From positions 463 through 64,462 of the forward strand of contig DATLBE010000007.1 in assembly GCA_035527075.1 (NCBI GenBank): a stretch of 64,000 nt of DNA. The letters run 5' to 3'. Source of the DNA: Nevskiaceae bacterium (GTDB lineage Bacteria; Patescibacteriota; Microgenomatia; PFEM01). A program made the translations under genes and the position numbers. Shown here piece after piece: positions 1-64,000 of the stretch; position 1 is the stretch's first letter, and the number at the start of each line of letters is the position of its first letter. The notes under the pieces were generated by a model. That model did not search any database. It saw only the letters and a list, made by a program, of their open reading frames with translations, and was not told the origin of the DNA.

Positions 1-274
1 ATGCTCCCAAAGATACAGCCAGCCCAATGGCGGAATAAAAGATAGTCTTTTTTGATTTTTCCAAATATTCGGGATTACCGGAACTGGTAATATATCCCAC
101 TCCTCCCCAGACAAAGAAAAGGGCGGCTAAAATCCCGGCCAAGGTAACCAAAATCTCTATGGTGTTCATCATAAAATTTTGGACTTTGGAAACATCATCG
201 GGTTGGGCATAAACTTGTGAAGCAAAAATCATGGCAGTCAAAACGAAAGATTGCAGCGTCAGAAAGATTCTCAT
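1..274 (-). CDS. Partial CDS running off the window start, VirB2/TrbC-like conjugative pilin candidate. Has a signal peptide and two hydrophobic segments.
   Basis: Manual minus-strand translation from ATG at 274..272 gives MRIFLTLQSFVLTAMIFASQVYAQPDDVSKVQNFMMNTIEILVTLAGILAALFFVWGGVGYITSSGNPEYLEKSKKTIFYSAIGLAVSLGA with no stop before position 1. A strong SD (GGAGGTGA) lies at 276-283. The architecture (cleavable signal, two hydrophobic helices, short polar loop) is typical of TrbC/VirB2 pilins. It is absent from the ORF track because it is truncated by the window edge. Confidence 0.45.
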   Translation of the reverse strand, partial: MRIFLTLQSFVLTAMIFASQVYAQPDDVSKVQNFMMNTIEILVTLAGILAALFFVWGGVGYITSSGNPEYLEKSKKTIFYSAIGLAVSLGA

Positions 275-442
275 AACTCACCTCCTTCCCTTTACCAGCA
301 GGCAGGAGATAAATAAAAACTGCCCTTTCGGGCAGCCAAACACTGAATTTCAATTATCTAGATTAAAACAAATTATAAAGTAAAAGTCAAATTTAACCCT
401 TGATATCATTGTAATAATTTAGGTTGAAATGTAAACTTAAAA

Positions 443-1402
443 TTGAAATGGTATAATTTAGTTAGTGTGGACGATATCTTTTTGCTTCTATTTCTACTCT
501 CACCAGTTCCTCTAGTAATTAGCTTAATCAAGCCAAGCATTTTCTCTCGATATTTTAAAAGAGACTTATCACGCAAAAAGCTCAGCTTATTCTTTGGCGG
601 CGCAACTGTTCTTTTCTTTGTCCTTTTTTGTTTGACTATTGAAACTACTCCTCGAGAACAAGTACTTCAAGCAGAAAACAGTAAACAGGAAAGTCAAACA
701 GTAGCAGGAGAATCAATAGAAGAAACACATCCATCATTAGTAGAGCAACCAACCACTTCAAACGTGGAAGTAGCAATAGTTACTAGGGTCATTGATGGAG
801 ACACAATTGAAATCGAAGGAGGTCAAGAAGTTCGCTATATAGGCATCGATACCCCTGAAACTGTTCATCCCAGCAATCCAGTTGAGTGTTATGGCAAAGA
901 AGCTTCTCAAAAAAACAAAGAATTAGTTGAAGGGAAAGAAGTTAAACTAGAAAAAGATGTTTCAGAAACAGACAAATATGGTAGGCTTTTAAGGTATGTT
1001 TGGCTTGGTGATATGTTTGTGAACGAATACCTTGTAAAAGAGGGCTATGCCCAGTCAAGCAGCTATCCCCCTGATGTTAGATACCAAGACCGATTTTTGG
1101 AAGCTCAAAGAAAAGCAAGAGAGGAAAAGAAAGGATTGTGGGGAGATATTTGCAATCCCTCTCAACAAATTCAAACATCACCCCAGGTTACTCCAAAAAC
1201 AACTCCATCAGCTCCCACTAATGCAACCCCGCCTACTCAGCAATCCACTAATCAAACATCAGAAAGTTACACTTGTGATTGTTCAAAAACTTGTCCTCAA
1301 ATGTCATCTTGTGCAGAAGCTCAATATCAACTAAATGTTTGTGGTTGTACTAGAAGAGATGGAGATGAAGATGGTATTGCCTGCGATGCTGACTGCCAAT
1401 AG
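443..1402 (+). CDS. Secreted or membrane-anchored thermonuclease (SNase/micrococcal nuclease-like) with a C-terminal Excalibur calcium-binding domain
   Basis: N-terminal TM helix, then the SNase fold signature (VTRVIDGDTIEI...RYIGIDTPE...YGRLLRYVW). A Pro/Thr/Gln-rich linker follows, then a Cys-rich C-terminus with DGDEDGIACD resembling the Excalibur DxDxDGxxCE motif. Confidence 0.8.
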   Translation: MKWYNLVSVDDIFLLLFLLSPVPLVISLIKPSIFSRYFKRDLSRKKLSLFFGGATVLFFVLFCLTIETTPREQVLQAENSKQESQTVAGESIEETHPSLVEQPTTSNVEVAIVTRVIDGDTIEIEGGQEVRYIGIDTPETVHPSNPVECYGKEASQKNKELVEGKEVKLEKDVSETDKYGRLLRYVWLGDMFVNEYLVKEGYAQSSSYPPDVRYQDRFLEAQRKAREEKKGLWGDICNPSQQIQTSPQVTPKTTPSAPTNATPPTQQSTNQTSESYTCDCSKTCPQMSSCAEAQYQLNVCGCTRRDGDEDGIACDADCQ

Positions 1403-1553
1403 GGGCGACGAACATAGCAAGATCCTAGACTTTCGAAAAAGCCGGAAGTATCTACTACGCCGTCTACTTGATAGAAGAGAATAAGGAGTTTTTCAAAAAG
1501 TATCTCAAGAAGGCAAAAATGAAAGTAAAGTTTGTTAGATCGAAAAAACAAAT

Positions 1554-2654
1554 ATGAAAAAATTGCGGACAGGAAAAACAAAAAGTATTTTACTCAGTTC
1601 TGTTGACTCGGCACTACTAGCAGTTGAAGTGTACAACAAGCCTAGAACAACCTTTCGACAACAAAACTATATAACTTTAATGGTGATGGCTTGGACAAGG
1701 TTGCTTCAGTCATATTTTTACCAGGAGATAGGTGATAAATATTACTACAAAAAAAAGAATGGCAGATACGAGAGGATTAATGGCGAGAGAAAGGCCTGGG
1801 ATTTAGCAAAGTGCGTTAAGGAGTTTAACAAACTCAAATCTGATAAGCTCTCGAACGGAGTCCGTGCAAACCTCAAATTTATTATTGGATTAAGACATAA
1901 AATTGAACACCGTTATGTTTCATCAAAGGAACTTGAAGCAAGTGTGTTTGGAGAATGTCAGGCCTGTCTCTACAACTATGAGAATTTGTTGGTTGATCTT
2001 TATGGAGGCGATTACGCATTGAACGAGGCTCTCTCCTTTTCCTTACAATTTTCTCAGTTCAGAACAGAGGAACAACAGAGAGCCAGTAAAACATTATTGT
2101 CTAAAGACATTAAAGCAATAAAACAGTATGTTGACAAATTTAGAACCAGTCTTGACGATAACGTTTTCAACTCTCAAGAATACAGCATCAAACTAATTCA
2201 GATACCGAAAATTAGTAATACAAACAGATCAGATTTGGCTATAGAGTTTGTTCGTTGGGATGAACTAAACGAAGAAGATCGAAAAAACTACCAGAAAGTG
2301 ACAACAATAATCAAAGATAAAGTTGTGAAGAGAGATGTTATAAGTGCTGGAAAACTACTCCCATCTGCTGTTTTAAACGAAATAAAAAAGAACACTAAAA
2401 AGTCATTGACTCACTACGACCACAAATGCCTTTATTTTATTTTCGATATTCGTCCGGTTAGCGGAGAAGACAAAGATCCCGTCGATACTGAAACTGAATA
2501 TTGTTTATATGATGAAGTACATAAAGACTACCTTTATGAGGATAAATGGGTAGACTTTCTCTCACAACTGATCGCTGGCATGAAGTTAACAAGAAAAAAG
2601 TGGAAAAAATACTATAGGGAAAGAAAAAAATTAGATATTTCTAATTATAAATGA
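1554..2654 (+). CDS. Hypothetical protein with an HEPN-like Rx4H motif (possible RNase or abortive-infection-type defence protein)
   Basis: 366 aa with no housekeeping signature. Contains GLRHKIEHRY (R-x4-H, the HEPN catalytic motif) in a predicted helical context. The N-terminal LLSSVDSALLAVEVYNKP resembles DUF3644/Abi-like HEPN families. Confidence 0.4.
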   Translation: MKKLRTGKTKSILLSSVDSALLAVEVYNKPRTTFRQQNYITLMVMAWTRLLQSYFYQEIGDKYYYKKKNGRYERINGERKAWDLAKCVKEFNKLKSDKLSNGVRANLKFIIGLRHKIEHRYVSSKELEASVFGECQACLYNYENLLVDLYGGDYALNEALSFSLQFSQFRTEEQQRASKTLLSKDIKAIKQYVDKFRTSLDDNVFNSQEYSIKLIQIPKISNTNRSDLAIEFVRWDELNEEDRKNYQKVTTIIKDKVVKRDVISAGKLLPSAVLNEIKKNTKKSLTHYDHKCLYFIFDIRPVSGEDKDPVDTETEYCLYDEVHKDYLYEDKWVDFLSQLIAGMKLTRKKWKKYYRERKKLDISNYK

Positions 2655-2761
2655 CCTCTTTTTTATACTGTCTCATTTGTCTCATTTAGCCTAAAATGAT
2701 ATACTCAGAATGGTCGAGTTATAGGGACTAACAGGTCCCAGACCGACCTGCTCAGCAAGGT

Positions 2762-3457
2762 ATGAAAATCTCTACAGTCTCGGCATTGATGAATTCGCGG
2801 ATATTTATTAGCGAGTGGGTGCAGATTTGCTCAACACTTTTCTTGGGAGCAATGGCCATTTATGCTCCGTATATAGCTGAAAAACTTAAACGTAAGTATT
2901 TCCAACCAGGATTAAGAATCAAATTTAAGTTGGCAACTCCAGGCTGTCATCAAACACGGAGGGTTGGGAAAAACTCAGACTTTCCTGTCTATTATTTTAG
3001 ATTCTTAGTCGAAAATTTTGGCAAAACCCAAGCTGAAGAGTGTGAAGTTTTTTTAGAAAAGATTTTTAAAGAGAACGGTGCGGGTGAGATGGTAGAAAAT
3101 AAAAAAATTTCACCTGTAAATTTAAAATGGTCGGGAATAAGAGATCCGTATAAAAGAACTATTCAACCAGAAAAAGAAATGTACTGCGACCTAGGTAAAG
3201 TTCAACACCCAGATGATTATTATCAATTTATATATAAAGGGTTTTCTAAGAGAGATGAGGCAACTAATAAGTTTATCCTTGAACTTCCCGAAAAGTACTA
3301 TTCGCAGCAAGACTGCTTAACTCCAGGAAAATATAAGATAAAAATATCTGTTTATAGCAATAATGCTAAAAAAGTTTCCCGCCAATTTTTATTGTCGTGG
3401 ACTGGAAAGTGGAAAGATGAAGAGTCGGATATGTTTAATGAATTGGTCATCAGTTAA
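2762..3457 (+). CDS. Hypothetical protein
   Basis: 231-aa ORF with a hydrophobic N-terminal segment and no recognisable family. It is flanked by a ~21-bp imperfect direct repeat (2737-2760 and 3487-3510). Confidence 0.5.
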   Translation: MKISTVSALMNSRIFISEWVQICSTLFLGAMAIYAPYIAEKLKRKYFQPGLRIKFKLATPGCHQTRRVGKNSDFPVYYFRFLVENFGKTQAEECEVFLEKIFKENGAGEMVENKKISPVNLKWSGIRDPYKRTIQPEKEMYCDLGKVQHPDDYYQFIYKGFSKRDEATNKFILELPEKYYSQQDCLTPGKYKIKISVYSNNAKKVSRQFLLSWTGKWKDEESDMFNELVIS

Positions 3458-3585
3458 GCAGAGAATAATTTATAAGATTCAAAAGTTCTAGACTGACCTG
3501 CTTAGTACCGCGCAACTCAGAGAAAATAAACTATGGGAGTAAATAACTAACCTTACCATTTACCCCAAAGGCATACCTAGAGAAA

Positions 3586-3963
3586 ATGTCGAAAAAAATT
3601 CCACAAAGATATTACTTAAAGCCCTACCTTCTCTTTCTATTTAAGGAGATCCCCGGCATAATCCAAATATTTTCCCTACCTACAATATTTGGAATATTAT
3701 TAAATCGCCCTTGGTGGGCTTATTTAGTGGGTTGTTTAACGGGTTTCTTTTTGGGCAGTTATTTAATTGCAAGGACTCTTGTTTATTTGTGTAACTTAAT
3801 GGTTACTAGAGACCCATTTTTAAATATAAAAATTAATTCCCGGGAAGAATTCATAGAATATGTTAAGTGGTGGATAGTCTATATTTTAATAACTGGCCTC
3901 TTTTTTGCTCTGCTAAGCGCTGTGACTATTCTCCAGATAAACTATAATTTTTCTAGGAATTGA
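3586..3963 (+). CDS. Small integral membrane protein (about 3 TM helices), hypothetical
   Basis: 125 aa with three strongly hydrophobic stretches. Confidence 0.5.
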   Translation: MSKKIPQRYYLKPYLLFLFKEIPGIIQIFSLPTIFGILLNRPWWAYLVGCLTGFFLGSYLIARTLVYLCNLMVTRDPFLNIKINSREEFIEYVKWWIVYILITGLFFALLSAVTILQINYNFSRN

Positions 3964-3987
3964 TAACAAATTCTATTTTATAAAAAA

Positions 3988-4007
3988 GGTTCGAACTCTG
4001 TCCACGG
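3988..4007 (+). repeat. Repeat family A, partial inverted copy (GGTTCGAACTCTGTCCACGG)
   Basis: Matches the reverse complement of the GTGGACGAAGTTCGAAC core found at 5917, 8717 and 12819. Lies 25 nt 3' of ORF 3586..3963. Confidence 0.6.
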
Positions 4008-4166
4008 TTCGCAGCAAGCTTGAGCACCCCAAGTGACCGAGATCTCTTAAAAAAACTGATAATCCTTGCAAATCTCGCTGTTTTCTCTTCGAAGATTCGA
4101 ACCAGCTATTTTCTCTAAAATAAGTTTCAACGTAGTTTACTAAACCCTGCAAAATATCTTATAACA

Positions 4167-4195
4167 TTGATAATCTGCCTCTAAGTTGATAAAAT
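4167..4195 (+). promoter_or_regulatory. Sigma70-like promoter for ORF 4204..4806, possibly producing a leaderless mRNA
   Basis: TTGATA (4167-4172), 17-nt spacer, TAAAAT (4190-4195). The ATG at 4204 is about 8 nt downstream of the -10 box. Confidence 0.4.
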
Positions 4196-4203
4196 ATTGA
4201 TGT

Positions 4204-4806
4204 ATGATAGAGGGACCAAGGCGACCAAGGACAATCGATTTTACAGACGAAAGCAAGACTTATGTTAAGGTAAGAGACTTAACTTTTGAGATTGAACATT
4301 CGCCTTGGGGTTCTATAGAAGAATATGGGGTTGAGGGTGTTTACTCTCTTGCATGGAAATTAAAAGATGTTGATGAAACAGTAATGGATGGGGCTTTGAT
4401 TACAATTGAATCTGGTTGTCGAACTCTTATTCAACATGTCGTGTCAGAAACAACTTTTTGCGAAGTCCCTCAGACAGGCATATTAACTTTTTTGGCTGTT
4501 GATCCTGAGGGAAATCTCCACATCCATCATTTTGATTCGCAAGAAGAAGATGCTAGTAGCTACATGATGGAAGTTAAAAAAGGCTGGACAATGTGTTGGT
4601 TCGCCTCTAAAAATCAAATTATACCAGCTCACGTATTAGAGCTTAGAGAACCAGGATTTAAAACGTCAGAGTTAGCTACGGTTGAATTTGGTGTGGCGGA
4701 ATTCAATGGGCACCCAATTCCACCAAAACTATGGGAAACTATAAAGCGTCTAATGGAGGAAGACTACGATCCTAAACTACTGTGGGACTGGGTTCGAAAA
4801 TCGTGA
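4204..4806 (+). CDS. Hypothetical protein
   Basis: 200-aa ORF, soluble, no recognisable motif. Confidence 0.5.
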   Translation: MIEGPRRPRTIDFTDESKTYVKVRDLTFEIEHSPWGSIEEYGVEGVYSLAWKLKDVDETVMDGALITIESGCRTLIQHVVSETTFCEVPQTGILTFLAVDPEGNLHIHHFDSQEEDASSYMMEVKKGWTMCWFASKNQIIPAHVLELREPGFKTSELATVEFGVAEFNGHPIPPKLWETIKRLMEEDYDPKLLWDWVRKS

Positions 4807-5047
4807 GCTAGCCTCTGCAAATAAGAAGTACTAACAAAGTTCACTAGCCCCCCTTTCAATGTTTGCCATAAACGAACTTTATCACTTTGCGAAAAAAATG
4901 TTAAATCACGGGCATGTTATATTAAATGCCAACTAGCTCGAACGATGGTATGTTTTCCGACGAATTGACTGGGTAACTGAGCTTGAATATCCAGAGTTTA
5001 CATCAAAGCAAGTAAATTCTTTTTTAGAGATACAATTAGAGTAATTT

Positions 5048-5524
5048 TTATAACTCTAGTAACCTGACGATAAAAAGATTAAGAATCGCCGCAAAGCTGA
5101 CCCACAAAATATAAGGAATGAGCAACAACCCAGCAATTCTAGAAATTTTATAAAAGCTCAAAGTAGCCAGCAAGATAAAAACCCAGAGGGCAATGATTTC
5201 CAAGAAAGCATATTGGGGCAAGCGCAAGCCAAAAAAGATGATTGACCATAAGGAATTAAGAACCAGTTGAATGGCAAAGAATATCAAAGCAGTTTTGACT
5301 TCTTTCTTCCCAATCCCCTTATTCCAGATTAAATAGGCAGCAATACCCATCAAGGTATAAAGAAGAAACCAAACAGGAGCAAATAACCAATTAGGAGGGC
5401 TAAAACTTGGTTTTTCAAGCCCAGCATACCAAGAAGGGATTGCAGGAGTGGTAAATATTAACCCCACCAGGCCTGCTCCCTGGCAAATCAAAACAGCTAA
5501 AATTAAGTTAAAAATCCTTTTCAT
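5048..5524 (-). CDS. tspO: TspO/MBR family tryptophan-rich sensory protein
   Basis: 158 aa with 5 TM helices. The Trp-rich motifs (WYAGLEKPSFSPPNWLFAPVWFLLYTLMGIAAYLIW) are characteristic of TspO/MBR. Confidence 0.85.
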   Translation of the reverse strand: MKRIFNLILAVLICQGAGLVGLIFTTPAIPSWYAGLEKPSFSPPNWLFAPVWFLLYTLMGIAAYLIWNKGIGKKEVKTALIFFAIQLVLNSLWSIIFFGLRLPQYAFLEIIALWVFILLATLSFYKISRIAGLLLIPYILWVSFAAILNLFIVRLLEL

Positions 5525-5765
5525 ATTTATTTTTCAAAATTTCAATCAAATCCTCTCTGTACAAACCCTCTAATTTTGGAATCAAATCTAACTCCAAATA
5601 ATCTTTAATTCCATGAACCACCCTTGGATTCACAAATTCTTCAAAATATTTTCCAGCTTCCTTAAAACCCTTCCCAAAATCCAAAAAAAATCGAGTGCTT
5701 TTGTCTTCCAACAAAATTTTATTTCCCCCAATTTCATTTATTCCTCCATAAAAAGTCAGTTTCAT
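5508..5765 (-). pseudogene. N-terminal fragment of an MBL-fold metallo-hydrolase (RNase J / beta-CASP-like) truncated before the HxHxDH motif
   Basis: MKLTFYGGINEIGGNKILLEDKSTRFFLDFGKGF matches the first beta-strands of MBL-fold hydrolases. The ORF stops after 85 aa, overlapping the tspO start, before any metal-binding motif. Confidence 0.4.
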
Positions 5766-5907
5766 AATAAAATATTCTCAAATTCTTAAGAATATTGGAA
5801 TGTTTATATTATTTGGCGATAAATGCTTTGTCTAAAATTGACGCAAATTCTCATATCTATATTCTACCAAATCAAAAAAGTCCAGGAAACTGGGCTTCTG
5901 AAACTAA

Positions 5908-5936
5908 CTCCCCATCGTGGACGAAGTTCGAACTAG
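5908..5936 (+). repeat. Repeat family A copy (CTCCCCATCGTGGACGAAGTTCGAACTAG)
   Basis: Near-identical to 8701-8735 and 12797-12840. Contains the palindromic TTCGAA and a tRNA T-arm-like GTTCGAAC motif. Lies immediately 3' of ORF 5953..6495. Confidence 0.8.
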
Positions 5937-5952
5937 TTTGAGTTTTTGATTT

Positions 5953-6495
5953 CTAAAGCCCAACTTTTGGAACATACGGCTGTAATCTATAAACCGGTAT
6001 ATTATTTTCTTTAAGCCAAGTTGTAAATTTTTCATCTATATCATCAGAAGGGCTTTCTAGGAAATTTGGTTGAACAATTAATAAAAGCTTGGCTTTTTTC
6101 ATTGTAAGAGCAAGTAGCACATATTCTGGATAAACCTCGTCAAGAATGATTAATCCTTTAAATCGAACCAAGTCAGGATAAGACAAGCCGTCATGGCCAG
6201 AAAATCTGTCTTGTCTTCTGGGTTCATGATAAGCGATTTCAATTTGATTAGCTCTCATAAAAACACAGTCAGAGAATTGTTGGTTTTCAGGTTCTGTTAA
6301 GATTTTATGCCTTAAAATTCTGCCAAAAGTTGATTTGCCAGAGGCGTTTTCATCAGCGGTAAGAACTACTACAGAACTGTTCCTTAGAAGTTCTAAAACA
6401 TCTTCAACTTCTTGAGTTCTTAAACTAAGTTTATCTTCAAGAATAGGATGGCCTAAAGAATCTCTAATAACTGGGTCGAATTCTATTTTTGGCAT
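5953..6495 (-). CDS. Hypothetical protein with a deviant P-loop (ASGKST) and hhhhDE Walker-B-like motif
   Basis: VVVLTADENASGKSTFGRIL and LIILDEV suggest a small NTPase-like fold. No family assignment is possible. Confidence 0.4.
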   Translation of the reverse strand: MPKIEFDPVIRDSLGHPILEDKLSLRTQEVEDVLELLRNSSVVVLTADENASGKSTFGRILRHKILTEPENQQFSDCVFMRANQIEIAYHEPRRQDRFSGHDGLSYPDLVRFKGLIILDEVYPEYVLLALTMKKAKLLLIVQPNFLESPSDDIDEKFTTWLKENNIPVYRLQPYVPKVGL

Positions 6496-6724
6496 ACAGA
6501 GGTATTATAGCAAAAAACTATTTAAGTTACAAGACATTTGGCTCTTAAATGCTCAGCGCCGCTTTTAAAAAAAGGAAGGAGATAATCAAGCAGTTATCTT
6601 AAAACCAAAATCCGTGGCTCCCTAGTCCTAGGATTAATCTAACTGAAATTATTAAGGCTTTTCAGACAGTAGCAGTAGTCGAACAAACAAAAGAAAGATT
6701 GAGGCAAATAAGAAAATTTTAAGT

Positions 6725-7174
6725 TTAAGGTCTCTCGAAATAAGTTTCGATATAATCTCCCTCTTGGGCAACAACAACCATATCTGTTTTTTTATCATAA
6801 ACGCCGTGGGTTATTAAATAGTCGCCAACCCTAATCGTACCCGTATGGAAATTTAATCGAATTTTTCCCATTTCCCTATCTCCTACGGGAGAAGGTGGGT
6901 AAGCAGTATAAGTGACATTTACAAAAATACCACTGTCTTTTTTAATTTTAAAAACAAACTTCCTTGGTGTGTCCAAAAGTCCTTCTGGAGTTGTATCACC
7001 TCCACTGACTACATATCCAAAAACTGCAGTAACAACTTTATCCAACATGTTTTCCTCTTCAATAATAATCGGGAAGGGTGTGGGTTGCTCCCTAGTAATG
7101 GGAAGTTCTAAATCTTTTCTTAATTCAGGCTTCAGCTGTAAACTAGCAACCACCCCAACCACTAAAGCAAACAT
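6725..7174 (-). CDS. Hypothetical secreted or membrane-anchored protein
   Basis: 149 aa with an N-terminal hydrophobic helix (MFALVVGVVASLQL). Confidence 0.45.
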   Translation of the reverse strand: MFALVVGVVASLQLKPELRKDLELPITREQPTPFPIIIEEENMLDKVVTAVFGYVVSGGDTTPEGLLDTPRKFVFKIKKDSGIFVNVTYTAYPPSPVGDREMGKIRLNFHTGTIRVGDYLITHGVYDKKTDMVVVAQEGDYIETYFERP

Positions 7175-7273
7175 AACGAATACCAGAATTGAAGCTCAAA
7201 AAGAAACATTTCTTTTCATACTTTTCATTTTAACATAATGAAAACAAGGTTCGTGGTTAGATTAAAACAAATT

Positions 7274-7385
7274 AGCTCGAAGGGCGTAACCTTAATATAA
7301 CCAAGAGTTTTTCCCATATTATCAAGGTTTTTGAAGATTTCAGGTTTGTGCAGGATTTACGAGAGGAGATAGCAAAAGTAAAGCC
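7274..7385 (+). repeat. Repeat family B copy 1 (~110 bp). The reverse strand has a promoter-like TTGATA-N19-TTATAT.
   Basis: About 90% identical to 9321-9436 and about 75% to 12434-12545. The conserved core is CTCGAAGGGCGTAACCTTAATATAACCAAGAGTTTTTCCCATATTATCAA. Confidence 0.8.
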
Positions 7386-7444
7386 TTGCTTAGTTTTAGC
7401 TACTTAGTTATCTATTTTTAGAGAGAACAAGTTGCTACCGCTCT

Positions 7445-8617
7445 TTACAAAATTTCCGTGAAATATTTTCTAATCACTTCTTTCTCTGCGTCTGAGTATC
7501 CTTTAATATATACACCCGGCATTCCAGGCACTTCCCCCTCAGCAAAGTATCCAAGCATAAACCCAGATACTTTGCCTTTTCCTTTTTCAAAAACTATCTT
7601 AAAGGCTCTCGCAAGCTCTTCTTCACTCATCCACCCCTCTTCTAAAACATCCACTATACCAGCCCCCTCTACAAAGAACCTGTCAAACACGCCAAATTCG
7701 TCAATAATAACTCCTTTGCAGCCATCCCTCTCTGCTCTGGCGAGCATATAATCTATAGCCCCTTCAACATGTTGTGAATAGCCTTCTAGTGTCAGTATGT
7801 CAGCCCACTGCAGCCGGTCCTTTGGCTCTAGACTTTCGCTTACTGGAAACAAAAGAGTAAGACCTATATAATCATATCCTGTGAACTCTCCCGGTGGCTC
7901 TTTAGCTATCCGAGCTATTGCTGTTTTATCAGGTGGTGAGCCGACTCCACCAAAGGACCAATAGATTTCACCATGATAAACTTTTTTAACTTTAGGAAGA
8001 ATCTCCTGTCCCCACTTGAAAACATCTACTGAAAGCACAGTCTGTGGCTCAGCTAGAGGAGCAAAAATTTCAACATCATGTTCTTCTGCAAATTCAGCCG
8101 CCTCAATAATCAGAGAGTTTAATTTTTCTAAATCTTTCTCTCCTAGCCTAGGCCTGGGTTTAGGGTAAAGGTTTGGGGTCAGCATAACTTTCATGTTGTT
8201 TTCTTGAGCAAGTCGAATGTTATCGAGTGCGTAAGACGTCTCTAAACGAACAACTGGATTGCCCTCCTCTTGAATAATTCCAATTGCTAAGGATGCAGTG
8301 TTCATTCCCAGGTCCTTCATCACCGGCATAATAGAAGCCAACCCACCCTTATCCAGCGCAGGCATCCAAGCTCCTTTGTAAATCACCTCTTTGGTAGCAA
8401 AAAAGTTTTTCCAAACAAAAAATCCTCCTATACCTAAGCCAATTAGAACTAATGAAATAATTAAAATCTTTATTATCAATCTCTTTTTGGGGTTTTTGGG
8501 TAGAGTTAGTTTGGGGGGTGTTTGGGGGATAATAGAGGGTTGTGGGTTTTGAGAAATATTCTTAACTTCAGGTTGTGTTTTCTGTGTGGTGGGAGCTTGT
8601 GGGATATTGACTTCCAT
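7445..8617 (-). CDS. Membrane-anchored protein with an extracytoplasmic TIM-barrel-like domain, possible glycoside hydrolase
   Basis: Pro/Gln/Thr-rich N-terminus, a single TM helix, then an alternating beta/alpha pattern with conserved acidic residues (IIDEFG, EG motifs). The family assignment is tentative. Confidence 0.35.
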   Translation of the reverse strand: MEVNIPQAPTTQKTQPEVKNISQNPQPSIIPQTPPKLTLPKNPKKRLIIKILIISLVLIGLGIGGFFVWKNFFATKEVIYKGAWMPALDKGGLASIMPVMKDLGMNTASLAIGIIQEEGNPVVRLETSYALDNIRLAQENNMKVMLTPNLYPKPRPRLGEKDLEKLNSLIIEAAEFAEEHDVEIFAPLAEPQTVLSVDVFKWGQEILPKVKKVYHGEIYWSFGGVGSPPDKTAIARIAKEPPGEFTGYDYIGLTLLFPVSESLEPKDRLQWADILTLEGYSQHVEGAIDYMLARAERDGCKGVIIDEFGVFDRFFVEGAGIVDVLEEGWMSEEELARAFKIVFEKGKGKVSGFMLGYFAEGEVPGMPGVYIKGYSDAEKEVIRKYFTEIL

Positions 8618-8700
8618 TAATTAAATTATAACATATTAGAATCCAGAACACGGAAAGTTCTAATAAAAACAAGTCAGCGAGGGGAGTTATATTAAGTACC

Positions 8701-8735
8701 GACTGGCTCCCCATCGTGGACGAAGTTCGGACTAC
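8701..8735 (+). repeat. Repeat family A copy (GACTGGCTCCCCATCGTGGACGAAGTTCGGACTAC)
   Basis: Aligns with 5908-5936 and 12797-12840. Lies immediately 3' of ORF 8764..9255. Confidence 0.8.
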
Positions 8736-8763
8736 TTTTAAGATTAAATTCGTAAATAAAGCC

Positions 8764-9255
8764 TTATTTTAAAGGTTTCATAATAATTAAAGAACGCTCT
8801 TTATATCCTTGCAAGGCATAAAACTGACGTGCCAGTTTATTAGGAGCAAAAACATCTAAACGGGCAATGTCACAAGCTTGAGATTTAAAGTAATCTTCCA
8901 GCTTAGCCAAAAGCCTTTTTCCTATTCCTTTACTTCTATATTGTGGGGCAACATATAATTCATTAATTATCCCTGGTTTTGTCTGGATTGCCTCCATTTG
9001 TTCTTCTTTATCTTGACTGCCAATATAGCCACCAATAAAACCAATTAACCTATCTTTAATATGTGCTACATAAACTTTTCCTTGCTCCTCCCTTGCCTCT
9101 TTTAGCATTTTTTCTGTAAAATATTTTGCTCCGCCGCCCTTAAATTGAGTTTTATGCATATTATCTATTTTCTCAAGATATGCACCAAATTCAGACATTA
9201 AACTAACAATCTGTTTCCAGTCATTCTGCTGATACTCTCCAATAACAATTTTCAT
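8764..9255 (-). CDS. GNAT family N-acetyltransferase
   Basis: 163 aa. The acetyl-CoA binding motif YRSKGIGKRLL (Q/R-x-x-G-x-G/A) and overall GNAT topology are present. Confidence 0.8.
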   Translation of the reverse strand: MKIVIGEYQQNDWKQIVSLMSEFGAYLEKIDNMHKTQFKGGGAKYFTEKMLKEAREEQGKVYVAHIKDRLIGFIGGYIGSQDKEEQMEAIQTKPGIINELYVAPQYRSKGIGKRLLAKLEDYFKSQACDIARLDVFAPNKLARQFYALQGYKERSLIIMKPLK

Positions 9256-9320
9256 TTTTTATCCCTCTTATTAATTCTACCACAAACCAAAAAATCCCAG
9301 AAAATCGGGCTTTCTGAAGC

Positions 9321-9436
9321 TAGCTCGAAGGGCGTAACCTTAATATAACCAAGAGTTTTCCCCATATTATCAAGGTATTTGAAGATTTCAGGTTTGTGCA
9401 GGAATTGAGAGAGGAAATAGAAAAAATGAAGATTGT
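9321..9436 (+). repeat. Repeat family B copy 2
   Basis: About 90% identical to 7274-7385 over about 100 bp. Confidence 0.8.
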
Positions 9437-9448
9437 AAACTCTTTAAG

Positions 9449-10222
9449 TTAAGATAGCTCTGCAACCATGACTGGAGGAAGATAAGCCTTAATTAAACCA
9501 CCAACAGCCCCTTGGGTTAATTGACCTGCCAACCACTTAGAAGCTCTTTTTATTTGTCTAAAAATTTCAGTAATTTTACTTGGTTCCTTATTGTCTTTTT
9601 TAAGCTCATTTTCTAAACTACCTAAAAGTTCTATGGCTTTTTCTTGACTAGATGACTCTATGTTCTGCGGAATTTGTTCTCTTATTTTGTTAAATGAATC
9701 AGTAATGTCACCAATGTTAATGTTTGCATCTCCTGTTTGGATTGGGCTACTATCTCCGCTTGTAATATTTTTTTGGCCAACATAGTCACCACCATCAGCA
9801 CTAACTTTGCCGGTACCTGCTATATTAATATTTCCTTGCATATAAACGGTTCCACCTCCACCAGGCTGTCCTGCTTTACCTGGCTCACCAAATTTCAAAA
9901 TTGGCTCAGGCTCCTTTTTATCTAAACTACTAAAATCATATCTTTTATATTCTGCAACCTTACGTGTTACAAAGACTTTAATCTCGTAAGCTGCTTTTTT
10001 TCTAATCTCTCGATTGCCTTCCGTTGGGGTAATACTTTTGCTTAGCTGGACGAATTCTTGGTAATCACCTTCATCTAGATTCTTTAATACAGCAGCTGTG
10101 TCTGCTAACCAATTTTGTGTTACGTCTTGTCTAGGTAGATGATACAGTTGCACAACATCTAACTTTTCAAAAAGTTTAACCAACTCTTCAACTAGTTTTT
10201 TCTTTTTTTCTGATGGCTTCAT
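9449..10222 (-). CDS. Hypothetical protein with a Gly-rich beta-repeat middle region
   Basis: 257 aa. The central GEPGKAGQPGGGGTVYMQGNINIAGTGKV...GDANINIGDI looks like a bactofilin/beta-helix-like repeat. No confident family. Confidence 0.45.
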   Translation of the reverse strand: MKPSEKKKKLVEELVKLFEKLDVVQLYHLPRQDVTQNWLADTAAVLKNLDEGDYQEFVQLSKSITPTEGNREIRKKAAYEIKVFVTRKVAEYKRYDFSSLDKKEPEPILKFGEPGKAGQPGGGGTVYMQGNINIAGTGKVSADGGDYVGQKNITSGDSSPIQTGDANINIGDITDSFNKIREQIPQNIESSSQEKAIELLGSLENELKKDNKEPSKITEIFRQIKRASKWLAGQLTQGAVGGLIKAYLPPVMVAELS

Positions 10223-10286
10223 AGAACTATGTAATTAATCCAACGTGGTCAGATTAAGAAAATTCGGCTCCGCCTGATGGGCAAGG

Positions 10287-10685
10287 TCAGCGCCTGTTTT
10301 GTTTATCTACACTCCCAAATCTCAAATAATCTTTATTTGCATGATGTTGGTTCCCATAATGCTCTTCCCAAGTTCCCCAACCATGATAATAACTAGTTAT
10401 AGTCTCATCCTTAAAGTTCACTACATGTAAATCTCCATCATTCTGAAAATCTTTGGTATCATAAAAAGCCGTTTCTACTGCCATTTGACTCCCGGAAGGT
10501 TGAGTAATAACACATCCGAGAAGTTCGTTTCTTGGAGTTTCCCTCTCATTAATTCCACAATCCTTCAATTCTTGAAGGTATGTACCTGGCATTGGCAAGG
10601 TAGCTAAGGAACCCATACTTATCCGTCTTTTCGAAAACGAATCTAATTGGTCCTTTGTTAATTTTTTTGTTCTTGGTTTCTTCAT
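10287..10685 (-). CDS. Hypothetical protein
   Basis: 132-aa ORF, basic N-terminus, His/Trp-rich C-terminus. Confidence 0.45.
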   Translation of the reverse strand: MKKPRTKKLTKDQLDSFSKRRISMGSLATLPMPGTYLQELKDCGINERETPRNELLGCVITQPSGSQMAVETAFYDTKDFQNDGDLHVVNFKDETITSYYHGWGTWEEHYGNQHHANKDYLRFGSVDKQNRR

Positions 10686-10710
10686 ATTTGGGTATAATAA
10701 GTTCCAACTG

Positions 10711-10758
10711 GCTCCCCCTAGTAGACTTATTCCGCAACCAAAAGATTGAGTTTGGTTT
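10711..10758 (+). repeat. Repeat family C copy 1 (GCTCCCCCTAGTAGACTTATTCCGCAACCAAAAGATTGAGTTTGG)
   Basis: About 90% identical to 12318-12366. Shares the AGTTCCAACTGGCTCCCC 5' module with family A copies at 8701 and 12797. A related GGGACGATTTTAGAAC lies at 10809-10826. Confidence 0.75.
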
Positions 10759-10832
10759 CAGTTTGCAAGAAGTCCAACAATTATTTTTCAGTCTCATGAA
10801 TAAATCCAATGGGACGATTTTAGAACTTTTTG

Positions 10833-11177
10833 TCACAAAACAAGCTCATCTTCCTTCATTCCTGCAAGAAGTTGTGCATGTATATGATTAACGCTCTGCT
10901 TACCACCACAATGGAATCCCCAAGTGTACCCTTTACCCTTAATAGATGAAGTTTTGATAACTTTTTCAACCACGTTACCAATTTTTTGTAAAAGTGTTGG
11001 TTCTTTTTCCATCATCTCAGAAAAATCAGAGTAATGAGTTTTAGGCGTAATTAATAAGTGTGTTTTTGCTCGAGGATTATTATCGGCAAAAACCACAATG
11101 TCTTCGTCTTCGTACAAAATATCTTCTTTTTTCTCCTTTGCTGCAATTTTACAAAACACACAGTCATTCATAATCAA
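10833..11177 (-). CDS. HIT (histidine triad) family protein
   Basis: The N-terminal CVFCKI and C-terminal VNHIHAQLL (HxHxQ variant of the HIT motif) match HIT/Hint-like nucleotide hydrolases and transferases. Confidence 0.7.
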   Translation of the reverse strand: MIMNDCVFCKIAAKEKKEDILYEDEDIVVFADNNPRAKTHLLITPKTHYSDFSEMMEKEPTLLQKIGNVVEKVIKTSSIKGKGYTWGFHCGGKQSVNHIHAQLLAGMKEDELVL

Positions 11178-11361
11178 AGTATACTAAATTTTTGAGGTTA
11201 ATTTCAAATAACGTAAGAGATAGAGCTAGCTCGCCCTCCCCCGTAAGGTCACTACTCGAACCGAAGGCTGGTTGAAAGACTATCTATTAGGAGAAAGTAT
11301 AGCTGAATTTCAGTTCACCTTCTGATACCCCCACCCCTCGACTCACTATATTTTGCTCGCC

Positions 11362-11379
11362 GGATGGGACGATTTTCGA
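11362..11379 (+). repeat. Short repeat GGGACGATTTTCGAAC, related to family A core and to 10809-10826
   Basis: 16 of 17 identical to 10810-10826. Resembles GTGGACGAAGTTCGAAC. Confidence 0.6.
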
Positions 11380-11481
11380 ACATGTACCACTTGTTGGTAA
11401 GCATGCATTACACTCACACCTATTCCTTGTCGGTAAAATATCCTATTTTTCCTTGATATTGGACAAAAAGCAATATAGAAT

Positions 11482-12273
11482 ATGTTTGTGACTCCAGATA
11501 GGCTAAATCCAGCTGACATCCGAGAAAAACTTCAGACTCGCCCAATTATACAACCCCCCCTTATTGTTCCTGTTTTAAATGGTTTTCAACTTGATGGTTG
11601 GATAACCCCAGTTGGAGCAGTTCCAGGAAAAGGAAGGAGGGTAGTTGGTCAAGAAAATCTAAGTAAATTTCTTGCCTATCATTGTAATTCAACAGGATTC
11701 GAGCTTAAAGATGTTATTGCCGGGGAAGATGATGATTTGCAATCTTTTGTAATTAAATGTGGGAATCATCAGGGGTGTGTTGAACTAACAGGAAACAACA
11801 ATATTTTGGATAAAGAGTACCAGTTTAAAGGAGTGTCAGGTGGCCGGGTGGCCATTGGATTGCAATTCCTGTTGGCTAAATATGCAAGAAGCTCACAGGA
11901 CAGCTTGCGCTTCCCCTACCTGGGTACTAGTTTATCTCGAGGCAAAGTAAGTTATTTTCCTATGGATTTAAGAATACCTCTATTTCTGGCAGAAGTGCAA
12001 CAAGCATTAACTACCGCTGACTATCAAGCCTCTTTAATTCAAAAAGCCCTAGTAATGGCTCAGAGATTAGATTTAACTATAAACGCTCGAGATGGACTTG
12101 TTTTCACAAACGGATTGCTTAAAAAAGCAGCTGTTGTGGAGGGAAATGCATGTCAATATGATCTTGTTAGCTCGGGAGAATACGCTGGACATAATGTTGA
12201 CACTCCCAACCAAGCCATACTCCTTCATTGGGTTTGTGGGACTTTTATCAGGGATTTGACTGATTCACTTTAA
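11482..12273 (+). CDS. Hypothetical protein
   Basis: 263-aa ORF, no recognisable family. Confidence 0.5.
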   Translation: MFVTPDRLNPADIREKLQTRPIIQPPLIVPVLNGFQLDGWITPVGAVPGKGRRVVGQENLSKFLAYHCNSTGFELKDVIAGEDDDLQSFVIKCGNHQGCVELTGNNNILDKEYQFKGVSGGRVAIGLQFLLAKYARSSQDSLRFPYLGTSLSRGKVSYFPMDLRIPLFLAEVQQALTTADYQASLIQKALVMAQRLDLTINARDGLVFTNGLLKKAAVVEGNACQYDLVSSGEYAGHNVDTPNQAILLHWVCGTFIRDLTDSL

Positions 12274-12317
12274 TCTAGGTTTGAATATTTAGCATATTCA
12301 CCCTTCAGTGAACACGT

Positions 12318-12366
12318 GCTCCCCCTAGTTGACTTATTCCGCAACCAAAAATTAGAGTTTGATTAT
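12318..12366 (+). repeat. Repeat family C copy 2
   Basis: Aligns with 10711-10758 (CTCCCCCTAGTTGACTTATTCCGCAACCAAAAATTAGAGTTTGATT). Confidence 0.75.
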
Positions 12367-12433
12367 AGCCTGAATGATGTTAAATTATTCTACGCAAGCC
12401 TAAAACTTCAAAAGATGGATAACTCTAACTTTA

Positions 12434-12545
12434 CCTCGAAGGGTGTAACTTTAATATAACCAAGCATTTTCCCCATATTATCAAAGTTTTTGATGAACTT
12501 ATATTTGTTAGCCAATTAAAAGAAGAAATGGGGAAAGTAAAATAC
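12434..12545 (+). repeat. Repeat family B copy 3 (more diverged)
   Basis: The conserved core CCTCGAAGGGTGTAACTTTAATATAACCAAGCATTTTCCCCATATTATCAAAG matches copies 1 and 2. Confidence 0.7.
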
Positions 12546-12547
12546 GT

Positions 12548-12766
12548 TTAAAATTTTGGAACTTTTAACCCAACACAGTTAAAAGTTCCACCAGAATCGT
12601 CTGCAGGCCCCGAAGGCCCACCAGTTTTAATAATTTTTCCAATACAAGTACAAGTTGGTTTTCCCCCAATACCTTCGAACACTGACCAAGTTCCGCAAGA
12701 ACTTAAAAAAGACCAAAGAAATAACAAGAGTGCCAAAACAAACAAACTCACTAATATTTTCTTCAT
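12548..12766 (-). CDS. Small secreted Cys-containing protein, hypothetical
   Basis: 72 aa, an N-terminal signal-like hydrophobic segment, and 5 Cys in the mature part. Confidence 0.4.
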   Translation of the reverse strand: MKKILVSLFVLALLLFLWSFLSSCGTWSVFEGIGGKPTCTCIGKIIKTGGPSGPADDSGGTFNCVGLKVPKF

Positions 12767-12796
12767 ATTCTTAATATATCACATTTAGATATATTA

Positions 12797-12840
12797 AGTT
12801 CCAACTGGCTCCCCATCGTGGACGATGTTAGAACTACTAT
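12797..12840 (+). repeat. Repeat family A copy (AAGTTCCAACTGGCTCCCCATCGTGGACGATGTTAGAACTACTAT)
   Basis: Aligns with 5908-5936 and 8701-8735. Abuts the stop codon of ORF 12837..13181. Confidence 0.8.
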
Positions 12841-13181
12841 TTACCAGATTTACCCGTAGACCAAATCAAAAACAATCTCTTTTTAAACCCACCCCGCTTT
12901 TTTCGTTTCTGCTTTTGATATTCTTCGACCTGACGAAAACTTAATTTATAATGAGAAGCAATAGACTTAACCAACTCCAAAACATCAGCCAGTTCGTTCA
13001 GAAGCGACTTCTTTGGGGCATCCACCAATTCTTTTGATTCTTCCACCAATTTTTTCTTTAATTCTTTTTCAAATTCTATCTCACCCAAGATTCTGGTTTC
13101 GTATTCCCCTTTGTTAGCCTCGATAAATTCAGGGATTCTATCTCTGATGAGCTTGCGATGGTAATATCTCTTTTTTGTCAT
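12837..13181 (-). CDS. MazG-like nucleotide pyrophosphohydrolase (PRA-PH/house-cleaning NTPase family)
   Basis: N-terminal KLIRDRIPEFIE and the later ELADVLELV helix are signatures of the MazG/phosphoribosyl-ATP pyrophosphohydrolase-like all-alpha NTP pyrophosphatases. Confidence 0.65.
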   Translation of the reverse strand: MTKKRYYHRKLIRDRIPEFIEANKGEYETRILGEIEFEKELKKKLVEESKELVDAPKKSLLNELADVLELVKSIASHYKLSFRQVEEYQKQKRKKRGGFKKRLFLIWSTGKSGK

Positions 13182-13293
13182 ACCCCCATTTTACCAAAAC
13201 ACCCCTTCTAACAAAAACACAAATCAAAAAAGCCCATGAAACTGGGCAGAAATCACTTGAATATAAAAATATAAAAGCTATACTCTGCGATGG

Positions 13294-13734
13294 ATGGAAA
13301 AAGAACAAAAACTATCTAGACCCCCTGTGGTTCAAAAACACCCATTTGGGTGTGGTGTGGCCTGCACGGCTTTTATCTTAAATTTAAGCTACCAAGAAAC
13401 ATTGAAACTTTTTGGAAACGGCAAAGAAAAAGCCTGCAATTTTGGATTTTCCTGTGAAGAAATAGCTGAAGCCTTAAATAATTCAGGAGGACATTTTGAG
13501 CATCGACATATCAAAGACGAAATTAAAGGAAAAATATATCAAGACAATACAATTGTTTTCATTAAAAGATCTAAACAGTACCCTACTGGACATTACCTCT
13601 GCAGATTCAAAGGTTTATGGATGGATCCATGGATAAATTTTCCTCAAAATCAAAATATTAAAGAAGCTAAAGCGGGCTTTAGAATTAAATTACCAGATAA
13701 AGCTATCTACGCCATTCTCCAAAAGGAATATTAG
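13294..13734 (+). CDS. Putative papain-like/C39-like cysteine peptidase
   Basis: QKHPFGCGVACTAFIL (Gln-x-x-x-Cys-Gly-x-Ala-Cys) with a downstream His (TGHYLC) resembles peptidase C39-type catalytic residues. Tentative. Confidence 0.4.
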   Translation: MEKEQKLSRPPVVQKHPFGCGVACTAFILNLSYQETLKLFGNGKEKACNFGFSCEEIAEALNNSGGHFEHRHIKDEIKGKIYQDNTIVFIKRSKQYPTGHYLCRFKGLWMDPWINFPQNQNIKEAKAGFRIKLPDKAIYAILQKEY

Positions 13735-13760
13735 CTCCCCGTATTGGACTCGAACCAGAC
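13732..13760 (+). repeat. Family A-like, tRNA-3'-end-like element (TAGCTCCCCGTATTGGACTCGAACCAGAC)
   Basis: Shares the GCTCCCC...GGAC..TCGAAC pattern. A T-arm-like GGACTCGAACC is followed by an anticodon-arm-like hairpin, but no complete tRNA can be folded. Confidence 0.5.
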
Positions 13761-13992
13761 AAATTCAGTCTGAAAAAGGCCAAAGCATCAGTTATAAGAA
13801 ATTTAAGGGAGCTGAAGCTGTCTTAATCTAGCCGATATAAAGTGTCTGGGAGCCAGCGCGTTTTTATTAGAACTTTTAGCCCTATTTTCCGTTTCCCCGG
13901 CCTTAATTTGGAGCTAAGAAATTTATGTTGGTGGTTGCAAAGCCGTTTAACTTAGGACAAAATATCAGTAAAAGAAAAAGAGGTGGTAAATA

Positions 13993-14109
13993 ATGGCAAA
14001 AACAAAAACTTCTACCTACGGTAAAAAGAAGCAGAAAATTGTACCGGTTCGCCGTTACAAAAAAGGTGGTAAGTGGGTTAAACAGCATAGGCGCTCTACC
14101 CCAAATTAA
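13993..14109 (+). CDS. Unannotated small basic protein (38 aa), hypothetical
   Basis: ATG at 13993 is preceded by a strong SD (GAGGTGG at 13981-13987). Translation is MAKTKTSTYGKKKQKIVPVRRYKKGGKWVKQHRRSTPN. It falls below the ORF-track length cutoff. It is more plausible than the antisense ORF 13903..14088. Confidence 0.4.
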   Translation: MAKTKTSTYGKKKQKIVPVRRYKKGGKWVKQHRRSTPN

Positions 14110-14399
14110 TAATAAATGCTTATTTTTGAAAAAGACTATGGATATGTTAGAACCTCATATTTAGAGCTTATTGAGGGTTTGATAATCCCAGAATATTGTT
14201 TCAAAACCTTGGATTGATTTTAGAGTATCTTTTACCAGATGTGCTAAATCAGTTAAGAAGGGTGTCAAGTAGCAAAACAAGTGACAGACTAGGTATAATT
14301 ATAGCCCATAGTTTGACAAATAGATAAAGAAGTGGTATTATACAAACAATATGAGCACCGCCTCTGTCGTAAGACAAGGGCGGTTTTTTGTTGTATAAT

Positions 14400-14613
14400 A
14401 TGGTAAACATGGCTGAAAAAAGAAAAAAAAGAACGAGTAGCTATTTATATTGACGGAAGTAATTTTTACAATTATTTAAAAGATATATTCTTTTAGGAAA
14501 AACTAAAAAAGACAGATTATTACTTGTTATTTTTACATTGAAAAACAGAAAAGTAAGAATCATTTCAGCAAGAGATATTAATAGAAAAGAGGTGAAACTT
14601 TATGAAAAAACAG
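14400..14613 (+). pseudogene. Degraded brnT-like (DUF497) toxin gene remnant
   Basis: The frame ending at 14613 encodes ...DYLLVIFTLKNRKVRIISARDINRKEVKLYEKTV, matching the conserved RIISAR C-terminus of BrnT toxins and overlapping the brnA start. The N-terminal half is disrupted by stops and frameshifts around an A8 homopolymer at 14412-14419. Confidence 0.35.
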
Positions 14614-14862
14614 TTTAAATTACCTAAATTTAAAAATGAAGACCAGGAAAGAAAATTCTGGGCTAAAGTTGATTTAGCTGAATATTTTGAGCCAGCTGGT
14701 TTTCAGCCAGTTTCTTTTCCTAATCTTAAACCAACAACTCGATCAATTTCGATTCGTTTACCTGAGTATTTGATTGATAGAGTCAAAGAACAGGCTAATG
14801 AAATTAATGTTCCTTATCAGTCTTTAATCAAGGGTTATTTAAAAAAGGCGATTTTTGGATAG
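14602..14862 (+). CDS. BrnA-like (CopG/RHH) antitoxin
   Basis: 86 aa. The SISIRLPEYLIDRVKEQANEINVPYQSLIKGYLKK matches the BrnA antitoxin family ribbon-helix-helix C-terminal region. Confidence 0.6.
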   Translation: MKKQFKLPKFKNEDQERKFWAKVDLAEYFEPAGFQPVSFPNLKPTTRSISIRLPEYLIDRVKEQANEINVPYQSLIKGYLKKAIFG

Positions 14863-14946
14863 GGGGACTCTTTTTACTAATGAAAACCAGATAGCAATGA
14901 TCGGTAAATTTTTTGAAAATTTAAAGGCCAAAGTTTCTAGCTAAAT

Positions 14947-15726
14947 TTATTCAATCCCCATCCATACTTTTTTTCCTATTCCCTCTTTTTTTATTTTTCT
15001 TACCGTTGTTAAGTAAAATTGGATTTCGTCATTATCTTCTTCCTCTGATTGCTCTTGAATAAACTTATTTAGGTAGCCCTGCATGTATCTATCCGGGCAA
15101 ACCAAAAGAATGGTCGGGAAAGGGTGGTGAGTGTTTATTTCCCAGACATTGGATGAATAATAATTAAAAAATCTAAAAATACGATGCCGTAAGGCATAAC
15201 GGGGAGTCTTCCTGACAAACATTTCCAAAAAATACCTTTTAGTTTCCCCCTGAGGTTCTTCAATGACAAAATATAAATCCGGCAGGGGCTCTGGAAGATA
15301 ATCGTGTTTGGCTAGATCAGTCCGGTTAAAGAAATGAAGTTTGGCTTTGTTTGCTAAGCAAAGATTTTCTAAATGAAAATAAATATCAGCTAAGAATAAG
15401 CTGTGGTTAATGAATTTCCTTGAGCGGAGGTTTTCCCGATAGATTCGGTTAAGCAGTGACTTGTTGATGTCTGGCTGTTTTTTTAAAACACCGGCGGCCT
15501 TTGATTTAAGATAATAAATGGCTGGCTGAATATTCTCCCCTAATTTCCGGGAATATATTCGGCCGAGATATTTGTTTTCGGTTAAGTCTTTTAGCCAGAG
15601 ATTGATTCGTCGGTGATCTTTGTGGTTAAGGAATTTCTGGAGGTGGCGTCTGTTAAGGAAGCGGAAGCGATGCAAGAGGATAAGTATTTCAGTTTGTTTT
15701 GAAGTCAGTTTTTTTGTTTGAGTCAT
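14947..15726 (-). CDS. Replication-relaxation family protein (Replic_Relax, winged-HTH)
   Basis: 259 aa. The N-terminal LTSKQTEILILLHRFRFLNRRHLQKFL has the typical wHTH organisation of the Replic_Relax plasmid/ICE proteins that partner with coupling ATPases. Confidence 0.55.
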   Translation of the reverse strand: MTQTKKLTSKQTEILILLHRFRFLNRRHLQKFLNHKDHRRINLWLKDLTENKYLGRIYSRKLGENIQPAIYYLKSKAAGVLKKQPDINKSLLNRIYRENLRSRKFINHSLFLADIYFHLENLCLANKAKLHFFNRTDLAKHDYLPEPLPDLYFVIEEPQGETKRYFLEMFVRKTPRYALRHRIFRFFNYYSSNVWEINTHHPFPTILLVCPDRYMQGYLNKFIQEQSEEEDNDEIQFYLTTVRKIKKEGIGKKVWMGIE

Positions 15727-15860
15727 AAAGTCGTTTTTTTTCCTAACTTTTGACTTGTTTACGTTTCTTCTCCCTTATCTATAAGGGAAAGGGGTAGTAA
15801 TTATCAATATATTTAAGGCTAAATTTAATGTTTTTTTGTCCCAGAGCTCTAGGACAATTT

Positions 15861-18512
15861 TTAAGGCATGATGCTTCCGGGCTGAACTTCGGCAATCAGC
15901 TTTGGCTGTAATGCCTTGTCCATCTTTTTGCTTTTTGCCGGCTGTCTTTTATAAGGAACGGTGTAAAGCTTTCTTGAAAGCTTAATGATTTGATTTTTTC
16001 TTTCGTTATTAAGGCTGGTTGTCACCGGAGTGGTTACTCCTGAAAATGGTTCTTCCGGGTTAAGGGCGCTTATTTTGATGTAAAAGTTAAATGAAGGAAG
16101 GCTGGCAATCTCGCCTTTTTCAATATAGGGCGAGAATTGGGGCAGAATCAGCCTTTCATCTTCCGGGTTCGCTGTCCGAAAACAAATGACTGTTCCGGTG
16201 TTGGCTAAGATGACATTAACCAAAGACTTATCCTTAAGCTGAGAAGTGGTCTGGTGAGCCATGACCGCATTTAGCCGGTATTTCCTGGCTTCTGATAAGA
16301 TTTCAGCAAAAGCAGTCGTGGCAAAGCTTTGAAATTCGTCAACGTAAAGATAAAAATCCTTCCTGTCTTTATCAGCAACCCTGGCTCTTTTTAAAGCCGC
16401 CAGCTGGATTTTAGTCATAATTAATATTCCGAAGACCTCTGAGGAGTCCTCGCCAATTCTGCCTTTAGAAACATTGCAAAGCAAGATTTTTCCGGACGAT
16501 AATATCTCGTCAAAGTTAATGCTTGATTTTTCCTGTTCTAAAATTCTTTTGGCTATTGGTGAAAAAAGAAAGCGGCCAATTTTATTGGTAATTGGAGATA
16601 TCATTTTTACCCTTTGGTAATTGCCGGCTTTGGCAAACTCATAACGCCAAAAATCTTTCAAGTCCTCATCATCCAATCCCCAGACAATTTTTTTACGATA
16701 AGTCGTGTCGATCAGCAGTTTGTAAATGGTAAATAAGGTTGGTTTTTCCGTGGTAAAAGCAGTATGGATGGTGTTTCTTAAAATATATTCCATTCTTGGT
16801 CCAGAATATCTTTCTGAGTAGATCTTGTGAAACAGGGAGATAATGCTTTCAGTCAAAAATTCTTTTTCCCTTAATGCATCGTCTTCATTCAGCCCTGGTG
16901 TTAGCTCCAGAAGGTTTAGGCCGATCGGATAGCTGACATCGTCCGGGTTAAAATAAATGACGTCACTGGCCCTGTCTTTGGGGATGGCAGGCAGTATTTT
17001 ATCAATCAAATCTCCATGAGGATCAATCACACATAATCCTTTCTTGTTTTTAATGTCCTGCAAAATCATGGACAAAAGCAAAGTCGATTTGCCGGTGCCG
17101 GTGGCACCAAGAACATACATATGTCTTCTTCTTTCATCTTGGGTTAAGCCGATTTTAGTGACAGTGCCGCCGTAAGTGTTTTTCGCAAAGATGACATCAA
17201 AATTATCAGTCTTTTTTAAGGAAAGCGGCGCTGGCAGTTGTTTGCTGTGTTGCTTGACCAAATCTTCAGTTTTGGTTTTAAGGGTAAAAGGCAGGTGGTA
17301 AATGTCGGCTACTTCCGAAGCTGATAGAACCGAATTACCAAACAAACCAAGCAGCCTGTTTTTAAATAAGTAAGCTTTAATTTTTTTAATTAAGTCTTGC
17401 TTAAAGTTGAAAAAAGTTACTAATGACTGATAGTTGGAGTTTCTAAAAGAAGACAAGGCGGAAATAAAGCCTCTGGTGCGTTTATTTTGTTTGCCGCGAT
17501 TACTGTTAACCACCAGAAGTCGCAAAGAAGTTTTAAAAAGCTGCTGGTCAAGTTTGTCTTTAATCAGTTTTTCAAGCTCTTTTTGATAAGCGTTGCTCGC
17601 TTTTTTATTTTTATCCAACCCTTCAAGATGCAAAAATGGCCCTTCCTTACCACCAGTTGCCAAAAATACCAAAAAGCCTACCGGTATTAGGAATACATAA
17701 AAGATAAGTCTTATTAATAATCTAAATAAATTAGCCAACTTATATTTTGCTTTCATATCTTTCAAACCGATTGCCAGGTCGCTTTTTGCTGAAATCAACC
17801 TAGTGATTGTTCTGGCTTGGTTTTTAAAGCGCCTGTTGACTGGAGAAGCGATAATTTGAAAGGATATCAGCTCGCCTTTATCCAGCTTGGTCATGTTGCC
17901 GGTGATATAGGCAATGGGATCGTGTTCTTTAAGCAGTTTTTGCTTTTTTAACGGATAGGCAAAGTGGCTTGATTGCTTAAAGTTAACGATTTTAAACTGC
18001 TCGCTTGTAAATTTTTTTGATAAATAATCATTAACCTGATTAATGCTAATCCCCGGAAGATAAGAAAGAAGGCTTTTTCTGACTAATTCAGCGTCTTCAC
18101 CATTTATTCTCAGTAAATACCTAATGCCCTCTTTTTTAGTGGAAACAATTTCAAAAGCATAGCTTTTATAGCTGTCAAAAAGTTTGTAGAAAAATGATCG
18201 TTGTTTGGCCAAGCCGTGAATGAGATTAAAAAGTTGCTGGGTGGAAAGAGGGCTTTGCAGGGTTTCTGTCAATGGTCTAATTTCAAATAAAATATACTTT
18301 TGTTTTAACTCCCATCTGATAAATAGTAGCCTCAATAATGTATAGACAATTAAAAGAAAAATAAATGTTAGAACTAAAGTTACTAGCAAATCGCTGAAAA
18401 AAGAAGTATCTAGAGATTTTAGGGCTCTGTTAAAGGAAAAGTCAGCTTGAAGAGGAGGCTCAAAAAAAAGGAAGCTTTTAATAAAATCTAGTGATTCACC
18501 AAAAATCCTCAT
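15861..18512 (-). CDS. Type IV secretion coupling protein (VirD4/TraD/TraG-like ATPase)
   Basis: 883 aa. Two N-terminal TM helices. Walker A LGATGTGKSTLL followed by CVIDPHGDL (TrwB/TraD hallmark). Walker B YLYVDEFQSF. Confidence 0.7.
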   Translation of the reverse strand: MRIFGESLDFIKSFLFFEPPLQADFSFNRALKSLDTSFFSDLLVTLVLTFIFLLIVYTLLRLLFIRWELKQKYILFEIRPLTETLQSPLSTQQLFNLIHGLAKQRSFFYKLFDSYKSYAFEIVSTKKEGIRYLLRINGEDAELVRKSLLSYLPGISINQVNDYLSKKFTSEQFKIVNFKQSSHFAYPLKKQKLLKEHDPIAYITGNMTKLDKGELISFQIIASPVNRRFKNQARTITRLISAKSDLAIGLKDMKAKYKLANLFRLLIRLIFYVFLIPVGFLVFLATGGKEGPFLHLEGLDKNKKASNAYQKELEKLIKDKLDQQLFKTSLRLLVVNSNRGKQNKRTRGFISALSSFRNSNYQSLVTFFNFKQDLIKKIKAYLFKNRLLGLFGNSVLSASEVADIYHLPFTLKTKTEDLVKQHSKQLPAPLSLKKTDNFDVIFAKNTYGGTVTKIGLTQDERRRHMYVLGATGTGKSTLLLSMILQDIKNKKGLCVIDPHGDLIDKILPAIPKDRASDVIYFNPDDVSYPIGLNLLELTPGLNEDDALREKEFLTESIISLFHKIYSERYSGPRMEYILRNTIHTAFTTEKPTLFTIYKLLIDTTYRKKIVWGLDDEDLKDFWRYEFAKAGNYQRVKMISPITNKIGRFLFSPIAKRILEQEKSSINFDEILSSGKILLCNVSKGRIGEDSSEVFGILIMTKIQLAALKRARVADKDRKDFYLYVDEFQSFATTAFAEILSEARKYRLNAVMAHQTTSQLKDKSLVNVILANTGTVICFRTANPEDERLILPQFSPYIEKGEIASLPSFNFYIKISALNPEEPFSGVTTPVTTSLNNERKNQIIKLSRKLYTVPYKRQPAKSKKMDKALQPKLIAEVQPGSIMP

Positions 18513-18587
18513 AATTTACCTTTTTGGGCAGTATTATGAGGCAGGATTAGTTATTAGTATACTACATGGAATAAAGAATCGAAACAC

Positions 18588-18809
18588 CTATTCATTTCTT
18601 GCATGACAAGGCTGCTTTCTTTTTTTTAAAATTTTAATATTCAAATAAAAGTTAACCAACGAAAGGGTAATTAATATTGCTAACAAAGCGATAAGAAGCT
18701 GCCCAAGTTCGGTGCAATAAATTACAGTTTTGGGTCGAATAAGAAAATACAGACCCAGCCCTGAGAGAATTACACCGACGCAAAGCAGTTTCAATGTCAA
18801 CCTACTCAT
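18588..18809 (-). CDS. Small two-TM membrane protein, hypothetical
   Basis: 73 aa with two hydrophobic helices. Confidence 0.35.
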   Translation of the reverse strand: MSRLTLKLLCVGVILSGLGLYFLIRPKTVIYCTELGQLLIALLAILITLSLVNFYLNIKILKKRKQPCHARNE

Positions 18810-18846
18810 TTTGATATTGACTTTGGAAGGAATTATCTTTTTTAGG

Positions 18847-19260
18847 TTATAAACTTTCGAAAAATACTATAAGCGCCTGAGTTCTGTCTTCCAGAAACCG
18901 TCTTGTTTCTTCTTCCTTCTCCCCTTTTTTTTCATTGGGTTGAGAAAATTCAGGAAGATGCCAGCAGTATGGGTTGTATCTCCTCACTATAGGATCTTGA
19001 TGTTTTGAAGAATCAATACAAGGGCCCAAAACCTCTTCCAAAACTTTCCGTTTTTCACGCATTTTCTGCTGAATTTTCTGCCTTAAAGCATGATTTGCAT
19101 GGGCAGCTCTCCATGCCTGACCCACTTGCCCAAGCAACCCATAAGAGTTTATTTTGTTCTCTCTAAAATCTTTAAGAGCACTCTCAAATTCACTGACTAC
19201 TTCCTCTTTCAGCAAAGTATGCTTTTCTAAAGTTGTGTTTCCTTTTCCTCTTTCTGTCAT
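18847..19260 (-). CDS. Hypothetical protein adjacent to tRNA-Val
   Basis: 137-aa charged, helical ORF. No family recognised. Confidence 0.4.
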   Translation of the reverse strand: MTERGKGNTTLEKHTLLKEEVVSEFESALKDFRENKINSYGLLGQVGQAWRAAHANHALRQKIQQKMREKRKVLEEVLGPCIDSSKHQDPIVRRYNPYCWHLPEFSQPNEKKGEKEEETRRFLEDRTQALIVFFESL

Positions 19261-19295
19261 TTTTGTTCTCCAAAAAGTCTTTTTATCACTTTGGG

Positions 19296-19369
19296 TGGTC
19301 GTGCCTGGATTCGAACCAGGGGCCTCTTCGATGTGAACGAAGCACTCTAACCGGCTGAGCTACACGACC
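19296..19369 (-). tRNA. tRNA-Val (anticodon CAC)
   Basis: The reverse complement folds as a cloverleaf: acceptor GGTCGTG/CACGACC, D-arm GCTC-AGCCGGTTA-GAGT, anticodon arm CTTCG-TTCACAT-CGAAG (anticodon CAC), T-arm CCTGG-TTCGAAT-CCAGG, discriminator A. CCA is not encoded. Confidence 0.85.
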
Positions 19370-19424
19370 AGCCTCTACTATTTTAACAATTTTACCCTTT
19401 ACAATCAATAAACTTGAGACTAAA

Positions 19425-20006
19425 ATGTTTAATGTGAGGCTTTTTCGGAAAATTGGTTCATTTTTTTTGGATTTAGTGGAGACGGTTGTCATGGCGATGG
19501 CTGTCTTTGTGATTATCTACCTCTTTTTGTTTCAGCCGCACCAAGTCAGAGGCAGTTCAATGTTTCCCAGCTTCCATGATGGAGAATATATTTTAACTGA
19601 TAAAATCTCTTACCGTTTAAAAGATCCCAAAAGAGGTGATGTCGTTATCTTCCGAGCCCCTCGCAACGAAGAATATGACTATATTAAAAGAATTGTTGGT
19701 TTACCAGACGATACTTTTAAAATTGAAAATGGAAAAATCTTCGTCAACAATAATCCTCTTAACGAAATTTACTTACCTACAAATCATGCTACTCTCCCTG
19801 GAAAATTCCATAAAGAAGGTGAAACCTTTGTCATTCCCAAAGACCAGTATTTTGTCTTAGGTGATAACCGCAGTCACAGTTCAGACTCAAGGGAATGGGG
19901 CTTGGTACCAAAAGAAAACATTGTCGGTAAAGCCTGGCTCCGTTATTGGCCAACAAACCGCTTCGGAATCATTCCAGAAGTTGCCTTTCAGTTTACTTAC
20001 TTGTAA
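19425..20006 (+). CDS. lepB: Signal peptidase I (S26 family)
   Basis: N-terminal TM, catalytic Ser motif (GSSMFPSF), Lys box (KRIVGLPDD) and GDNRSHSSDSREWG motif. Confidence 0.9.
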   Translation: MFNVRLFRKIGSFFLDLVETVVMAMAVFVIIYLFLFQPHQVRGSSMFPSFHDGEYILTDKISYRLKDPKRGDVVIFRAPRNEEYDYIKRIVGLPDDTFKIENGKIFVNNNPLNEIYLPTNHATLPGKFHKEGETFVIPKDQYFVLGDNRSHSSDSREWGLVPKENIVGKAWLRYWPTNRFGIIPEVAFQFTYL

Positions 20007-20820
20007 TGTTTTTGTAAATTTTCTGAAGTCTTTCCTCTGTATCAATTAAACTACCCTTGAGAACAATTAAAATTTTGGTTTGGATCCGCGAGCGGATTAA
20101 TTTAACGCCTACTGAATCATCATCACCTAAGGCTTGAGTTAGTTTTCTTGCCATTTGGTCGATTTCATCAGAAACAACTGTTGCTGATCTTACCCCAGCA
20201 GGGTGCAAAGGCTGACCAGCTTTCTTTTTCATTCGCCGAGCCACATCTTCAGTCCGCCTCACTGAGGCCTTCTCACGAAGAATAATTTTGTAAGCATCAA
20301 CCATCAGTTTTGGATTTTGAATGGCGGCCAAAGCTCGAGCATGACCTTCGCTGATTAAACCTGATAAAAGACCATCTTTTAACGCATCAGGTAAACTGAG
20401 GAGCTTGATTGAATTTGAAATGTAGGCAGGGCTTTTGCTTATTCTTTTGGCAATTTCCTTGTTGGTTAAACTAAATTCCTCCATTAACCGAATAAAAGCT
20501 TGGGCTCGTTCAAGGGGATTTAAATCTTCACGCTGAACATTTTCTACCAGTGCCATCTCCAGCATTCCTCGCGGCGAAGTTTCCCTAATAATTGTCGGTA
20601 CAGTTTTTAAACCAGCCAGTTTGGCCGCTCGCCAACGTCGCTCCCCAGCAATAATTTGATAACCAGCTGGCGTCTTAGCCACCATCAACGGTTCCAAAAT
20701 GCCATGTTCCTTAATTGATTCAACTAAATCAACCAAAGACTCAGACGTAATTAAACCTCTTGGCTGGAGAGGGTTAGCTTGAAGTGAACTAATTTCTATT
20801 TCTACAACTTGCTGAACCAT
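19993..20820 (-). CDS. parB: ParB/Spo0J-family partition or nucleoid-associated protein
   Basis: ParB N-terminal box (GERRWRAAKLAGL), a central HTH and a dimerisation tail. No adjacent parA. Confidence 0.85.
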   Translation of the reverse strand: MVQQVVEIEISSLQANPLQPRGLITSESLVDLVESIKEHGILEPLMVAKTPAGYQIIAGERRWRAAKLAGLKTVPTIIRETSPRGMLEMALVENVQREDLNPLERAQAFIRLMEEFSLTNKEIAKRISKSPAYISNSIKLLSLPDALKDGLLSGLISEGHARALAAIQNPKLMVDAYKIILREKASVRRTEDVARRMKKKAGQPLHPAGVRSATVVSDEIDQMARKLTQALGDDDSVGVKLIRSRIQTKILIVLKGSLIDTEERLQKIYKNITSK

Positions 20821-20823
20821 ATC

Positions 20824-21075
20824 TCAACGGGGAGAAATAGTAACTATTTTTTTGCCAAAACGTCTTTTAAACTGAACAATACCATCACGTAAAGCGAATA
20901 AAGTGAAATCGCGGCCCATACCCACGCCTGTTCCTGGATGAAATTTTGTTCCCCGCTGGCGAAGAATAATGTTACCTAGTTTTACCTTTTGGTCTCCGTA
21001 AATTTTCAGGCCCAACCTTTTTCCTGGCCGGGGACTTTGCTGTCTGGTTTTACCACTCGCCTTTGTTTTTGCCAT
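20824..21075 (-). CDS. rpmA: 50S ribosomal protein L27
   Basis: [13 protein letters not shown]...[24 protein letters not shown] matches the L27 consensus. No N-terminal propeptide. Confidence 0.9.
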
Positions 21076-21149
21076 CTTAAATCTATAATAACAAACTTTT
21101 CACGAATGTCAACCACAAATTTTATAAATTCTTTGCTAAAGCTCTTTCT

Positions 21150-21368
21150 TTATAGTCGTTCTATTCCTCTTCCTCTTAAAATCTCTCTAAGTCTCCTCAA
21201 TTCTTTAAGTTCCCCTAATTCTTTCACTGTTACGGCTCCATGACTAGTTTGAGTAAAACCAACAGCAAGATCACAATTCGGACATCCAGCCCCATCCCAA
21301 AGAGTTCTGCGCGTAATAACACCACAGTCCAGGCATCGTCGATTGCGCTTCGGTATTCTTTTAGGCAT
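21150..21368 (-). CDS. Putative C4 zinc-ribbon small protein between rplU and rpmA
   Basis: CLDCG...CPNC pairs. The position corresponds to where Firmicutes carry prp. The ORF sits in low-complexity sequence, so it is uncertain. Confidence 0.3.
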   Translation of the reverse strand: MPKRIPKRNRRCLDCGVITRRTLWDGAGCPNCDLAVGFTQTSHGAVTVKELGELKELRRLREILRGRGIERL

Positions 21369-21402
21369 TTACTTAATATTGTACCAAGACTATGGGTTGT
21401 TC

Positions 21403-21747
21403 TCAAGGAGACTTTTGGATTTTGGTTCGCGAAGCAGTAATTTTTTCGATTTTTATCTTAGTTAACAAGGGTCGGAAACCTTTAACGCGGCGGTAACGGG
21501 ATTTGGCTTTATAGGTAGCCACTCGAATTTTTTTACCCTTAAATTGTTCTAAAATTTTAGCTTCAATTTGGACGCCTTTGACCAAAGGTTGGCCAACACT
21601 AACTTTTTCACCGTCAATTAAAAGCAAAACCTGGTTAAAAGTTAACTTGCTTCCCTTTTTGCCTTCAATTTTGTCAACATCAATTTCATCACCCTCAGCG
21701 ACTTTATATTGAGAGCTACCGATTTTAATGACAGTGAACTTAGACAT
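21403..21747 (-). CDS. rplU: 50S ribosomal protein L21
   Basis: YKVAEGDEIDVDKIEG...KIRVATYKAKSRYRRVKGFR matches L21. Confidence 0.9.
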   Translation of the reverse strand: MSKFTVIKIGSSQYKVAEGDEIDVDKIEGKKGSKLTFNQVLLLIDGEKVSVGQPLVKGVQIEAKILEQFKGKKIRVATYKAKSRYRRVKGFRPLLTKIKIEKITASRTKIQKSP

Positions 21748-21770
21748 AGGACCTCATTATACTATCAAAC

Positions 21771-22847
21771 TCATCTAATCTCAATGATTTTTTCTCTTCC
21801 TTTTTGTTTGGCAATATTTTGGACAATCCCCAAACAAATCATCGTTGCCAACACAGAGCTACCCCCATAGGAAACAAGAGGCAAAGGAATACCGGTAACT
21901 GGCAGTAGGCCTAAATTGATAGCAATGTTGATAAAAATTTGGCTAAAAAGTAAACCAAAACAACCCACGCAAAACAAAAAACCAAAATTGTCCTTGCTTT
22001 TTTGGCTAATTGCTAAAATCCGCCAAAGCAGAAACCCAAAAGCCAAAATCAAAAAAACAGCGCCAAGAAAACCCAATTCTTCAGCCAGTGAAGCAAAAAT
22101 AAAATCCGTATGTCTTTCTGGCAAAAACTTAAGATGCGACTGAGTTCCCTTCCCCAGCCCTTTACCAAAAAATTGGCCAGAACCAACCGCTATCTTAGCT
22201 TGAATTAGATTATAACCGGTCCCTAAAGGGTCATTTAAAGGATTAAGAAAGCTTAAAATACGCAGACGTTGGTAATTTTTTAAAAAACGCCAAACTAAAG
22301 GCGGTAAAAAAAGGAACAAAATGCCTCCTAAAAGCAAAAAATGCCAGGTAATTCCAGCCGCCAAGACTATCCCTACCCAAGAGAAAATCATAACCAAAGT
22401 GCTGCCAAAATCTGGCTGAGAAAAAATTAAAAAAACTGGTATGAGCAAAAATAAAAACCCAATCACCATCTTTTTGCCTTTTACTTTTGGAGAACAAAAA
22501 AAATATGAAAAAAAGAGAATTAAAAACGGCTTGACTAACTCAGAAGGCTGGATAGTCAACGAGCCAATTTGCACCCAACGAAGCGTTCCTCGGGTAATCT
22601 CACCAAAAACAAGCGGCAAAAGAAGAAAAATTAAAGAAAGGCCAAAAAGCAGAGGCGAAATTTTAATATAAACTCGGTAATCTAATTGGCTAAAAATAAA
22701 GAAAAAAATCAGGGCCAAAAAAAGATGGGTTAGATGTTGAGTTAAAAAAGAAGAAGCCACGCTAGCCACCATCACGCTTCCAAAAATTGAAATTACCAAA
22801 GTAGCTATTAATAAAGGCCAATCAAAGTTTGAGAAAATTTTTTTCAT
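21771..22847 (-). CDS. rodA: SEDS family peptidoglycan glycosyltransferase, likely RodA
   Basis: 10-TM protein with the SEDS motifs (FLPERHTDFIFA, LPVTGIPLPLVSYGGSS). A second SEDS gene sits inside the dcw cluster, so this one is called RodA. Confidence 0.8.
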   Translation of the reverse strand: MKKIFSNFDWPLLIATLVISIFGSVMVASVASSFLTQHLTHLFLALIFFFIFSQLDYRVYIKISPLLFGLSLIFLLLPLVFGEITRGTLRWVQIGSLTIQPSELVKPFLILFFSYFFCSPKVKGKKMVIGFLFLLIPVFLIFSQPDFGSTLVMIFSWVGIVLAAGITWHFLLLGGILFLFLPPLVWRFLKNYQRLRILSFLNPLNDPLGTGYNLIQAKIAVGSGQFFGKGLGKGTQSHLKFLPERHTDFIFASLAEELGFLGAVFLILAFGFLLWRILAISQKSKDNFGFLFCVGCFGLLFSQIFINIAINLGLLPVTGIPLPLVSYGGSSVLATMICLGIVQNIAKQKGREKIIEIR

Positions 22848-22849
22848 TG

Positions 22850-25771
22850 TTAAGCAGTCGTGATTTTTAAATTCTTGCCTGGAGAAAGTTTAACAGCCAG
22901 AACTTTTTGTTTCAGAAATTGCCTTAATTTACTTTGTTTGGGAAATTTTGGCCCAAAAACAATTATCTTTTGGCCAAGTCGACAACCAGCTTTCTTACGC
23001 AACTCCTGAATTTGACGAACCATTTCTCTAACCTCCCCTTCGGCTTTAAGTTGAGGGGTGATTTTCGTTTCAAGTTCAACAGTAAGTTCATCTTTACTTT
23101 GAGTAAATTCAACTTCCTTGACATTTAACTCCTGTTTAATTAATTGAACCAATTCACCATCTAATTTTAAGATTGTTTTAGCTTTCACTTTAATTAATTG
23201 AAGTGGCTGGCGAACTTTAATCTTCGCTTTTTTCCTGGCCGCGTGTCCTAATTCACAAATCTTCCGCACCTTTTCCATCTGCTTAAGTAATTTTGTATCC
23301 AAAACTTTAAGATTGCTCACTTCAGGCCAAGCCTCCAAATGAACCGATTTGCCACCGACTAAATTTTTGTAAATCTCCTCAGTTAAAAAGGGAATAAAAG
23401 GAGCAAGAGTTCGTGATAAAACTACTAAAACAGTATAAAGAGTACTTAGGGTTAATTCTTGGTCTTTTTTGTCTAACACGGTTGGCCCCACTCGGCCCCG
23501 AGAAAGACGAACATACCAAGTGGATAAATCATGAACCAAATTTTCAATCTCTTTAATGGCCGACACCGTATTAAAATCATCCAAACTTTCAGTCACTTTA
23601 ATAATAGTTTGGTCCAATCGAGTAAGAATCCATAAATCTAATTTTGCTGGTTTTGAGGGTAGGGAGTTTTTTGGCTGCCAACAAACAACGTTAGCATAGG
23701 TCACCAGAAAGTTATAAACGTTCCATAAAGTCAAATGAAATCGGCGTCTGACTTTATCACCGACTTTAAAACCAAAATTCAAATTTATTCTGGGATTTTG
23801 GGTTAAATACACCCAGCGCATCACATCCACACCCATTTTTTCAGCCGCTTCATTAAATTCGATTGCGTTTCCCTTTGACTTGTGCATTTCTTCTCCTTTT
23901 TCATCTCGCACCAAAGCATGGGCCAAAACAGCTCGGTATGGTTCCTTATTTTCTAAAACAGTGCCCATGGCAATTAGAGAATAAAACCAATTTTTAAATT
24001 GACCATGAAAGTTTTCGGTAATAAAGTCAGCCGGAAACCATTCCTGCCAATACTTTTTGTCCGTCATATAACTGACTTTCTTTGTTTCAGGATCAATGAA
24101 AGTGGAAAATGGCACAATACCGGCGTCGAGCCAAGGATTGCCGACGTCAGGAGCCCGAGAGACTAATTTGCCACACTCCGGGCACTTAATTTTGATTTTA
24201 TCCACCCAAGGCCGATGAGGTGAATGCCCTTCAAATTTCTGCCAACCTCCAACTGCCTTTTTTTTCAGCTCCTCTTTTGAGCCAATGATTTCAAAATGGC
24301 CGCAGGAACATTCCCAAATCGGTAAGGCCAAGCCCCAGTAGCGTTTTTTACTAATTAACCAGTCATCCATATTCTTTAACCAGTCTAGTTCTCTTTTTAA
24401 ACCAAATTCAGGCAGCCAACGGATCTTCTTGGCCACTTCAGCCATTTTTTCTCGCAGGACTCGGCTACTCCAGCCTTTTTTTCCTTGTTTGACACCCATT
24501 CTGATATACCATTCATCCACCACCCGCCAAACAAGTTCAGTTTTACAACGCCAACAAACCGGATAACGGTGAGTATAAGGTTCAATTTTAAACAAAAATC
24601 TGCCGTTGTCTTTTTTCTTTAAAAAGTTAAAAATTAATTCCGGCTTGTTTTTGGCATTTTTGCCAGTTAAATGATTAAAACCGGCAAGATAATTGGCTCC
24701 TTCATCAATGGCTGAAATGACGGGTAAATTTTCTTTTTTACCCAATTGAAAGTCTTCCTGGCCAGCTCCAGGCGCCAGATGAACAATTCCTGTACCTTCA
24801 GTGGCCGTGACCAAGTCTTTATCAAGAACAACAGTATGAAACGTTTTGGGGTTTTCCTTCTGGGCTTTTTGAACTCGTGGCAATTCATCAAAAGGACCTT
24901 CATATCGCCAGCCTTTCAACTTCTTTCCTTGATGTTCCTCAATTTGTTGCCATTCTTTCTGTAAAATTTTATTTTTTAAGTCTTTAAGAAAAATCAAAAC
25001 TTCATCACTCCCTTTTTTCTTAAAAGCCCCGTAAATAAAATCAGGATTAACGGCTAAAGCGACGTTAGCAGGAATAGTCCAAGGTGTGGTTGTCCAAATC
25101 AAAAAATATTCATTTTTTCTGTTTTTAATAGGTAATTTGAAAAAAACTGAATCATGAGTAATTTTTTTGTACTCTTCGGTTAAAATTTCGTGTTGGGAGA
25201 TGGCTGTGCCGCAACGCGGACACCAAGGGACTGAATCTCGACCTTTGTAAAGCCAGCCGTTTTGATGGCACTTTTTTAAAAAATGCCAAATCATGTAATT
25301 ATTTTCATCACTCATGGTGTAGTATGAATTGTCCCAATCCATAAAATACCCAAGTCGCTTTGATTGCTCGGTTTGGACTTGAGCAAATTTTAAAGTACGC
25401 TGTTTACATTTTTTGACAAATTTATCAATGCCATATTTCTCAATATCTTTTTTGTCCTTAAAGCCAAGTTCTTTCTCGACTTCTACCTCCACCCACAGTC
25501 CCTGATTGTCAAAGCCATTTTGAAAGCGTTGTTTAAAACCGCGCATGTTTTTATACCGCTGGAAGCAATCTTTAAGAGTCCTTCCCCAAGCATGGTGAAC
25601 GCCCATGGGGTTGTTAGCCGTAATCGGGCCATCCAAAAAAGAAAAGCGGACTTTGGCGTCTTTATTCCTCTGAAGATATTTTTTAACTACACCTGATTGA
25701 TACCACCATTTCAAAAGCTTTTTTTCAAACTTAACAAAATCAGGTTTAGCAGTCGTTGGTTTGAAAGCCAT
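22850..25771 (-). CDS. ileS: Isoleucyl-tRNA synthetase
   Basis: Class I aaRS with a HIGH-region variant (GVHHAWG), KMSKS-like HKSKGN, editing-domain insert and a CWRCKT zinc motif typical of IleS. Confidence 0.8.
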   Translation of the reverse strand: MAFKPTTAKPDFVKFEKKLLKWWYQSGVVKKYLQRNKDAKVRFSFLDGPITANNPMGVHHAWGRTLKDCFQRYKNMRGFKQRFQNGFDNQGLWVEVEVEKELGFKDKKDIEKYGIDKFVKKCKQRTLKFAQVQTEQSKRLGYFMDWDNSYYTMSDENNYMIWHFLKKCHQNGWLYKGRDSVPWCPRCGTAISQHEILTEEYKKITHDSVFFKLPIKNRKNEYFLIWTTTPWTIPANVALAVNPDFIYGAFKKKGSDEVLIFLKDLKNKILQKEWQQIEEHQGKKLKGWRYEGPFDELPRVQKAQKENPKTFHTVVLDKDLVTATEGTGIVHLAPGAGQEDFQLGKKENLPVISAIDEGANYLAGFNHLTGKNAKNKPELIFNFLKKKDNGRFLFKIEPYTHRYPVCWRCKTELVWRVVDEWYIRMGVKQGKKGWSSRVLREKMAEVAKKIRWLPEFGLKRELDWLKNMDDWLISKKRYWGLALPIWECSCGHFEIIGSKEELKKKAVGGWQKFEGHSPHRPWVDKIKIKCPECGKLVSRAPDVGNPWLDAGIVPFSTFIDPETKKVSYMTDKKYWQEWFPADFITENFHGQFKNWFYSLIAMGTVLENKEPYRAVLAHALVRDEKGEEMHKSKGNAIEFNEAAEKMGVDVMRWVYLTQNPRINLNFGFKVGDKVRRRFHLTLWNVYNFLVTYANVVCWQPKNSLPSKPAKLDLWILTRLDQTIIKVTESLDDFNTVSAIKEIENLVHDLSTWYVRLSRGRVGPTVLDKKDQELTLSTLYTVLVVLSRTLAPFIPFLTEEIYKNLVGGKSVHLEAWPEVSNLKVLDTKLLKQMEKVRKICELGHAARKKAKIKVRQPLQLIKVKAKTILKLDGELVQLIKQELNVKEVEFTQSKDELTVELETKITPQLKAEGEVREMVRQIQELRKKAGCRLGQKIIVFGPKFPKQSKLRQFLKQKVLAVKLSPGKNLKITTA

Positions 25772-25867
25772 GGTTCTATTCTACAAAAAATCATCCTTAA
25801 CTTAAAGGACGATTTTTCTTAAAGCAAATTTGGTTAGTTTTATATCTTATAGTATAATAAGCCCGCT

Positions 25868-26782
25868 ATGTCCCCTGAACGTTATACATATAGTCTCTCA
25901 ACAGCGAGTGCCTTACCTTTCTCGGCGGAAATTCTACCTGGTAGGGGTGGACTTAAAAAGGGAACAGAAATTGCAAAACTATCGGGATTTGAAGCGGTGG
26001 AAGCAGTTGGACTTAAAGGGACCAACGCTGAAAGTCTAAGAGAAATAGCGGTTCCCGTCAGAACTACTCACGTTGTTTACAATTGGAATATTCCCAACAG
26101 CCCTTTTAAGAGAGTCATTTTTGCTGGAGAAAGACATTTTAAAAAGGTAGTCTTTAGAAAAACGGATTTGTCAAAACCCACTTTTATTGATATAGCCATC
26201 TTTCCCGCTGCTTTAGAAGCTGAAAGGAATCTTCTTGAAGTAACCAAACAAGCCAATGTTCCCTTAGTTGTTCACTTCTTAGATAAATTGGCAAGATTCC
26301 ACGACCCGGAGAAAGGCATTTTTTGCCTGTTTGAACCTCAACCTTGTTTAGGCGTGAATCTGTCTCCTGATGAAATCTTAGCCAAGATTCAAGAAAAAAG
26401 AGCTGGACTTTGCCTAGATACAAAACACATAAGAGACAAACCTCTTGTTGGTAAAAAATCAAACCTTGAACCATGGCCAGAATCCCTGGAGAAATTATTA
26501 CCTCACGCCCGAAATATGCATATTCAACCTCTTTCTCCTCAAGAATTAAAAGAAATGCTTGCACCTTATCAATACACTACTGGCCATCGCCAAGCAGCTG
26601 AACTAACTGATATGCTGGTTTTAATAAAAGAAGTCTATCCAGGGGAGCTTTTGACATTCGAAATTAATCCTCTTGAATTGGCAAGAGTCACTTCTCCCCG
26701 TGTTTTGGTTGATCCAGAATTATTGGTCGAAAACCTTCGGAGGGTTCGGGATTTTGTGAAAGAAGCCTTGGCTAAAGTCTAA
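25868..26782 (+). CDS. Hypothetical protein (possible TIM-barrel sugar-phosphate isomerase/epimerase-like)
   Basis: 304-aa ORF convergent with ftsZ. Weak xylose-isomerase-like TIM barrel resemblance (LCLDTKHI). Family uncertain. Confidence 0.45.
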   Translation: MSPERYTYSLSTASALPFSAEILPGRGGLKKGTEIAKLSGFEAVEAVGLKGTNAESLREIAVPVRTTHVVYNWNIPNSPFKRVIFAGERHFKKVVFRKTDLSKPTFIDIAIFPAALEAERNLLEVTKQANVPLVVHFLDKLARFHDPEKGIFCLFEPQPCLGVNLSPDEILAKIQEKRAGLCLDTKHIRDKPLVGKKSNLEPWPESLEKLLPHARNMHIQPLSPQELKEMLAPYQYTTGHRQAAELTDMLVLIKEVYPGELLTFEINPLELARVTSPRVLVDPELLVENLRRVRDFVKEALAKV

Positions 26783-26786
26783 TTTT

Positions 26787-27971
26787 TTACTTCCCCTGCC
26801 TTAAAAAGGCGGGGATGTCGAATTCTTCGCCGAATTCGTCCGGGGAAATCTCTTTTGGTTTTTTGGGCTCTTCTTTTTTCTCTGCCTTTTTTTCACTCTC
26901 CTTCAAATCCGCTGACTGGATGGCGAAGGGGGCTTCTGGCTTCTCACCTAAAATTCCTTCGGGTACTTCTGGTGGCCTGACAGGCCTGGCGACCATTTTT
27001 GCCAATCGACTTCGAGTTTCATCAAATCCGGTGGCGATGACAATGATTTTTACCTGGTCAATCATCCCCTCATCAATGATGGCCCCAAATCTAATGTTGG
27101 CATCAGCATCCGCTACTTGGCTGATTTCTTGAGCTGCTTCATTGACCTCAGTCATAGTTAAATCTGGACCGCCAATAATGTTGAAAAGAATCCCTTTAGC
27201 GCCTTCAATTGAAACATCCAATAAAGGCGAAGAAATGGCGGCTCTGGCCGCTGCTTGAGCCTTTTTTTCACCAACACCAGTGCCGATCCCGAGCAAAGAA
27301 CTTCCGGCATTGCTCATAATGGACCGGACATCAGCAAAATCAACGTTAATCAACCCAGGTGCGGTAATAATATCAGAAATGCCTTGGACAGCTTGGCCCA
27401 AAACCCCATCAATAACTTTAAAAGCTTCAACCAAAGTCATTTTTTGATCAATTACTTCCATAATACGTTGATTAGGGATGACGATTAAGGTATCAACTTT
27501 CTCTTTAAGTTTTTCGATGCCTTCTTCGGCGATAACCATTCTTCGGGTTCCCTCAAAGACAAATGGCTTGGTCACCACCGCAATACTTAAGGTACCGTTT
27601 TCTTTAGCTAATTCAGCGATTACCGGCATTCCTCCAGTGCCTGTGCCTCCACCCATACCACCTGCCATAAAAAGCATGTCCGTGTCCACCAAATACTCTT
27701 TTATTTTCTCCCGGGATTCTTCAGCCGCTTTAAAACCAATTTCCGGATCTCCACCTGATCCCAACCCTCGAGTTAAATTTTCACCGATTTGAATTTTAGT
27801 TGAGGCTTTATTGGCTAAAAGTGCCTGAACATCGGTATTGACAGCCACAAACTCCACTTCCTTGATTTGTTCATCCTCAATCATGGAGTTAATGGCATTA
27901 CCGCCACCACCACCGACTCCGAAAACTTTAATTTTAGCAAAACTGGCAGCGTCTGGTTTAACAAAAGCCAT
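26787..27971 (-). CDS. ftsZ: Cell division GTPase FtsZ
   Basis: GVGGGGGNA tubulin signature, GGGTGTG motif, T7 loop, and a C-terminal linker with conserved tail (DIPAFLRQ). Confidence 0.97.
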   Translation of the reverse strand: MAFVKPDAASFAKIKVFGVGGGGGNAINSMIEDEQIKEVEFVAVNTDVQALLANKASTKIQIGENLTRGLGSGGDPEIGFKAAEESREKIKEYLVDTDMLFMAGGMGGGTGTGGMPVIAELAKENGTLSIAVVTKPFVFEGTRRMVIAEEGIEKLKEKVDTLIVIPNQRIMEVIDQKMTLVEAFKVIDGVLGQAVQGISDIITAPGLINVDFADVRSIMSNAGSSLLGIGTGVGEKKAQAAARAAISSPLLDVSIEGAKGILFNIIGGPDLTMTEVNEAAQEISQVADADANIRFGAIIDEGMIDQVKIIVIATGFDETRSRLAKMVARPVRPPEVPEGILGEKPEAPFAIQSADLKESEKKAEKKEEPKKPKEISPDEFGEEFDIPAFLRQGK

Positions 27972-28012
27972 ATCTTTTTGGGCAGGAAAAGCAGAAGTTT
28001 GTAATTAGTATA

Positions 28013-29389
28013 CTACGGCAGAAAAGACTTTATCAAATTCAAAGCCTTGCCGGCAATTCCTTTAACTGGTAATTTTTGAAACTTCTTGCTGATTCGGCTA
28101 AAGGAAAAGCTTACACCAGGTTTTAAATCTGCTCTCGCCCCATACAAAACTAGACCCGTTGCTGTAGCAAAATCGGAAGTTAAAATATCATCAACCAAAC
28201 CGTTAAGCCGTTGAGGTTGACCAATCCTAACCGGCATGGCCAAAATTCTTTTGGCCGCATCAACCACACCCACTGTCTGAGCACCGCCGCCGCAAACAAC
28301 AATTCCGGCTGGCGTTAGCCCACCAGCATTGCTTTTTTTAATCTCCATACCCACCATTGTAAAAATTTCGTTCAATCTCGGTTTAATAATTCCCTCAGTC
28401 AAAGTTTTCCGAGAGACAGTTCGAGCCTCCTCAGTGATGCCTAATTTGGCCAAATCAATTTCATCTTCATCTTTTTCCTCATCTTTTTCCTGTTTCTTTT
28501 CTTCCTTCTTTATCTCCGTCAATTGTTCAGCTCCCAGATTGGGCAAAGTCGGTCTTTTTGCCTTAGTCGAAAGAACGATTTTTATTTTCTCGGCTACCTG
28601 CAAAGATGAAAGGCGCAAACCAATGGCTAAATCATTGGTAACGTTTTTAGCCCCAATTGGCAGGACTGAGGTATAAAAAACAGCTCCTTCAACATAAACC
28701 ACAATATTGGTTGTACCACCACCAATATCCACCAAAACCACTCCTAGTTCCTTTTCTGTGTCTGATAAAACACTTTCCGCTGAAGCTAAACCGCCCGCCA
28801 CCAAATCTTGAACATCCACTCCCATTTCCGAAACGCACTTGGTCAAATTTCTGATGGAGGTAGTCGAACCAGTAATAATGTGGGTTTCAATCTCCAACCT
28901 GACGCCGGACATGCCCATCGGATCTTTGATTCCTTCTTGGCCATCGGCAGTATAATAGCGAGGCAAAACATGAATGATTTCTCGAGAAGAGGGCAAAGAA
29001 ACTGCCTGGGCAGCATCAATCACCCTTTTTACATCTTCCTGGGTAATTTCACCCTCTGGTTCAGCTACAGCCACCACCCCTTTAGAGTTTTGGGAATTAA
29101 TATGGGCACCATTGACAGCAACAAAAGCTCGGTTGAGGTTATAGCCAGCCATTCTTTCAGCGGCTTCAACTGATTGAACAACAGTTTCACTGGCTTCTTC
29201 AATATCGACAATTTGGCCTTTGCGGATGCCTTGGGAAGGAATACTGGCCACGCCAATTACTTTTGGCTTTTCTCCCTCCTCACCTAAAGAAGCAATCAGA
29301 GTGGTAGTTTTGGACGAACCAATGTCAATGCCGGCAATAATTTTTTGTTTACTCATAAATGACGACTGGCTTATCAAACCGTAAGTCAA
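28013..29389 (-). CDS. ftsA: Cell division protein FtsA (actin-like ATPase)
   Basis: Actin-fold phosphate motifs (GIDIGSSKT, VDIGGGTT). Carries an E/K-rich insertion (IKKEEKKQEKDEEKDEDE). Confidence 0.9.
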   Translation of the reverse strand: MTYGLISQSSFMSKQKIIAGIDIGSSKTTTLIASLGEEGEKPKVIGVASIPSQGIRKGQIVDIEEASETVVQSVEAAERMAGYNLNRAFVAVNGAHINSQNSKGVVAVAEPEGEITQEDVKRVIDAAQAVSLPSSREIIHVLPRYYTADGQEGIKDPMGMSGVRLEIETHIITGSTTSIRNLTKCVSEMGVDVQDLVAGGLASAESVLSDTEKELGVVLVDIGGGTTNIVVYVEGAVFYTSVLPIGAKNVTNDLAIGLRLSSLQVAEKIKIVLSTKAKRPTLPNLGAEQLTEIKKEEKKQEKDEEKDEDEIDLAKLGITEEARTVSRKTLTEGIIKPRLNEIFTMVGMEIKKSNAGGLTPAGIVVCGGGAQTVGVVDAAKRILAMPVRIGQPQRLNGLVDDILTSDFATATGLVLYGARADLKPGVSFSFSRISKKFQKLPVKGIAGKALNLIKSFLP

Positions 29390-30071
29390 TCTGCTTAAGG
29401 TTTCTGCCTTCTATTTTAGACCGAGAAAAAATCAATTGTAAAGAGTCAAGTTGAAAATTAACTTCTTTAAGGCTTGAAAAAATCACCAAAAGCCCATCAC
29501 TCAACTCAATTTCAATCTGGCGTGGAGAAACAATTTTGGCTGTTTTGGGCATCAACAAGCGAAATTTTAAACTTTTTAAAAGATTAATTGTCCAAACAGC
29601 TTCTTTTTCAATTTTCTCACCAACATTAAGATTAATTGGCTGCTCTACTAAAATCACTGGTAACTCAATTTCATTTGCTTTTTCTAATAAAAAGCCTTCT
29701 TCATCAACAATCCAAAAACCTTCTTCTGGGCTTTTTAGCGCTGCTTGTGGTTCCCGTTTTTTAAGTTCAAAAGAAAGATGGTTGGGCAAACTTTTTTTAA
29801 TTTTGACTTCTTTTAAAAGAGGGTGGCTTGCTTTAATTTGACTCACTAAATCTTTGGTAGGAAAAAAAACAATGTTTTTTCCTATTGTCAAACTCATCAA
29901 CTCCATCCAAATTTCTCCCGGACAAGCGGTTTGGTTGAATCGACAATCAATCTTTTTAACAACTAAAGCGGTTTTTACAAAAACAACCAAACCAACAATT
30001 GAAACAATTAAAATGACAAAAATAGAAATTTTTTTTAAAAGACTTAAAACAGTTTTTTTCTTTTTTCTCAC
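29349..30071 (-). CDS. ftsQ: Cell division protein FtsQ/DivIB (POTRA domain)
   Basis: Poly-Lys N-terminus, a single TM, then a POTRA-like periplasmic domain. Position between murG and ftsA. Confidence 0.55.
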   Translation of the reverse strand: MRKKKKTVLSLLKKISIFVILIVSIVGLVVFVKTALVVKKIDCRFNQTACPGEIWMELMSLTIGKNIVFFPTKDLVSQIKASHPLLKEVKIKKSLPNHLSFELKKREPQAALKSPEEGFWIVDEEGFLLEKANEIELPVILVEQPINLNVGEKIEKEAVWTINLLKSLKFRLLMPKTAKIVSPRQIEIELSDGLLVIFSSLKEVNFQLDSLQLIFSRSKIEGRNLKQIDLRFDKPVVIYE

Positions 30072-31195
30072 TGGGCAGTTTTTTCAACCAAATCAGCAAT
30101 TTTTTGAGCGGCGTTTAGCTTAACTAATTTTTTCGCTTTGGCACCATTTTTTTGATAATTAGTAAGATTTTTCATCATCTCTACAATCACCTTTAAAAGG
30201 CTTCCACTAGACAATTCTTTTTGAGGTAAAATCTTAGCCAAACCTACCCCTTCAACCATTTGAGCGTTTTTCATTTGTTCATTTTGATAAAGCCAAGGCA
30301 AAGGAATCAAGAGAACCGGTTTTCCTAATGCAATAAGTTCGGTAATCGTATTGGCGCCGGCTCGGGAAACCACCAAATCAGCTTTATTTAAAACGGTACC
30401 CATCTCAACGCTGCTTAAATATTTTTTGACATGATAGCGTTTTTTCAACCTTGGCGGTAATTTATCTCTTATTTCTTCAAGCCTTTCAAAATCGCCCAAT
30501 GCATTCAGGTGGCCGCATTGGTGAAAAACATTAACCTTTTCAACCAATTGAGGCAAAACCAGCTGAACAGTTTGATTAATCGTGTGTGAACCTTGGTTAC
30601 CACCAGTAATAAAAACAAGTGGTAAATTCCTCTCAAAATTCAAAACTTGCCAAATTTGCTCATTAATTTCAAAAATCTCTTTTCTAATAGGGTTACCAGT
30701 CAAAATAACTTTATTATCAGGTAATTTTGCGATTGTCTGAGGCCAAGAAACAGCCACTTTTTTAGCAAAAAAGGCATTGATTCTGGTGGCCAAACCAAAA
30801 ACTGTTGTCTGTTCATGAGTCACAACAGGAATCCGCAATAACCAACCAGCTAACACCACGGGGACGCTAACATAACCACCAAAAGACAAAATAATGTCAG
30901 GTTTAATCCGTAAAAGCCAGAAAAAAGATTGAAAAAAACCAACCGGAATTTTTAAAATTGCCGGAATGGTGTAGCGGGTAAAGCGGCGTTGCACTCTGCC
31001 AGCTTTTATCGGGATAAAAGGCAAGTCTTTTTCAGCCATCACCTGAAATTCAACTGAAGGTGTTTTATCACCCTCCATGGCAAATTTTCGGCCAAAAAAG
31101 AAAATCTGCCAACCGCCTCGGTCCAAAAGTTCATCAATCACCGCCAATGCCGGCGTCAAATGCCCACCAGTAACCACAACTTTCTTTTTCTTCAT
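30068..31195 (-). CDS. murG: UDP-GlcNAc:lipid I GlcNAc transferase MurG
   Basis: N-terminal G-loop (VVVTGGHLTPALAV) and C-terminal GT28 domain. Confidence 0.9.
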   Translation of the reverse strand: MKKKKVVVTGGHLTPALAVIDELLDRGGWQIFFFGRKFAMEGDKTPSVEFQVMAEKDLPFIPIKAGRVQRRFTRYTIPAILKIPVGFFQSFFWLLRIKPDIILSFGGYVSVPVVLAGWLLRIPVVTHEQTTVFGLATRINAFFAKKVAVSWPQTIAKLPDNKVILTGNPIRKEIFEINEQIWQVLNFERNLPLVFITGGNQGSHTINQTVQLVLPQLVEKVNVFHQCGHLNALGDFERLEEIRDKLPPRLKKRYHVKKYLSSVEMGTVLNKADLVVSRAGANTITELIALGKPVLLIPLPWLYQNEQMKNAQMVEGVGLAKILPQKELSSGSLLKVIVEMMKNLTNYQKNGAKAKKLVKLNAAQKIADLVEKTAQ

Positions 31196-31281
31196 TTTGT
31201 TTTATCTATTATACATCGCCAGGGTTGTAAGTGGCCAGAAAAATTGTTAATCTATGACTCACTTTGATATAATTCAAACCA

Positions 31282-31512
31282 ATGACAGCTATAGAAAGAA
31301 AAGGAAACCAAAACTCCCCAAGCCCATCAAAAAGAATGACTGAGTCTTGGCAGATGATGGTCGAGAGCGACGAAGTCCAAATTTACATGAAGATGGGTCA
31401 GAAAAGTATAGAAAAATGCAGTCAAGAAGCATATTCCAAAGGCTGCTTCCACACATGCTATTACCTTCTAGCTCTTGAAGATTACTTAAAGTTTATAGGA
31501 GTACTTCAGTGA
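31282..31512 (+). CDS. Small hypothetical protein, possible partner of the downstream toxin-like ORF
   Basis: 76 aa. Its stop overlaps the GTG start of the next ORF by 4 nt (GTGA), which suggests translational coupling. Confidence 0.3.
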   Translation: MTAIERKGNQNSPSPSKRMTESWQMMVESDEVQIYMKMGQKSIEKCSQEAYSKGCFHTCYYLLALEDYLKFIGVLQ

Positions 31513-31853
31513 AGCAACAATACATAGGTGTTATTTTTACCAAACATGTCATCAATCGGCTTTATAATCAGGGCATTAGCCAGTCTGATGCTTGGCAGAC
31601 TTTTCAACATCCAGACAACAGTCTGCCTGGAAAAACGCCGGGTTCGCGAAAATTTTACAAGAACTTTGGTGACAAAAGAATCGAAATCGTGGCTAAAAAA
31701 AATGAAAAAGGCGAGTGGGTGATTCTCACTGGATGGATAAAATATCCGGGTAGTGGTCAACCTTCTGCTGCTTCAGATGAACCTTTTCTCCAAGGGGTTG
31801 TTGGTAAACTTGTAGAAAAAGGTTTAAACAAACTCAAAAAAACTACTTTTTAA
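31509..31853 (+). CDS. DUF4258-like toxin-fold small protein (GTG start)
   Basis: FTKHVINRLYNQGIS...KRIEIVAKKNEKGEWVILTGW matches the DUF4258 pattern (xxxKHAxxRMxxRGIS ... VVV...ITV). Opposite strand to the dcw genes. Confidence 0.4.
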   Translation: MKQQYIGVIFTKHVINRLYNQGISQSDAWQTFQHPDNSLPGKTPGSRKFYKNFGDKRIEIVAKKNEKGEWVILTGWIKYPGSGQPSAASDEPFLQGVVGKLVEKGLNKLKKTTF

Positions 31854-32949
31854 CCACTCTGTGTTTGGAGATGTTAATCATCACACCGGCACCGACTAAG
31901 GCCAAAACCAAAGACGAACCACCATAGGAAATGAAAGGCAAAGGAATGCCGGTTAAAGGGACTAAAGCCACCATAGCGGCGAGATTAATTAAAGCCTGTA
32001 AACCAATCCAAGCAGTGACACCGACAACCAGAAGTTGGCTAAATTCGTCAGGAGATTGTTTGGCAAGTTTAAAACCGCGCCAAATAAAAAGCAAAAAGAC
32101 CAGCAAAACTAAAACCCCACCAATAAAACCGGTTTCTTCGGCAATGACCGCAAAAATCGAATCAGTTGTCACTTCAGGCAAATATTCATATTTTTGTCTT
32201 GACTGGCCAAGCCCCAAACCAAAAAGGCCACCAGAACCTAAAGCAATCAAGACTTGGCGAATATGATAAGAAGCACCAAGTGGGTCATGGGTGGGATTCA
32301 AAAAAGTCAAAATCCGCTGGCGTCTATAAGGCGAAGAAAAAATTAAACCTGCACCTCCAACCAAACCGAGAATACCAATTAGGGCGATTTGCCAAACAGA
32401 CGCACCAGAAACAAAGTAAACCAAAACTCCTATCGCCACCACAATCACCGTCGTCCCCAAATCAGGCTCAAACATAATCAAACCAACCAAAACCGCAATT
32501 AAAACCAAAAAAGGCAAAAACTTTTTCTTATTACTTAAAAAAGCAGCCAAATAAACAATTAAAGCAAATTTGGCAAACTCAGCCGGTTGAAAACTAAAAC
32601 CCCCAAAACCAAGCCAGCGTCGGGCACCTAAAGCTTTTGTTCCTACTCCTGGAATTAAAACCAAAATTAAAAAGATAATGGCTAAAATCATCAGCGGTGC
32701 AGCTAACTTTCTTAAAAAACGATAATTAAAAAAACTGGCCAACCCAAAAGCCAGAAAGCCTAATCCAGCCCATTGAGCCTGAAGTTTAAAATAATAAAAT
32801 TTGTCGCCAAAATCACGGTAAGCTTCAACCACCGAAGCATTACCAACCATAATCACGCCAAAAATGGTCAAGAGAATAACCAGAGTCACCAGAATTAAGT
32901 CAGGTTTATTTGAGGCGTTTTTAAGAGTCAGTTTTAAGTGCTTTGACAT
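31843..32949 (-). CDS. ftsW: SEDS family protein FtsW (lipid II flippase / PG polymerase)
   Basis: SEDS motifs (LPEVTTDSIFAVIAEE, PLTGIPLPFISYGGSS). Dcw position between murD and murG. Confidence 0.9.
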   Translation of the reverse strand: MSKHLKLTLKNASNKPDLILVTLVILLTIFGVIMVGNASVVEAYRDFGDKFYYFKLQAQWAGLGFLAFGLASFFNYRFLRKLAAPLMILAIIFLILVLIPGVGTKALGARRWLGFGGFSFQPAEFAKFALIVYLAAFLSNKKKFLPFLVLIAVLVGLIMFEPDLGTTVIVVAIGVLVYFVSGASVWQIALIGILGLVGGAGLIFSSPYRRQRILTFLNPTHDPLGASYHIRQVLIALGSGGLFGLGLGQSRQKYEYLPEVTTDSIFAVIAEETGFIGGVLVLLVFLLFIWRGFKLAKQSPDEFSQLLVVGVTAWIGLQALINLAAMVALVPLTGIPLPFISYGGSSLVLALVGAGVMINISKHRVVKK

Positions 32950-34279
32950 GAGTTTTAAATTGTTTACCTCTTACTTTGTAATTGGCAAACATGTCAAATG
33001 AGGCGCAAGCTGGAGACAGTAAAACGATATCGCCAGGCTTGGCTTTTTTAAAAGCAGCCTTGACAATCTCCCTCATCCCGCCGGGTCTAAAGATAATCTC
33101 GCCTTTAAAGCCAGCTTTATTAACCGCTTTTTTAATCCGAGTGGCCATTTGGCCAATAAGAATAAGGGTTTTCACTGAGCTTTGGGCAATTTCTCGCCCG
33201 AGATTCGTATAATCAGAGCCTTTTTCAGAACCACCGGCAATTAAGATAATCGGCTTTTCAAAAGCTTTGATAGCTGCCATGGCTGTCTCAGGCGTAGTCG
33301 AGAATGAATCATTGTAAAAACTGACGCCCTTTAAAACTTTGACCTTTTCCAACCGGTGTTCTAAACCAGAAAAAGAAAAGACTGCCTTTTTAATTGAAGC
33401 CAAATCAGCTCCTGTTAAAGCGCTAGCGGTAATCGCTGCACAAACGTTATCCCAATTATGGGCGCCACGAAGCTGAAGTTTTTTTACCGAACCAATAATT
33501 TTTCCATTAAGTATAAAAGTTTCATTCTGAACATAGGCGCCATTGACTTTTTTTTGTCGACTAAAGTAATAAACTTTAGCTTGGGTCAACGAAGCAAAAG
33601 AGGAAGAGATAGGATTATCGCCGTTCAAAACGCTCAAATCACTCCCCTTTTGGTGTCGCAAAATGTTTGACTTCGCCTGAATATATTCTTTTTCATCTTG
33701 ATGATAATCGAGATGTTCAGGAACAATAAACAAAACCACGGCAATGTGAGGGCTTCTGGTTAAATCTTGAAGTTGAAAACTGGAAAGCTCTAATACCACC
33801 CAGCTATCTTTAGTTAATTTTGGCAACAAAGCCAACATTGGCTGACCAATATTGCCAGCTAAGAAAACTTTTTTGCCTGATTTTTTCAGTATCCGGTAAA
33901 TTAAAGTCGCCGTTGTCCCCTTGCCTTTAGTACCAGTCACGCCGATGATTCTGGCAGGACAAAGGTCAAAAAATAATTTGGTGGCGCTTAAAATTACGGC
34001 GCCTTTTTTTTCGGCTTGAAGAATTTCTAGCATCAACCGTCGAAAAGCTGGCGAACGGAAGATAATCTCAAACCCTTCCAATCCCCTACCCAAGTAATTC
34101 TTCTCTAACCTAAATTCAACCCCTTGCTTTTTAAAGTTTTTATAAGCCTCACCCAATTCGCTGGCACTTTTTTGATCAAAAACCGTAATTTTTACCTTTT
34201 TTTTCAAAAGATACTGACTTACATCTTGCCCCTCAATCCCCAACCCCAAAATCGCTATTTTTTTATTGGAAAATTTCAT
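32921..34279 (-). CDS. murD: UDP-N-acetylmuramoylalanine--D-glutamate ligase MurD
   Basis: N-terminal Rossmann (KKIAILGLGIEGQDVSQYL), Mur-ligase P-loop (GVTGTKGKGTT) and dcw context. Confidence 0.9.
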   Translation of the reverse strand: MKFSNKKIAILGLGIEGQDVSQYLLKKKVKITVFDQKSASELGEAYKNFKKQGVEFRLEKNYLGRGLEGFEIIFRSPAFRRLMLEILQAEKKGAVILSATKLFFDLCPARIIGVTGTKGKGTTATLIYRILKKSGKKVFLAGNIGQPMLALLPKLTKDSWVVLELSSFQLQDLTRSPHIAVVLFIVPEHLDYHQDEKEYIQAKSNILRHQKGSDLSVLNGDNPISSSFASLTQAKVYYFSRQKKVNGAYVQNETFILNGKIIGSVKKLQLRGAHNWDNVCAAITASALTGADLASIKKAVFSFSGLEHRLEKVKVLKGVSFYNDSFSTTPETAMAAIKAFEKPIILIAGGSEKGSDYTNLGREIAQSSVKTLILIGQMATRIKKAVNKAGFKGEIIFRPGGMREIVKAAFKKAKPGDIVLLSPACASFDMFANYKVRGKQFKTHVKALKTDS

Positions 34280-35311
34280 TTAAATCACGGCCAGCCAGAG
34301 GCCAAAAAGAGCAAGCATTAAACCGGCTAGCCAAGCACGCATAACAATTTTTGGCTCTTCCCAACCTCGATTTTGAAGCCAAAGATGAAACGGAGCGACA
34401 GTAAAAGTCCTTTTTTTTAAAAACTTTTTAGAAAGAATCTGGATTAAACTGGTACCTCCTTCAAAAATAATCACTCCGCCAATCACCAACAAAGCCATAA
34501 TTTTACCCAAAAGTAAACCAACCACGGCCAAAGTGGCACCAAAAGACAAAGCGCCCACATCACCCATCCAGATTCGAGCGGGGTAGACATTAAAGTATAA
34601 AAAGGCAATCAAGCTACCAATCCATAAAGCCAGAAAAACCGACAAAGTCGTGTCTAAAATCGAACTTGAGAGAATCCAGAAGGCAAAAAGACAAATCATC
34701 AATAAACCGGCTGATAAACCATCAAGGCCATCAGTAATATTAAAAGCATTGGCAAAAGCGACAATGATAAAAGCGGCGAAAGGAATGTACCATGCTCCTA
34801 ATTGAACCACACCCAAAAAAGGAATATTAACAAAATTTATTCCCAAATTTTGATACAAAAGAACAGCAATGATAAAAGCTAAAATCCATTGAATGATAAA
34901 TTTGTGCCGCAATCTTAAACCAAAAAAACCTGTTCTTTTAAATCCGAAAAACTTCATAATGTCATCGTAAAGCCCCAACATACCAAAAGATAAAAAGGAA
35001 AAAAACAAAACATTTAACTCATCTTTAATCGGATAAACAGCCGTTACGTAAACACCCAAGAAATCAACTAAAGGAAGTAGAACCGCGTATAAGAGAGCGG
35101 TAATAACGATAATTAACAAACCGCCCCCCACCGGAGTACCGGCTTTGTGTTTATGAAACCGGTCAAAAATTTTTGTTTTTAAACCCAAAAAATCACGGGT
35201 GGTTTGTTGCTGGCGAAGAAAACGAAGTTTGTATAAAAGATTAATAAAAGGAACAACTAAAACACTGGTGACGATAAAAGAAAAAATTAAAAGGCCTAAA
35301 CATAAAACCAT
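34280..35311 (-). CDS. mraY: Phospho-N-acetylmuramoyl-pentapeptide transferase MraY
   Basis: 10-TM protein with the MraY DD/DG motifs (NITDGLDGL, GDVGALSFG). Confidence 0.9.
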   Translation of the reverse strand: MVLCLGLLIFSFIVTSVLVVPFINLLYKLRFLRQQQTTRDFLGLKTKIFDRFHKHKAGTPVGGGLLIIVITALLYAVLLPLVDFLGVYVTAVYPIKDELNVLFFSFLSFGMLGLYDDIMKFFGFKRTGFFGLRLRHKFIIQWILAFIIAVLLYQNLGINFVNIPFLGVVQLGAWYIPFAAFIIVAFANAFNITDGLDGLSAGLLMICLFAFWILSSSILDTTLSVFLALWIGSLIAFLYFNVYPARIWMGDVGALSFGATLAVVGLLLGKIMALLVIGGVIIFEGGTSLIQILSKKFLKKRTFTVAPFHLWLQNRGWEEPKIVMRAWLAGLMLALFGLWLAVI

Positions 35312-35331
35312 ACACTAAAGATATTAAGCAA

Positions 35332-36570
35332 TTAAGACTTTTTTTGCAACTCAGGGCAAGCAGGACATTGTTGATAAAAGTGACAACCGGTTCGCTTGCA
35401 ACCGACCTTTTTTCCTGCCAATATCAGCAAAACCCGTTCCATGTGTTTTAACAAAGAGCCCTTAAGATAAAGCAAATCGCTTTTTTTAAGTAATTTTTTC
35501 AAGACAGTGGCGACTTCACTGACATTTTTAACCCAAAAAACCCGATTTTTTTCCATACCGCTTTCGACTGCCTGTTGAGCCGTAAATTTCTGTAAAGGAC
35601 CTACAGAAACTAAATAATCAATCTTCAAATTCGCTACCTTTTTTCCCACTGCTTGATGGCTTTTTTTGGCCAAAACGCCCAGTTCGCCCATTTCACCCAA
35701 AACTGCAATGCGGCGCCCCGCCGGCTGGCGGGGCAGGTCAGCCAAAACTTCAAGCCCGGCCATGGTTGAAGCAGGATTGGCTCGCAAGGCATCATTAATT
35801 AAAACCGAGCCCAAAGGTCCTTCTTCAATGCTCAAGCGGCCTTTTAAAGGCTTAAGTTTTGCCAACCCCGTTTTGATTTCTTGCCAACTTAAACCTTCAA
35901 TTACTCCCACCGCAGCCGCCACCAGGCAAGCATAAACAAAATGCTGGCCAATCAAACCAGTTTCAATTTTAAATTCTTTATCGTGATGATGAAGACTAAA
36001 ACTGGTCCCTCTAAAATCAACTTTTATTTTGTCAGCCCAAAAATCGGCTTTTAGTAAACTTCCATACCAATAAATTTTGGCTTTGGTTTTTTTAGCCATT
36101 GGCTGAACGTTTTTGTCATCCCAATTCAAAATCGCCCAGCCATCATCGGGCAACGCCTGAAGAAGTTTAGTTTTTTCTTTAATTACGCCTTTAATGGAGC
36201 CTAAAAGCTCAGGGGCAGAATGAGTCGGATTAATACCAGTCACAACAGCAATTGAAGGTTTGACTAGGCTAAGATGAAAATCCATCTCGTTTGTGTGATC
36301 AACCCCATATTCCAAAACCAGTTTTTGATACCAAGGCCGAAGTTTTAAAAGGGTTATTGGCAGATTGTAAATGGTATCCAAATTTAAATCGGTTTGTAAG
36401 GTTTTGAATTTTTCTGAAAGAACTGTGGCAATTGCCCGTGTCGTATTGGTCTTTCCATAACTGCCGGTAACACCAACTATTGTTACTTGGGGATTTAATT
36501 TAAGCCAAATCTTGGCTAACACCCTTCTTGTCTGATGAAGAGATTTTTTCCACTTTACGGTCTCCGCCAT
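35332..36570 (-). CDS. murF: UDP-MurNAc-tripeptide--D-Ala-D-Ala ligase MurF, with a C-terminal Cys-rich extension
   Basis: Mur ligase P-loop (VGVTGSYGKTNTT) and position between murA and mraY. The C-terminal KKVGCKRTGCHFYQQCPACPEL is a zinc-ribbon-like appendix. Confidence 0.8.
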   Translation of the reverse strand: MAETVKWKKSLHQTRRVLAKIWLKLNPQVTIVGVTGSYGKTNTTRAIATVLSEKFKTLQTDLNLDTIYNLPITLLKLRPWYQKLVLEYGVDHTNEMDFHLSLVKPSIAVVTGINPTHSAPELLGSIKGVIKEKTKLLQALPDDGWAILNWDDKNVQPMAKKTKAKIYWYGSLLKADFWADKIKVDFRGTSFSLHHHDKEFKIETGLIGQHFVYACLVAAAVGVIEGLSWQEIKTGLAKLKPLKGRLSIEEGPLGSVLINDALRANPASTMAGLEVLADLPRQPAGRRIAVLGEMGELGVLAKKSHQAVGKKVANLKIDYLVSVGPLQKFTAQQAVESGMEKNRVFWVKNVSEVATVLKKLLKKSDLLYLKGSLLKHMERVLLILAGKKVGCKRTGCHFYQQCPACPELQKKS

Positions 36571-36632
36571 ACCCTAATTTTACCATTTTTCCAAAGCCAG
36601 CTCAATCAGGCGGTCGAGGAGTTGGGCTATAC

Positions 36633-37892
36633 TTATTCGACTCTCTTGATATCAGCGCCCAGACTTCTTAACCTGCCCTCGATATTTTCATAACCCCGTT
36701 CAATCATCTCAATATTGGCAATTTCACTTTTGCCTTGAGCACATAAGGCAGCCAACACCAAGGCCATGCCGGCGCGAATATCAGGACTTTCCAAATTTTT
36801 ACCTTTTAACTTTGTTGGCCCAGTAACCAAAACCCGATGAGGATCACATAAAGTAATTTTGGCACCCATGGTAATTAATTTATCCACAAAAAACATTCTT
36901 GATTCATACATCCAGTCATGGCAAAGGGTCGTTCCTTCTGCTTGAGTAGCCAAAACAATCAAAGGGCTCATTAAGTCAGTTGGAAACCCTGGCCAAGGCC
37001 GGGTTTGAACTTTCTTGGTTGGTGCCACTAATTTTGAGGGAAAAACTGTCAAAGCACCATCTTTTATTTTGTATTCCACACCCATTCTTTTAAAGTAAAG
37101 AAGAATCATTGGTAAGTCTTTTTCTTTTACGCCAACAATTGATAGCTTGCTTTTAGTGACAGCCCCAATAACAGCAAAAGTGCCAGCATCAATGTAGTCA
37201 GGACCAATTCTGTATTTTGTTCCACGTAAATTCTTTGACCCATAAATTGTAATCCTGTTGGTGCCGGCGCCTTCGATTCTGACGCCCATGTTGGTTAAAA
37301 ACTGAGCTAAATCCTCAACATGAGGTTCACAGGCGGCAGCTTCAATCACCGTTACCCCTGGAATCAAACTAGCCATCATCATTGCGTTTTCAGTGGCGGT
37401 CACCGAAATTTCATCAAGAAAAATATGACCCGGATGAAGTGTTTTAACTTCCGACTCATAATCTTCTTCCCCATTAATTGTTTTTGCCCCTAAAACCTCA
37501 AGAGCATCAAAATGAGTCCCAACCGCCCGGCGACCAATAATACATCCACCAGGGTGTCTAAGCCTAGCCTTACCAAACCGAGCCAACAACGGCCCTAACA
37601 ATAAAATTGAAGCCCTTAATTTTTGAACCAGCTCTGGATTTAAAGAAAATTTGTTTACTCCCTTCGTGTTAATTTTTAATTTATCCGTACCTAAGCCTTC
37701 AATCTCTGCTCCAATGTCTTTAAGAATTTCACCCATCACCAAGACGTCACTAATTTTAGGCACATTTTCCAAAAAACATTCCTGCTGAGTAAGCAAGGTG
37801 GCCGCCATGATAGGTAAAATGGCGTTCTTGTTACCAGAAATTTTAATTTCACCCTTAAGTGTTTTACCACCTTTAATAATAAATTTAGCCAT
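36633..37892 (-). CDS. murA: UDP-N-acetylglucosamine 1-carboxyvinyltransferase MurA
   Basis: KISGNKNAILPIMAA, a catalytic Cys region (RLRHPGGCIIG) and the EPSP-synthase-like fold. Confidence 0.92.
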   Translation of the reverse strand: MAKFIIKGGKTLKGEIKISGNKNAILPIMAATLLTQQECFLENVPKISDVLVMGEILKDIGAEIEGLGTDKLKINTKGVNKFSLNPELVQKLRASILLLGPLLARFGKARLRHPGGCIIGRRAVGTHFDALEVLGAKTINGEEDYESEVKTLHPGHIFLDEISVTATENAMMMASLIPGVTVIEAAACEPHVEDLAQFLTNMGVRIEGAGTNRITIYGSKNLRGTKYRIGPDYIDAGTFAVIGAVTKSKLSIVGVKEKDLPMILLYFKRMGVEYKIKDGALTVFPSKLVAPTKKVQTRPWPGFPTDLMSPLIVLATQAEGTTLCHDWMYESRMFFVDKLITMGAKITLCDPHRVLVTGPTKLKGKNLESPDIRAGMALVLAALCAQGKSEIANIEMIERGYENIEGRLRSLGADIKRVE

Positions 37893-37916
37893 AAAACCTC
37901 CTTTTTAGTTTATAAG

Positions 37917-38813
37917 TTAAATTTTATCAAATCCAAGCAAATAAATCTCCTTTTCAAGTCTAACGCCAAATTTTTTTTGAACCTTAGTTTTGGCCAGTTT
38001 AATTAATTGAAGAACATCTTTGGCCCGAGCTTGACCCAAATTGACAATAAAATTGGCGTGTTGGGGAGAAATTTGGGCATCACCGATTCGTCTTCCCTTC
38101 AAACCACAGCCTTCAATCAACTTGCCGGCTGATAATGGTTTGGGGTTAATAAAAATGCAACCAGCCGAAAGCTCTTTGGGTTGAATCTCCCGTTTTTTCA
38201 AAATTTTTTTGATTTTTTTTGAGATTTCTTTTCTCACTCCCTTTCCTAATTGCAACTCTACTTCTAAAATAATTTCACTAGTTTTTTTAAAACGGCTTTG
38301 GCGATATTTGAATTGGCAATTTTTCTGATTAAGCCATTTAATTTCACCTTTCTCTGTTAAAACGCGCACCTTCAAAACTCTATCGCCAATATTTTGTTGC
38401 CAGGCTCCGGCATTACCTCGGACGGCTCCGCCTAAAGTCCCGGGAATGCCTGCAACAAACTCTAAGCCAAACAAGCCTACTTTGGCCGTTTCTTCAACTA
38501 ATGTTTTTAGCTTCACCCCACCATCAGCAATGATATTTGAATTTCGAAGCTTGAATTCCGAAGTTTGAATTTTTATCACTAAACCTTTAAAGCCTTGGTC
38601 GCTAATCAAAAGATTTGAGCCTTCGCCTAAAATAAAATAAGGGATTTTTAACCTTCTGGCTAATTTTACGGCTTGAATTATCTTGTCAGTCGTGTTTGCT
38701 TCGTAAAACAAATCAGCCGGGCCGCCAATTTTGAAAGTGGTGTGACCAGCCAGCAAAACATCAGCTTTCACTCCCGGCAATTTCTTCGTTAACTCGGTAT
38801 ATTTTTTAATCAT
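37917..38813 (-). CDS. murB: UDP-N-acetylenolpyruvoylglucosamine reductase MurB
   Basis: FAD-binding domain (TFKIGGPADLF...ILGEGSNLL) and a C-terminal MurB domain. Confidence 0.88.
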   Translation of the reverse strand: MIKKYTELTKKLPGVKADVLLAGHTTFKIGGPADLFYEANTTDKIIQAVKLARRLKIPYFILGEGSNLLISDQGFKGLVIKIQTSEFKLRNSNIIADGGVKLKTLVEETAKVGLFGLEFVAGIPGTLGGAVRGNAGAWQQNIGDRVLKVRVLTEKGEIKWLNQKNCQFKYRQSRFKKTSEIILEVELQLGKGVRKEISKKIKKILKKREIQPKELSAGCIFINPKPLSAGKLIEGCGLKGRRIGDAQISPQHANFIVNLGQARAKDVLQLIKLAKTKVQKKFGVRLEKEIYLLGFDKI

Positions 38814-40212
38814 TTTTTAACTTTTCTATTATCATCTTTGAGATCAAATAGGATTTACCAGCGCCAAAAACTATCACCACATCGCCGCTTTCAGCCTGGC
38901 GAGCAAGACCGTCCGCCAGATCCTCAAAATCTTTGATGTATTTGGCTTTGGCGCCAATCTTTTGAACCAAATCTTCGACTCTAATTTTGCCTGTGTCTTT
39001 TTCTCTGCCAGCATAAATTTTGGTGACAATGACTCTATCTGCCAAATTTAAAGAAGAAGCAAAACCATTTAAAAAAAGATGAAGCCGAGAAAACTGATGG
39101 GGCTCAAAAACCGCCCAAATTCTTGACTGGGGATATTTTTGTTTAGCTGCTTTTAAAGTGGCTGCAACGGCTGTTGGGTGAACAGCATAATCATCAAAAA
39201 CTTTCACTCCCTTAGCCTCTCCAATTAAATCAAAACGTCTGCCCAAACCACCAAATTGACTTAAAACCCGGTTGATTTTTTCTGGTTTAATTTTCAAAAA
39301 AATCGCGCAAGCAATGACGCCCAGCGCATTAGCAACATTATGAATACCAGGAATCTTTAATTGAAACTCCTTTCGGCCAAAATCATTCGTCACCGTAAAT
39401 CGGGTGAACTCAGGCTTGATTTCCTTGACTGTGGCTTGATATTCAGTCACAAAAGGAAAAGCAAAGCTTTTGTTTATTAAGTAACCGATTATTTTTACTT
39501 GATTTTTTATCAACCATGGTTTTAATTCTTGTAAAAGTGTCTGAATTCCTTGACTTTCTTCATTAACAATCAATATTTTCGGCTTTTGAACTTTTCGGAC
39601 AAATTTTTTGAAGGCGTCACAAAATTGGCCAAAATCTTTGAAAAATTCAGGATGGTCCATCTCAATATTGTTAATAATGATGATTGAAGGTGAGTAGGAT
39701 AAAAAGTTGTAGTTAAACTCATCAGCTTCACAAACAAAATATTTTGATTTGCCTGCTCTGACCGTTGCTTGCCATTCGGGAACAATGGCACCGACTTCAA
39801 CAATCGGATCTAACCCGCTTGCTTCTAAAACCAAGCCTGTCAGAGCTGTAGTGGTTGATTTGCCGTGAGTGCCGGCAATAGCAATCACAAACTTGTTTTT
39901 TTGTAAGTACTTAGCCATAAACTCTTGCCAGGTCATCAAAATACCTCGTTTTTTGGCTTCGACAATTTCTGGATGGTCAGGATTAACATCCAAAACAGCA
40001 GGAGTGACAGCTAAAATATCAACGCCTTTAAGATGACTGACGTCATGACCAACTAAAGATTTAATGCCGGCTTTGGCAAGTGACTTCAGATAATAAGTGT
40101 CTTTAGCCAAATCACAACCTGTGACTTGAAAGCCTTGATTTTTGGCCAAAATCGCTACTCCCGCTATTCCACTACCACCTATACCCATAAAATGAACGTG
40201 AGTTTTCTTCAT
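38806..40212 (-). CDS. murC: UDP-N-acetylmuramate--L-alanine ligase MurC
   Basis: MurC N-terminus (VHFMGIGGSGIAGVA) and P-loop (IAGTHGKSTTT). Confidence 0.9.
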   Translation of the reverse strand: MKKTHVHFMGIGGSGIAGVAILAKNQGFQVTGCDLAKDTYYLKSLAKAGIKSLVGHDVSHLKGVDILAVTPAVLDVNPDHPEIVEAKKRGILMTWQEFMAKYLQKNKFVIAIAGTHGKSTTTALTGLVLEASGLDPIVEVGAIVPEWQATVRAGKSKYFVCEADEFNYNFLSYSPSIIIINNIEMDHPEFFKDFGQFCDAFKKFVRKVQKPKILIVNEESQGIQTLLQELKPWLIKNQVKIIGYLINKSFAFPFVTEYQATVKEIKPEFTRFTVTNDFGRKEFQLKIPGIHNVANALGVIACAIFLKIKPEKINRVLSQFGGLGRRFDLIGEAKGVKVFDDYAVHPTAVAATLKAAKQKYPQSRIWAVFEPHQFSRLHLFLNGFASSLNLADRVIVTKIYAGREKDTGKIRVEDLVQKIGAKAKYIKDFEDLADGLARQAESGDVVIVFGAGKSYLISKMIIEKLKND

Positions 40213-41435
40213 TTTTTCTTTTTTAATTTTTCTTTTAAAGCTTTTCTGGCTTCTTTGTGGTCACTCCAAGGATATTCAGTTGTCCCAAAACACATCGATT
40301 GCTCGTGGCCCTTGCCGCAAATGACAACAATGTCGCTTTTTTTGGCTAATTTTTGAATAGCAAACTTGATCGCTTCACTTCGATCTGGTATCCGAAAGAA
40401 ATTTTTACCCTCAACACCACCGGCTTTTTGACAACCTCGAGCTATCTGGTTAATGATTTTATCAACGTCTTCTGTTCTTGGATCTTCTGCTGTTAAAACA
40501 CTCACATCAGCTAACCGACTCGCAATTTTACCCATTATTGGTCGTTTCCGAGCATCTCTTAAACCGGCACAACCAAAAACAGCAATTAGTCTGTGATGTT
40601 TTGACTCTCTGAGGGTTTTTAAGACATTTTTTAAACCATTTGAGGTGTGGGCAAAATCCACAATCACTTGAAAATCTTGGCCTTCGTCTATTTTTTCCAT
40701 TCTGCCTTTGACTCCCTTAAAAGCAGTTATTGTCCTTCTAATTTTTTCGGCCGGAATTTCCAATGATGAGGTGGCGGCGATCGCCGCTAAACAATTATAT
40801 TGGTTGTATTCTCCTGGAAGAGAGGTTTTAAATTGAAATTTTTTAGGGTTAAAATCAGCTGTGTTTTTAATTCCGTAGGTGACGAGTTGCGTTTGTTTAT
40901 TTTTTTTGGTTTTGGTTAAAAGAGTTTGGTAAGATCGGTCGTCTCGGTTCAAAACAGCGATTTTTACATTTTCAAAAAGCCTGGCTTTCGCCTGAAGATA
41001 ATTTTGATAAGTGCCATGATAATCAAGATGCTCATGGGTAACATTGGTAATCACTCCCATCAAAAAATTGATGCCAAAAACCCGGTGCTGGTCTAAACCA
41101 TGGGAAGTCACTTCCAAAACAAGATATTCATAATCTTGGTCAGCGATTTTTTTTAAAAAGGCTTGTAATTTCCAAGGATGAGGAGAGGTAACATGGAGGC
41201 CGGCCGAAACTGTCGAGATCAAAGCCACTTTTTTTTCAACCTGAAGCAAAATTTGGTAAATCAAGGTGGCGGTCGTAGTTTTACCGTCAGTTCCAGTGAC
41301 GCCGATAATTTTTAAATGGCGTCCGGGGTAACGATAAGTAAAGGCGGCTAAAAAAGCCACCGGCAGGTGGAAGAAAGAATTGACCATCCAGTTAGGAATC
41401 AAATGACGGATTTTCGACCACCAGTTTTTAAACAT
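40209..41435 (-). CDS. murE: UDP-MurNAc-L-Ala-D-Glu--diamino acid ligase MurE (compact)
   Basis: P-loop IIGVTGTDGKTTT and a Mur ligase central and C-terminal domains. Short N-terminal domain. Confidence 0.8.
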   Translation of the reverse strand: MFKNWWSKIRHLIPNWMVNSFFHLPVAFLAAFTYRYPGRHLKIIGVTGTDGKTTTATLIYQILLQVEKKVALISTVSAGLHVTSPHPWKLQAFLKKIADQDYEYLVLEVTSHGLDQHRVFGINFLMGVITNVTHEHLDYHGTYQNYLQAKARLFENVKIAVLNRDDRSYQTLLTKTKKNKQTQLVTYGIKNTADFNPKKFQFKTSLPGEYNQYNCLAAIAATSSLEIPAEKIRRTITAFKGVKGRMEKIDEGQDFQVIVDFAHTSNGLKNVLKTLRESKHHRLIAVFGCAGLRDARKRPIMGKIASRLADVSVLTAEDPRTEDVDKIINQIARGCQKAGGVEGKNFFRIPDRSEAIKFAIQKLAKKSDIVVICGKGHEQSMCFGTTEYPWSDHKEARKALKEKLKKKK

Positions 41436-41471
41436 CGCTCTAATTATACTTCGCCGTTAGCGTCAAAACCA

Positions 41472-43178
41472 CTATCCAGGTTGGATACCGTAATAGGTGA
41501 AAAGTTCTTTGGCAATGTCAAACCACAAGGGCGCGGCTGTTTCTGATCCCCACGGTGAGGAAGTTGGTTCCCGAAGAGTAACCAGCATGATAAATTTCGG
41601 TTCGTCAGCTGGCGCAAAACCAATAAAAGAAGCAATGGTTTTTTCTTCATCATAATGGCCAGCCACCGGAATTTGAGCTGTCCCGGTTTTGCCTGCAATT
41701 CGAAAGCCTTTGGGTTTTGCCCATTTGGCCTCACCATTCTCAACCGCATTAACCATGATTTCTGTCATTAAGCGCGCCGTCGCCGGATTAATGACTTGCC
41801 TCTCAAACTGAGGTTGAACCCCTATCACTTCTTGATCATAAACCACTTTTTGAACCACATAAGGTTTCATTAAACGGCCTTGGTTAGCAATTGCCCCAAC
41901 CGCTTTCACCATTTGAATCGGGGTGATTGCAACTCCTTGACCAAAAGCGGCTGTGGCTAAATCAATTAATCCCCACTCATTTGCTGGTCGAAGCGGTGGA
42001 GATGTCTCGTCTTCAAGATCAATACCAGCTGGTTGACCTAAACCAAATTTTTTAAGGTAGGCGACCATTTTTTCAATTCCCAACTTTTCAGCCACAAAAA
42101 TCATGCCGATATTATCAGATTTTTGAATCACCTCAACCATTGTTAATTGTGGATGATACTCGTCATTCCAAGTTCGAATAGTGTAGTCAGCAATTCGCCT
42201 GGGACCTGAGCATTGGTCACAGCGCGTCTCTGGTTCCACCACTCCTTCATTTAAAGCCGCCGCCATCACTAAAACTTTAAAAGTCGAGCCGGGCTCATAA
42301 GAAGAAGCCACAACCGGGTTGGGATAAAATTCTTTGTCAAAAGCAAAATACCTGGCTGGGTCATAACCAGGTAAAGAAACGGTGCCTAAAATTGCGCCCG
42401 TGCCCGGTTCGGCCACAACCACTAGACCACTAGCCGCACCATAGCGTTTAAGACTCCGACGAAGCTCTTCCTCAATAATAAATTGAACAGTTCGATCAAT
42501 CGTGGTCACCAAACTGCGACCGTCTTTACCCCCTTCCCCTTTAACCTCGCCCACCAAAATTGGTTTCCCTGAAGCGTCTTTTTCCCGGCGAAGCACACCT
42601 GATCTGCCTTTCAATTCAAGTTCATAGTAACCCTCAAGACCAAAATAGCCCTTGTCTCGACCGTTAATATCCGAACCTACAAAACCAAGTAAATGGGCGG
42701 CCCCCGACCCTTCGGGGTAACTTCTTTTTGGTTCTTCCTCAAAACCGAGACCTTCAATTTGCAAATTTTCCAAAATTTTTTTCGTTTCCCGAGAAAGACG
42801 ATGTTTAAGGGGCACCCAAACCAAATCTTGACGTTTTAACCGGGCTTCAAGCATTTGCTCGGTTTCCAAAAGAAGCTCCTTTTTCGAAACCAAAAAAGGA
42901 GCAATTTGGGCGGCAATTTCCTCAGGCTTGTCTTTTAAATCAGGCAAGGAGGCAAAAGCCAAAAAAGCTTCTTCGTTGGTCACCAAAGGAAAACCATCGC
43001 GAGCCAAAATTTTGCCTCTTCGGGCCGGAATTTCAAACGAAACCCAATGCTGACCTTCAGCGGCAGCTGATAACTCAGGAGAATTTAAAATTTGCCAATA
43101 AAACAATCGGCCAGCCACCAAAAAGCCACTGATTAGAAAAAAACCAAACAAAAGATTGACTCTCGTGTTTAGACTCAC
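41472..43178 (-). CDS. ftsI: Penicillin-binding protein (class B transpeptidase, FtsI/PBP2-like)
   Basis: N-terminal TM, dimerisation domain, and transpeptidase motifs STFK, SDN (KSDNIGM) and KTGT. Confidence 0.9.
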   Translation of the reverse strand: MSLNTRVNLLFGFFLISGFLVAGRLFYWQILNSPELSAAAEGQHWVSFEIPARRGKILARDGFPLVTNEEAFLAFASLPDLKDKPEEIAAQIAPFLVSKKELLLETEQMLEARLKRQDLVWVPLKHRLSRETKKILENLQIEGLGFEEEPKRSYPEGSGAAHLLGFVGSDINGRDKGYFGLEGYYELELKGRSGVLRREKDASGKPILVGEVKGEGGKDGRSLVTTIDRTVQFIIEEELRRSLKRYGAASGLVVVAEPGTGAILGTVSLPGYDPARYFAFDKEFYPNPVVASSYEPGSTFKVLVMAAALNEGVVEPETRCDQCSGPRRIADYTIRTWNDEYHPQLTMVEVIQKSDNIGMIFVAEKLGIEKMVAYLKKFGLGQPAGIDLEDETSPPLRPANEWGLIDLATAAFGQGVAITPIQMVKAVGAIANQGRLMKPYVVQKVVYDQEVIGVQPQFERQVINPATARLMTEIMVNAVENGEAKWAKPKGFRIAGKTGTAQIPVAGHYDEEKTIASFIGFAPADEPKFIMLVTLREPTSSPWGSETAAPLWFDIAKELFTYYGIQPG

Positions 43179-43183
43179 GGTGA

Positions 43184-43495
43184 TTATTTTAGAGCCACGG
43201 GAACCTGTGGAGTAAGATGTAAAACTCGAGTTGTTCTTAAAAAGCCTCCATTTTCCGCTTCCAAAGAAATTTTACTCAAAGAAGAAAGTTTACTTGTTTG
43301 TTCAATTAAAGCTCGATTTTCCTCTTCCAAACGGGCTGTTTCTTGCTCTAACTGACGAATCTCCTCACCAGTGTTAGCTAATTGATGAGAAATTGCCAGT
43401 TGAGTTAAGGCTAAAACCAAAACAAAACTGACAATAATATAAATCAATTTTCGCACCCTAGAAATGTCTGATAATTTTGTTTTATTTTTCATCAA
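43184..43495 (-). CDS. ftsL: FtsL/DivIC-like septation protein (TM plus coiled coil)
   Basis: 103 aa with a single TM followed by a leucine-zipper-like coiled coil. Position between rsmH and ftsI. Confidence 0.5.
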   Translation of the reverse strand: MMKNKTKLSDISRVRKLIYIIVSFVLVLALTQLAISHQLANTGEEIRQLEQETARLEEENRALIEQTSKLSSLSKISLEAENGGFLRTTRVLHLTPQVPVALK

Positions 43496-44372
43496 TTTTC
43501 TCTCCTGCTCTTAACTTAGCACTGCGGCTGCGAGGATTTTTCCCAACTTCTTCTTGTGTTGGCCTGACCGGTTTTTTGGTCAAAATTCGCAGCTCGCCGG
43601 CCTCGTCTTTTTTTCGAAAAAATTGTTTGACAATTCTGTCCTCGCCTGAATGAAAACTAATCACTACCAATCTGCCGCCCAACTTTAACAAGTCTAAAGC
43701 CTGAGGCAAAGCATTTTTTAAATTGTTCAGCTCATCATTAACCGCTATCCGCAAAGCCTGAAAGCAACGCGTGGCCGGATGCAGACGGATAAACCCTCTT
43801 TTTGATCTCACCTTAGCAATAATCTCGGCCAGCTCGTTGCTGGCTTTAATTGGCTTTAATCGACGGGCGCGGCAAATAGCCTCAGCAATGCGCCGAGAAT
43901 AGTGCTCCTGACCCAATTTAGAAAAAAGCTCATCCAACTCTCCTTTATTTAAACCATTCACCAAATCTGCCGCGGTCACCGAAAGGCTAGGATCCATTCT
44001 CATGTCCAAAGGGCCTTCAAGTTTAAAAGAAAACCCTCGTTTGGGAGTCTCCAGCTGATAAGTAGAAACCCCAAGGTCAAAAAGAATCCCAGCGACGCCG
44101 GTATATTTGTTTTTCTCGGCAATTTTTTTTAAATGAACAAAATTTCCCTGGACAAGCCGCCAGGAAGTAGGGCAGGCAGTGGGTAAACACCTCCCGGCGG
44201 CCTTGATTGCCTCAGGGTCACAATCGATACCTAAAATTTTTCCACCTAAGCTTAAAATCTGCTGCGCGTGTCCTCCGCCACCAATGGTGGCGTCAATGTA
44301 TTTCTCCCCTCGAATAACTTTCAAATAATTAATAATTTCTTTTAAAAGTACTGGCTTATGAAACCTTGCCAT
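43482..44372 (-). CDS. rsmH: 16S rRNA (cytosine1402-N4)-methyltransferase RsmH (MraW)
   Basis: HKPVLLKEIINYL start, SAM motif DATIGGGGHA and dcw position. Confidence 0.92.
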   Translation of the reverse strand: MARFHKPVLLKEIINYLKVIRGEKYIDATIGGGGHAQQILSLGGKILGIDCDPEAIKAAGRCLPTACPTSWRLVQGNFVHLKKIAEKNKYTGVAGILFDLGVSTYQLETPKRGFSFKLEGPLDMRMDPSLSVTAADLVNGLNKGELDELFSKLGQEHYSRRIAEAICRARRLKPIKASNELAEIIAKVRSKRGFIRLHPATRCFQALRIAVNDELNNLKNALPQALDLLKLGGRLVVISFHSGEDRIVKQFFRKKDEAGELRILTKKPVRPTQEEVGKNPRSRSAKLRAGEKIDEK

Positions 44373-44503
44373 TAGCCTTGACTCCTGTCCTTACCCCCTT
44401 TTTTTCTTTTCCGTTTTTATTTGTTTCCTCCACCAACCGTTCGAGCCTTTGCCTCATCAGTTTGCCATTGAGTCGGATCACTTTAACTACCTCCTTTTAA
44501 AAA

Positions 44504-44908
44504 TTAAATATTTTCTTTGGCAATTTTATTAGAGTAAGTCTCCCAAACTGTCTTATTCCAAATCTCGAAATGATCGCCCGCGCCAATCAGGGTCAATTTA
44601 TCCGTAACACCAGCATATTTCATCATTGCCTCAGGAACTACAAATCTTCCTTGTGAGTCTAAAGTCACTCTTTCGGCATTTGTACAAAGTTTTCTGCGAA
44701 GCATTCGTCCTTGCCCATCGGAAATTGGTCGGGAAAGATCAGCGGCGGTAACCTGCTCCCATTTTTCTTCTTCGAAACCAAAAATACAATCTTCCATTCC
44801 AACAGATAAAATAAGTTGATTGCCTTTTATTTCTCTTCTCAATTTGCTGGGTAAGGCTAGCCTGTTTTTGTCAATTAGGGTTGGTTGGTAAGTTCCCAAA
44901 AGCATCAA
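44504..44908 (-). CDS. mraZ: Transcriptional regulator MraZ
   Basis: Tandem MraZ/SpoVT-AbrB-like halves (DKNRLALP ... DSQGRFVVP). The likely true start is the ATG at 44905. Confidence 0.85.
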   Translation of the reverse strand: MMLLGTYQPTLIDKNRLALPSKLRREIKGNQLILSVGMEDCIFGFEEEKWEQVTAADLSRPISDGQGRMLRRKLCTNAERVTLDSQGRFVVPEAMMKYAGVTDKLTLIGAGDHFEIWNKTVWETYSNKIAKENI

Positions 44909-44914
44909 AATTCT

Positions 44915-44976
44915 CCTTTTTATACCATTTTATTCCATTTTCACCCATTTTGAACCAATTTGATATTGCTTGTCAA
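44915..44976 (-). promoter_or_regulatory. mraZ promoter (TTGACA-N18-CAAAAT) with three 10-bp-phased direct repeats (CCATTTT on the plus strand), putative MraZ operator
   Basis: -35 at 44976-44971, -10 at 44952-44947. CCATTTT occurs at 44925-44931, 44935-44941 and 44945-44951 at an exact 10-bp period, overlapping the -10 and 5'UTR. SD AAGGAG at 44920-44915. Confidence 0.45.
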
Positions 44977-45025
44977 GAGGCAAAAAAAGATAAACAAAAC
45001 TACAAAATTAGCTTAGAAAAAGAAA

Positions 45026-45835
45026 TTATTCAGTAGGAGTTTTTGTGGTGGCTATTGCCATAAAAGCGGCTAATTGGCCGACTGAGGCGGAAAGAGTTTT
45101 GCCGTCAGTTTTAAAGTCTTCTTCTTCAACTTGCCACGCTCTCCCATCCCAAGAATAAAGGGCAACATCGGGATTTTCTTCGATTAGAGCCAAATTAACA
45201 ATTCCACTTTTAATCGTTTTGCTGCCCGCGGTGAAAACACCGTAAATCTCACTGACCGGTTGGCCCTCAATCTCTCTAGGCAAGCCAACAGTGGGCATCG
45301 TTAAATAAAAAGTGGTCGGAGAAATTGTGCCTTCAAGTTGAAAATTATTATCAATTGACGTTAAAATTTTATCTCCTTGCTGAAGATGAAAATCAGCAAT
45401 AAATTTTCTCACCCCATCTGAGCCGCGGAAACGCAAAGTTAAAGTACCTTCAGTGACATCCTCATCATATTTACAAACGTCGCGGGAGCAAGTGCCTAAA
45501 AGCAGTTTTCTTTCAACTGCCGCCTCACCATCAAGATCGATCGAGCCAATCACGCCTCGAGAAAGACCGGCAGAAAGATAAACTAATTCATACTCAATCG
45601 TTTGGGCATTTTTAACTCTTGAAATCTCTAAAGTTAATTCTCGGCCATCAGTTCTGGGAGTGAGAGTCACAAAAGGTCGTTCTTCTAAAGTTGTTTTAAT
45701 CAGAACTCCTTCTGATTCAGGCGTGACTGGTTCTTCTTCAGCTGGCTTTTTGCTTTTGAAAATAAAAAAACCACCAACACCTAAAATGGTTAAGACAACC
45801 AAAATAATCAAAAAAGTGGTTAAGTTTTTTTTCAT
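45026..45835 (-). CDS. Hypothetical membrane-anchored extracytoplasmic protein
   Basis: 269 aa with an N-terminal TM followed by a beta-rich domain. Confidence 0.45.
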   Translation of the reverse strand: MKKNLTTFLIILVVLTILGVGGFFIFKSKKPAEEEPVTPESEGVLIKTTLEERPFVTLTPRTDGRELTLEISRVKNAQTIEYELVYLSAGLSRGVIGSIDLDGEAAVERKLLLGTCSRDVCKYDEDVTEGTLTLRFRGSDGVRKFIADFHLQQGDKILTSIDNNFQLEGTISPTTFYLTMPTVGLPREIEGQPVSEIYGVFTAGSKTIKSGIVNLALIEENPDVALYSWDGRAWQVEEEDFKTDGKTLSASVGQLAAFMAIATTKTPTE

Positions 45836-47130
45836 TAATCTATCTTATCTTGAAAAAATTTAATTAATTTGTCAACCTTTACTCTTTCTTGTTTCATCGT
45901 ATCTCGGTCTCTGACCGTGACAGTATTGTCTTTTAGGGTTTGATGATCCGTGGTTACACACCAAAAAGTTCCTATCTCGTCTTGGCGACGGTAACGCTTG
46001 CCGATGTTGCCAATATCATCCCAAGCCACCATAAATTTGGACTTTAAATTTTCATAAATCTCTTTTGCTTTTTTCACCAAATCCGGTTTATTAGCTAAAA
46101 GTGGAAAAATAGCGACTTTATAAGGAGAAAGTCTGGGATCGAGTGATAAAAATACTCGAACACCTTTATTGTCCTTTTCTTCACGATAAGCCTCTAAAAG
46201 TAGAACTAAAGCTATCCGTTCAACTCCTAACGATGGTTCAATCACATAAGGATAGAATTTTTTACCTTTTTCATCCTGAAATCGAAGATCTTTGCCAGAA
46301 AATTTAGAATGATTTTTAAGGTCAAAATCAGTCCGGTTAGCAATGCCTTCAAGCTCAGCCCAACCAAAGGGAAATTTATATTCAATATCAACTGTTCTTT
46401 TAGAATAATGAGCTAAAGCACTTTTTGGATGCTCAAAGAAACGCAGCTTCCTTTTGTTTATCCCCAAATCGGTATACCATTTCAAACGCTCTTTCAACCA
46501 ATAGTCAAACCATTTTTCATCTTCACCAGGCTTGACAAAATATTCAAGCTCCATCATCTCAAATTCTCGGTCGCGAAAGATAAAATTACCCGTCGTCACC
46601 TCATTCCTAAATCCCTTGCCAATTTGGGCAATACCAAAAGGCACTTTTGGCTGAAGAGTATCAACGACATTGATAAAATTGGTAAAAATTCCCTGACAAG
46701 TCTCTGGTCGAAGATATGCCCTACTGGCTGTTTCTTTAGCCGGCCCCACATGGGTCTCAAACATGAGATTAAATTGCTTAACTTCAGCTAATTCACCACC
46801 ACACTCTGGACATTTATCACTTTTAATATGGCCGGCCCGAAACCGCTTGTGGCAAGACTTACATTCTCTTAAAGGATCAGTAAAAGAAAGAGTGTGGCCA
46901 GAAGCTTCCCAGACCCTAGGGTTATGAATAATCGTTGAATCCAAACCATAGACCTCATCACGACTATGAACTACTGTTTTCCACCACCAGGCTTTAATGT
47001 TATTTTTTAACTCGACTCCCAAAGGACCAAAATCCCAAAACCCACCAATTCCTCCATAAATTTCAGAGGAAGGAAAAACAAATCCCCTTCTTTTACAAAG
47101 GGATACAATCTTTTCCATTAAACCAGTCAT
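45835..47130 (-). CDS. glyQS: Glycyl-tRNA synthetase (alpha2 type)
   Basis: GFVFPSSEIYGG...WDFGPLGVELKNNIK matches class II GlyRS motif 1 and the archaeal/Gram-positive type architecture. Confidence 0.9.
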   Translation of the reverse strand: MTGLMEKIVSLCKRRGFVFPSSEIYGGIGGFWDFGPLGVELKNNIKAWWWKTVVHSRDEVYGLDSTIIHNPRVWEASGHTLSFTDPLRECKSCHKRFRAGHIKSDKCPECGGELAEVKQFNLMFETHVGPAKETASRAYLRPETCQGIFTNFINVVDTLQPKVPFGIAQIGKGFRNEVTTGNFIFRDREFEMMELEYFVKPGEDEKWFDYWLKERLKWYTDLGINKRKLRFFEHPKSALAHYSKRTVDIEYKFPFGWAELEGIANRTDFDLKNHSKFSGKDLRFQDEKGKKFYPYVIEPSLGVERIALVLLLEAYREEKDNKGVRVFLSLDPRLSPYKVAIFPLLANKPDLVKKAKEIYENLKSKFMVAWDDIGNIGKRYRRQDEIGTFWCVTTDHQTLKDNTVTVRDRDTMKQERVKVDKLIKFFQDKID

Positions 47131-47165
47131 TTGAAATCAATGATAGCTCATTTAAGAAAAGCAAG

Positions 47166-47714
47166 TCAAATTGAAAAACCTGATTTACTGTTGATTTTTC
47201 TCTCGGTAATTTCTTCGATATAAGCGTTGAGGTTACCTTTAGTCTGCCTGAGCCCAGGGGGAATACCAAAGCCTAATTCCTCCAAAAGCTTCTCTTCAAA
47301 AGCTCTGGTAAGACCTAAACGCTTCTCTTGACCTATTTTATTTAAAGAGTCTTTTAAAAGTCTGAAAACTGCTTGATTGGGCTGGCCTTCTGGGGTAAGC
47401 TTATCCACTAATTCACAAAAATAATAAGCGGTGCCCACCTTGCTTAAATTTTTCCGCCATTCCTTAAAGGAATTTAAAACTTGGACTTCGGTGAGGATAT
47501 CTAAATTTCTACCTCTTGCCAGAAAGATAATGACTTGATTAAAAAGCTCAACGTTGCCGCCTTTGCGGCTGGTGATTTTTCTGACGCCTTTGGCTAAGGC
47601 TTTAATTTTGCCGTAGTGTTTGGAGTAAATGGTTAAAATTTTATCAGCTTCGCCAAAATTGATTCTTTTTAAAATGACACCTTCAGTCTTGTAACTACGG
47701 CTCGTTCGGGTCAA
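47166..47714 (-). CDS. recO: DNA repair protein RecO (short form)
   Basis: N-terminal OB fold (TEGVILKRINFGEADKILTIYSKHYGKIKALAKGVRK) closely matches RecO. Confidence 0.75.
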   Translation of the reverse strand: MTRTSRSYKTEGVILKRINFGEADKILTIYSKHYGKIKALAKGVRKITSRKGGNVELFNQVIIFLARGRNLDILTEVQVLNSFKEWRKNLSKVGTAYYFCELVDKLTPEGQPNQAVFRLLKDSLNKIGQEKRLGLTRAFEEKLLEELGFGIPPGLRQTKGNLNAYIEEITERKINSKSGFSI

Positions 47715-49633
47715 AATTTTACTTCCTTATCAGCTCGCAATTCAAAATTTTGAAGTTGCCCGTCAAGTTTAATGATATATTCGTGAGTTTTGGTGCCAGG
47801 TTGTTTTTGGATTAATAATTTATATTCTTGGTCTTTTCCTACTTTAAAAGGCAACTCGTATTTGAAAGTTAACTGAGCTTTCCCTTGTGGCCGTAAGGGA
47901 GCTTTATCACCGTAAAAAGCCTCAAAAACGGTTTTACCAAGGTCTTCGTAGGTTCTCACTTCAATTTCAGAACCCGTGGCTTCAATCAGTTGGCTGCCTT
48001 GAGGTACAAAAAGTCGAATCCAATCGCGGTATGGCGCATTCAAGCAAAGCTCGCCAGCTTCCAAGTTACAATTAGACGGTGGCGCAGGATTTCTGTAGTC
48101 AATGGTCACTGTTTTGGTGACGGCACCGTCGGAACCGATTTCAATCTCCTGAGTGACATTCTGCTCAATAAACATGTTTGATTTGGCACCGGCAAAATTG
48201 CAATCATTAAGATGAAAATAATCGCCATCATATTCTTTAATTCTACCTGCAGCATTTAAGGCTTCAATTGCCCCTTGAATTTCTTCATCAAAAAAGTAAA
48301 AAAGTAAGTGTTTTTCTTGAATATTGGCGAAAACAACATTAAAAAATTCCGGCCAGTTTTTCCGGGGAGACTGCATGACGTTGAGAAGAATGGAATGCAT
48401 CAAGGGTCCCAAAACCGCTTTTCTTTCGGTTCGCAGGGTGCCAGTTGGTTTGGTAATCTGGCGCTCAAGTTCATAAAAAACTTGAGGGCAGTCACAGCGA
48501 GGATCATTCTCGGCAGAAAAATTACCCCAATCGGCCACCCCAATTGGACCTAAAACTTTCAAAATATTAACAAGGACTTGAGTGTCAACAGCAATAATGC
48601 CATCAATATCGGTTCTGCCAACTTTGGTGTAATTTTCCCAAAAAGTTTCCATTGATTTTTTAAAATCAGGTGAAAGGTTCATGTCTCGAAGATGCCAATA
48701 AGAAACGTTTTTGTGATAATCAAGAATTGGTTGAGGTGCCTTTAACCGATTGCCAAAACGAGCATCCAAACCGTAAATATCATAAGAGCCCAACGGTTTA
48801 AAATTACCATTATGAACCGACAAAATCGCGTAGGCCGTCAAAAAACCGCCGGTGGGTCTTAACTCTGCGTCATTTTGAAAAAGTAAAAGGTATTTTTTCT
48901 CCTCCGGAATACCCAGAAGCGGCTTGAGGAAGCCTATAATGGGCTTGGCTTCAATCGCCGCTTTGGCGGCGCCATCAACAGTGTTTTTAAGCAGAACTAC
49001 ATTCTGCCTGACTTTTTTACCAAAAATCGCCTCCGGATAACGCTGGGGATCGATTTGGTCTACCTCTTTTTGGGCAAGCTCAAGTTTTTGGCCAATCTCA
49101 TCCAAACTGGGCTGAAGTTTATCGAGTGTGTCTAAAACCAACATTAAACGGTCTTCCATCGTCATTTCACCCGGCTCCTTTTCTTCCTCTTTCTTCTCAA
49201 AGCCAAGCAAATCAGCGTAAGGCTGGAGTGATTCAACGGCGATGTTAACAGACTCAAGTAGGTACTGACCACCAGCAAAAAGACGTTCCCCGTCCCAATA
49301 AAAACCACCCACGAAAGGTATAAATTTCAACCAAATCATTTTTCGATATTCTGAATTTAGCCGGTCAAGGCTCTCACCAGTAGATTCAAGCTTAACAAAG
49401 GCCGTATCAAGATCCTGAACCTGAATCGCTTCACCCGCACCTTTGACTTCAACCATTAAATTAGAAGCTTCTTTATTAAGGCTTAAAACAGGTAAAATAA
49501 GAAAGAATGTCAATAAAATTAAAGCAATTGCCAAAATACCCAGAAAGATAAACAATTTCTTTTTTTTTCTTCGCTTTTTTGGTTCTTTAGGAACTTCTTC
49601 CTGTTCAGTTGTCTCAAGTTTGATTTTGTCCAT
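47711..49633 (-). CDS. Large membrane-anchored hypothetical protein heading the glycan locus
   Basis: 640 aa, Lys-rich N-terminus, one TM, and a large extracytoplasmic domain. The architecture recalls DUF4012-type proteins found beside polysaccharide loci, but the family is unverified. Confidence 0.5.
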   Translation of the reverse strand: MDKIKLETTEQEEVPKEPKKRRKKKKLFIFLGILAIALILLTFFLILPVLSLNKEASNLMVEVKGAGEAIQVQDLDTAFVKLESTGESLDRLNSEYRKMIWLKFIPFVGGFYWDGERLFAGGQYLLESVNIAVESLQPYADLLGFEKKEEEKEPGEMTMEDRLMLVLDTLDKLQPSLDEIGQKLELAQKEVDQIDPQRYPEAIFGKKVRQNVVLLKNTVDGAAKAAIEAKPIIGFLKPLLGIPEEKKYLLLFQNDAELRPTGGFLTAYAILSVHNGNFKPLGSYDIYGLDARFGNRLKAPQPILDYHKNVSYWHLRDMNLSPDFKKSMETFWENYTKVGRTDIDGIIAVDTQVLVNILKVLGPIGVADWGNFSAENDPRCDCPQVFYELERQITKPTGTLRTERKAVLGPLMHSILLNVMQSPRKNWPEFFNVVFANIQEKHLLFYFFDEEIQGAIEALNAAGRIKEYDGDYFHLNDCNFAGAKSNMFIEQNVTQEIEIGSDGAVTKTVTIDYRNPAPPSNCNLEAGELCLNAPYRDWIRLFVPQGSQLIEATGSEIEVRTYEDLGKTVFEAFYGDKAPLRPQGKAQLTFKYELPFKVGKDQEYKLLIQKQPGTKTHEYIIKLDGQLQNFELRADKEVKF

Positions 49634-50272
49634 TTAAAGCGCTCCTTTGCCAGAAATCATTACCCAAGGGGTTTTTAAAATAATGATGACGTCTTGAAAA
49701 ATTGATTTTTGTCTGGCATATTGGGCATCCATTTTTACTCTTTTGTCAAAATTAATCTCACTCCGACCGGTCACCTGCCAATAACCGGTAATGCCTGGTT
49801 TAACTTTCAAAAGTTGTTCAACATACTTTTTTGTCTGAGGATAAACTTTTTGTTGTTCCTTCAACTCATCTGGATAATAAGCTCGCGGGCCAACAATGTT
49901 CATTTCTCCTTTTAGGATGTTAAATATCTGGGGTAATTCATCTAAAGAAAAACGCCTCAATAGGCGCCCAACTTGGGTAATTCGGGGGTCGTCTTTCAAT
50001 TTATAACTGCCCTTTTTGTATTGTTTGTAAATTCGACGAAATTTGGGGTCGGTTCTAAGTAATTGGTGAGCATTGGCAATCATCGAACGAAATTTAAACA
50101 TCCGGAACATTTTTTTATTCTTTCCCACTCTTTTGGGCGTAACAGCAAAAATTGGCCCAGCTGAATCAATTTTAATCAGAACCGGCACAATCATAAAAAC
50201 CGGGGCAAAAACAATTAATAAAATAATTGCCATCAAGATATCAAGGATTCGTTTGACAGTATCGTAAGGCAT
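49634..50272 (-). CDS. Undecaprenyl-phosphate sugar phosphotransferase (bacterial sugar transferase, PglC/WbaP C-terminal-domain type)
   Basis: The KFRSM...DELPQ...NILKGEMNIVGPRA motifs are characteristic of the small monotopic phosphoglycosyl transferases. Confidence 0.88.
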   Translation of the reverse strand: MPYDTVKRILDILMAIILLIVFAPVFMIVPVLIKIDSAGPIFAVTPKRVGKNKKMFRMFKFRSMIANAHQLLRTDPKFRRIYKQYKKGSYKLKDDPRITQVGRLLRRFSLDELPQIFNILKGEMNIVGPRAYYPDELKEQQKVYPQTKKYVEQLLKVKPGITGYWQVTGRSEINFDKRVKMDAQYARQKSIFQDVIIILKTPWVMISGKGAL

Positions 50273-50275
50273 AAT

Positions 50276-51391
50276 TTAAAGATACTCAGTTTTTCTTTTA
50301 TCTTTCAAGAGTTCAACTAATTTCTTGACATTTTGGGCTTTGTCTCTTCTACAAATCAAAACTGCATCGGTGGTATCAACAACAATTAAGTCCTCAACAT
50401 CAATCACCGCGATTAGTTGATCGTCAAATTGAATCAAATTATTTTTGGCATTTAAACCAATAAACTCGCCCTTCTTACCATATTTAATCACCACATTGCC
50501 ATCTTTGTCTTTTTTAGAAATGTCATAAATAACACTCCAATCACCGATATCATTCCAACCCATTTGGGCAGGAATCATCAATGCCTTTTTCACTTTTTCC
50601 GAAACCGCCACATCAACAGAAACATTTGGAGCTTGCAAGTAAGCAGCTTTCATCACCGATTGAAACTGGCTGGTTCCTAAAACTTTCTCAACTTTGTTTA
50701 AGGCCTTAAAAGTGGTTGGTGAATGTTTCTTTAAAGCCGCCAAGAAAAAGCTGGCTGACCAAACATACATCCCTGAATTCCAATAATAGTCTCCCGTGGC
50801 CATAAATTTTTTAGCCGTCTTGTAATCTGGCTTTTCGACAAATTTCTCTAGCTTAAAGACGGGCACACCATTAATTTTCCTGATAATTTTTTTAGCGTGA
50901 ATATAACCAAGACCGGTGTGGATTCGGGTTGGTTTAATACCGACCGCCACCAAGGTTTGATAGTCAAATGCGGCTTGAGCCGCAGCCAACTCTACTTTTT
51001 TAAAAATTGCTTCCTTCCTCACTAAATTGTCAGCCCAAAAATTCATGACCACTGCTTGAGGGTCTTGTTTTTTGGCCATTAAAGTGCCTAAACCACAGGC
51101 AATGGCTGTATTACGACGCATTGGTTCCCAAACAATGTTTTTTTCTGGGATAGCGGGTGCTTCTTTTTTTATTTCCTGAGCATAATCACGGCTGACAGTC
51201 ACAACAATCATTCTTTCAGGGATGACTAATCCTTTCAACCGTTTGACTGTTTTTTGAAAAAGCGTATCTTTACCCAAAAGGCGAGAAAATTGTTTGGGTG
51301 TTTTATTGCGTGAGCGGGGCCAAAGTCTTGTCCCGCCACCACCACAAATAATCAAGGCATACAAGTGTTTTTTTAACTCATTTTCTGCCAT
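50276..51391 (-). CDS. Mannose-1-phosphate guanylyltransferase-like nucleotidyltransferase
   Basis: N-terminal LIICGGGGTRLWPRS (G-x-G-T-R nucleotidyltransferase motif) and a C-terminal left-handed-helix-less MPG-like domain. Confidence 0.75.
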   Translation of the reverse strand: MAENELKKHLYALIICGGGGTRLWPRSRNKTPKQFSRLLGKDTLFQKTVKRLKGLVIPERMIVVTVSRDYAQEIKKEAPAIPEKNIVWEPMRRNTAIACGLGTLMAKKQDPQAVVMNFWADNLVRKEAIFKKVELAAAQAAFDYQTLVAVGIKPTRIHTGLGYIHAKKIIRKINGVPVFKLEKFVEKPDYKTAKKFMATGDYYWNSGMYVWSASFFLAALKKHSPTTFKALNKVEKVLGTSQFQSVMKAAYLQAPNVSVDVAVSEKVKKALMIPAQMGWNDIGDWSVIYDISKKDKDGNVVIKYGKKGEFIGLNAKNNLIQFDDQLIAVIDVEDLIVVDTTDAVLICRRDKAQNVKKLVELLKDKRKTEYL

Positions 51392-52470
51392 TTTTCCTCC
51401 ACCAATCTTTTCATCCTTTTGACAAATTCTTCTTGGCTAAACCGCAGCGCATTGGTGCGACACTCCTTTGGATCAAACTTTAAATTTTTAAATTTCTTTA
51501 TCGCACCTATTAATTCTTTCTCACTTTGTTTTTCAAAAAATAAACCGGTTTTACCTTCAATAACGGTTTCTAAAACGCCACCGTTTCGATAAGCAATCAC
51601 CGGCCTGCCACAGCTTTGTGCCTCTAACGGTACTAAGCCAAAATCTTCAACCTGCGGAAAGATAACCGCACGACATTTTTGATAGTAGCCTAAAAGTTGG
51701 GCATCTGTCAACTGGCCAAGAAATTGAACGTTTTTTTTGGCCATTTTTTTTAATTTTTTCGCTTGTTGGCCAACGCCGACAATTTTTAAAGGTAACCCCA
51801 ACTGGTTAAAAACCCTAACCACCAAGTCAACTTTTTTGTAAGCTACCAAGCGAGAAACAACCAAAAAAAAATCAGCTGGTTTACCATCAATACCCGGCCG
51901 CCACTTTTCAGTCTCCACTGGCGGGTAAATCACCTTTGAATCTCGGCGATAATATTTTTTAATTCTTTTTTGAACATTTTTGGAAATCGCCAAATAAACA
52001 TCAGGCCGTTGACTGGCAATCTTATCCCATCTACGCAGATAAGCAACAATTGGTTTAGTTAAAAACCTCAGGGTTTTATTCTGAAAATAATCCTCATAAT
52101 CACTCCATAAATAGCGTGTAGGTGTCAAGCAATAACAAAAATGAAGGGTTTGGGGTTTGGTGACAATTCCTTTTGCCTCAGCGCTGGTGACTGAAATGAC
52201 AACATCATATCCGCCAGCTGGCGGATCGAAGTTAAAACTTTCAAAAGCCAAAGGCGTCAGCCAGGGATAAATTTCATGGTGCTTTTTGGCCAAAGGAAGT
52301 TTATTTAAAAAAGAGGGAATGACCCTAAATTTTTTTGCCCAAAGAGCAGTTTTTGGATTATAAACAGCTGTAAAAAGGGGCGCTTCCGGCCAAATTTGAT
52401 GTAAAGCCAAAAGGACTCTTTCTGCCCCACCCCATTTATTGACCCGGTCATAAACTAAAGCAACTTTCAT
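51373..52470 (-). CDS. Glycosyltransferase family 4 (GT-B)
   Basis: The C-terminal E-x7-E region (GLVPLEAQSCGRPVIA) is typical of GT4. Confidence 0.8.
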   Translation of the reverse strand: MKVALVYDRVNKWGGAERVLLALHQIWPEAPLFTAVYNPKTALWAKKFRVIPSFLNKLPLAKKHHEIYPWLTPLAFESFNFDPPAGGYDVVISVTSAEAKGIVTKPQTLHFCYCLTPTRYLWSDYEDYFQNKTLRFLTKPIVAYLRRWDKIASQRPDVYLAISKNVQKRIKKYYRRDSKVIYPPVETEKWRPGIDGKPADFFLVVSRLVAYKKVDLVVRVFNQLGLPLKIVGVGQQAKKLKKMAKKNVQFLGQLTDAQLLGYYQKCRAVIFPQVEDFGLVPLEAQSCGRPVIAYRNGGVLETVIEGKTGLFFEKQSEKELIGAIKKFKNLKFDPKECRTNALRFSQEEFVKRMKRLVEEKWQKMS

Positions 52471-53564
52471 TTCGATCCGTTCTTATAAACTTCAATAGTT
52501 TCCCTTGCCATTTTTTGCCAACTGTATTTTTCAACTTGTTGATAACCCAGTTTAACCATTTTACTTTTAAGTTCTTTGTTGCCAACAACTTTTTTTATTT
52601 TCTTTGCCATTTCGCCAACATCCAAGGGATTAAAATAAACAGCCGCCTGACCGTAGACTTCTGGCAAACAGGAAGAGCTTGAGGCAATCACTGGCAAACC
52701 AACAGCCATTGCCTCAAGGCCTGGTAAACCAAAACCCTCAAGCAATGAAGGAAAAACAAACGCTTCAGCTTGTTGATAAAGAGCGACTAAATCTTTATCC
52801 GGAACAAAACCAGCCAAAGTCACTAATTTTTCTGCTTTAAGCATCTTAATTTTCTTTTTAAATCTTTGCCAAAAAACATTCCTGGCACAAACAACTACCA
52901 ACCGAAGATTGATTTTTTGGACTGCCCTGACTAGGCTGACAACATTTTTATGAGGATAAAGACTGCCGGTGTAAATGACAAAAGGTTTTTTAATTTTGTA
53001 TTTTGTCAACAAATTTCCAATCTTAAATTTGTCATCTACGCCTTCATAAGTAACCACAATTTTTTCTGGTGGTAAATGATATCGCCTTGTCAGCTCTGTT
53101 TTTGTCCATTGGCTGGGAACAATAATTCTTGCCGCTCGATTAACGACTAACCAAACTAAAAAGCGATAGTTTAAAAATTTAAACCAATAAAACAGCGGCC
53201 ATTTTGTCGTTGTTCTTACTCCTCGTGATTGATGTTTAATCAAATCATGGATAGTCACAATTTGTCGACCCCACCAAAAAAAAGGCACATTAAAATGAGG
53301 AAAATGGACCAAATCCGGCTTTAGTTTGATCAGTTGAAGCGGTAAAAAAAACTGCTCTTTTAAAGAATAGTGTCCGTAATCAGCCAAAACTTTTTTAAAT
53401 CTTGGATTGGCAAAATGAACCTTTTGATAATATTTTTTTCTTAACAAAACCCAATAATTATTCTTTTTGTCTTGCTTTTCAATTTCCTTAACTAAATTTA
53501 AAACATACCGGCCAATGCCGGCATGTTTTAAACCATACATCCTACCATCAATAACAATTTTCAT
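52467..53564 (-). CDS. Glycosyltransferase family 4 (GT-B)
   Basis: GFGLPGLEAMAVGLPVIAS motif. Confidence 0.75.
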   Translation of the reverse strand: MKIVIDGRMYGLKHAGIGRYVLNLVKEIEKQDKKNNYWVLLRKKYYQKVHFANPRFKKVLADYGHYSLKEQFFLPLQLIKLKPDLVHFPHFNVPFFWWGRQIVTIHDLIKHQSRGVRTTTKWPLFYWFKFLNYRFLVWLVVNRAARIIVPSQWTKTELTRRYHLPPEKIVVTYEGVDDKFKIGNLLTKYKIKKPFVIYTGSLYPHKNVVSLVRAVQKINLRLVVVCARNVFWQRFKKKIKMLKAEKLVTLAGFVPDKDLVALYQQAEAFVFPSLLEGFGLPGLEAMAVGLPVIASSSSCLPEVYGQAAVYFNPLDVGEMAKKIKKVVGNKELKSKMVKLGYQQVEKYSWQKMARETIEVYKNGSK

Positions 53565-53568
53565 TTTT

Positions 53569-54486
53569 CTACTTAAGATAATGGTGTAAAATTCTAAAAA
53601 AGCCTTTCAATTTGATTCCGAAAATCACCAACCAAGTAAGCCAGTGAGGATATTTATCGCGGTAAAATTTTTGGTAAAAAATTTCCATGGCTTTAATTGA
53701 AGCTTTGGCTGTTTTAATTCGGGTCTGACGACTCGCCGGTGAGATTTTCTCTGATTCTTTTCTTAATCCGGAGCTGGCACCTTTATAATGCACCAAAAAC
53801 GGTTCAGGATAAAACATCACCTGCCAACCCGCTTGTTTAATCCGATAAAAATAGTCTAAATCTTCGCCATAAAAAAAATATTGATCATCCCAAGGGCCGA
53901 CTTGATTAATAACTTCGCGGCGAACAAACATAAAAGTGCCAAAACCAGCGTCAATTTCATGAACCTTGTTAAGATCAAGGTAAAACTTGTGATATTGACC
54001 AAACGTTTTACTTTTAGGAAAAAGTTTCTCCAGACCAAGAAAATAGGAAATTGAGGGCCAAGGAGTTGGAAAACTCCGATGACAATCAGGGTCCATCCCA
54101 CCAGAAACCAGCATAGTTTTAGCTGTGGCGGCGCCCACTTTAGGATTTTTATCCATAAAAGTTATCATTTTTTTAAAAGCATCTGGTTTCACTTTTGTAT
54201 CAGAATTTAGAAACAAAATATACCTGCCTCTGGCAATTTTCAGGCCGAGATTATTACCGCCGGAAAAACCAAGATTAACCTTACTTTCGATTAATTTTAC
54301 CCACGAAAATGCTTTTTTAATCATGGCGACCGAGCCGTCAGTTGAAGCGTTATCGACCACAATGGTTTCATACTGAAAACTATTTTTTTCCGATTTTAAA
54401 ACTGATTGCAAACAATCCCGGAGTAAATCCTTGGTATTAAAATTTAAAATAATGATTGATAAATCAACTTTTTTGGCCACCAACAA
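53569..54486 (-). CDS. Glycosyltransferase family 2 (GT-A)
   Basis: IIILNFNTKD...VVDNASTDGS and DxD-like motifs. Confidence 0.85.
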   Translation of the reverse strand: MLVAKKVDLSIIILNFNTKDLLRDCLQSVLKSEKNSFQYETIVVDNASTDGSVAMIKKAFSWVKLIESKVNLGFSGGNNLGLKIARGRYILFLNSDTKVKPDAFKKMITFMDKNPKVGAATAKTMLVSGGMDPDCHRSFPTPWPSISYFLGLEKLFPKSKTFGQYHKFYLDLNKVHEIDAGFGTFMFVRREVINQVGPWDDQYFFYGEDLDYFYRIKQAGWQVMFYPEPFLVHYKGASSGLRKESEKISPASRQTRIKTAKASIKAMEIFYQKFYRDKYPHWLTWLVIFGIKLKGFFRILHHYLK

Positions 54487-55666
54487 CCTCCTGATAAACT
54501 TTGTCTAATTTTTGGGCACTTTTTCGCCAACTATACTTCTTTTTAACTAAATCTTTAGACTTTCTACCAATCTTTTCAATTAAAGTTTTATCCTGTAAAA
54601 TCTTGACTGTTTTCTCTGCGAGCTTGGCAAAATCATCAGCAATAAAAATCTCCTCACCATCTTTAGCTTCTATCCCCTCTTTTCCTTGCCGGGTGGTCAC
54701 AATCGGTAAGCCCGAAGCCATGGCTTCAAAAAACTTAGTTCGACTTCCTCCTCCACTTCTCATTGGCGCTACCGACACCCAGGCTTGTTGATAGGCTTTC
54801 CTAGACTCTTTAATCTCCTGAACCAAGACATCATCTGATTTTAAACCAGACAGAAATTCGGGTGCATGCCGACCAACAATCCAGAGTTTTGCTTTTGGAA
54901 CTTCCTGCTTAATTAAAGGCCAAACTTTATCAATCAAAAGCCTTGCCCCCTCTCTGTTTTCCATCCATTTAAAATTGCCAACTCCGAAAAGAACAACTGA
55001 CTCTTTTGCCCGAGAGAAAATTTTTTTACTAAAATAAACTTCATCAACACCGTTAGGAACAATCTCTACCTTTAATTTTTTAACAAGACTTTCCATCAAC
55101 TTCTTATCCTCCTGAGACACAGCCACCGTCATATCCGCTTTCTTCCAATAAAGTTTCTCCCAAAATTTTAATTTAACTACATCAATCCACAAAAAAGGCT
55201 TAATGAAAAACCAAAACCAGGGTAGAGCCTTTACAAAATGTTGATAAACTCGATATTCTATTGTCTGATCAACTAGAAGAATGGGAACATCTGTTTTGGG
55301 TACCTCAGGCATCAAATAAAAAGTCTCCACATGAATTAAGTCGTAGTCATTCCTCTCTAGTTCTTGCCTAATTATTTCTTTGACTTCTCTGGAAAAATAA
55401 ATCGAAGCTAAGAATGGATAAAGACTAAAACCAGTAAAAAAAATGTTTATTGGCGCCCAAGCTTTTCGTCTTTTGAATAACTTTATTTGCTTACAGTAGG
55501 GTGAGAGTTTTTTTAAAAATCGCTTCTCTTTATCGTCTCTAATAAAACTAAACAAAGTAATCTGATGTTTCTTACCTAAATTTTTGATTAAATTAAATGA
55601 CCGCGTCTGGCCTCCCGAATAGGGCGGATAAGGGAAATATGGGGTAAGCATTAAAACTTTCATCAA
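54464..55666 (-). CDS. Glycosyltransferase family 4 (GT-B)
   Basis: FEAMASGLPIVTT C-terminal GT4 motif. Confidence 0.8.
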   Translation of the reverse strand: MMKVLMLTPYFPYPPYSGGQTRSFNLIKNLGKKHQITLFSFIRDDKEKRFLKKLSPYCKQIKLFKRRKAWAPINIFFTGFSLYPFLASIYFSREVKEIIRQELERNDYDLIHVETFYLMPEVPKTDVPILLVDQTIEYRVYQHFVKALPWFWFFIKPFLWIDVVKLKFWEKLYWKKADMTVAVSQEDKKLMESLVKKLKVEIVPNGVDEVYFSKKIFSRAKESVVLFGVGNFKWMENREGARLLIDKVWPLIKQEVPKAKLWIVGRHAPEFLSGLKSDDVLVQEIKESRKAYQQAWVSVAPMRSGGGSRTKFFEAMASGLPIVTTRQGKEGIEAKDGEEIFIADDFAKLAEKTVKILQDKTLIEKIGRKSKDLVKKKYSWRKSAQKLDKVYQEVVGGQKS

Positions 55667-57135
55667 TCTTGAACGTTGGATTCTAATGAAAAAATTACAT
55701 ACTGGTTAGTCCGTTTAACCATTGGATAATTTTCAACCATGTATTGCCCAAATTCCAAGCTTTCCTCGAATTTAGTGGTGACATAAACAGTGGCTCCCAA
55801 ATTTTTGGCATTTTCAATCGATTCAGGAATGTTTGGAAAATATGAGGCATAACCACCAGTCCAACCATAGCGATTAGTATTGTAAAGAAGGGTGACATCA
55901 TTAGAATCACCAGTTAAAACTAAAGCATCTTTAGGAAATAACTGGTCAACTGCTTGCCCAGCCAAATCAACACCCCCTTGGATTAAATAAAAGCCTCGTA
56001 CTTCAAACCAAGAAAAACCGAGCATAAAAAGAACGCAGGCTAAAACCGCGATAAAACCAAGTAATCGAGAAAATTCTTTCCTCGCTCTGACTAAAAGCCA
56101 ATAAACGCTCTTGGCTAAAAAGACGGCGGCAATGGGAATAAAAGGAATTTGATAATAATCATGAGTAACGTTGCCGGCAGCCAAAACACATACATAAGCA
56201 AAAAACGAGACTAACCATAGGTGAAAAAACCAGCCTTCTTTTTCTTTTGGTTTTAAAATCAAACCAAAGACCAAAAGAGGTAACCCCCAGTAACCTAAAA
56301 TTAATTTACCTATTCTTTCAGCAAAAATCCATCGGAAAAAAGCAGGTCGAAAACGAATCCCTCCCTGATTAAAAAGCCAATCATAACGAGGAACTCCTTC
56401 AGGAAAACGAGCAATCCAAAGGCGCCAAGCTACAAATGGCAAAATCGCCAAAACAGAAAAAAGCCATAATTTTTTTTGTCTGAATAAATTAAACTGATAC
56501 CTCCGCCAAACTAGATAAAACATGGGTAAAGCCAGAAAAAGCGGAAAAGTTTTAAGAGCCAAAGACCAGGAGGTAAACAATAAGGCAAAAATAAACCTTT
56601 TAACTGAGTCATCTTTTGCCAGCCAACGATTAAAAAAATACAGCATACCCATGCTAGTAAAAAGCATCATTGGTTCTGGCAAAATTACCCTAGAATAAAA
56701 AATACTGTAAGGTAAAACGGCAGCAAAAAAAGCAGCCAAAAGACCAATCCATTCATTAAACAATTCTTTTACTAATAAAAACAGAAAAATTATCATTCCT
56801 AAAGAAAAAAGAATTGAAACCAAACGAGCCAAAAATTCTTGGACACCAAAAACTCGATAAAGACCAGCGACAATTGTCTGGTAAATTGGCGGTTCTACTA
56901 AAAAGAGACGCTTGGGATTAGGAGTGCCAATGTGAAGTGAAGTCATATTATCAATTCGGGGCTGGAAAAAATCAAATCCTTCTTTAATAAAGTTTCTAGC
57001 CACGGCAGCTGTGTCTGCTTGACGCCAGGAGTGATGATCGGCTAAGGGAATATTAATTTTATAAAGTCGCAAAGCCAATGCCAATAATAAAATTAAAAAC
57101 AGTGAAAACCATTGGTTAAAAATTGTTTTTTTCAT
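55663..57135 (-). CDS. GT-C fold membrane glycosyltransferase (ArnT / protein O-mannosyltransferase PMT-like, GT39/GT83-type)
   Basis: Multi-TM protein with the first-loop signature DHHSWRQADTAAVARNF characteristic of the ArnT/PMT family. Confidence 0.65.
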   Translation of the reverse strand: MKKTIFNQWFSLFLILLLALALRLYKINIPLADHHSWRQADTAAVARNFIKEGFDFFQPRIDNMTSLHIGTPNPKRLFLVEPPIYQTIVAGLYRVFGVQEFLARLVSILFSLGMIIFLFLLVKELFNEWIGLLAAFFAAVLPYSIFYSRVILPEPMMLFTSMGMLYFFNRWLAKDDSVKRFIFALLFTSWSLALKTFPLFLALPMFYLVWRRYQFNLFRQKKLWLFSVLAILPFVAWRLWIARFPEGVPRYDWLFNQGGIRFRPAFFRWIFAERIGKLILGYWGLPLLVFGLILKPKEKEGWFFHLWLVSFFAYVCVLAAGNVTHDYYQIPFIPIAAVFLAKSVYWLLVRARKEFSRLLGFIAVLACVLFMLGFSWFEVRGFYLIQGGVDLAGQAVDQLFPKDALVLTGDSNDVTLLYNTNRYGWTGGYASYFPNIPESIENAKNLGATVYVTTKFEESLEFGQYMVENYPMVKRTNQYVIFSLESNVQD

Positions 57136-58591
57136 TTTCTTCTTCCGCCAGCTGTCGGACCAGCCTTAATCTAGTGATGCCAACCAAAATTCCCATTAAA
57201 ATCCAGAAGATAAAAGCAACTTTTGAAGCTACAAAAACATCAATAAAAACAGCATTAGCAAACATGCCAAGAATGGCACCACAGATACCCACTACTAATG
57301 CCTTCTCCAAATTTAATTTTACCTGAGTGAAAAAACTTAGCACTTGCCTACCAATCTCCAGGAATATTAAAAAGAAGGCGCCAAAACCCAGCAACCCAGT
57401 TTCCGCCAAAGTTCGCAAATAATCATTGTCTGTGGCTAAAGTAACTGAAGAATAACCAGTTCCCAAAAAGGGATTCTTAGCAAAAGCCCTTAAAGCACGA
57501 GGCCACTCAACTTTAAACCTAATCGCACTAGAATATTCAACCGCCAATTCTGTCGTCGGTTTCCATTCTTCCACCGCTGCCGCAGTGGCCACTTTTGTTG
57601 GCGTCGGTTTAAGAACAACGGGAGCTTCTTTAGAAAATGGCATTGTTTTCTTTTTAACAACAGGCTTAGTTGGAGTAGGCTTTAAAACTAAAGCCACTTC
57701 TCTTTCTTTTCTCGGAATCCAGCCTGTCAGGCCAGAAAGATCAATATCAAAAGTAGCCGCATATCTTTGACTAATATCCGACGATAAAAGCATAAAAACC
57801 ACACTTAAAACCAAAACCGGCCCAAGCCAACGATATTTTTTCAAACCAAGTAAAACAAAAGTAACGGCTACCAAATAGGCAACAAAAGAAACCCGAGAAG
57901 CAGTTAAAATCAAAAGATAAAAAGCCAGAAAAGCAACAATAAACATCGCTATTTTACTTAAACGACTCTTCAGACCAATAATAAACCCAGCTGATAAAGC
58001 CAAAAACAAAACTAAAAAAGCCGCTAAGTCATAATGACCGGCAAAAGTGGAGCTGATTCTAGCCCATTCATCAAGTTGTAATAACATACCTTTAGAAAAC
58101 TCTACATTCATGGTTGAAACTACTGGCCAGTTGAAAAACTTTTGGCCAATCCCATAAACAAAAATCCCAATTGTGGTCAAAAATAAAACTAAACCGTAAT
58201 TTTTAACATTTTTCAGGCTTCTGATAGAAGCCAAGGTAACAAAAAACAATGACATGTATTCAATCCGGCGCAAAAAATGAAGTAGAGCAATATGAGGAAC
58301 AACGTGTTTAGTAATGAAGATTGCACTAACCAAAGATAAAGCTCCGACTAACCAATAGAGAAGAATAAATTTTCCCACTTTATTCTTCAAAGTAGAAAAA
58401 CCTTTAAAAATTTCTAAAACAAACCAGATAAATAAAACTGAAACGACAAGCAAATCTTCAATTCTAATGGCGACATAAGTCCCCGGTACATTGAATAAGG
58501 GAAACTTGGGGTAAAGCGGAATAAACAACATTAAAGCTGCCACCGCTAAAAATAAAATGTTAATTCTAGGCAATTTTAAACGCTTCAGCAT
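57116..58591 (-). CDS. O-antigen ligase / Wzy-like polymerase family membrane protein with an internal Pro/Thr/Lys-rich repeat
   Basis: 10 or more TM helices with a large loop, as in the O-antigen ligase family. Internal VLKPTPTKPVVKKK...VVLKPTPTKVATAA direct repeat. Confidence 0.5.
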   Translation of the reverse strand: MLKRLKLPRINILFLAVAALMLFIPLYPKFPLFNVPGTYVAIRIEDLLVVSVLFIWFVLEIFKGFSTLKNKVGKFILLYWLVGALSLVSAIFITKHVVPHIALLHFLRRIEYMSLFFVTLASIRSLKNVKNYGLVLFLTTIGIFVYGIGQKFFNWPVVSTMNVEFSKGMLLQLDEWARISSTFAGHYDLAAFLVLFLALSAGFIIGLKSRLSKIAMFIVAFLAFYLLILTASRVSFVAYLVAVTFVLLGLKKYRWLGPVLVLSVVFMLLSSDISQRYAATFDIDLSGLTGWIPRKEREVALVLKPTPTKPVVKKKTMPFSKEAPVVLKPTPTKVATAAAVEEWKPTTELAVEYSSAIRFKVEWPRALRAFAKNPFLGTGYSSVTLATDNDYLRTLAETGLLGFGAFFLIFLEIGRQVLSFFTQVKLNLEKALVVGICGAILGMFANAVFIDVFVASKVAFIFWILMGILVGITRLRLVRQLAEEENEKNNF

Positions 58592-59438
58592 AAGTTTGTT
58601 TAAGATAATTGTTGCCGGTCAGCCAACCAACTATTAACGAAATGGCTGCCTTTAATTTTAACATCATCTTAAGAATTGACAGCTGCCAAGAAGGACAATG
58701 TTTTTTATAAAAATAAATCAAACCGCGATAAATATTAAGAATCGGATCCTTCCGACCCGCCTTAGAACTTCCCCTGCCCAAGTGAATAATTTTGGGGCCT
58801 GGATAAAACATCACTTTGTAACCTGCTTTTTTTATCCGATAACACCATTCGATTTCATCCATATACATAAAAATGCCCTCATCCATAAGCCCTGCCTTTT
58901 TAATCACCTCTGGGCGAACCATTAAAGCCGCCCCCATAACCCAGTCAACCTCTTTTGTCTGGTGATAAGAAGTTCTCACTAAATTACCCAACCAATGTTC
59001 GAAAAAAAGCATTATGGCACTGACCAGTAAATTAGGAAAGGACCCAGCCGAAGGTTGAGGCGTTCTATCGGGATTAAGAAGTTTACAGCCAACTACACCA
59101 ACTTGCGGATGTTTATCCATAAATTCAGCCATTTTTAAATGAGCGTTATTCAAAATTACTGTATCTGAATTAAGCAACAAAAAATATTCCCCTTTGGCTT
59201 TCTTCATGGCCTGATTATTAGCGGCCCCGAAACCGAGGTTTTTTTTATTTTTGAGCAACACCACCATGGGAAATTTTTTCTCGATCATTTCTATTGAACC
59301 ATCGGTTGAACCATTATCAACCACAATAACTTCAAAACTACCTTGTTCTGGCAGCAAACTTCGCAAACACTTTACCAGAAGCTTTTTGGTATTCCAATTG
59401 ATGATAATAACGGAAACTTTTACTTTCTTTTTGACCAT
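58566..59438 (-). CDS. Glycosyltransferase family 2 (GT-A)
   Basis: VSVIIINWNT...VVDNGSTDGS motifs. Confidence 0.85.
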   Translation of the reverse strand: MVKKKVKVSVIIINWNTKKLLVKCLRSLLPEQGSFEVIVVDNGSTDGSIEMIEKKFPMVVLLKNKKNLGFGAANNQAMKKAKGEYFLLLNSDTVILNNAHLKMAEFMDKHPQVGVVGCKLLNPDRTPQPSAGSFPNLLVSAIMLFFEHWLGNLVRTSYHQTKEVDWVMGAALMVRPEVIKKAGLMDEGIFMYMDEIEWCYRIKKAGYKVMFYPGPKIIHLGRGSSKAGRKDPILNIYRGLIYFYKKHCPSWQLSILKMMLKLKAAISLIVGWLTGNNYLKQTYAEAFKIA

Positions 59439-60010
59439 AGAAAAGAAACCAGACTAACAAATTGATAAAAAATAATAACCGCCAACCCCACAATTCCCGT
59501 CCAAACTAACAGACGTGCCCAAATCGGTGAACGAACATAATGAAGAATAATTTTGGTGCTGAACCTCTTACCTTCGATTGAAAAATCAACTTCGGGTTTT
59601 TTAATTTGGTTACGGTAGGCTTCGTCTTGGCTAGGAATCCAACCGCTGATAAATAAAGATTCCCGGAGCGGATGAACCAATTCTTCATAAAAACTACTAT
59701 GAATCGTATCAACAATAGTTTCCAAAGCATATTCAGGGGGATGATTAAGGCGATAAGTAAATAAAGGAATACTTAAAAAAGTGGATTTTTTAAATTCTTT
59801 GGCATAAAAATCTATCACTTCTTGACGAGACAAATTAGTGTAATAAGCAACATAAATGGCAGGAATCTGACCGCTATCGACTGGCTCGGTCGATCTTAGG
59901 GAGTTGGGTAAAACAGGAACACTCGGTTCTGGGATAAGAAGGCAAACAACTCCTAAAACATAAATCGCTAAAACAACTATCAACAAACTCTTGGGGTTAA
60001 TTTTTTTCAT
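59420..60010 (-). CDS. Hypothetical bitopic membrane protein
   Basis: 196 aa with N- and C-terminal TM helices. Confidence 0.4.
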   Translation of the reverse strand: MKKINPKSLLIVVLAIYVLGVVCLLIPEPSVPVLPNSLRSTEPVDSGQIPAIYVAYYTNLSRQEVIDFYAKEFKKSTFLSIPLFTYRLNHPPEYALETIVDTIHSSFYEELVHPLRESLFISGWIPSQDEAYRNQIKKPEVDFSIEGKRFSTKIILHYVRSPIWARLLVWTGIVGLAVIIFYQFVSLVSFLWSKRK

Positions 60011-60020
60011 TGTTTAATTC

Positions 60021-60662
60021 TTACTGAAATAATCTGGCTCGGCCAAGTCTATAGTGGAAATCTCTCAGTTTTCTTTCACCTATTTCCTGTGCAGGTACGC
60101 CACCGACAATTTTCCCTGGGGCTACATCTTTAGTCACTATCGCTCCTGCAGCCACCACCGCCCCTTTACCGATTTTTACACCCGGCAGAATTATGGCTCG
60201 AGGACCAATGAAAACATAATCACCAATCTCTACCGGTTCTTCGGTTACTTTAAACTCTGAATCATGAATTTGATGCTCGGAATTGTAAATTAAAACTTGC
60301 GAAGCAATGGCCGTATGACTACCGATTTTCAATTTTGCCCGGCCGTCAAGAAAACAATGGTCGCCAATAATCGTGTCATCACCAATAACAATATTTTGGG
60401 GCTGAAAAAAATTGGCCACCATATGAATGGTTGAACCCTGACCTATTTTTATACCGGCTAAACGGTAACAGAAATGGCGAAAACAGTGGCAAGGCAAATA
60501 ACCCACCCAGCGCAAAAGCATCAACTCAAAATCCAAAAAGCAATTTTTAATTCGATTAACAATCTTGGGCAACGCTTCTGCTAAAGTCAAGGGCCGCCCG
60601 GCTTTATCTTTAAACATTTTCACCTCCTGTTCTTTCCAATATTTTAAGTGTTTCCTGAGCAC
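60021..60662 (-). CDS. Hexapeptide-repeat (left-handed beta-helix) sugar O/N-acetyltransferase
   Basis: Repeated [LIV]G-x-x-x-x hexapeptides ([15 protein letters not shown]...[31 protein letters not shown]). Confidence 0.85.
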
Positions 60663-61719
60663 ATTTTTTCCAGCTAAATTGGCGACTTTGTTTGAATCCT
60701 TTTTTGATAAGCTTTTCTCGGTTTTCCATCGCTGCCCTTATTCCTCTGGCAATATCTTTAACATCATAAGGGTTAACCACCGCTCCCGCCTCCCCCACTA
60801 TTTCCGGCAAACTACCGGCATTTGAAACAACCACCGGTGTGCCACAAGCCATTGCCTCAATTGCTGGAATACCAAAACCCTCCCAAAAAGACGGCATCAC
60901 AAAAACCTCGGCGCCAGACATAAGCACTGGTACATCTCCTTCTTCAATAAATCCGGTAAAAATCACTTGCTTCCCTAACCCCAATTTTTTTACTTTTTCA
61001 AAAATCGTTTTAAACATCCATCCTTTGCGCCCAGCCACTACCAGCTGCAAGTTTTTCTCACCCAGACGAGCAAAGGCTTGCAGCAAACCCTCAATATTTT
61101 TGTTCGGTTTTAACGTGCCCAAAAAAAGAATGTAATTTTGTTTTATTTTATATTTTCTCTTAACCTCCTCAATTTTCCCTCTTGCCTCTTGCTTTTTGAA
61201 TTTTTCTTTATCGTATCCCGGATAAGTAATCTTAATTTTGTCCGGCTCCAAACCGTAGTATCTAATTATATCATTCTTAGTCGATTTGGAGATAGCTAAG
61301 ATATGAACCGCCCGCTTAATTGAGAGTAAGGTCCAAAATTTAAGTTTGGCCAAAATCGGCTTAGTAAACTGGTGTGGATATCGCAAATAGCCTAAATCCA
61401 TAATAGACACCACTAGCGGCGCAGGAGTAAACAGTGGACAATAATGACCTGGATTAAAGACTAAGTCAGGCTTGGGTCGCTGTTGAAACAAAGCGCGGGG
61501 CAGACCAAAAAAATTCCAAAGTCGGGGCGGGCCAACAACGCGATAGTGCCAATTTTTTCGCTCTTTAGGTAAATCAGGAAGAGGTAAACTCGGTAAATAA
61601 ACATGGTATTGATTTTTATAATCCAGCTGGTAAAGCGCTTTGATTAGTTCAAAAGCATACTGATTTGAACCAACTCGGTTTTTAACATTAGCTTCGTAGC
61701 CAATCAAACTAACTCTCAT
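60610..61719 (-). CDS. Glycosyltransferase family 4 (GT-B)
   Basis: [20 protein letters not shown] motif. Confidence 0.8.
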
Positions 61720-61721
61720 TT

Positions 61722-62864
61722 TTATTTTTGCCCCGTCGCTTCCTCATAAATTTTTAGGGTTTCTTTAGCTGCCTTTTCCCAAGAAAATTGCTTAACTTGA
61801 TTCAAGCCTGCTTTGATTAGTCTTTCTCTCTTTTCTATCGCTTCCTTTATGCCTCGAGCGATATCATCTGTATCAAGAGGATTAACTAAAACCGCGGCCT
61901 TGCCCGCCACTTCAGGCATGCTTGAGATATTGGACGTAAGCACTGGACAACCACAAACAAAAGCTTCTAAAATCGGAAAGCCAAATCCTTCATATAAAGA
62001 AGGATAAACCAAACAAGAAGCACCAGAATAAAGCCCCGGTAAATCTTCACTTGGAACATAGCCCGTGAATTTGATATTTGATATTTGATATTTGATATTT
62101 GAACTTTCTATATCTCCCCAGCCAAACTTGCCCACAATAACCAAACTAAACTCTGGATTATCACTTTCAAACCTTGAAAAGGCTTTTATTATGCGCTTAA
62201 AGTTTTTGCGCGGTTCAAGAGTGGCCACACAAAGAAGATATTTGCCTTTTATTTTATATTTCTTCTTCACTTGCTCTACCTCTTTTTTAGAGGCTCTTTT
62301 AAAATCTTCAAAAGCCGCTTCATAAACCACCCGAATTTTTTTTGTCGGAATTTCCAATAACTTAACTGCGTCTTTTTTAGTCGTTTCAGAAACAGCAATA
62401 ATTAAATCGCACTCATTTTTGACCAAAGCCAACCGCCTTTTCATCACCGCGGCAATTTTGGGATGAGAAACATTGGGGTGTCTCATAAAACCAAAGTCGT
62501 GAATGGTAGTCACCTTAGCGGCCTTGGTGGGCGGCTGAGTCCAATCAGAGGAATGAAAAACGTCAATCTTACCAATCAATTTTTCTACTGGCAAAAACCG
62601 AAACTTATTCCCCAAAATTTCAGCCAACGTTGGGGGGAAAGTAATGATTTTTGAGTTAAAGTTTTTATTGATTTTCTTAACTTCAGCGGCAAATTCTTGA
62701 AGAATATTCTTCAACCTTAATGAGCTGCCAAATAGGATATAGTCATTTTTTTTGTCAATCCTGGCTAAGGCCTTAACTAAATTCCGAGTATAAAAGGAAA
62801 CACCAGTACCATAAACTATTTGGCTGATATCAATGGCTATTTTCATTGTTTTTGATAAACCCAA
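61722..62864 (-). CDS. Glycosyltransferase family 4 (GT-B) containing a heptanucleotide tandem repeat
   Basis: EGFGFPILEAFVCGCPVLTS motif. The coding region contains the (TTTGATA)x4.7 repeat at 62070-62104. Confidence 0.8.
   Translation of the reverse strand: MGLSKTMKIAIDISQIVYGTGVSFYTRNLVKALARIDKKNDYILFGSSLRLKNILQEFAAEVKKINKNFNSKIITFPPTLAEILGNKFRFLPVEKLIGKIDVFHSSDWTQPPTKAAKVTTIHDFGFMRHPNVSHPKIAAVMKRRLALVKNECDLIIAVSETTKKDAVKLLEIPTKKIRVVYEAAFEDFKRASKKEVEQVKKKYKIKGKYLLCVATLEPRKNFKRIIKAFSRFESDNPEFSLVIVGKFGWGDIESSNIKYQISNIKFTGYVPSEDLPGLYSGASCLVYPSLYEGFGFPILEAFVCGCPVLTSNISSMPEVAGKAAVLVNPLDTDDIARGIKEAIEKRERLIKAGLNQVKQFSWEKAAKETLKIYEEATGQK
62070..62104. repeat. Heptanucleotide tandem repeat (TTTGATA x4 perfect plus 1 imperfect) inside the GT4 CDS
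   Basis: Read directly: TTTGATA TTTGATA TTTGATA TTTGATA TTTGAAC. It encodes SNIKYQISNIKF on the minus strand. Confidence 0.9.
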
Positions 62865-63991
62865 AGCGGAATTTGATTAAAATTAACCTCTTTTATTTTA
62901 ACAAAATTATTATCAGTTAACCAAAAAGAAATTTTTTCATCAGGGTCAAAAAGAGGCACCAAATAACAAATGTAGAAAATTTTATTTCTGTCAACTAAGT
63001 TTTGGCTACTCGTCCCCATTGCTAACGGAATTTTGTTTTTGGCATAGTAAGTATAGGGCCAGTGAGAGCTTAAAGAAGGCAAAAGTGCTACTGAATTTGC
63101 AATCTCTTGTTTTTCAATATAGCTCACCACTCCCCGCCAGTCTTCTCGATGAAAATAAGGGTTAGTATAGAAAACAGCGAGAGAAATCAAATTAACAGCC
63201 AAAATAAAGAAAATCAAAATCTGCCGTAAGCCAGAATTCGAAAACCGGGTTATCCCCAAACTGAGCAATAAATAAAAGGCAGGCAAAACTAAAAGCAAAC
63301 GGAAAGGCTGGTAATTAGGGATAAAAATAGAAATCAGCCAAGCAGAAAGGATTGGCACAACTAGCCACAACAAAATTGTTAATTGCCTTTTGTCAATTGT
63401 CAATTTTCTCTTCTGAAAAAATCCTCTAGCAATAATCACTCCATAAGCCAAAAACAAAACTCCGGCAATGACAGCATAAAGTTTTTTATTAAAAATTGTA
63501 ATTCTGCCAATAGAAAACTTAATAAAAGTCAACGGCAAAGCTTTCGTGAAATTGACATTAACCAATTTCCCCCACTCCGGCAGAGCCTGAATTGCCTGGC
63601 GGCCTACTTGGATTTGAGTCAAAAACATTGGCAACCAAGGAAGGAAAAATAAAAGACATAAAAACTGAAGAATCAAAAACGGGGCGGCTATAGCTTGAGC
63701 CAAAAGAACAAAAAGACCAAAATAATCAGAATAAAGAAGCAAAACTGTTGCCAAAACATAACCTATTTTTAGCGGTCGAGTGTTATTTTTCTTTTGGCAA
63801 CTGATTAACCTGACAAAGAAGTACATTGATAAGGCAGCAAAAAACGTGGTCATCGCATACATCCTCGCCTCTTGGGAATAATAAATGTGGAATGGGGCCG
63901 TACTCATCAAAAGGGCTACGATAATTGCCGATTGCCTATTGATATGGACCATTAATTTATAAACAACAAAGACTGTTGCTATACCAAACAA
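62843..63991 (-). CDS. GT-C / ArnT-PMT-like polytopic membrane glycosyltransferase, probably N-terminally truncated by the window edge
   Basis: About 11 TM helices. The FHIYYSQEARMY loop resembles the GT39/GT83 family. The ORF reaches within 9 nt of the window end, so the true start is likely beyond it. Confidence 0.45.
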   Translation of the reverse strand: MFGIATVFVVYKLMVHINRQSAIIVALLMSTAPFHIYYSQEARMYAMTTFFAALSMYFFVRLISCQKKNNTRPLKIGYVLATVLLLYSDYFGLFVLLAQAIAAPFLILQFLCLLFFLPWLPMFLTQIQVGRQAIQALPEWGKLVNVNFTKALPLTFIKFSIGRITIFNKKLYAVIAGVLFLAYGVIIARGFFQKRKLTIDKRQLTILLWLVVPILSAWLISIFIPNYQPFRLLLVLPAFYLLLSLGITRFSNSGLRQILIFFILAVNLISLAVFYTNPYFHREDWRGVVSYIEKQEIANSVALLPSLSSHWPYTYYAKNKIPLAMGTSSQNLVDRNKIFYICYLVPLFDPDEKISFWLTDNNFVKIKEVNFNQIPLWVYQKQ

Positions 63992-64000
63992 AACCGATGG

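What the first reader, a model, noticed from the sequence alone, without database searches (positions are those of the whole stretch)
44915..44976. Probable MraZ operator: three direct repeats at exact 10-bp phasing in the mraZ promoter
CCATTTT occurs at 44925, 44935 and 44945 (plus strand), i.e. AAAATGG x3 on the coding strand. The repeats overlap the -10 box (CAAAAT, 44952-44947) and the 5'UTR just upstream of the SD. MraZ proteins are known to autoregulate the dcw operon by binding a series of direct repeats spaced one helical turn apart. The motif here differs from the E. coli TGGGN and Mycoplasma AAAGTG repeats, so it would define the lineage-specific MraZ box.
Basis: partly seen in the sequence, partly recalled or inferred. 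Interest (0 to 1): 0.5.

Follow-up and report, generated by a model that had tools for sequence, protein, structure and literature searches.

The report
MraZ operator in mraZ promoter
The phased AAAATGG repeats are real and are almost certainly where the cell-division regulator MraZ binds to shut off its own operon; this is a known kind of switch, seen here in the one-letter sequence variant typical of the tiny-genome CPR bacteria.

Summary
AAAATGG occurs three times at exact 10-bp spacing (44951-44945, 44941-44935, 44931-44925, minus strand) between a TTGACA -35 box and the mraZ start codon. The array is in fact longer. An in-phase AAATTGG lies upstream (44961-44955), and an in-phase AAAAAGG lies downstream (44921-44915) and doubles as the Shine-Dalgarno sequence.

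The phased triple is expected 0.04 times per window by chance. A weight matrix built only from relatives picks this site as by far the best array in the 64 kb.

In 39 of 67 distinct mraZ upstream regions there are at least 3 exactly phased [A/G]TG[G/T] cores, against 1 of 2964 control tiles. These regions come from Gottesmanbacteria, other CPR lineages, and several other phyla.

Published cryo-EM work shows that MraZ residues K13, R15 and R86 read the TG(T/G) core. All three are conserved in the window's MraZ.

The box is not an unrelated motif. It differs from the Mycoplasma AAAGTGG by one base, and an 84%-identical relative has AAAGTGG as its middle box. A at that position is the consensus among the 48 CPR-like relatives compared, and it tracks loss of the canonical first DxKxR motif.

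Binding and repression are inferred, not shown. This is a new member of a known kind, of modest interest.

The parts
44971..44976 (-). -35 hexamer TTGACA of the mraZ/dcw promoter
   Evidence: Promoter scan. TTGAC(A) is present at a fixed helical register upstream of the boxes in nearly all related loci.
44955..44961 (-). Box 1, imperfect: AAATTGG, inside the -35/-10 spacer, in phase with the exact repeats
   Evidence: The TGG core is kept as AGATTGG in the 84% relative L032. The best 4-unit weight-matrix array, 44923-44962, includes it (36.4 bits against 3.7 for the next unrelated site). Many CPR-like loci have a full AAAATGG at this position, 18-19 nt from TTGAC.
44947..44952 (-). -10 hexamer CAAAAT; five of its six bases belong to box 2
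   Evidence: TTGACA-18-CAAAAT, 10 of 12. Gottesmanbacteria relatives have CATTAT/ATTATGG at the equivalent place.
44945..44951 (-). Box 2: AAAATGG (exact), overlapping the -10
44935..44941 (-). Box 3: AAAATGG (exact), at or near the predicted transcription start
   Evidence: The same box is AAAGTGG in L032. The start-site position is inferred from the -10 only.
44925..44931 (-). Box 4: AAAATGG (exact), in the 5' untranslated region
   Evidence: Identical in L032.
44915..44921 (-). In-phase pseudo-box AAAAAGG (core T replaced by A), overlapping the Shine-Dalgarno AGGAG (44917-44913)
   Evidence: Conserved as AAAAAGGAG in L032 and ATAAAGGAG in L033. Other Gottesmanbacteria carry a true fourth box (AAAGTGT, AAAATGT or ATTATGT) at this phase position. 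Whether MraZ contacts it cannot be told from sequence.
44504..44905 (-). mraZ coding sequence (133 aa from ATG 44905; stop codon included)
   Evidence: Pfam MraZ 1.7e-29. Matches solved MraZ structures 1N0E and 9SX6/9QLG at E 1e-17 to 1e-18, aligned from Met1. The equivalents of K13, R15, D82 and R86 are present; D11 is replaced by Ile.
40209..44372 (-). Downstream genes of the presumed regulated operon: rsmH/mraW 43482-44372, ftsL 43184-43495, class B PBP 41472-43178, Mur ligase 40209-41435
   Evidence: ORF list and Pfam hits. Co-transcription is inferred from same-strand, tightly packed genes.

Best explanation
The repeats are the operator of the MraZ protein encoded immediately downstream.

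- **Binding.** Successive subunits of an MraZ oligomer each place their AbrB-like 'cradle' (K13, R15 and the R86 equivalent) into the major groove at one TGG core. The cores are 10 bp apart, so they lie on one face of the helix. Three perfect boxes and one or two weaker flanking boxes would be occupied cooperatively.
- **Effect.** Box 1 lies in the -35/-10 spacer. Box 2 shares five bases with the -10 hexamer. Box 3 covers the predicted start site. [quoted passage not shown]
- **Shown here.** The sequence arrangement, its statistical rarity, its conservation in orthologous promoters, its uniqueness in the 64-kb window, and conservation of the DNA-contacting residues.
- **Inferred.** Actual binding, the number of boxes occupied, the transcription start site, and the sign of regulation.
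For: - **Position.** The repeats lie directly upstream of a bona fide mraZ at the head of a dcw cluster.
- **Rarity.** The phased triple is expected 0.04 times per window and occurs only here.
- **Independent matrix.** A weight matrix was built from 144 boxes in 48 CPR-like relatives, with the window and L031 excluded. It scores 44923-44952 at 28.8 bits for 3 units (next unrelated site 9.6). It scores 44923-44962 at 36.4 bits for 4 units (next unrelated site 3.7).
- **Conservation.** 39 of 67 distinct mraZ upstream regions have at least 3 exactly phased [AG]TG[GT] cores, against 1 of 2964 control tiles from the same loci. Most of the remainder show degenerate arrays by eye.
- **Footprint.** Against the 84% relative L032, the stretch from -35 to ATG has 8 mismatches in 78 nt by my count from the alignment (about 90% identity). 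The rest of the intergenic region is full of indels. The substitutions fall in the spacers or are the A/G change in box 3.
- **Which bases are invariant.** The T and G of the core are at 0.99 each, while the A-rich flank is at 0.5-0.74. This fits base-specific reading.
- **Literature.** MraZ binds three or four GTG(G/T) boxes with 6-nt spacers. K13, R15 and R86 contact the TG(T/G) bases. Four subunits engage four boxes, and mutating boxes relieves repression (PMC12957436). In B. subtilis the repeats are required for repression and the triple repeat is unique in the genome (bioRxiv 10.1101/2022.02.09.479790).
- **Protein.** The window's MraZ keeps the K13, R15, D82 and R86 equivalents.
Against: - There is no binding or expression data for this organism or any CPR bacterium. 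No paper linking MraZ to CPR terms appeared among the 12 top-ranked results.
- The first base of the published GTG(G/T) core is A here.
- The first Asp of the N-terminal DXXXR motif (D11, which positions R15 in M. genitalium) is Ile in this protein. Recognition may therefore differ in detail.
- The -10 hexamer CAAAAT is only a 4-of-6 match, and the start site is not mapped.
- MraZ was reported to act as an activator when overexpressed in M. gallisepticum (stated in PMC12957436), so the sign of regulation is not certain.
- The AAAAAGG unit may be nothing more than the ribosome-binding site.
Confidence: 0.85

Rival explanations
1. It is an MraZ operator, but it works as an activating or architectural site rather than as a repressor. 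MraZ bound on one face would recruit or stabilise RNA polymerase at a weak -10.
For: The -10 hexamer is weak (CAAAAT). MraZ was reported as an activator on overexpression in M. gallisepticum (PMC12957436). The box array keeps a constant helical register relative to TTGAC across lineages: 18/19, 28/29 or 39/40 nt.
Against: The boxes overlap the -10 and the predicted start site, which is a classical occlusion geometry. Repression through the boxes was shown in B. subtilis and M. genitalium reporter assays and is reported for E. coli.
Confidence: 0.08
2. The repeats are phased A-tracts that give intrinsically curved DNA, or a set of overlapping -10-like hexamers. Either would tune promoter strength without a dedicated binding protein.
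For: Each unit carries an A3-A5 run at helical phasing. NAAAAT resembles a -10, and the scan finds a second promoter-like combination inside the array, TTCAAA-16-TAAAAT.
Against: Across relatives the invariant positions are the T and G of the core (0.99). The A-run is not invariant (0.5-0.74) and is often broken by TpA steps, as in ATTATGG and TAGATGG. Non-CPR loci have the same phased cores with a G in the run. The arrangement is tied specifically to mraZ: 1 of 2964 control tiles in equally AT-rich flanks shows it.
Confidence: 0.04
3. It is the binding site of some other regulator, or an RNA-level element in the 5' untranslated region (the repeats contain AUG triplets), and is unrelated to MraZ.
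For: Boxes 3 and 4 and the pseudo-box would be transcribed. No experiment links MraZ to them here.
Against: There is no Rfam match in 44700-45200. The predicted leader folds no better than shuffles (z = -0.06). Boxes 1 and 2 lie upstream of any plausible start site. The motif matches the published MraZ box in core, spacing and position.
Confidence: 0.02
4. It is a chance or slippage-derived 10-bp tandem duplication with no function.
For: Tandem Repeats Finder reports two short period-10 arrays.
Against: The spacers differ between units (GTG, AAT, TAT) while the heptamers are identical. The arrangement recurs in distant relatives whose spacers and flanks are unrelated.
Confidence: 0.01

Closest known systems
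Mycoplasma MraZ boxes: AAAGTG[T/G] direct repeats (M. gallisepticum, Fisunov et al. 2016, as cited in PMC8475190) and the four-box M. genitalium operator AAAGTGT-N3 x3 + AAAGTGG (PMC12957436)
   Same: - A 7-nt A-rich box with 3-nt spacers, giving a 10-bp period.
- Three or four boxes directly upstream of mraZ, overlapping the start-site region.
- The TG(G/T) core read by K13, R15 and R86, all present in the window's protein.
- One occurrence only in the sequence examined.
   Different: - The fourth base is A instead of G (AAAATGG against AAAGTGG).
- The array starts inside the -35/-10 spacer and covers the -10.
- The protein has Ile in place of D11.
- Nothing here has been tested biochemically.
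Bacillus subtilis MraZ binding repeats (MBRs): three GTGG[A/T]G motifs with 4-nt spacers in Pmra (White et al., bioRxiv 10.1101/2022.02.09.479790)
   Same: [quoted passage not shown]
   Different: The core is GTGG there and ATGG here. The window's boxes have the A-rich 5' flank typical of AT-rich genomes.
Escherichia coli MraZ direct repeats: TGGGN x3 at 10-bp period
   Same: Three direct repeats one helical turn apart upstream of mraZ, with repression of the dcw promoter.
   Different: The core sequence is written differently (TGGG against ATGG). I could not check the promoter geometry because the paper was unavailable.

Membership tests
MraZ operator (MraZ boxes / MBRs) | Located immediately upstream of mraZ, the first gene of a dcw cluster | tested here: met
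   The boxes end 20 nt before the mraZ ATG. The gene order mraZ-rsmH-ftsL-PBP-Mur ligase was confirmed by Pfam.
MraZ operator (MraZ boxes / MBRs) | Three or more direct repeats spaced one helical turn (10 bp) apart | tested here: met
   Three exact and two imperfect units at exactly 10-bp spacing.
MraZ operator (MraZ boxes / MBRs) | Core sequence GTG(G/T), of which TG(G/T) is contacted by K13, R15 and R86 (PMC12957436) | tested here: inconclusive
   The TGG part is present in boxes 1-4. The first G is A (boxes 2-4) or T (box 1). A at this position is the consensus in 48 CPR-like relatives (A 0.74, G 0.13), and L032 has G in one box. So this is a tolerated variant of the published consensus rather than a strict match.
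MraZ operator (MraZ boxes / MBRs) | Arrangement conserved in orthologous mraZ promoters | tested here: met
   39 of 67 distinct upstream regions have at least 3 exactly phased cores, against 1 of 2964 controls. The close relatives L031, L032 and L033 keep the boxes.
MraZ operator (MraZ boxes / MBRs) | Cognate MraZ carries the DNA-contacting residues of both DXXXR motifs | tested here: inconclusive
   The K13, R15, D82 and R86 equivalents are present. D11 of the first motif is Ile, with an Asp one position later (IDKNR).
MraZ operator (MraZ boxes / MBRs) | Specific binding by MraZ and box-dependent regulation of the promoter | not testable with these tools
   Needs gel-shift or footprinting assays and a reporter assay.

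The most novel reading that the evidence does not exclude
CPR (Patescibacteria) MraZ proteins and their operators may have co-evolved to a distinct specificity class. The canonical first DxKxR motif was lost or remodelled. The box core switched from GTGG to ATGG. The array moved one or two helical turns upstream, so that a box fuses with the -10 hexamer.

Supporting counts:
- All 17 loci with canonical DxKxR have mostly GTGG boxes, and none of the 43 loci without it do.
- Among the CPR-like loci with at least 3 phased cores, G-containing boxes occur in 10 of 17 that keep K13 and 3 of 23 that lack it.

This would fit the structural report that Lys13 can reach the first G of the box. It would give a natural series for working out how the AbrB-like cradle reads DNA. 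The correlation is not corrected for shared ancestry and could simply reflect CPR against non-CPR descent and AT-rich drift.
Probability: 0.35. Interest if true: 0.45.

Novelty: new member of a known kind. Interest (0 to 1): 0.3.

Why it matters
MraZ is one of the few transcription factors kept in very small genomes, and CPR bacteria have almost no characterised regulation. A clear, conserved operator gives a concrete regulatory circuit that can be tested directly: autorepression of the cell-division and cell-wall operon in an uncultured lineage. It also supplies a weight matrix (consensus AAAAATGG[T/A]G at 10-bp phase) for annotating the mraZ promoter in CPR-like genomes. The wider A-for-G variant and its link to altered DNA-binding residues is a modest but usable lead on specificity in the AbrB/MraZ fold. 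It does not change the current understanding of MraZ.

Tried and rejected
- **RNA element.** I considered an RNA element in the leader. There is no Rfam hit at E up to 1, and the leader folds no better than shuffled sequence. Rejected.
- **Slippage repeat.** Tandem Repeats Finder gives only two weak period-10 rows. Spacers differ between units while boxes are identical, and distant relatives share the arrangement. Rejected.
- **Other sites in the window.** The relatives' weight matrix finds none. The next best 3-unit array scores 9.6 bits against 28.8. The exact AAATGG-N4 triple occurs in only one of the 86 fetched loci, L031, which is near-identical to the window. So no wider regulon is visible, but only 64 kb of this genome was available.
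- **Eraso et al. 2014.** I tried to read it for the E. coli promoter geometry. The paper is not held (after a malformed query).
- **Literature on MraZ in CPR.** The 12 top-ranked results of a search for MraZ together with CPR, Patescibacteria or Microgenomates contained none that mention MraZ. This is a limited library, so it is not proof of absence.
- **Failed script.** My first co-variation script used a wrong regular expression and classified every locus as non-canonical. It was corrected.

Full report
**What is in the sequence.**
Read on the minus (coding) strand, the 117-bp intergenic region upstream of the ORF at 44504-44908 contains these elements in order:

| Element | Coordinates |
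|---|---|
| TTGACA (-35) | 44976-44971 |
| AAATTGG | 44961-44955 |
| AAAATGG | 44951-44945 |
| AAAATGG | 44941-44935 |
| AAAATGG | 44931-44925 |
| AAAAAGG | 44921-44915 |
| AGGAG (Shine-Dalgarno) | 44917-44913 |
| TTG | 44908 |
| ATG | 44905 |

The ORF is MraZ (Pfam 1.7e-29). It is followed by rsmH/mraW, an FtsL-like protein, a class B penicillin-binding protein and a Mur ligase. Upstream on the same strand are an unannotated 269-aa protein, a class II aminoacyl-tRNA synthetase and RecO.

The alignment to solved Mycoplasma MraZ structures begins at the second codon. The real start is therefore most likely the ATG at 44905, 7 nt after GGAG.

**Is it more than chance?**
The heptamer alone is not enriched: 33 copies in 64 kb against 36.6 expected. 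The phased triple with up to three mismatches is expected 0.04 times per window, and the largest count in 100 shuffles was 1. Its only hits are three overlapping registers of this site. Those registers also reveal the two imperfect in-phase units on either side.

**Comparative evidence.**
The closest genome-collection relatives of the protein are Candidatus Gottesmanbacteria and other Microgenomates/Patescibacteria, at 50-56% identity. So the window comes from a CPR bacterium. A metagenome scan added a near-identical contig and two closer relatives:

| Locus | Protein identity | Boxes |
|---|---|---|
| L031 | 99% | same promoter as the window |
| L032 | 84% | AGATTGG AAAATGG AAAGTGG AAAATGG |
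| L033 | 62% | ATTATGG AAAATGT TAAATGG, then ATAAAGGAG |

- **Footprint against L032.** Between the window and L032, the stretch from -35 to ATG has 8 mismatches in 78 nt by my count from the alignment (about 90% identity). The rest of the intergenic region is riddled with indels. The changes fall in spacers, apart from the A-to-G change in box 3.
- **Wider set.** Almost every mraZ upstream region retrieved shows TTGAC(A) followed by three to five A-rich boxes with a TG(G/T) core at 10-bp spacing. This covers CPR lineages, Anaerolineae, Bacilli, Desulfobacterota and Acidobacteria.
- **Enrichment.** 39 of 67 distinct upstream regions carry at least three exactly phased [AG]TG[GT] cores, and 19 carry at least four. 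Only 1 of 2964 equally sized control tiles from the same loci carries three, and none carries four. Most loci that fail this strict test still have visibly degenerate arrays.
- **Weight matrix.** I built a matrix from 144 boxes of 48 CPR-like relatives, excluding the window and L031. Its consensus is AAAAATGG[T/A]G. T and G of the core are at 0.99, the third core base is G at 0.80, and the base before the core is A 0.74, G 0.13, T 0.13.
- **Scan of the window.** Scanned over both strands, the matrix scores 44923-44952 at 28.8 bits for three units (next unrelated site 9.6). It scores 44923-44962 at 36.4 bits for four units (next unrelated site 3.7). The site is therefore unique in the window and matches a model it did not contribute to.

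**What the literature says.**
MraZ binds conserved repeats upstream of its own promoter. [quoted passage not shown]

Cryo-EM structures show four subunits of an opened MraZ oligomer. Each inserts a cradle-like motif into the major groove of one box, and Lys13, Arg15 and Arg86 contact the TG(T/G) bases. Mutating boxes relieves repression stepwise (PMC12957436).

In B. subtilis, three GTGG[A/T]G repeats with 4-nt spacers are required for repression, and the triple repeat is unique in the genome (bioRxiv 10.1101/2022.02.09.479790). The only occurrence of the Mollicutes motif AAAGTG[T/G] in M. genitalium is at the mraZ promoter (PMC8475190).

The window's MraZ has the equivalents of K13, R15, D82 and R86. 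D11 is Ile, followed by Asp (IDKNR).

**Most likely mechanism.**
Successive MraZ subunits bind the TGG cores on one face of the helix. They cover the -35/-10 spacer (box 1), the -10 (box 2, which shares five of its bases with CAAAAT), the predicted start site (box 3) and the early leader (box 4). This blocks RNA polymerase and autoregulates the operon negatively.

The anatomy, rarity, conservation and residue conservation are shown here. Binding, stoichiometry, start site and sign of regulation are inferred. The AAAAAGG unit sits where other Gottesmanbacteria have a true fourth box, but here and in L032 and L033 it is also the ribosome-binding site. I cannot say whether MraZ touches it.

**Rival explanations.**
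- **RNA element.** Unlikely. There is no Rfam hit, the leader folds no better than shuffles (z = -0.06), and two boxes lie upstream of any plausible start.
- **Intrinsic curvature from phased A-tracts.** This may help binding, but it is not the conserved feature. The invariant bases are the T and G of the core, and the A-runs are often interrupted in relatives.
- **Slippage-derived repeat.** Excluded by the differing spacers and the deep conservation.
- **Activation rather than repression.** Cannot be excluded from sequence. The geometry argues against it.

**How 'lineage-specific' is the box?**
AAAATGG differs from AAAGTGG at one position, outside the TG(G/T) triplet that carries the main contacts, and the 84% relative uses AAAGTGG for one box.

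The A is nevertheless systematic in the CPR-like loci compared.
- All 17 loci whose MraZ has the canonical first motif DxKxR (all non-CPR) have mostly GTGG boxes.
- None of the 43 loci lacking it (all CPR-like) do, and A dominates there.
- Among the CPR-like loci with at least three phased cores, G-containing boxes are seen in 10 of 17 that retain K13 and in 3 of 23 that do not (Fisher p = 0.005, uncorrected for phylogeny).
- The distance from TTGAC to the first core is 18/19 or 28/29 nt in CPR-like loci and mostly 39/40 nt in the canonical ones. The CPR operators therefore sit one or two helical turns further upstream, on the same face, and fuse a box with the -10.

These patterns fit the structural remark that Lys13 can reach the first G of a box. 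They are confounded by shared ancestry and should be treated as a lead. No paper linking MraZ with CPR terms appeared among the 12 top-ranked results.

**Verdict.**
The interpretation as an MraZ operator is well supported by comparative data and by a published structural mechanism. The element is a new member of a known kind, carrying the A-for-G box variant that is the consensus among its CPR-like relatives. Interest is modest: it is a clean, testable regulatory site in a poorly understood lineage, and it does not challenge anything known.

Noticed in passing
L014, L015, L016, L018, L071, L074 (about 40 nt upstream of mraZ through its start codon): In these Patescibacteria loci the last MraZ box (TATATGG, TTAATGG or CGTATGG) contains the mraZ ATG start codon itself. 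It lies only about 8 nt after a -10-like hexamer. This suggests a leaderless mraZ mRNA whose start codon is part of the operator.
   Followed up: no
L007, L008, L053 (about 60 nt upstream of mraZ): These MraZ homologues have LLAGGQ in place of the first DxKxR motif, so both K13 and R15 are lost. Their upstream repeats are TTAGTGA/CTAGTGT-type boxes rather than ATGG or GTGG. This may be a further specificity variant.
   Followed up: no
L011:2898-3003, L048:1742-1910, L054:1897-2000, L059:1035-1156, L075:1283-1434: In Curtissbacteria-like loci the MraZ boxes lie 100-160 nt upstream of mraZ and are followed by a conserved leader.
- The leader reads ...ACTCCTAAGAAAGC...GCCCTT(TT)GGAGTTA.CTATCTTGCA...GGTTGTAAGGG.
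- It has two invariant predicted helices, ACUCC/GGAGU and CUUGCA/UGUAAG.
- L048 and L075 carry variable hairpin insertions between the arms of the second helix.
- There is no Rfam match, and no compensatory changes appear in the five sequences.
- It may be an undescribed 5'-UTR structure.
   Followed up: partly
L010, L046, L047, L056, L061, L067 (mraZ promoter): A subgroup with a one-residue insertion in the first motif (F-x-K-x-K-N-R) shows an ordered series of different boxes after TTGACA: (GA/AT)TTTGG, then AAAATGT or AGAATGG, then AAAGTGG. The boxes are not identical to each other.
   Followed up: no
window 44903-44908: The mechanical ORF call starts mraZ at TTG 44908. The ATG at 44905 aligns with Met1 of solved MraZ proteins and has better spacing from the Shine-Dalgarno sequence, so the protein is probably 133 aa, not 134.
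   Followed up: yes
window 45026-45835 (minus strand): The gene directly upstream of the mraZ promoter encodes a 269-aa protein with a hydrophobic N-terminus and no Pfam match. It is conserved in the same position in L032. No terminator-like site was found on its strand before the mraZ promoter, so read-through into the dcw operon is possible.
   Followed up: no
L001, L007, L012, L013, L015, L017, L018 (record titles): Several TPA metagenome-assembled genomes titled 'uncultured Gammaproteobacteria bacterium' carry MraZ proteins and promoters that group with Gottesmanbacteria and other Patescibacteria. The titles look like mislabels.
   Followed up: no

What the first reader, a model, noticed from the sequence alone, without database searches (positions are those of the whole stretch)
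62070..62104. Heptanucleotide tandem repeat inside a GT4 glycosyltransferase gene, a candidate phase-variation switch
(TTTGATA)x4 plus one imperfect unit lies within ORF 61722-62864, encoding SNIKYQISNIKF just before the C-terminal catalytic GT-B domain. Because 7 is not a multiple of 3, slipped-strand gain or loss of one unit would frameshift and truncate the catalytic domain. This is the classic contingency-locus mechanism used to vary surface glycans. It sits in a 16-kb glycan locus with 8 GTs, consistent with on/off variation of one sugar addition. The copy number is modest, so the switching frequency may be low.
Basis: seen in the sequence. Interest (0 to 1): 0.55.

Follow-up and report, generated by a model that had tools for sequence, protein, structure and literature searches.

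The report
Heptamer microsatellite inside a glycosyltransferase gene
A perfect 7-base repeat (about 5 copies) sits in a floppy loop of a sugar-adding enzyme gene of an ultra-small (CPR) bacterium; gaining or losing one copy would switch the gene off, but every relative sampled keeps such repeats in frame, so it looks like a latent mutational weak point and not a proven on/off switch.

Summary
A perfect (ATTTGAT)x4.86 tract lies at 62069-62102 and is the only notable short tandem repeat in the 64-kb window. It lies inside a GT4 glycosyltransferase gene (61722-62846, minus strand; aa 249-260) within a confirmed glycan locus. Gain or loss of 1-2 units truncates the protein before its EX7E catalytic motif.

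The tract is not private to this genome. Orthologues in at least five other Patescibacteria lineages carry perfect heptamer arrays at the same loop with different units (TCAAATG, TCAAACC, CAATCAG, ATCAATC, GCAATCA). Arrays cluster at five permissive loops of the GT4 fold. Among perfect tracts of at least 4 copies, period 7 overwhelmingly dominates. This indicates repeated slippage and unit turnover.

Support for an actual phase-variation switch is weak:
- An independent strain assembly (99.7 % identical) has the same copy number.
- About 75 intragenic arrays were all in frame. The one natural frameshift differs from its intact allele by 2 nt, not by a unit.
- Ten alleles of a well-sampled relative share one length.
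- Arrays also occur in housekeeping genes such as thymidylate synthase.

Best reading: a slippage-born heptamer microsatellite tolerated in a disordered loop, acting as a latent low-frequency frameshift site. Adaptive switching is possible but unproven.

The parts
62069..62102 (-). Perfect heptanucleotide array. It reads (TCAAATA)x4.86 on the coding strand and (ATTTGAT)x4.86 on the + strand, and encodes SNIKYQISNIKF (aa 249-260).
61722..62846 (-). GT4 (GT-B, retaining-type) glycosyltransferase gene, 374 aa, from the ATG at 62844-62846 to the TAA at 61722-61724.
   Evidence: Pfam Glycos_transf_1 5.9e-33 and Glyco_transf_4 1.7e-11. 100 % identical 374-aa proteins P0001/P0121. AF2 model with pLDDT 90.4. 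Foldseek top hits are MshA, PglA, BshA and PimB'.
62088..62126 (-). The only low-confidence segment of the structure model (aa 241-253). It is the crossover loop between strand 233-238 and strand 258-262. The array supplies the second half of the loop and the start of the strand.
62118..62132 (-). Conserved GKFGW motif, the upstream anchor of the variable segment (site 1).
   Evidence: alignment A1
62055..62069 (-). Conserved FTGYV motif, the downstream anchor. The last partial repeat unit runs into it.
   Evidence: alignment A1
61965..61991 (-). EX7E catalytic motif (EGFGFPILE, aa 286-294). It is lost in every out-of-frame state.
   Evidence: The motif's role is established knowledge of GT4 enzymes.
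62047..62049 (-). TGA stop reached after +1 or -2 units (products of 268 and 261 aa).
61967..61969 (-). TAG stop reached after -1 or +2 units (products of 290 and 297 aa).
60610..61719 (-). Downstream GT4 paralogue. Its ATG lies 2 nt after the stop of the array-bearing gene. Premature termination 245-325 nt upstream would remove this close coupling (inferred polar effect).
63374..63405 (-). Decayed heptamer array (AATTGAC AATTGAC AAAAGGC AATTAAC AATTTTG; peptide KRKLTIDKRQLTIL) in the upstream membrane-protein gene. The 90 %-identical relative L002 annotates that gene as PMT_2.
49634..63991 (-). Co-oriented glycan-assembly locus: Bac_transf, NTP_transferase, 5 GT4, 2 GT2, PMT_2, Wzy_C, hexapeptide acetyltransferase.

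Best explanation
The tract is a polymerase-slippage-born heptanucleotide microsatellite occupying a structurally permissive, disordered crossover loop of a Patescibacteria GT4 glycosyltransferase. It is one instance of a lineage-wide class. Perfect heptamer arrays with lineage-specific units arise, are homogenised and decay at this loop and at four other loop or linker positions of GT4 genes. They occur less often in other genes.

Purifying selection holds the array at an in-frame length. A slip of 1 or 2 units would truncate the enzyme before its EX7E motif and uncouple translation of the next GT4, and a further slip could restore the frame. It is therefore a latent, probably low-frequency and in principle reversible, ON/OFF mutational site.

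Shown: the array, its uniqueness, the frame consequences, the recurrence across orthologues, the unit turnover and the loop location. Inferred: that slippage is the generating process, that past expansions passed through out-of-frame intermediates, and that the switching rate is low and not demonstrably selected for.
For: (1) The tract is perfect, 34 nt long and unique in the window.

(2) The same loop in orthologues carries perfect arrays with other units: (TCAAATG)4.86, (TCAAACC)4.57, (CAATCAG)5.0, (ATCAATC)4.86 and (GCAATCA)2.71. L003 has a degenerate array and the 90 %-identical L002 has none. At protein level, 12 of 120 homologues have runs of at least 8 aa that equal a three-frame reading of a perfect heptamer, against 0 of 120 shuffled proteins (shuffled maximum 7 aa).

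(3) Arrays are scattered over at least 2 deep clades, and sister lineages can have different units.

(4) Turnover is recent:
- L083 and L084 are 100 % identical genes that differ only by a 45-nt in-frame indel between 15-nt direct repeats within the array.
- The P0099 cluster shows replacement of one unit.

(5) Period specificity: among perfect tracts of at least 3.5 copies, period 7 gives 8 and 23 in two sequence sets, period 3 gives 6, and all other periods give 0. [quoted passage not shown]

(6) Arrays map to five loop or linker segments of the fold. The window's array overlaps the only segment of the AF2 model with pLDDT below 50.

(7) The in-frame state is maintained:
- About 75 intragenic arrays are all in frame.
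- L001 has the same copy number as the window.
- 10 alleles of P0099 and 3 of P0073 show no length change.

(8) Arrays also lie in thymidylate synthase, dCTP deaminase, TatD and glutamate dehydrogenase, so the generating process is not specific to contingency genes.
Against: - Array density is about 3-fold higher in glycan-related ORFs than in other ORFs (14.3 vs 4.8 per 100 kb, Fisher p = 0.005). This is what a selected phasome would show, although the sample is centred on GT genes.
- Arrays are not enriched in intergenic DNA, as a purely neutral process filtered by selection in coding sequence would predict.
- Reaching 4.86 in-frame copies from a 1-2-copy seed requires out-of-frame intermediates, which implies either high slippage rates or tolerated loss of the gene.
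- The orthologue is reduced to its N-domain in two Levyibacteriota MAGs, so the gene can be dispensable.
- Consensus assemblies cannot reveal minority OFF subpopulations.
Confidence: 0.55

Rival explanations
1. True contingency locus. The heptamer array is maintained by selection for mutability and mediates reversible, stochastic ON/OFF phase variation of one sugar addition to a surface glycan, as pglE does in Neisseria.
For: - The tract is a non-triplet perfect SSR above the conventional threshold (PMC2651432).
- The frameshift abolishes EX7E.
- It lies in a glycan locus.
- There is a precedent of a heptanucleotide repeat in the PglE glycosyltransferase (PMC7157529).
- Perfect arrays recur with unit turnover across orthologues.
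- Some orthologues carry several arrays in one gene, 4 in L081.
- Arrays are about 3-fold enriched in glycan ORFs.
- The only genuine frameshifted GT gene in 85 loci breaks at an A-run/heptamer tract, and an intact allele exists elsewhere.
- Contigs end or join at arrays in three cases, which hints at population heterogeneity.
Against: - Copy number is the same in the independent strain L001 and on 3 other contigs.
- No whole-unit ON/OFF pair was seen anywhere.
- About 75 of 76 intragenic arrays are in frame, versus the one third to two thirds OFF that is usual for classical phase-variable genes (my own knowledge).
- The L015 frameshift is a 2-nt change, not a unit slip.
- There are at most 5.6 copies everywhere, so slippage rates are expected to be low.
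- Arrays occur in essential housekeeping genes.
- Most orthologues have degenerate arrays or none, so the arrays are not conserved as a feature.
Confidence: 0.3
2. Recombination joint. Arrays of the same heptamer unit at loops and at the interdomain linker of different GT genes act as short homology patches. Because a 7-nt period offers every reading-frame register, they would allow in-frame exchange or deletion of GT segments or domains.
For: - (TCAAATA)n occurs at equivalent loops in many diverged GT4 genes and in GT2 genes.
- 13 arrays sit at the interdomain linker.
- In L085, a GT4 N-terminus is joined to a TrmD C-terminus exactly at an array.
- In L049 and L052, the orthologue ends at the linker position.
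- The L083/L084 indel lies between array copies.
Against: - The loci with (TCAAATA)n were ascertained through that very sequence.
- The unit is no commoner than composition-matched permutations in an independent collection.
- The window has only one array in 64 kb, so it has no partner.
- The L085 junction may be an assembly chimera.
- 27-39 nt is short for homologous recombination.
Confidence: 0.05
3. Sequence-specific function of the repeat itself: a structural or ligand-binding 7-aa peptide repeat, or a cis-acting DNA or RNA element such as a protein-binding iteron, pause site or RNA structure.
For: The 3' end of the array encodes the start of a conserved strand (NIKF-TGYV). A 7-aa periodicity is seen in many homologues.
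Against: - Units and peptides differ freely between lineages: SNIKYQI, MSNVKCQ, SNLKPQT, QSAISNQ, QSSIINH.
- The segment is the least confident part of the model.
- The RNA fold is no better than shuffles (z = +0.99) and leaves the array unpaired.
- There is no Rfam match.
- The array is absent from the 90 %-identical orthologue L002.
Confidence: 0.03
4. Chance match or assembly or sequencing artefact.
For: None beyond the general AT-richness of the genome (38.5 % GC).
Against: - The self-match is 27 nt against at most 13 nt for other periods.
- The identical tract appears in an independent ENA assembly.
- Analogous arrays appear in JGI, ENA, Logan and NCBI assemblies.
Confidence: 0.01

Closest known systems
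Neisseria meningitidis/gonorrhoeae pglE: phase variation of a pilin-glycan galactosyltransferase through an intragenic heptanucleotide repeat (PMC7157529)
   Same: A heptanucleotide SSR lies inside the ORF of a glycosyltransferase of a surface-glycan pathway. A unit change shifts the frame.
   Different: - In pglE, switching is demonstrated: ON and OFF phasotypes occur in carriage isolates.
- Here no copy-number variant or OFF allele of the gene was found.
- The window's tract is short (4.86 copies), lies mid-gene in the C-terminal domain, and belongs to an uncultured Patescibacteria lineage.
Haemophilus influenzae heptanucleotide SSRs: 7-bp repeats upstream of hmw1A/hmw2A, and (AATTTTG)14 inside the hmw1a ORF (PMC2651432)
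   Same: The unit is AT-rich and 7 nt long. The intragenic case is associated with a frameshift. The survey threshold of 3 or more units is met here.
   Different: The Haemophilus tracts have 13-38 copies and vary between strains. The promoter tracts modulate transcription rather than reading frame.
[quoted passage not shown]
   Same: [quoted passage not shown]
   Different: Those repeats are G-rich, mostly intergenic and possibly G-quadruplex-forming. The arrays here are A/T-rich, overwhelmingly intragenic, have at most 5.6 copies, and are constrained to in-frame lengths.
Campylobacter/Helicobacter poly-G/C phasomes in LOS, capsule and flagellar glycosylation genes (PMC6321876, PMC8437040)
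   Same: SSRs are concentrated in glycosyltransferase and surface-structure genes of small-genome, host-dependent bacteria.
   Different: Those are homopolymers with experimentally measured high switching rates and frequent OFF states in genome sequences.
Hypervariable 9-mer (PTD) repeat gene of a Gracilibacteria (CPR) genome (PMC6851277)
   Same: A slippage-prone tandem repeat inside a CPR coding sequence that fragments assemblies.
   Different: The unit is triplet-compatible (9 nt), so variation changes protein length and not frame. That locus is long and highly variable.

Membership tests
SSR-mediated phase-variable (contingency) locus | Uninterrupted simple sequence repeat above the length at which slippage is considered likely (3 or more units for heptamers in PMC2651432) | tested here: met
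   4.86 perfect units
SSR-mediated phase-variable (contingency) locus | Repeat positioned so that a unit change alters expression (unit not divisible by 3, inside the ORF upstream of essential residues) | tested here: met
   +/-1 or 2 units give 261-297-aa products without EX7E. +/-3 units stay in frame.
SSR-mediated phase-variable (contingency) locus | Repeat number differs between closely related strains or within a population | tested here: not met
   - L001 (99.68 % identical, independent sample) has the same number, and the identical protein is on 3 more contigs.
- The sample is small (about 4-5 contigs) and no read-level data were available.
- Related clusters (P0073 with 3 alleles, P0099 with 10) also show no length change.
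SSR-mediated phase-variable (contingency) locus | Both in-frame (ON) and out-of-frame (OFF) alleles occur in nature | tested here: not met
   - No truncated allele of this gene appeared among database hits.
- Class-wide, about 75 of 76 intragenic arrays are in frame.
- The one ON/OFF pair (L015 and P0184) differs by 2 nt, not by a unit.
SSR-mediated phase-variable (contingency) locus | Measured high-frequency, reversible switching | not testable with these tools
   This needs reads, cultures or single-cell data.
SSR-mediated phase-variable (contingency) locus | Gene acts on a surface or interaction determinant | tested here: met
   It is a GT4 within a locus holding Bac_transf, Wzy_C, PMT_2, GT2 and GT4 genes. 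The function is by annotation only.
GT4 glycosyltransferase (GT-B fold, retaining type) | Pfam Glyco_transf_4 N-domain plus Glycos_transf_1 C-domain above the gathering thresholds | tested here: met
   44.9 and 114.2 bits against cut-offs of 28.5 and 26.4
GT4 glycosyltransferase (GT-B fold, retaining type) | Two-Rossmann GT-B fold resembling solved GT4 enzymes | tested here: met
   AF2 pLDDT 90.4. Foldseek hits to MshA, PglA, BshA, PimB' and GlgM with TM 0.65-0.76 and E down to 5e-20.
GT4 glycosyltransferase (GT-B fold, retaining type) | EX7E motif in the C-terminal domain | tested here: met
   EGFGFPILE at aa 286-294, in invariant columns of alignment A1
Heptameric SSR class over-represented in bacteria (PMC4692102 and its ref. 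33) | Excess of period-7 tandem repeats over neighbouring periods | tested here: met
   At 3.5 or more copies, period 7 gives 8 and 23, period 3 gives 6, and all other periods from 2 to 12 give 0.
Heptameric SSR class over-represented in bacteria (PMC4692102 and its ref. 33) | Predominantly intergenic location (as in Xanthomonas and Nostoc) | tested here: not met
   81 of 87 arrays lie inside ORFs.

The most novel reading that the evidence does not exclude
Patescibacteria/CPR bacteria possess a previously undescribed 'heptamer phasome'. Short A/T-rich heptanucleotide arrays are recurrently seeded at the same permissive loops and interdomain linkers of glycosyltransferase genes. They would serve as low-rate frameshift switches, and possibly as frame-flexible recombination joints, that diversify the surface glycans of these episymbionts against hosts and phages. 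The window's array would be one active member.
Probability: 0.15. Interest if true: 0.8.

Novelty: new member of a known kind. Interest (0 to 1): 0.45.

Why it matters
CPR/Patescibacteria are uncultured, ultra-small, mostly epibiotic bacteria. How they vary their surface is unknown. My searches of the paper library found no work linking them to SSR phase variation.

If the heptamer arrays do switch, they would give these reduced genomes a cheap bet-hedging mechanism for glycan variation. The hypothesis is directly testable in existing metagenomic reads.

Even under the conservative reading the data are useful. They document a period-7-specific, intragenic microsatellite dynamic with birth, homogenisation and decay at fixed structural loops. 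That bears on the long-noted but unexplained excess of heptameric SSRs in bacteria. It also matters in practice for annotation and assembly, because contigs break or chimerise at these arrays.

Tried and rejected
- Searching public contig collections for strain variants found nothing closer than 49 % identity. The tool also used the array's own peptide (NIKYQISN) as a search pattern, so L004-L077 are ascertained for (TCAAATA)n. I therefore excluded that unit from the enrichment and period statistics.
- Unit specificity was rejected. (TCAAATA)4 gives 26 hits in viral contigs, against 24 and 34 for composition-matched permutations.
- The L027 'OFF candidate' turned out to be an array at the 5' end or upstream region of a GT2 gene, not a broken ORF.
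- The L043 'frameshift' is a masked run of N.
- L015 is a genuine frameshifted GT4, but comparison with its intact allele P0184 shows a 2-nt difference in the adjoining A-run, not a unit slip. It cannot be counted as heptamer-slippage phase variation.
- RNA structure and Rfam checks were negative.
- The period-7 tract at 40212-40236 is only a Lys-rich gene tail.
- The 90 % clusters showed no copy-number variants except the L083/L084 in-frame indel.
- A query with only the N-terminal part, designed to rank frameshift-truncated fragments alongside full-length proteins, found none that is unambiguous.
- The 23-26-nt unique inserts splitting the arrays in L002 and L083 were not explained.

Full report
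**Observation.** The window contains a perfect heptanucleotide tandem repeat at 62069-62102: TRF period 7, 4.9 copies, 100 % matches, score 68 (sequence read). On the + strand it reads A(TTTGATA)x4 TTTGA. On the coding (minus) strand it reads (TCAAATA)x4.86. The self-match at offset 7 is 27 nt, whereas no other period from 1 to 12 exceeds 13 nt anywhere in the 64 kb. It is the only perfect tract of 3 or more copies with a 5-9-nt unit. Shuffled sequence yields none.

**Gene and locus.**
- The tract lies in a minus-strand ORF. The true start is almost certainly the ATG at 62846, giving 374 aa, because all homologues begin MKI(G/A)IDISQ.
- Pfam gives Glyco_transf_4 plus Glycos_transf_1.
- An AlphaFold2 model built on 40 homologues is confident (pLDDT 90.4, pTM 0.89). 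It matches solved GT4 enzymes such as MshA, PglA, BshA and PimB'.
- The repeat is gene nt 745-778 and encodes SNIKYQISNIKF (aa 249-260). It lies between the conserved GKFGW and FTGYV motifs.
- This is inside, not before, the C-terminal Rossmann domain, and it is upstream of the EX7E motif (aa 286-294).
- The only segment of the model with pLDDT below 50 is aa 241-253. The array therefore encodes half of a disordered crossover loop plus the start of strand 258-262.
- The surrounding 14-16 kb is a co-oriented glycan locus: Bac_transf, a nucleotidyltransferase, five GT4, two GT2, PMT_2, Wzy_C and a hexapeptide acetyltransferase.

**Consequences of slippage.**
- +1 or -2 units leads to a TGA at 62047-62049, giving products of 268 or 261 aa.
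- -1 or +2 units leads to a TAG at 61967-61969, giving products of 290 or 297 aa.
- All of these products lack EX7E.
- +/-3 units stay in frame (367 or 381 aa).
- The native stop is 2 nt from the ATG of the next GT4, so premature termination would also remove that close coupling. This last point is inferred.

**The tract is not private to this genome.** Aligning the closest 40 homologues shows that the repeat falls in the most variable stretch of the family.
- Many homologues have a 7-aa duplication there, and several peptides are exactly the three-frame reading of a perfect heptamer. Of 120 homologues, 12 have such runs of at least 8 aa, while shuffled proteins reach at most 7 aa.
- DNA retrieved for six lineages confirms perfect arrays at the same codon position with different units: (TCAAATG)4.86, (TCAAACC)4.57, (CAATCAG)5.0, (ATCAATC)4.86 and (GCAATCA)2.71.
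- A 71 %-identical orthologue (L003) has a degenerate five-unit array.
- The 90 %-identical L002 has no array. In its place is a 26-nt GC-rich insert flanked by two AAATATCAAA copies.
- On a family tree built without these columns, perfect and near-perfect arrays are scattered over at least two deep clades and are interleaved with array-less lineages. Sister taxa can carry unrelated units.
- Some orthologues hold up to four heptamer arrays in one gene.
- Mapped onto the window protein, arrays in GT4 genes cluster at five segments: aa 46-61, 80-90, 178-194 (interdomain linker), 224-235 and 244-261. All are loops or helix ends.

**Evidence of recent change.**
- L083 and L084 are 100 % identical across the gene except for a 45-nt in-frame indel. 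It is bounded by 15-nt direct repeats within the array.
- The ten full-length alleles of the P0099 cluster have one length but two variants that differ by replacement of one unit.
- P0078 and P0110 (84 % nt identity) differ by the presence of two 2.86-copy arrays.

**Period specificity.** Among perfect tracts of at least 3.5 copies, period 7 gives 8 in the protein-retrieved sequences. It gives 23 in the other loci after excluding the ascertained unit. Period 3 gives 6 and every other period from 2 to 12 gives 0. This agrees with the literature. [quoted passage not shown] The unit TCAAATA itself is not special: composition-matched permutations are equally frequent in an independent collection.

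**Is it a phase-variation switch?**

In favour:
- The tract exceeds the usual threshold (PMC2651432).
- A heptanucleotide repeat drives phase variation of the PglE glycosyltransferase in Neisseria (PMC7157529).
- Arrays are about 3-fold denser in glycan-related ORFs than in other ORFs (14.3 vs 4.8 per 100 kb, p = 0.005; the sample is biased towards GT loci).
- Building a 4.86-copy in-frame array from a seed must pass through out-of-frame states.
- The orthologue is reduced to an N-domain stub in two Levyibacteriota MAGs with a syntenic locus.

Against:
- An independent assembly of the same species (L001: 99.68 % identity, 21 SNPs, no gaps) has the identical tract. The exact protein is on three more contigs.
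- About 75 intragenic arrays in 85 loci are all in frame.
- The only genuine frameshifted GT gene (L015) breaks at an A-run/(AAATATC)3.86 tract. Its intact allele P0184 differs by 2 nt, not 7.
- The other apparent frameshift (L043) is a masked N-run.
- A search designed to reveal frameshift-truncated N-fragments in the array-rich clade found none that is unambiguous.
- Perfect arrays also sit in frame inside thymidylate synthase, dCTP deaminase, TatD and glutamate dehydrogenase, where ON/OFF switching is implausible.
- No array exceeds 5.6 copies.
- Most orthologues have decayed arrays or none.

**Conclusion.** The tract is best explained as a slippage-born heptamer microsatellite tolerated in a disordered loop. 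It belongs to a lineage-wide birth-homogenisation-decay process. It is a latent, probably low-frequency frameshift site (confidence about 0.55). A selected contingency switch remains possible (about 0.3), since consensus assemblies cannot show minority subpopulations. RNA structure (z = +0.99), Rfam families and a sequence-specific peptide function (lineage-specific units) are rejected.

**Taxonomy.** Close homologues are annotated as Patescibacteria, Shapirobacteria, Pacebacteria and Levyibacteriota. The exact protein is deposited as HUS59888.1 from a MAG labelled Nevskiaceae, which is probably a binning or labelling error.

**Literature.** My searches of the paper library found no paper linking CPR/Patescibacteria to SSR phase variation or heptanucleotide repeats.

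**Limits.**
- No read-level data were available.
- Only about 4-5 contigs of the same species exist in the collections.
- The loci L004-L077 were ascertained through the array's own peptide.

Noticed in passing
window 63374-63405 (minus strand): A decayed heptamer array (AATTGAC AATTGAC AAAAGGC AATTAAC AATTTTG; peptide KRKLTIDKRQLTIL) lies in the membrane-protein gene immediately upstream of the GT4. The 90 %-identical relative L002 calls that gene PMT_2.
   Followed up: partly
L002 about 2850-2900 (gene nt 735-785) and L083 about 1325-1395: In two lineages the site-1 array is split by a unique, more GC-rich insert of 23-26 nt, flanked by array copies. The inserts are GCCCGCTGCGCGGGATTCCTTCGG, which contains a CCCGC/GCGGG hairpin, and TGCGAAGCAACAAGCTCTGCTTA. 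Their origin is unknown.
   Followed up: partly
L065 528-559, 2693-2711, 4379-4398: A Patescibacteria MAG contig has in-frame heptamer arrays inside thymidylate synthase ((TCAAATA)x4.57), dCTP deaminase and TatD. L013 808-828 has one in glutamate dehydrogenase, and L044 5669-5701 has one in a FemAB-family gene.
   Followed up: partly
L085 2675-2703 (protein P0130): A GT4 N-terminus (identical to P0099 for 246 aa) is fused to a TrmD-like C-terminus exactly at the (TAAAAAT)x4.1 array. This is either an array-mediated rearrangement or an assembly chimera. The 7-kb contig has at least 5 further heptamer-period arrays, some of them intergenic.
   Followed up: partly
L049 739-1272 and L052 2031-2567: In two Levyibacteriota MAGs with a locus syntenic to the window (GT4b, acetyltransferase, GT2, Wzy), the orthologue of the array-bearing GT4 is only an N-domain ORF of about 180 aa. 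It ends at the VIYPG/linker position where arrays often sit.
   Followed up: partly
L015 141-178; proteins P0184 and P0185: A natural frameshifted GT4b-like gene has its N-domain in frame 2 and its C-domain in frame 3, both intact. An intact 363-aa allele exists in another sample. The difference is 2 nt in the A-run abutting the (AAATATC) array.
   Followed up: yes
proteins P0187, P0192, P0203, P0210, P0216, P0258, P0286, P0301, P0303: About 13 ORFs of 168-221 aa hold only the C-domain and start with Met inside the linker low-complexity region. Several are on contigs of 5-31 kb. They may be split or OFF alleles, or two-piece GT4 enzymes.
   Followed up: no
proteins P0131, P0319: Contigs begin or end exactly at site-1 arrays. 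P0319 ends inside a perfect (GGAAAAT) array that has no stop in any frame. This hints that assemblies break there, possibly because of length heterogeneity in the population.
   Followed up: no
window 61722-62846; protein P0121 (HUS59888.1): The exact window protein is deposited from a MAG labelled 'Nevskiaceae bacterium' (Gammaproteobacteria), whereas all close relatives are Patescibacteria. Several related loci are likewise labelled 'uncultured Gammaproteobacteria' or 'Bdellovibrionales'. The taxonomic labels are probably wrong.
   Followed up: no
L043 4667-4679: A masked run of 13 N replaces 47 nt and mimics a frameshift in a GT4 gene. L006 shows the intact sequence.
   Followed up: yes
proteins P0091 and P0140: Two alleles in one 90 % cluster differ by a frameshift near the C-terminus (…FSWEKNAKETLKIYKEIV versus …FSWEKTQKRH). 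This is consistent with a change in an A-run. It is unrelated to heptamer arrays.
   Followed up: no
L027 1270-1297: A (GAAAATT)x4 array lies at the 5' end or upstream region of a GT2 gene, which also carries an internal (TCAAATA)x4.3 array. Changes in the first array could affect the start or expression of the gene rather than its frame.
   Followed up: partly
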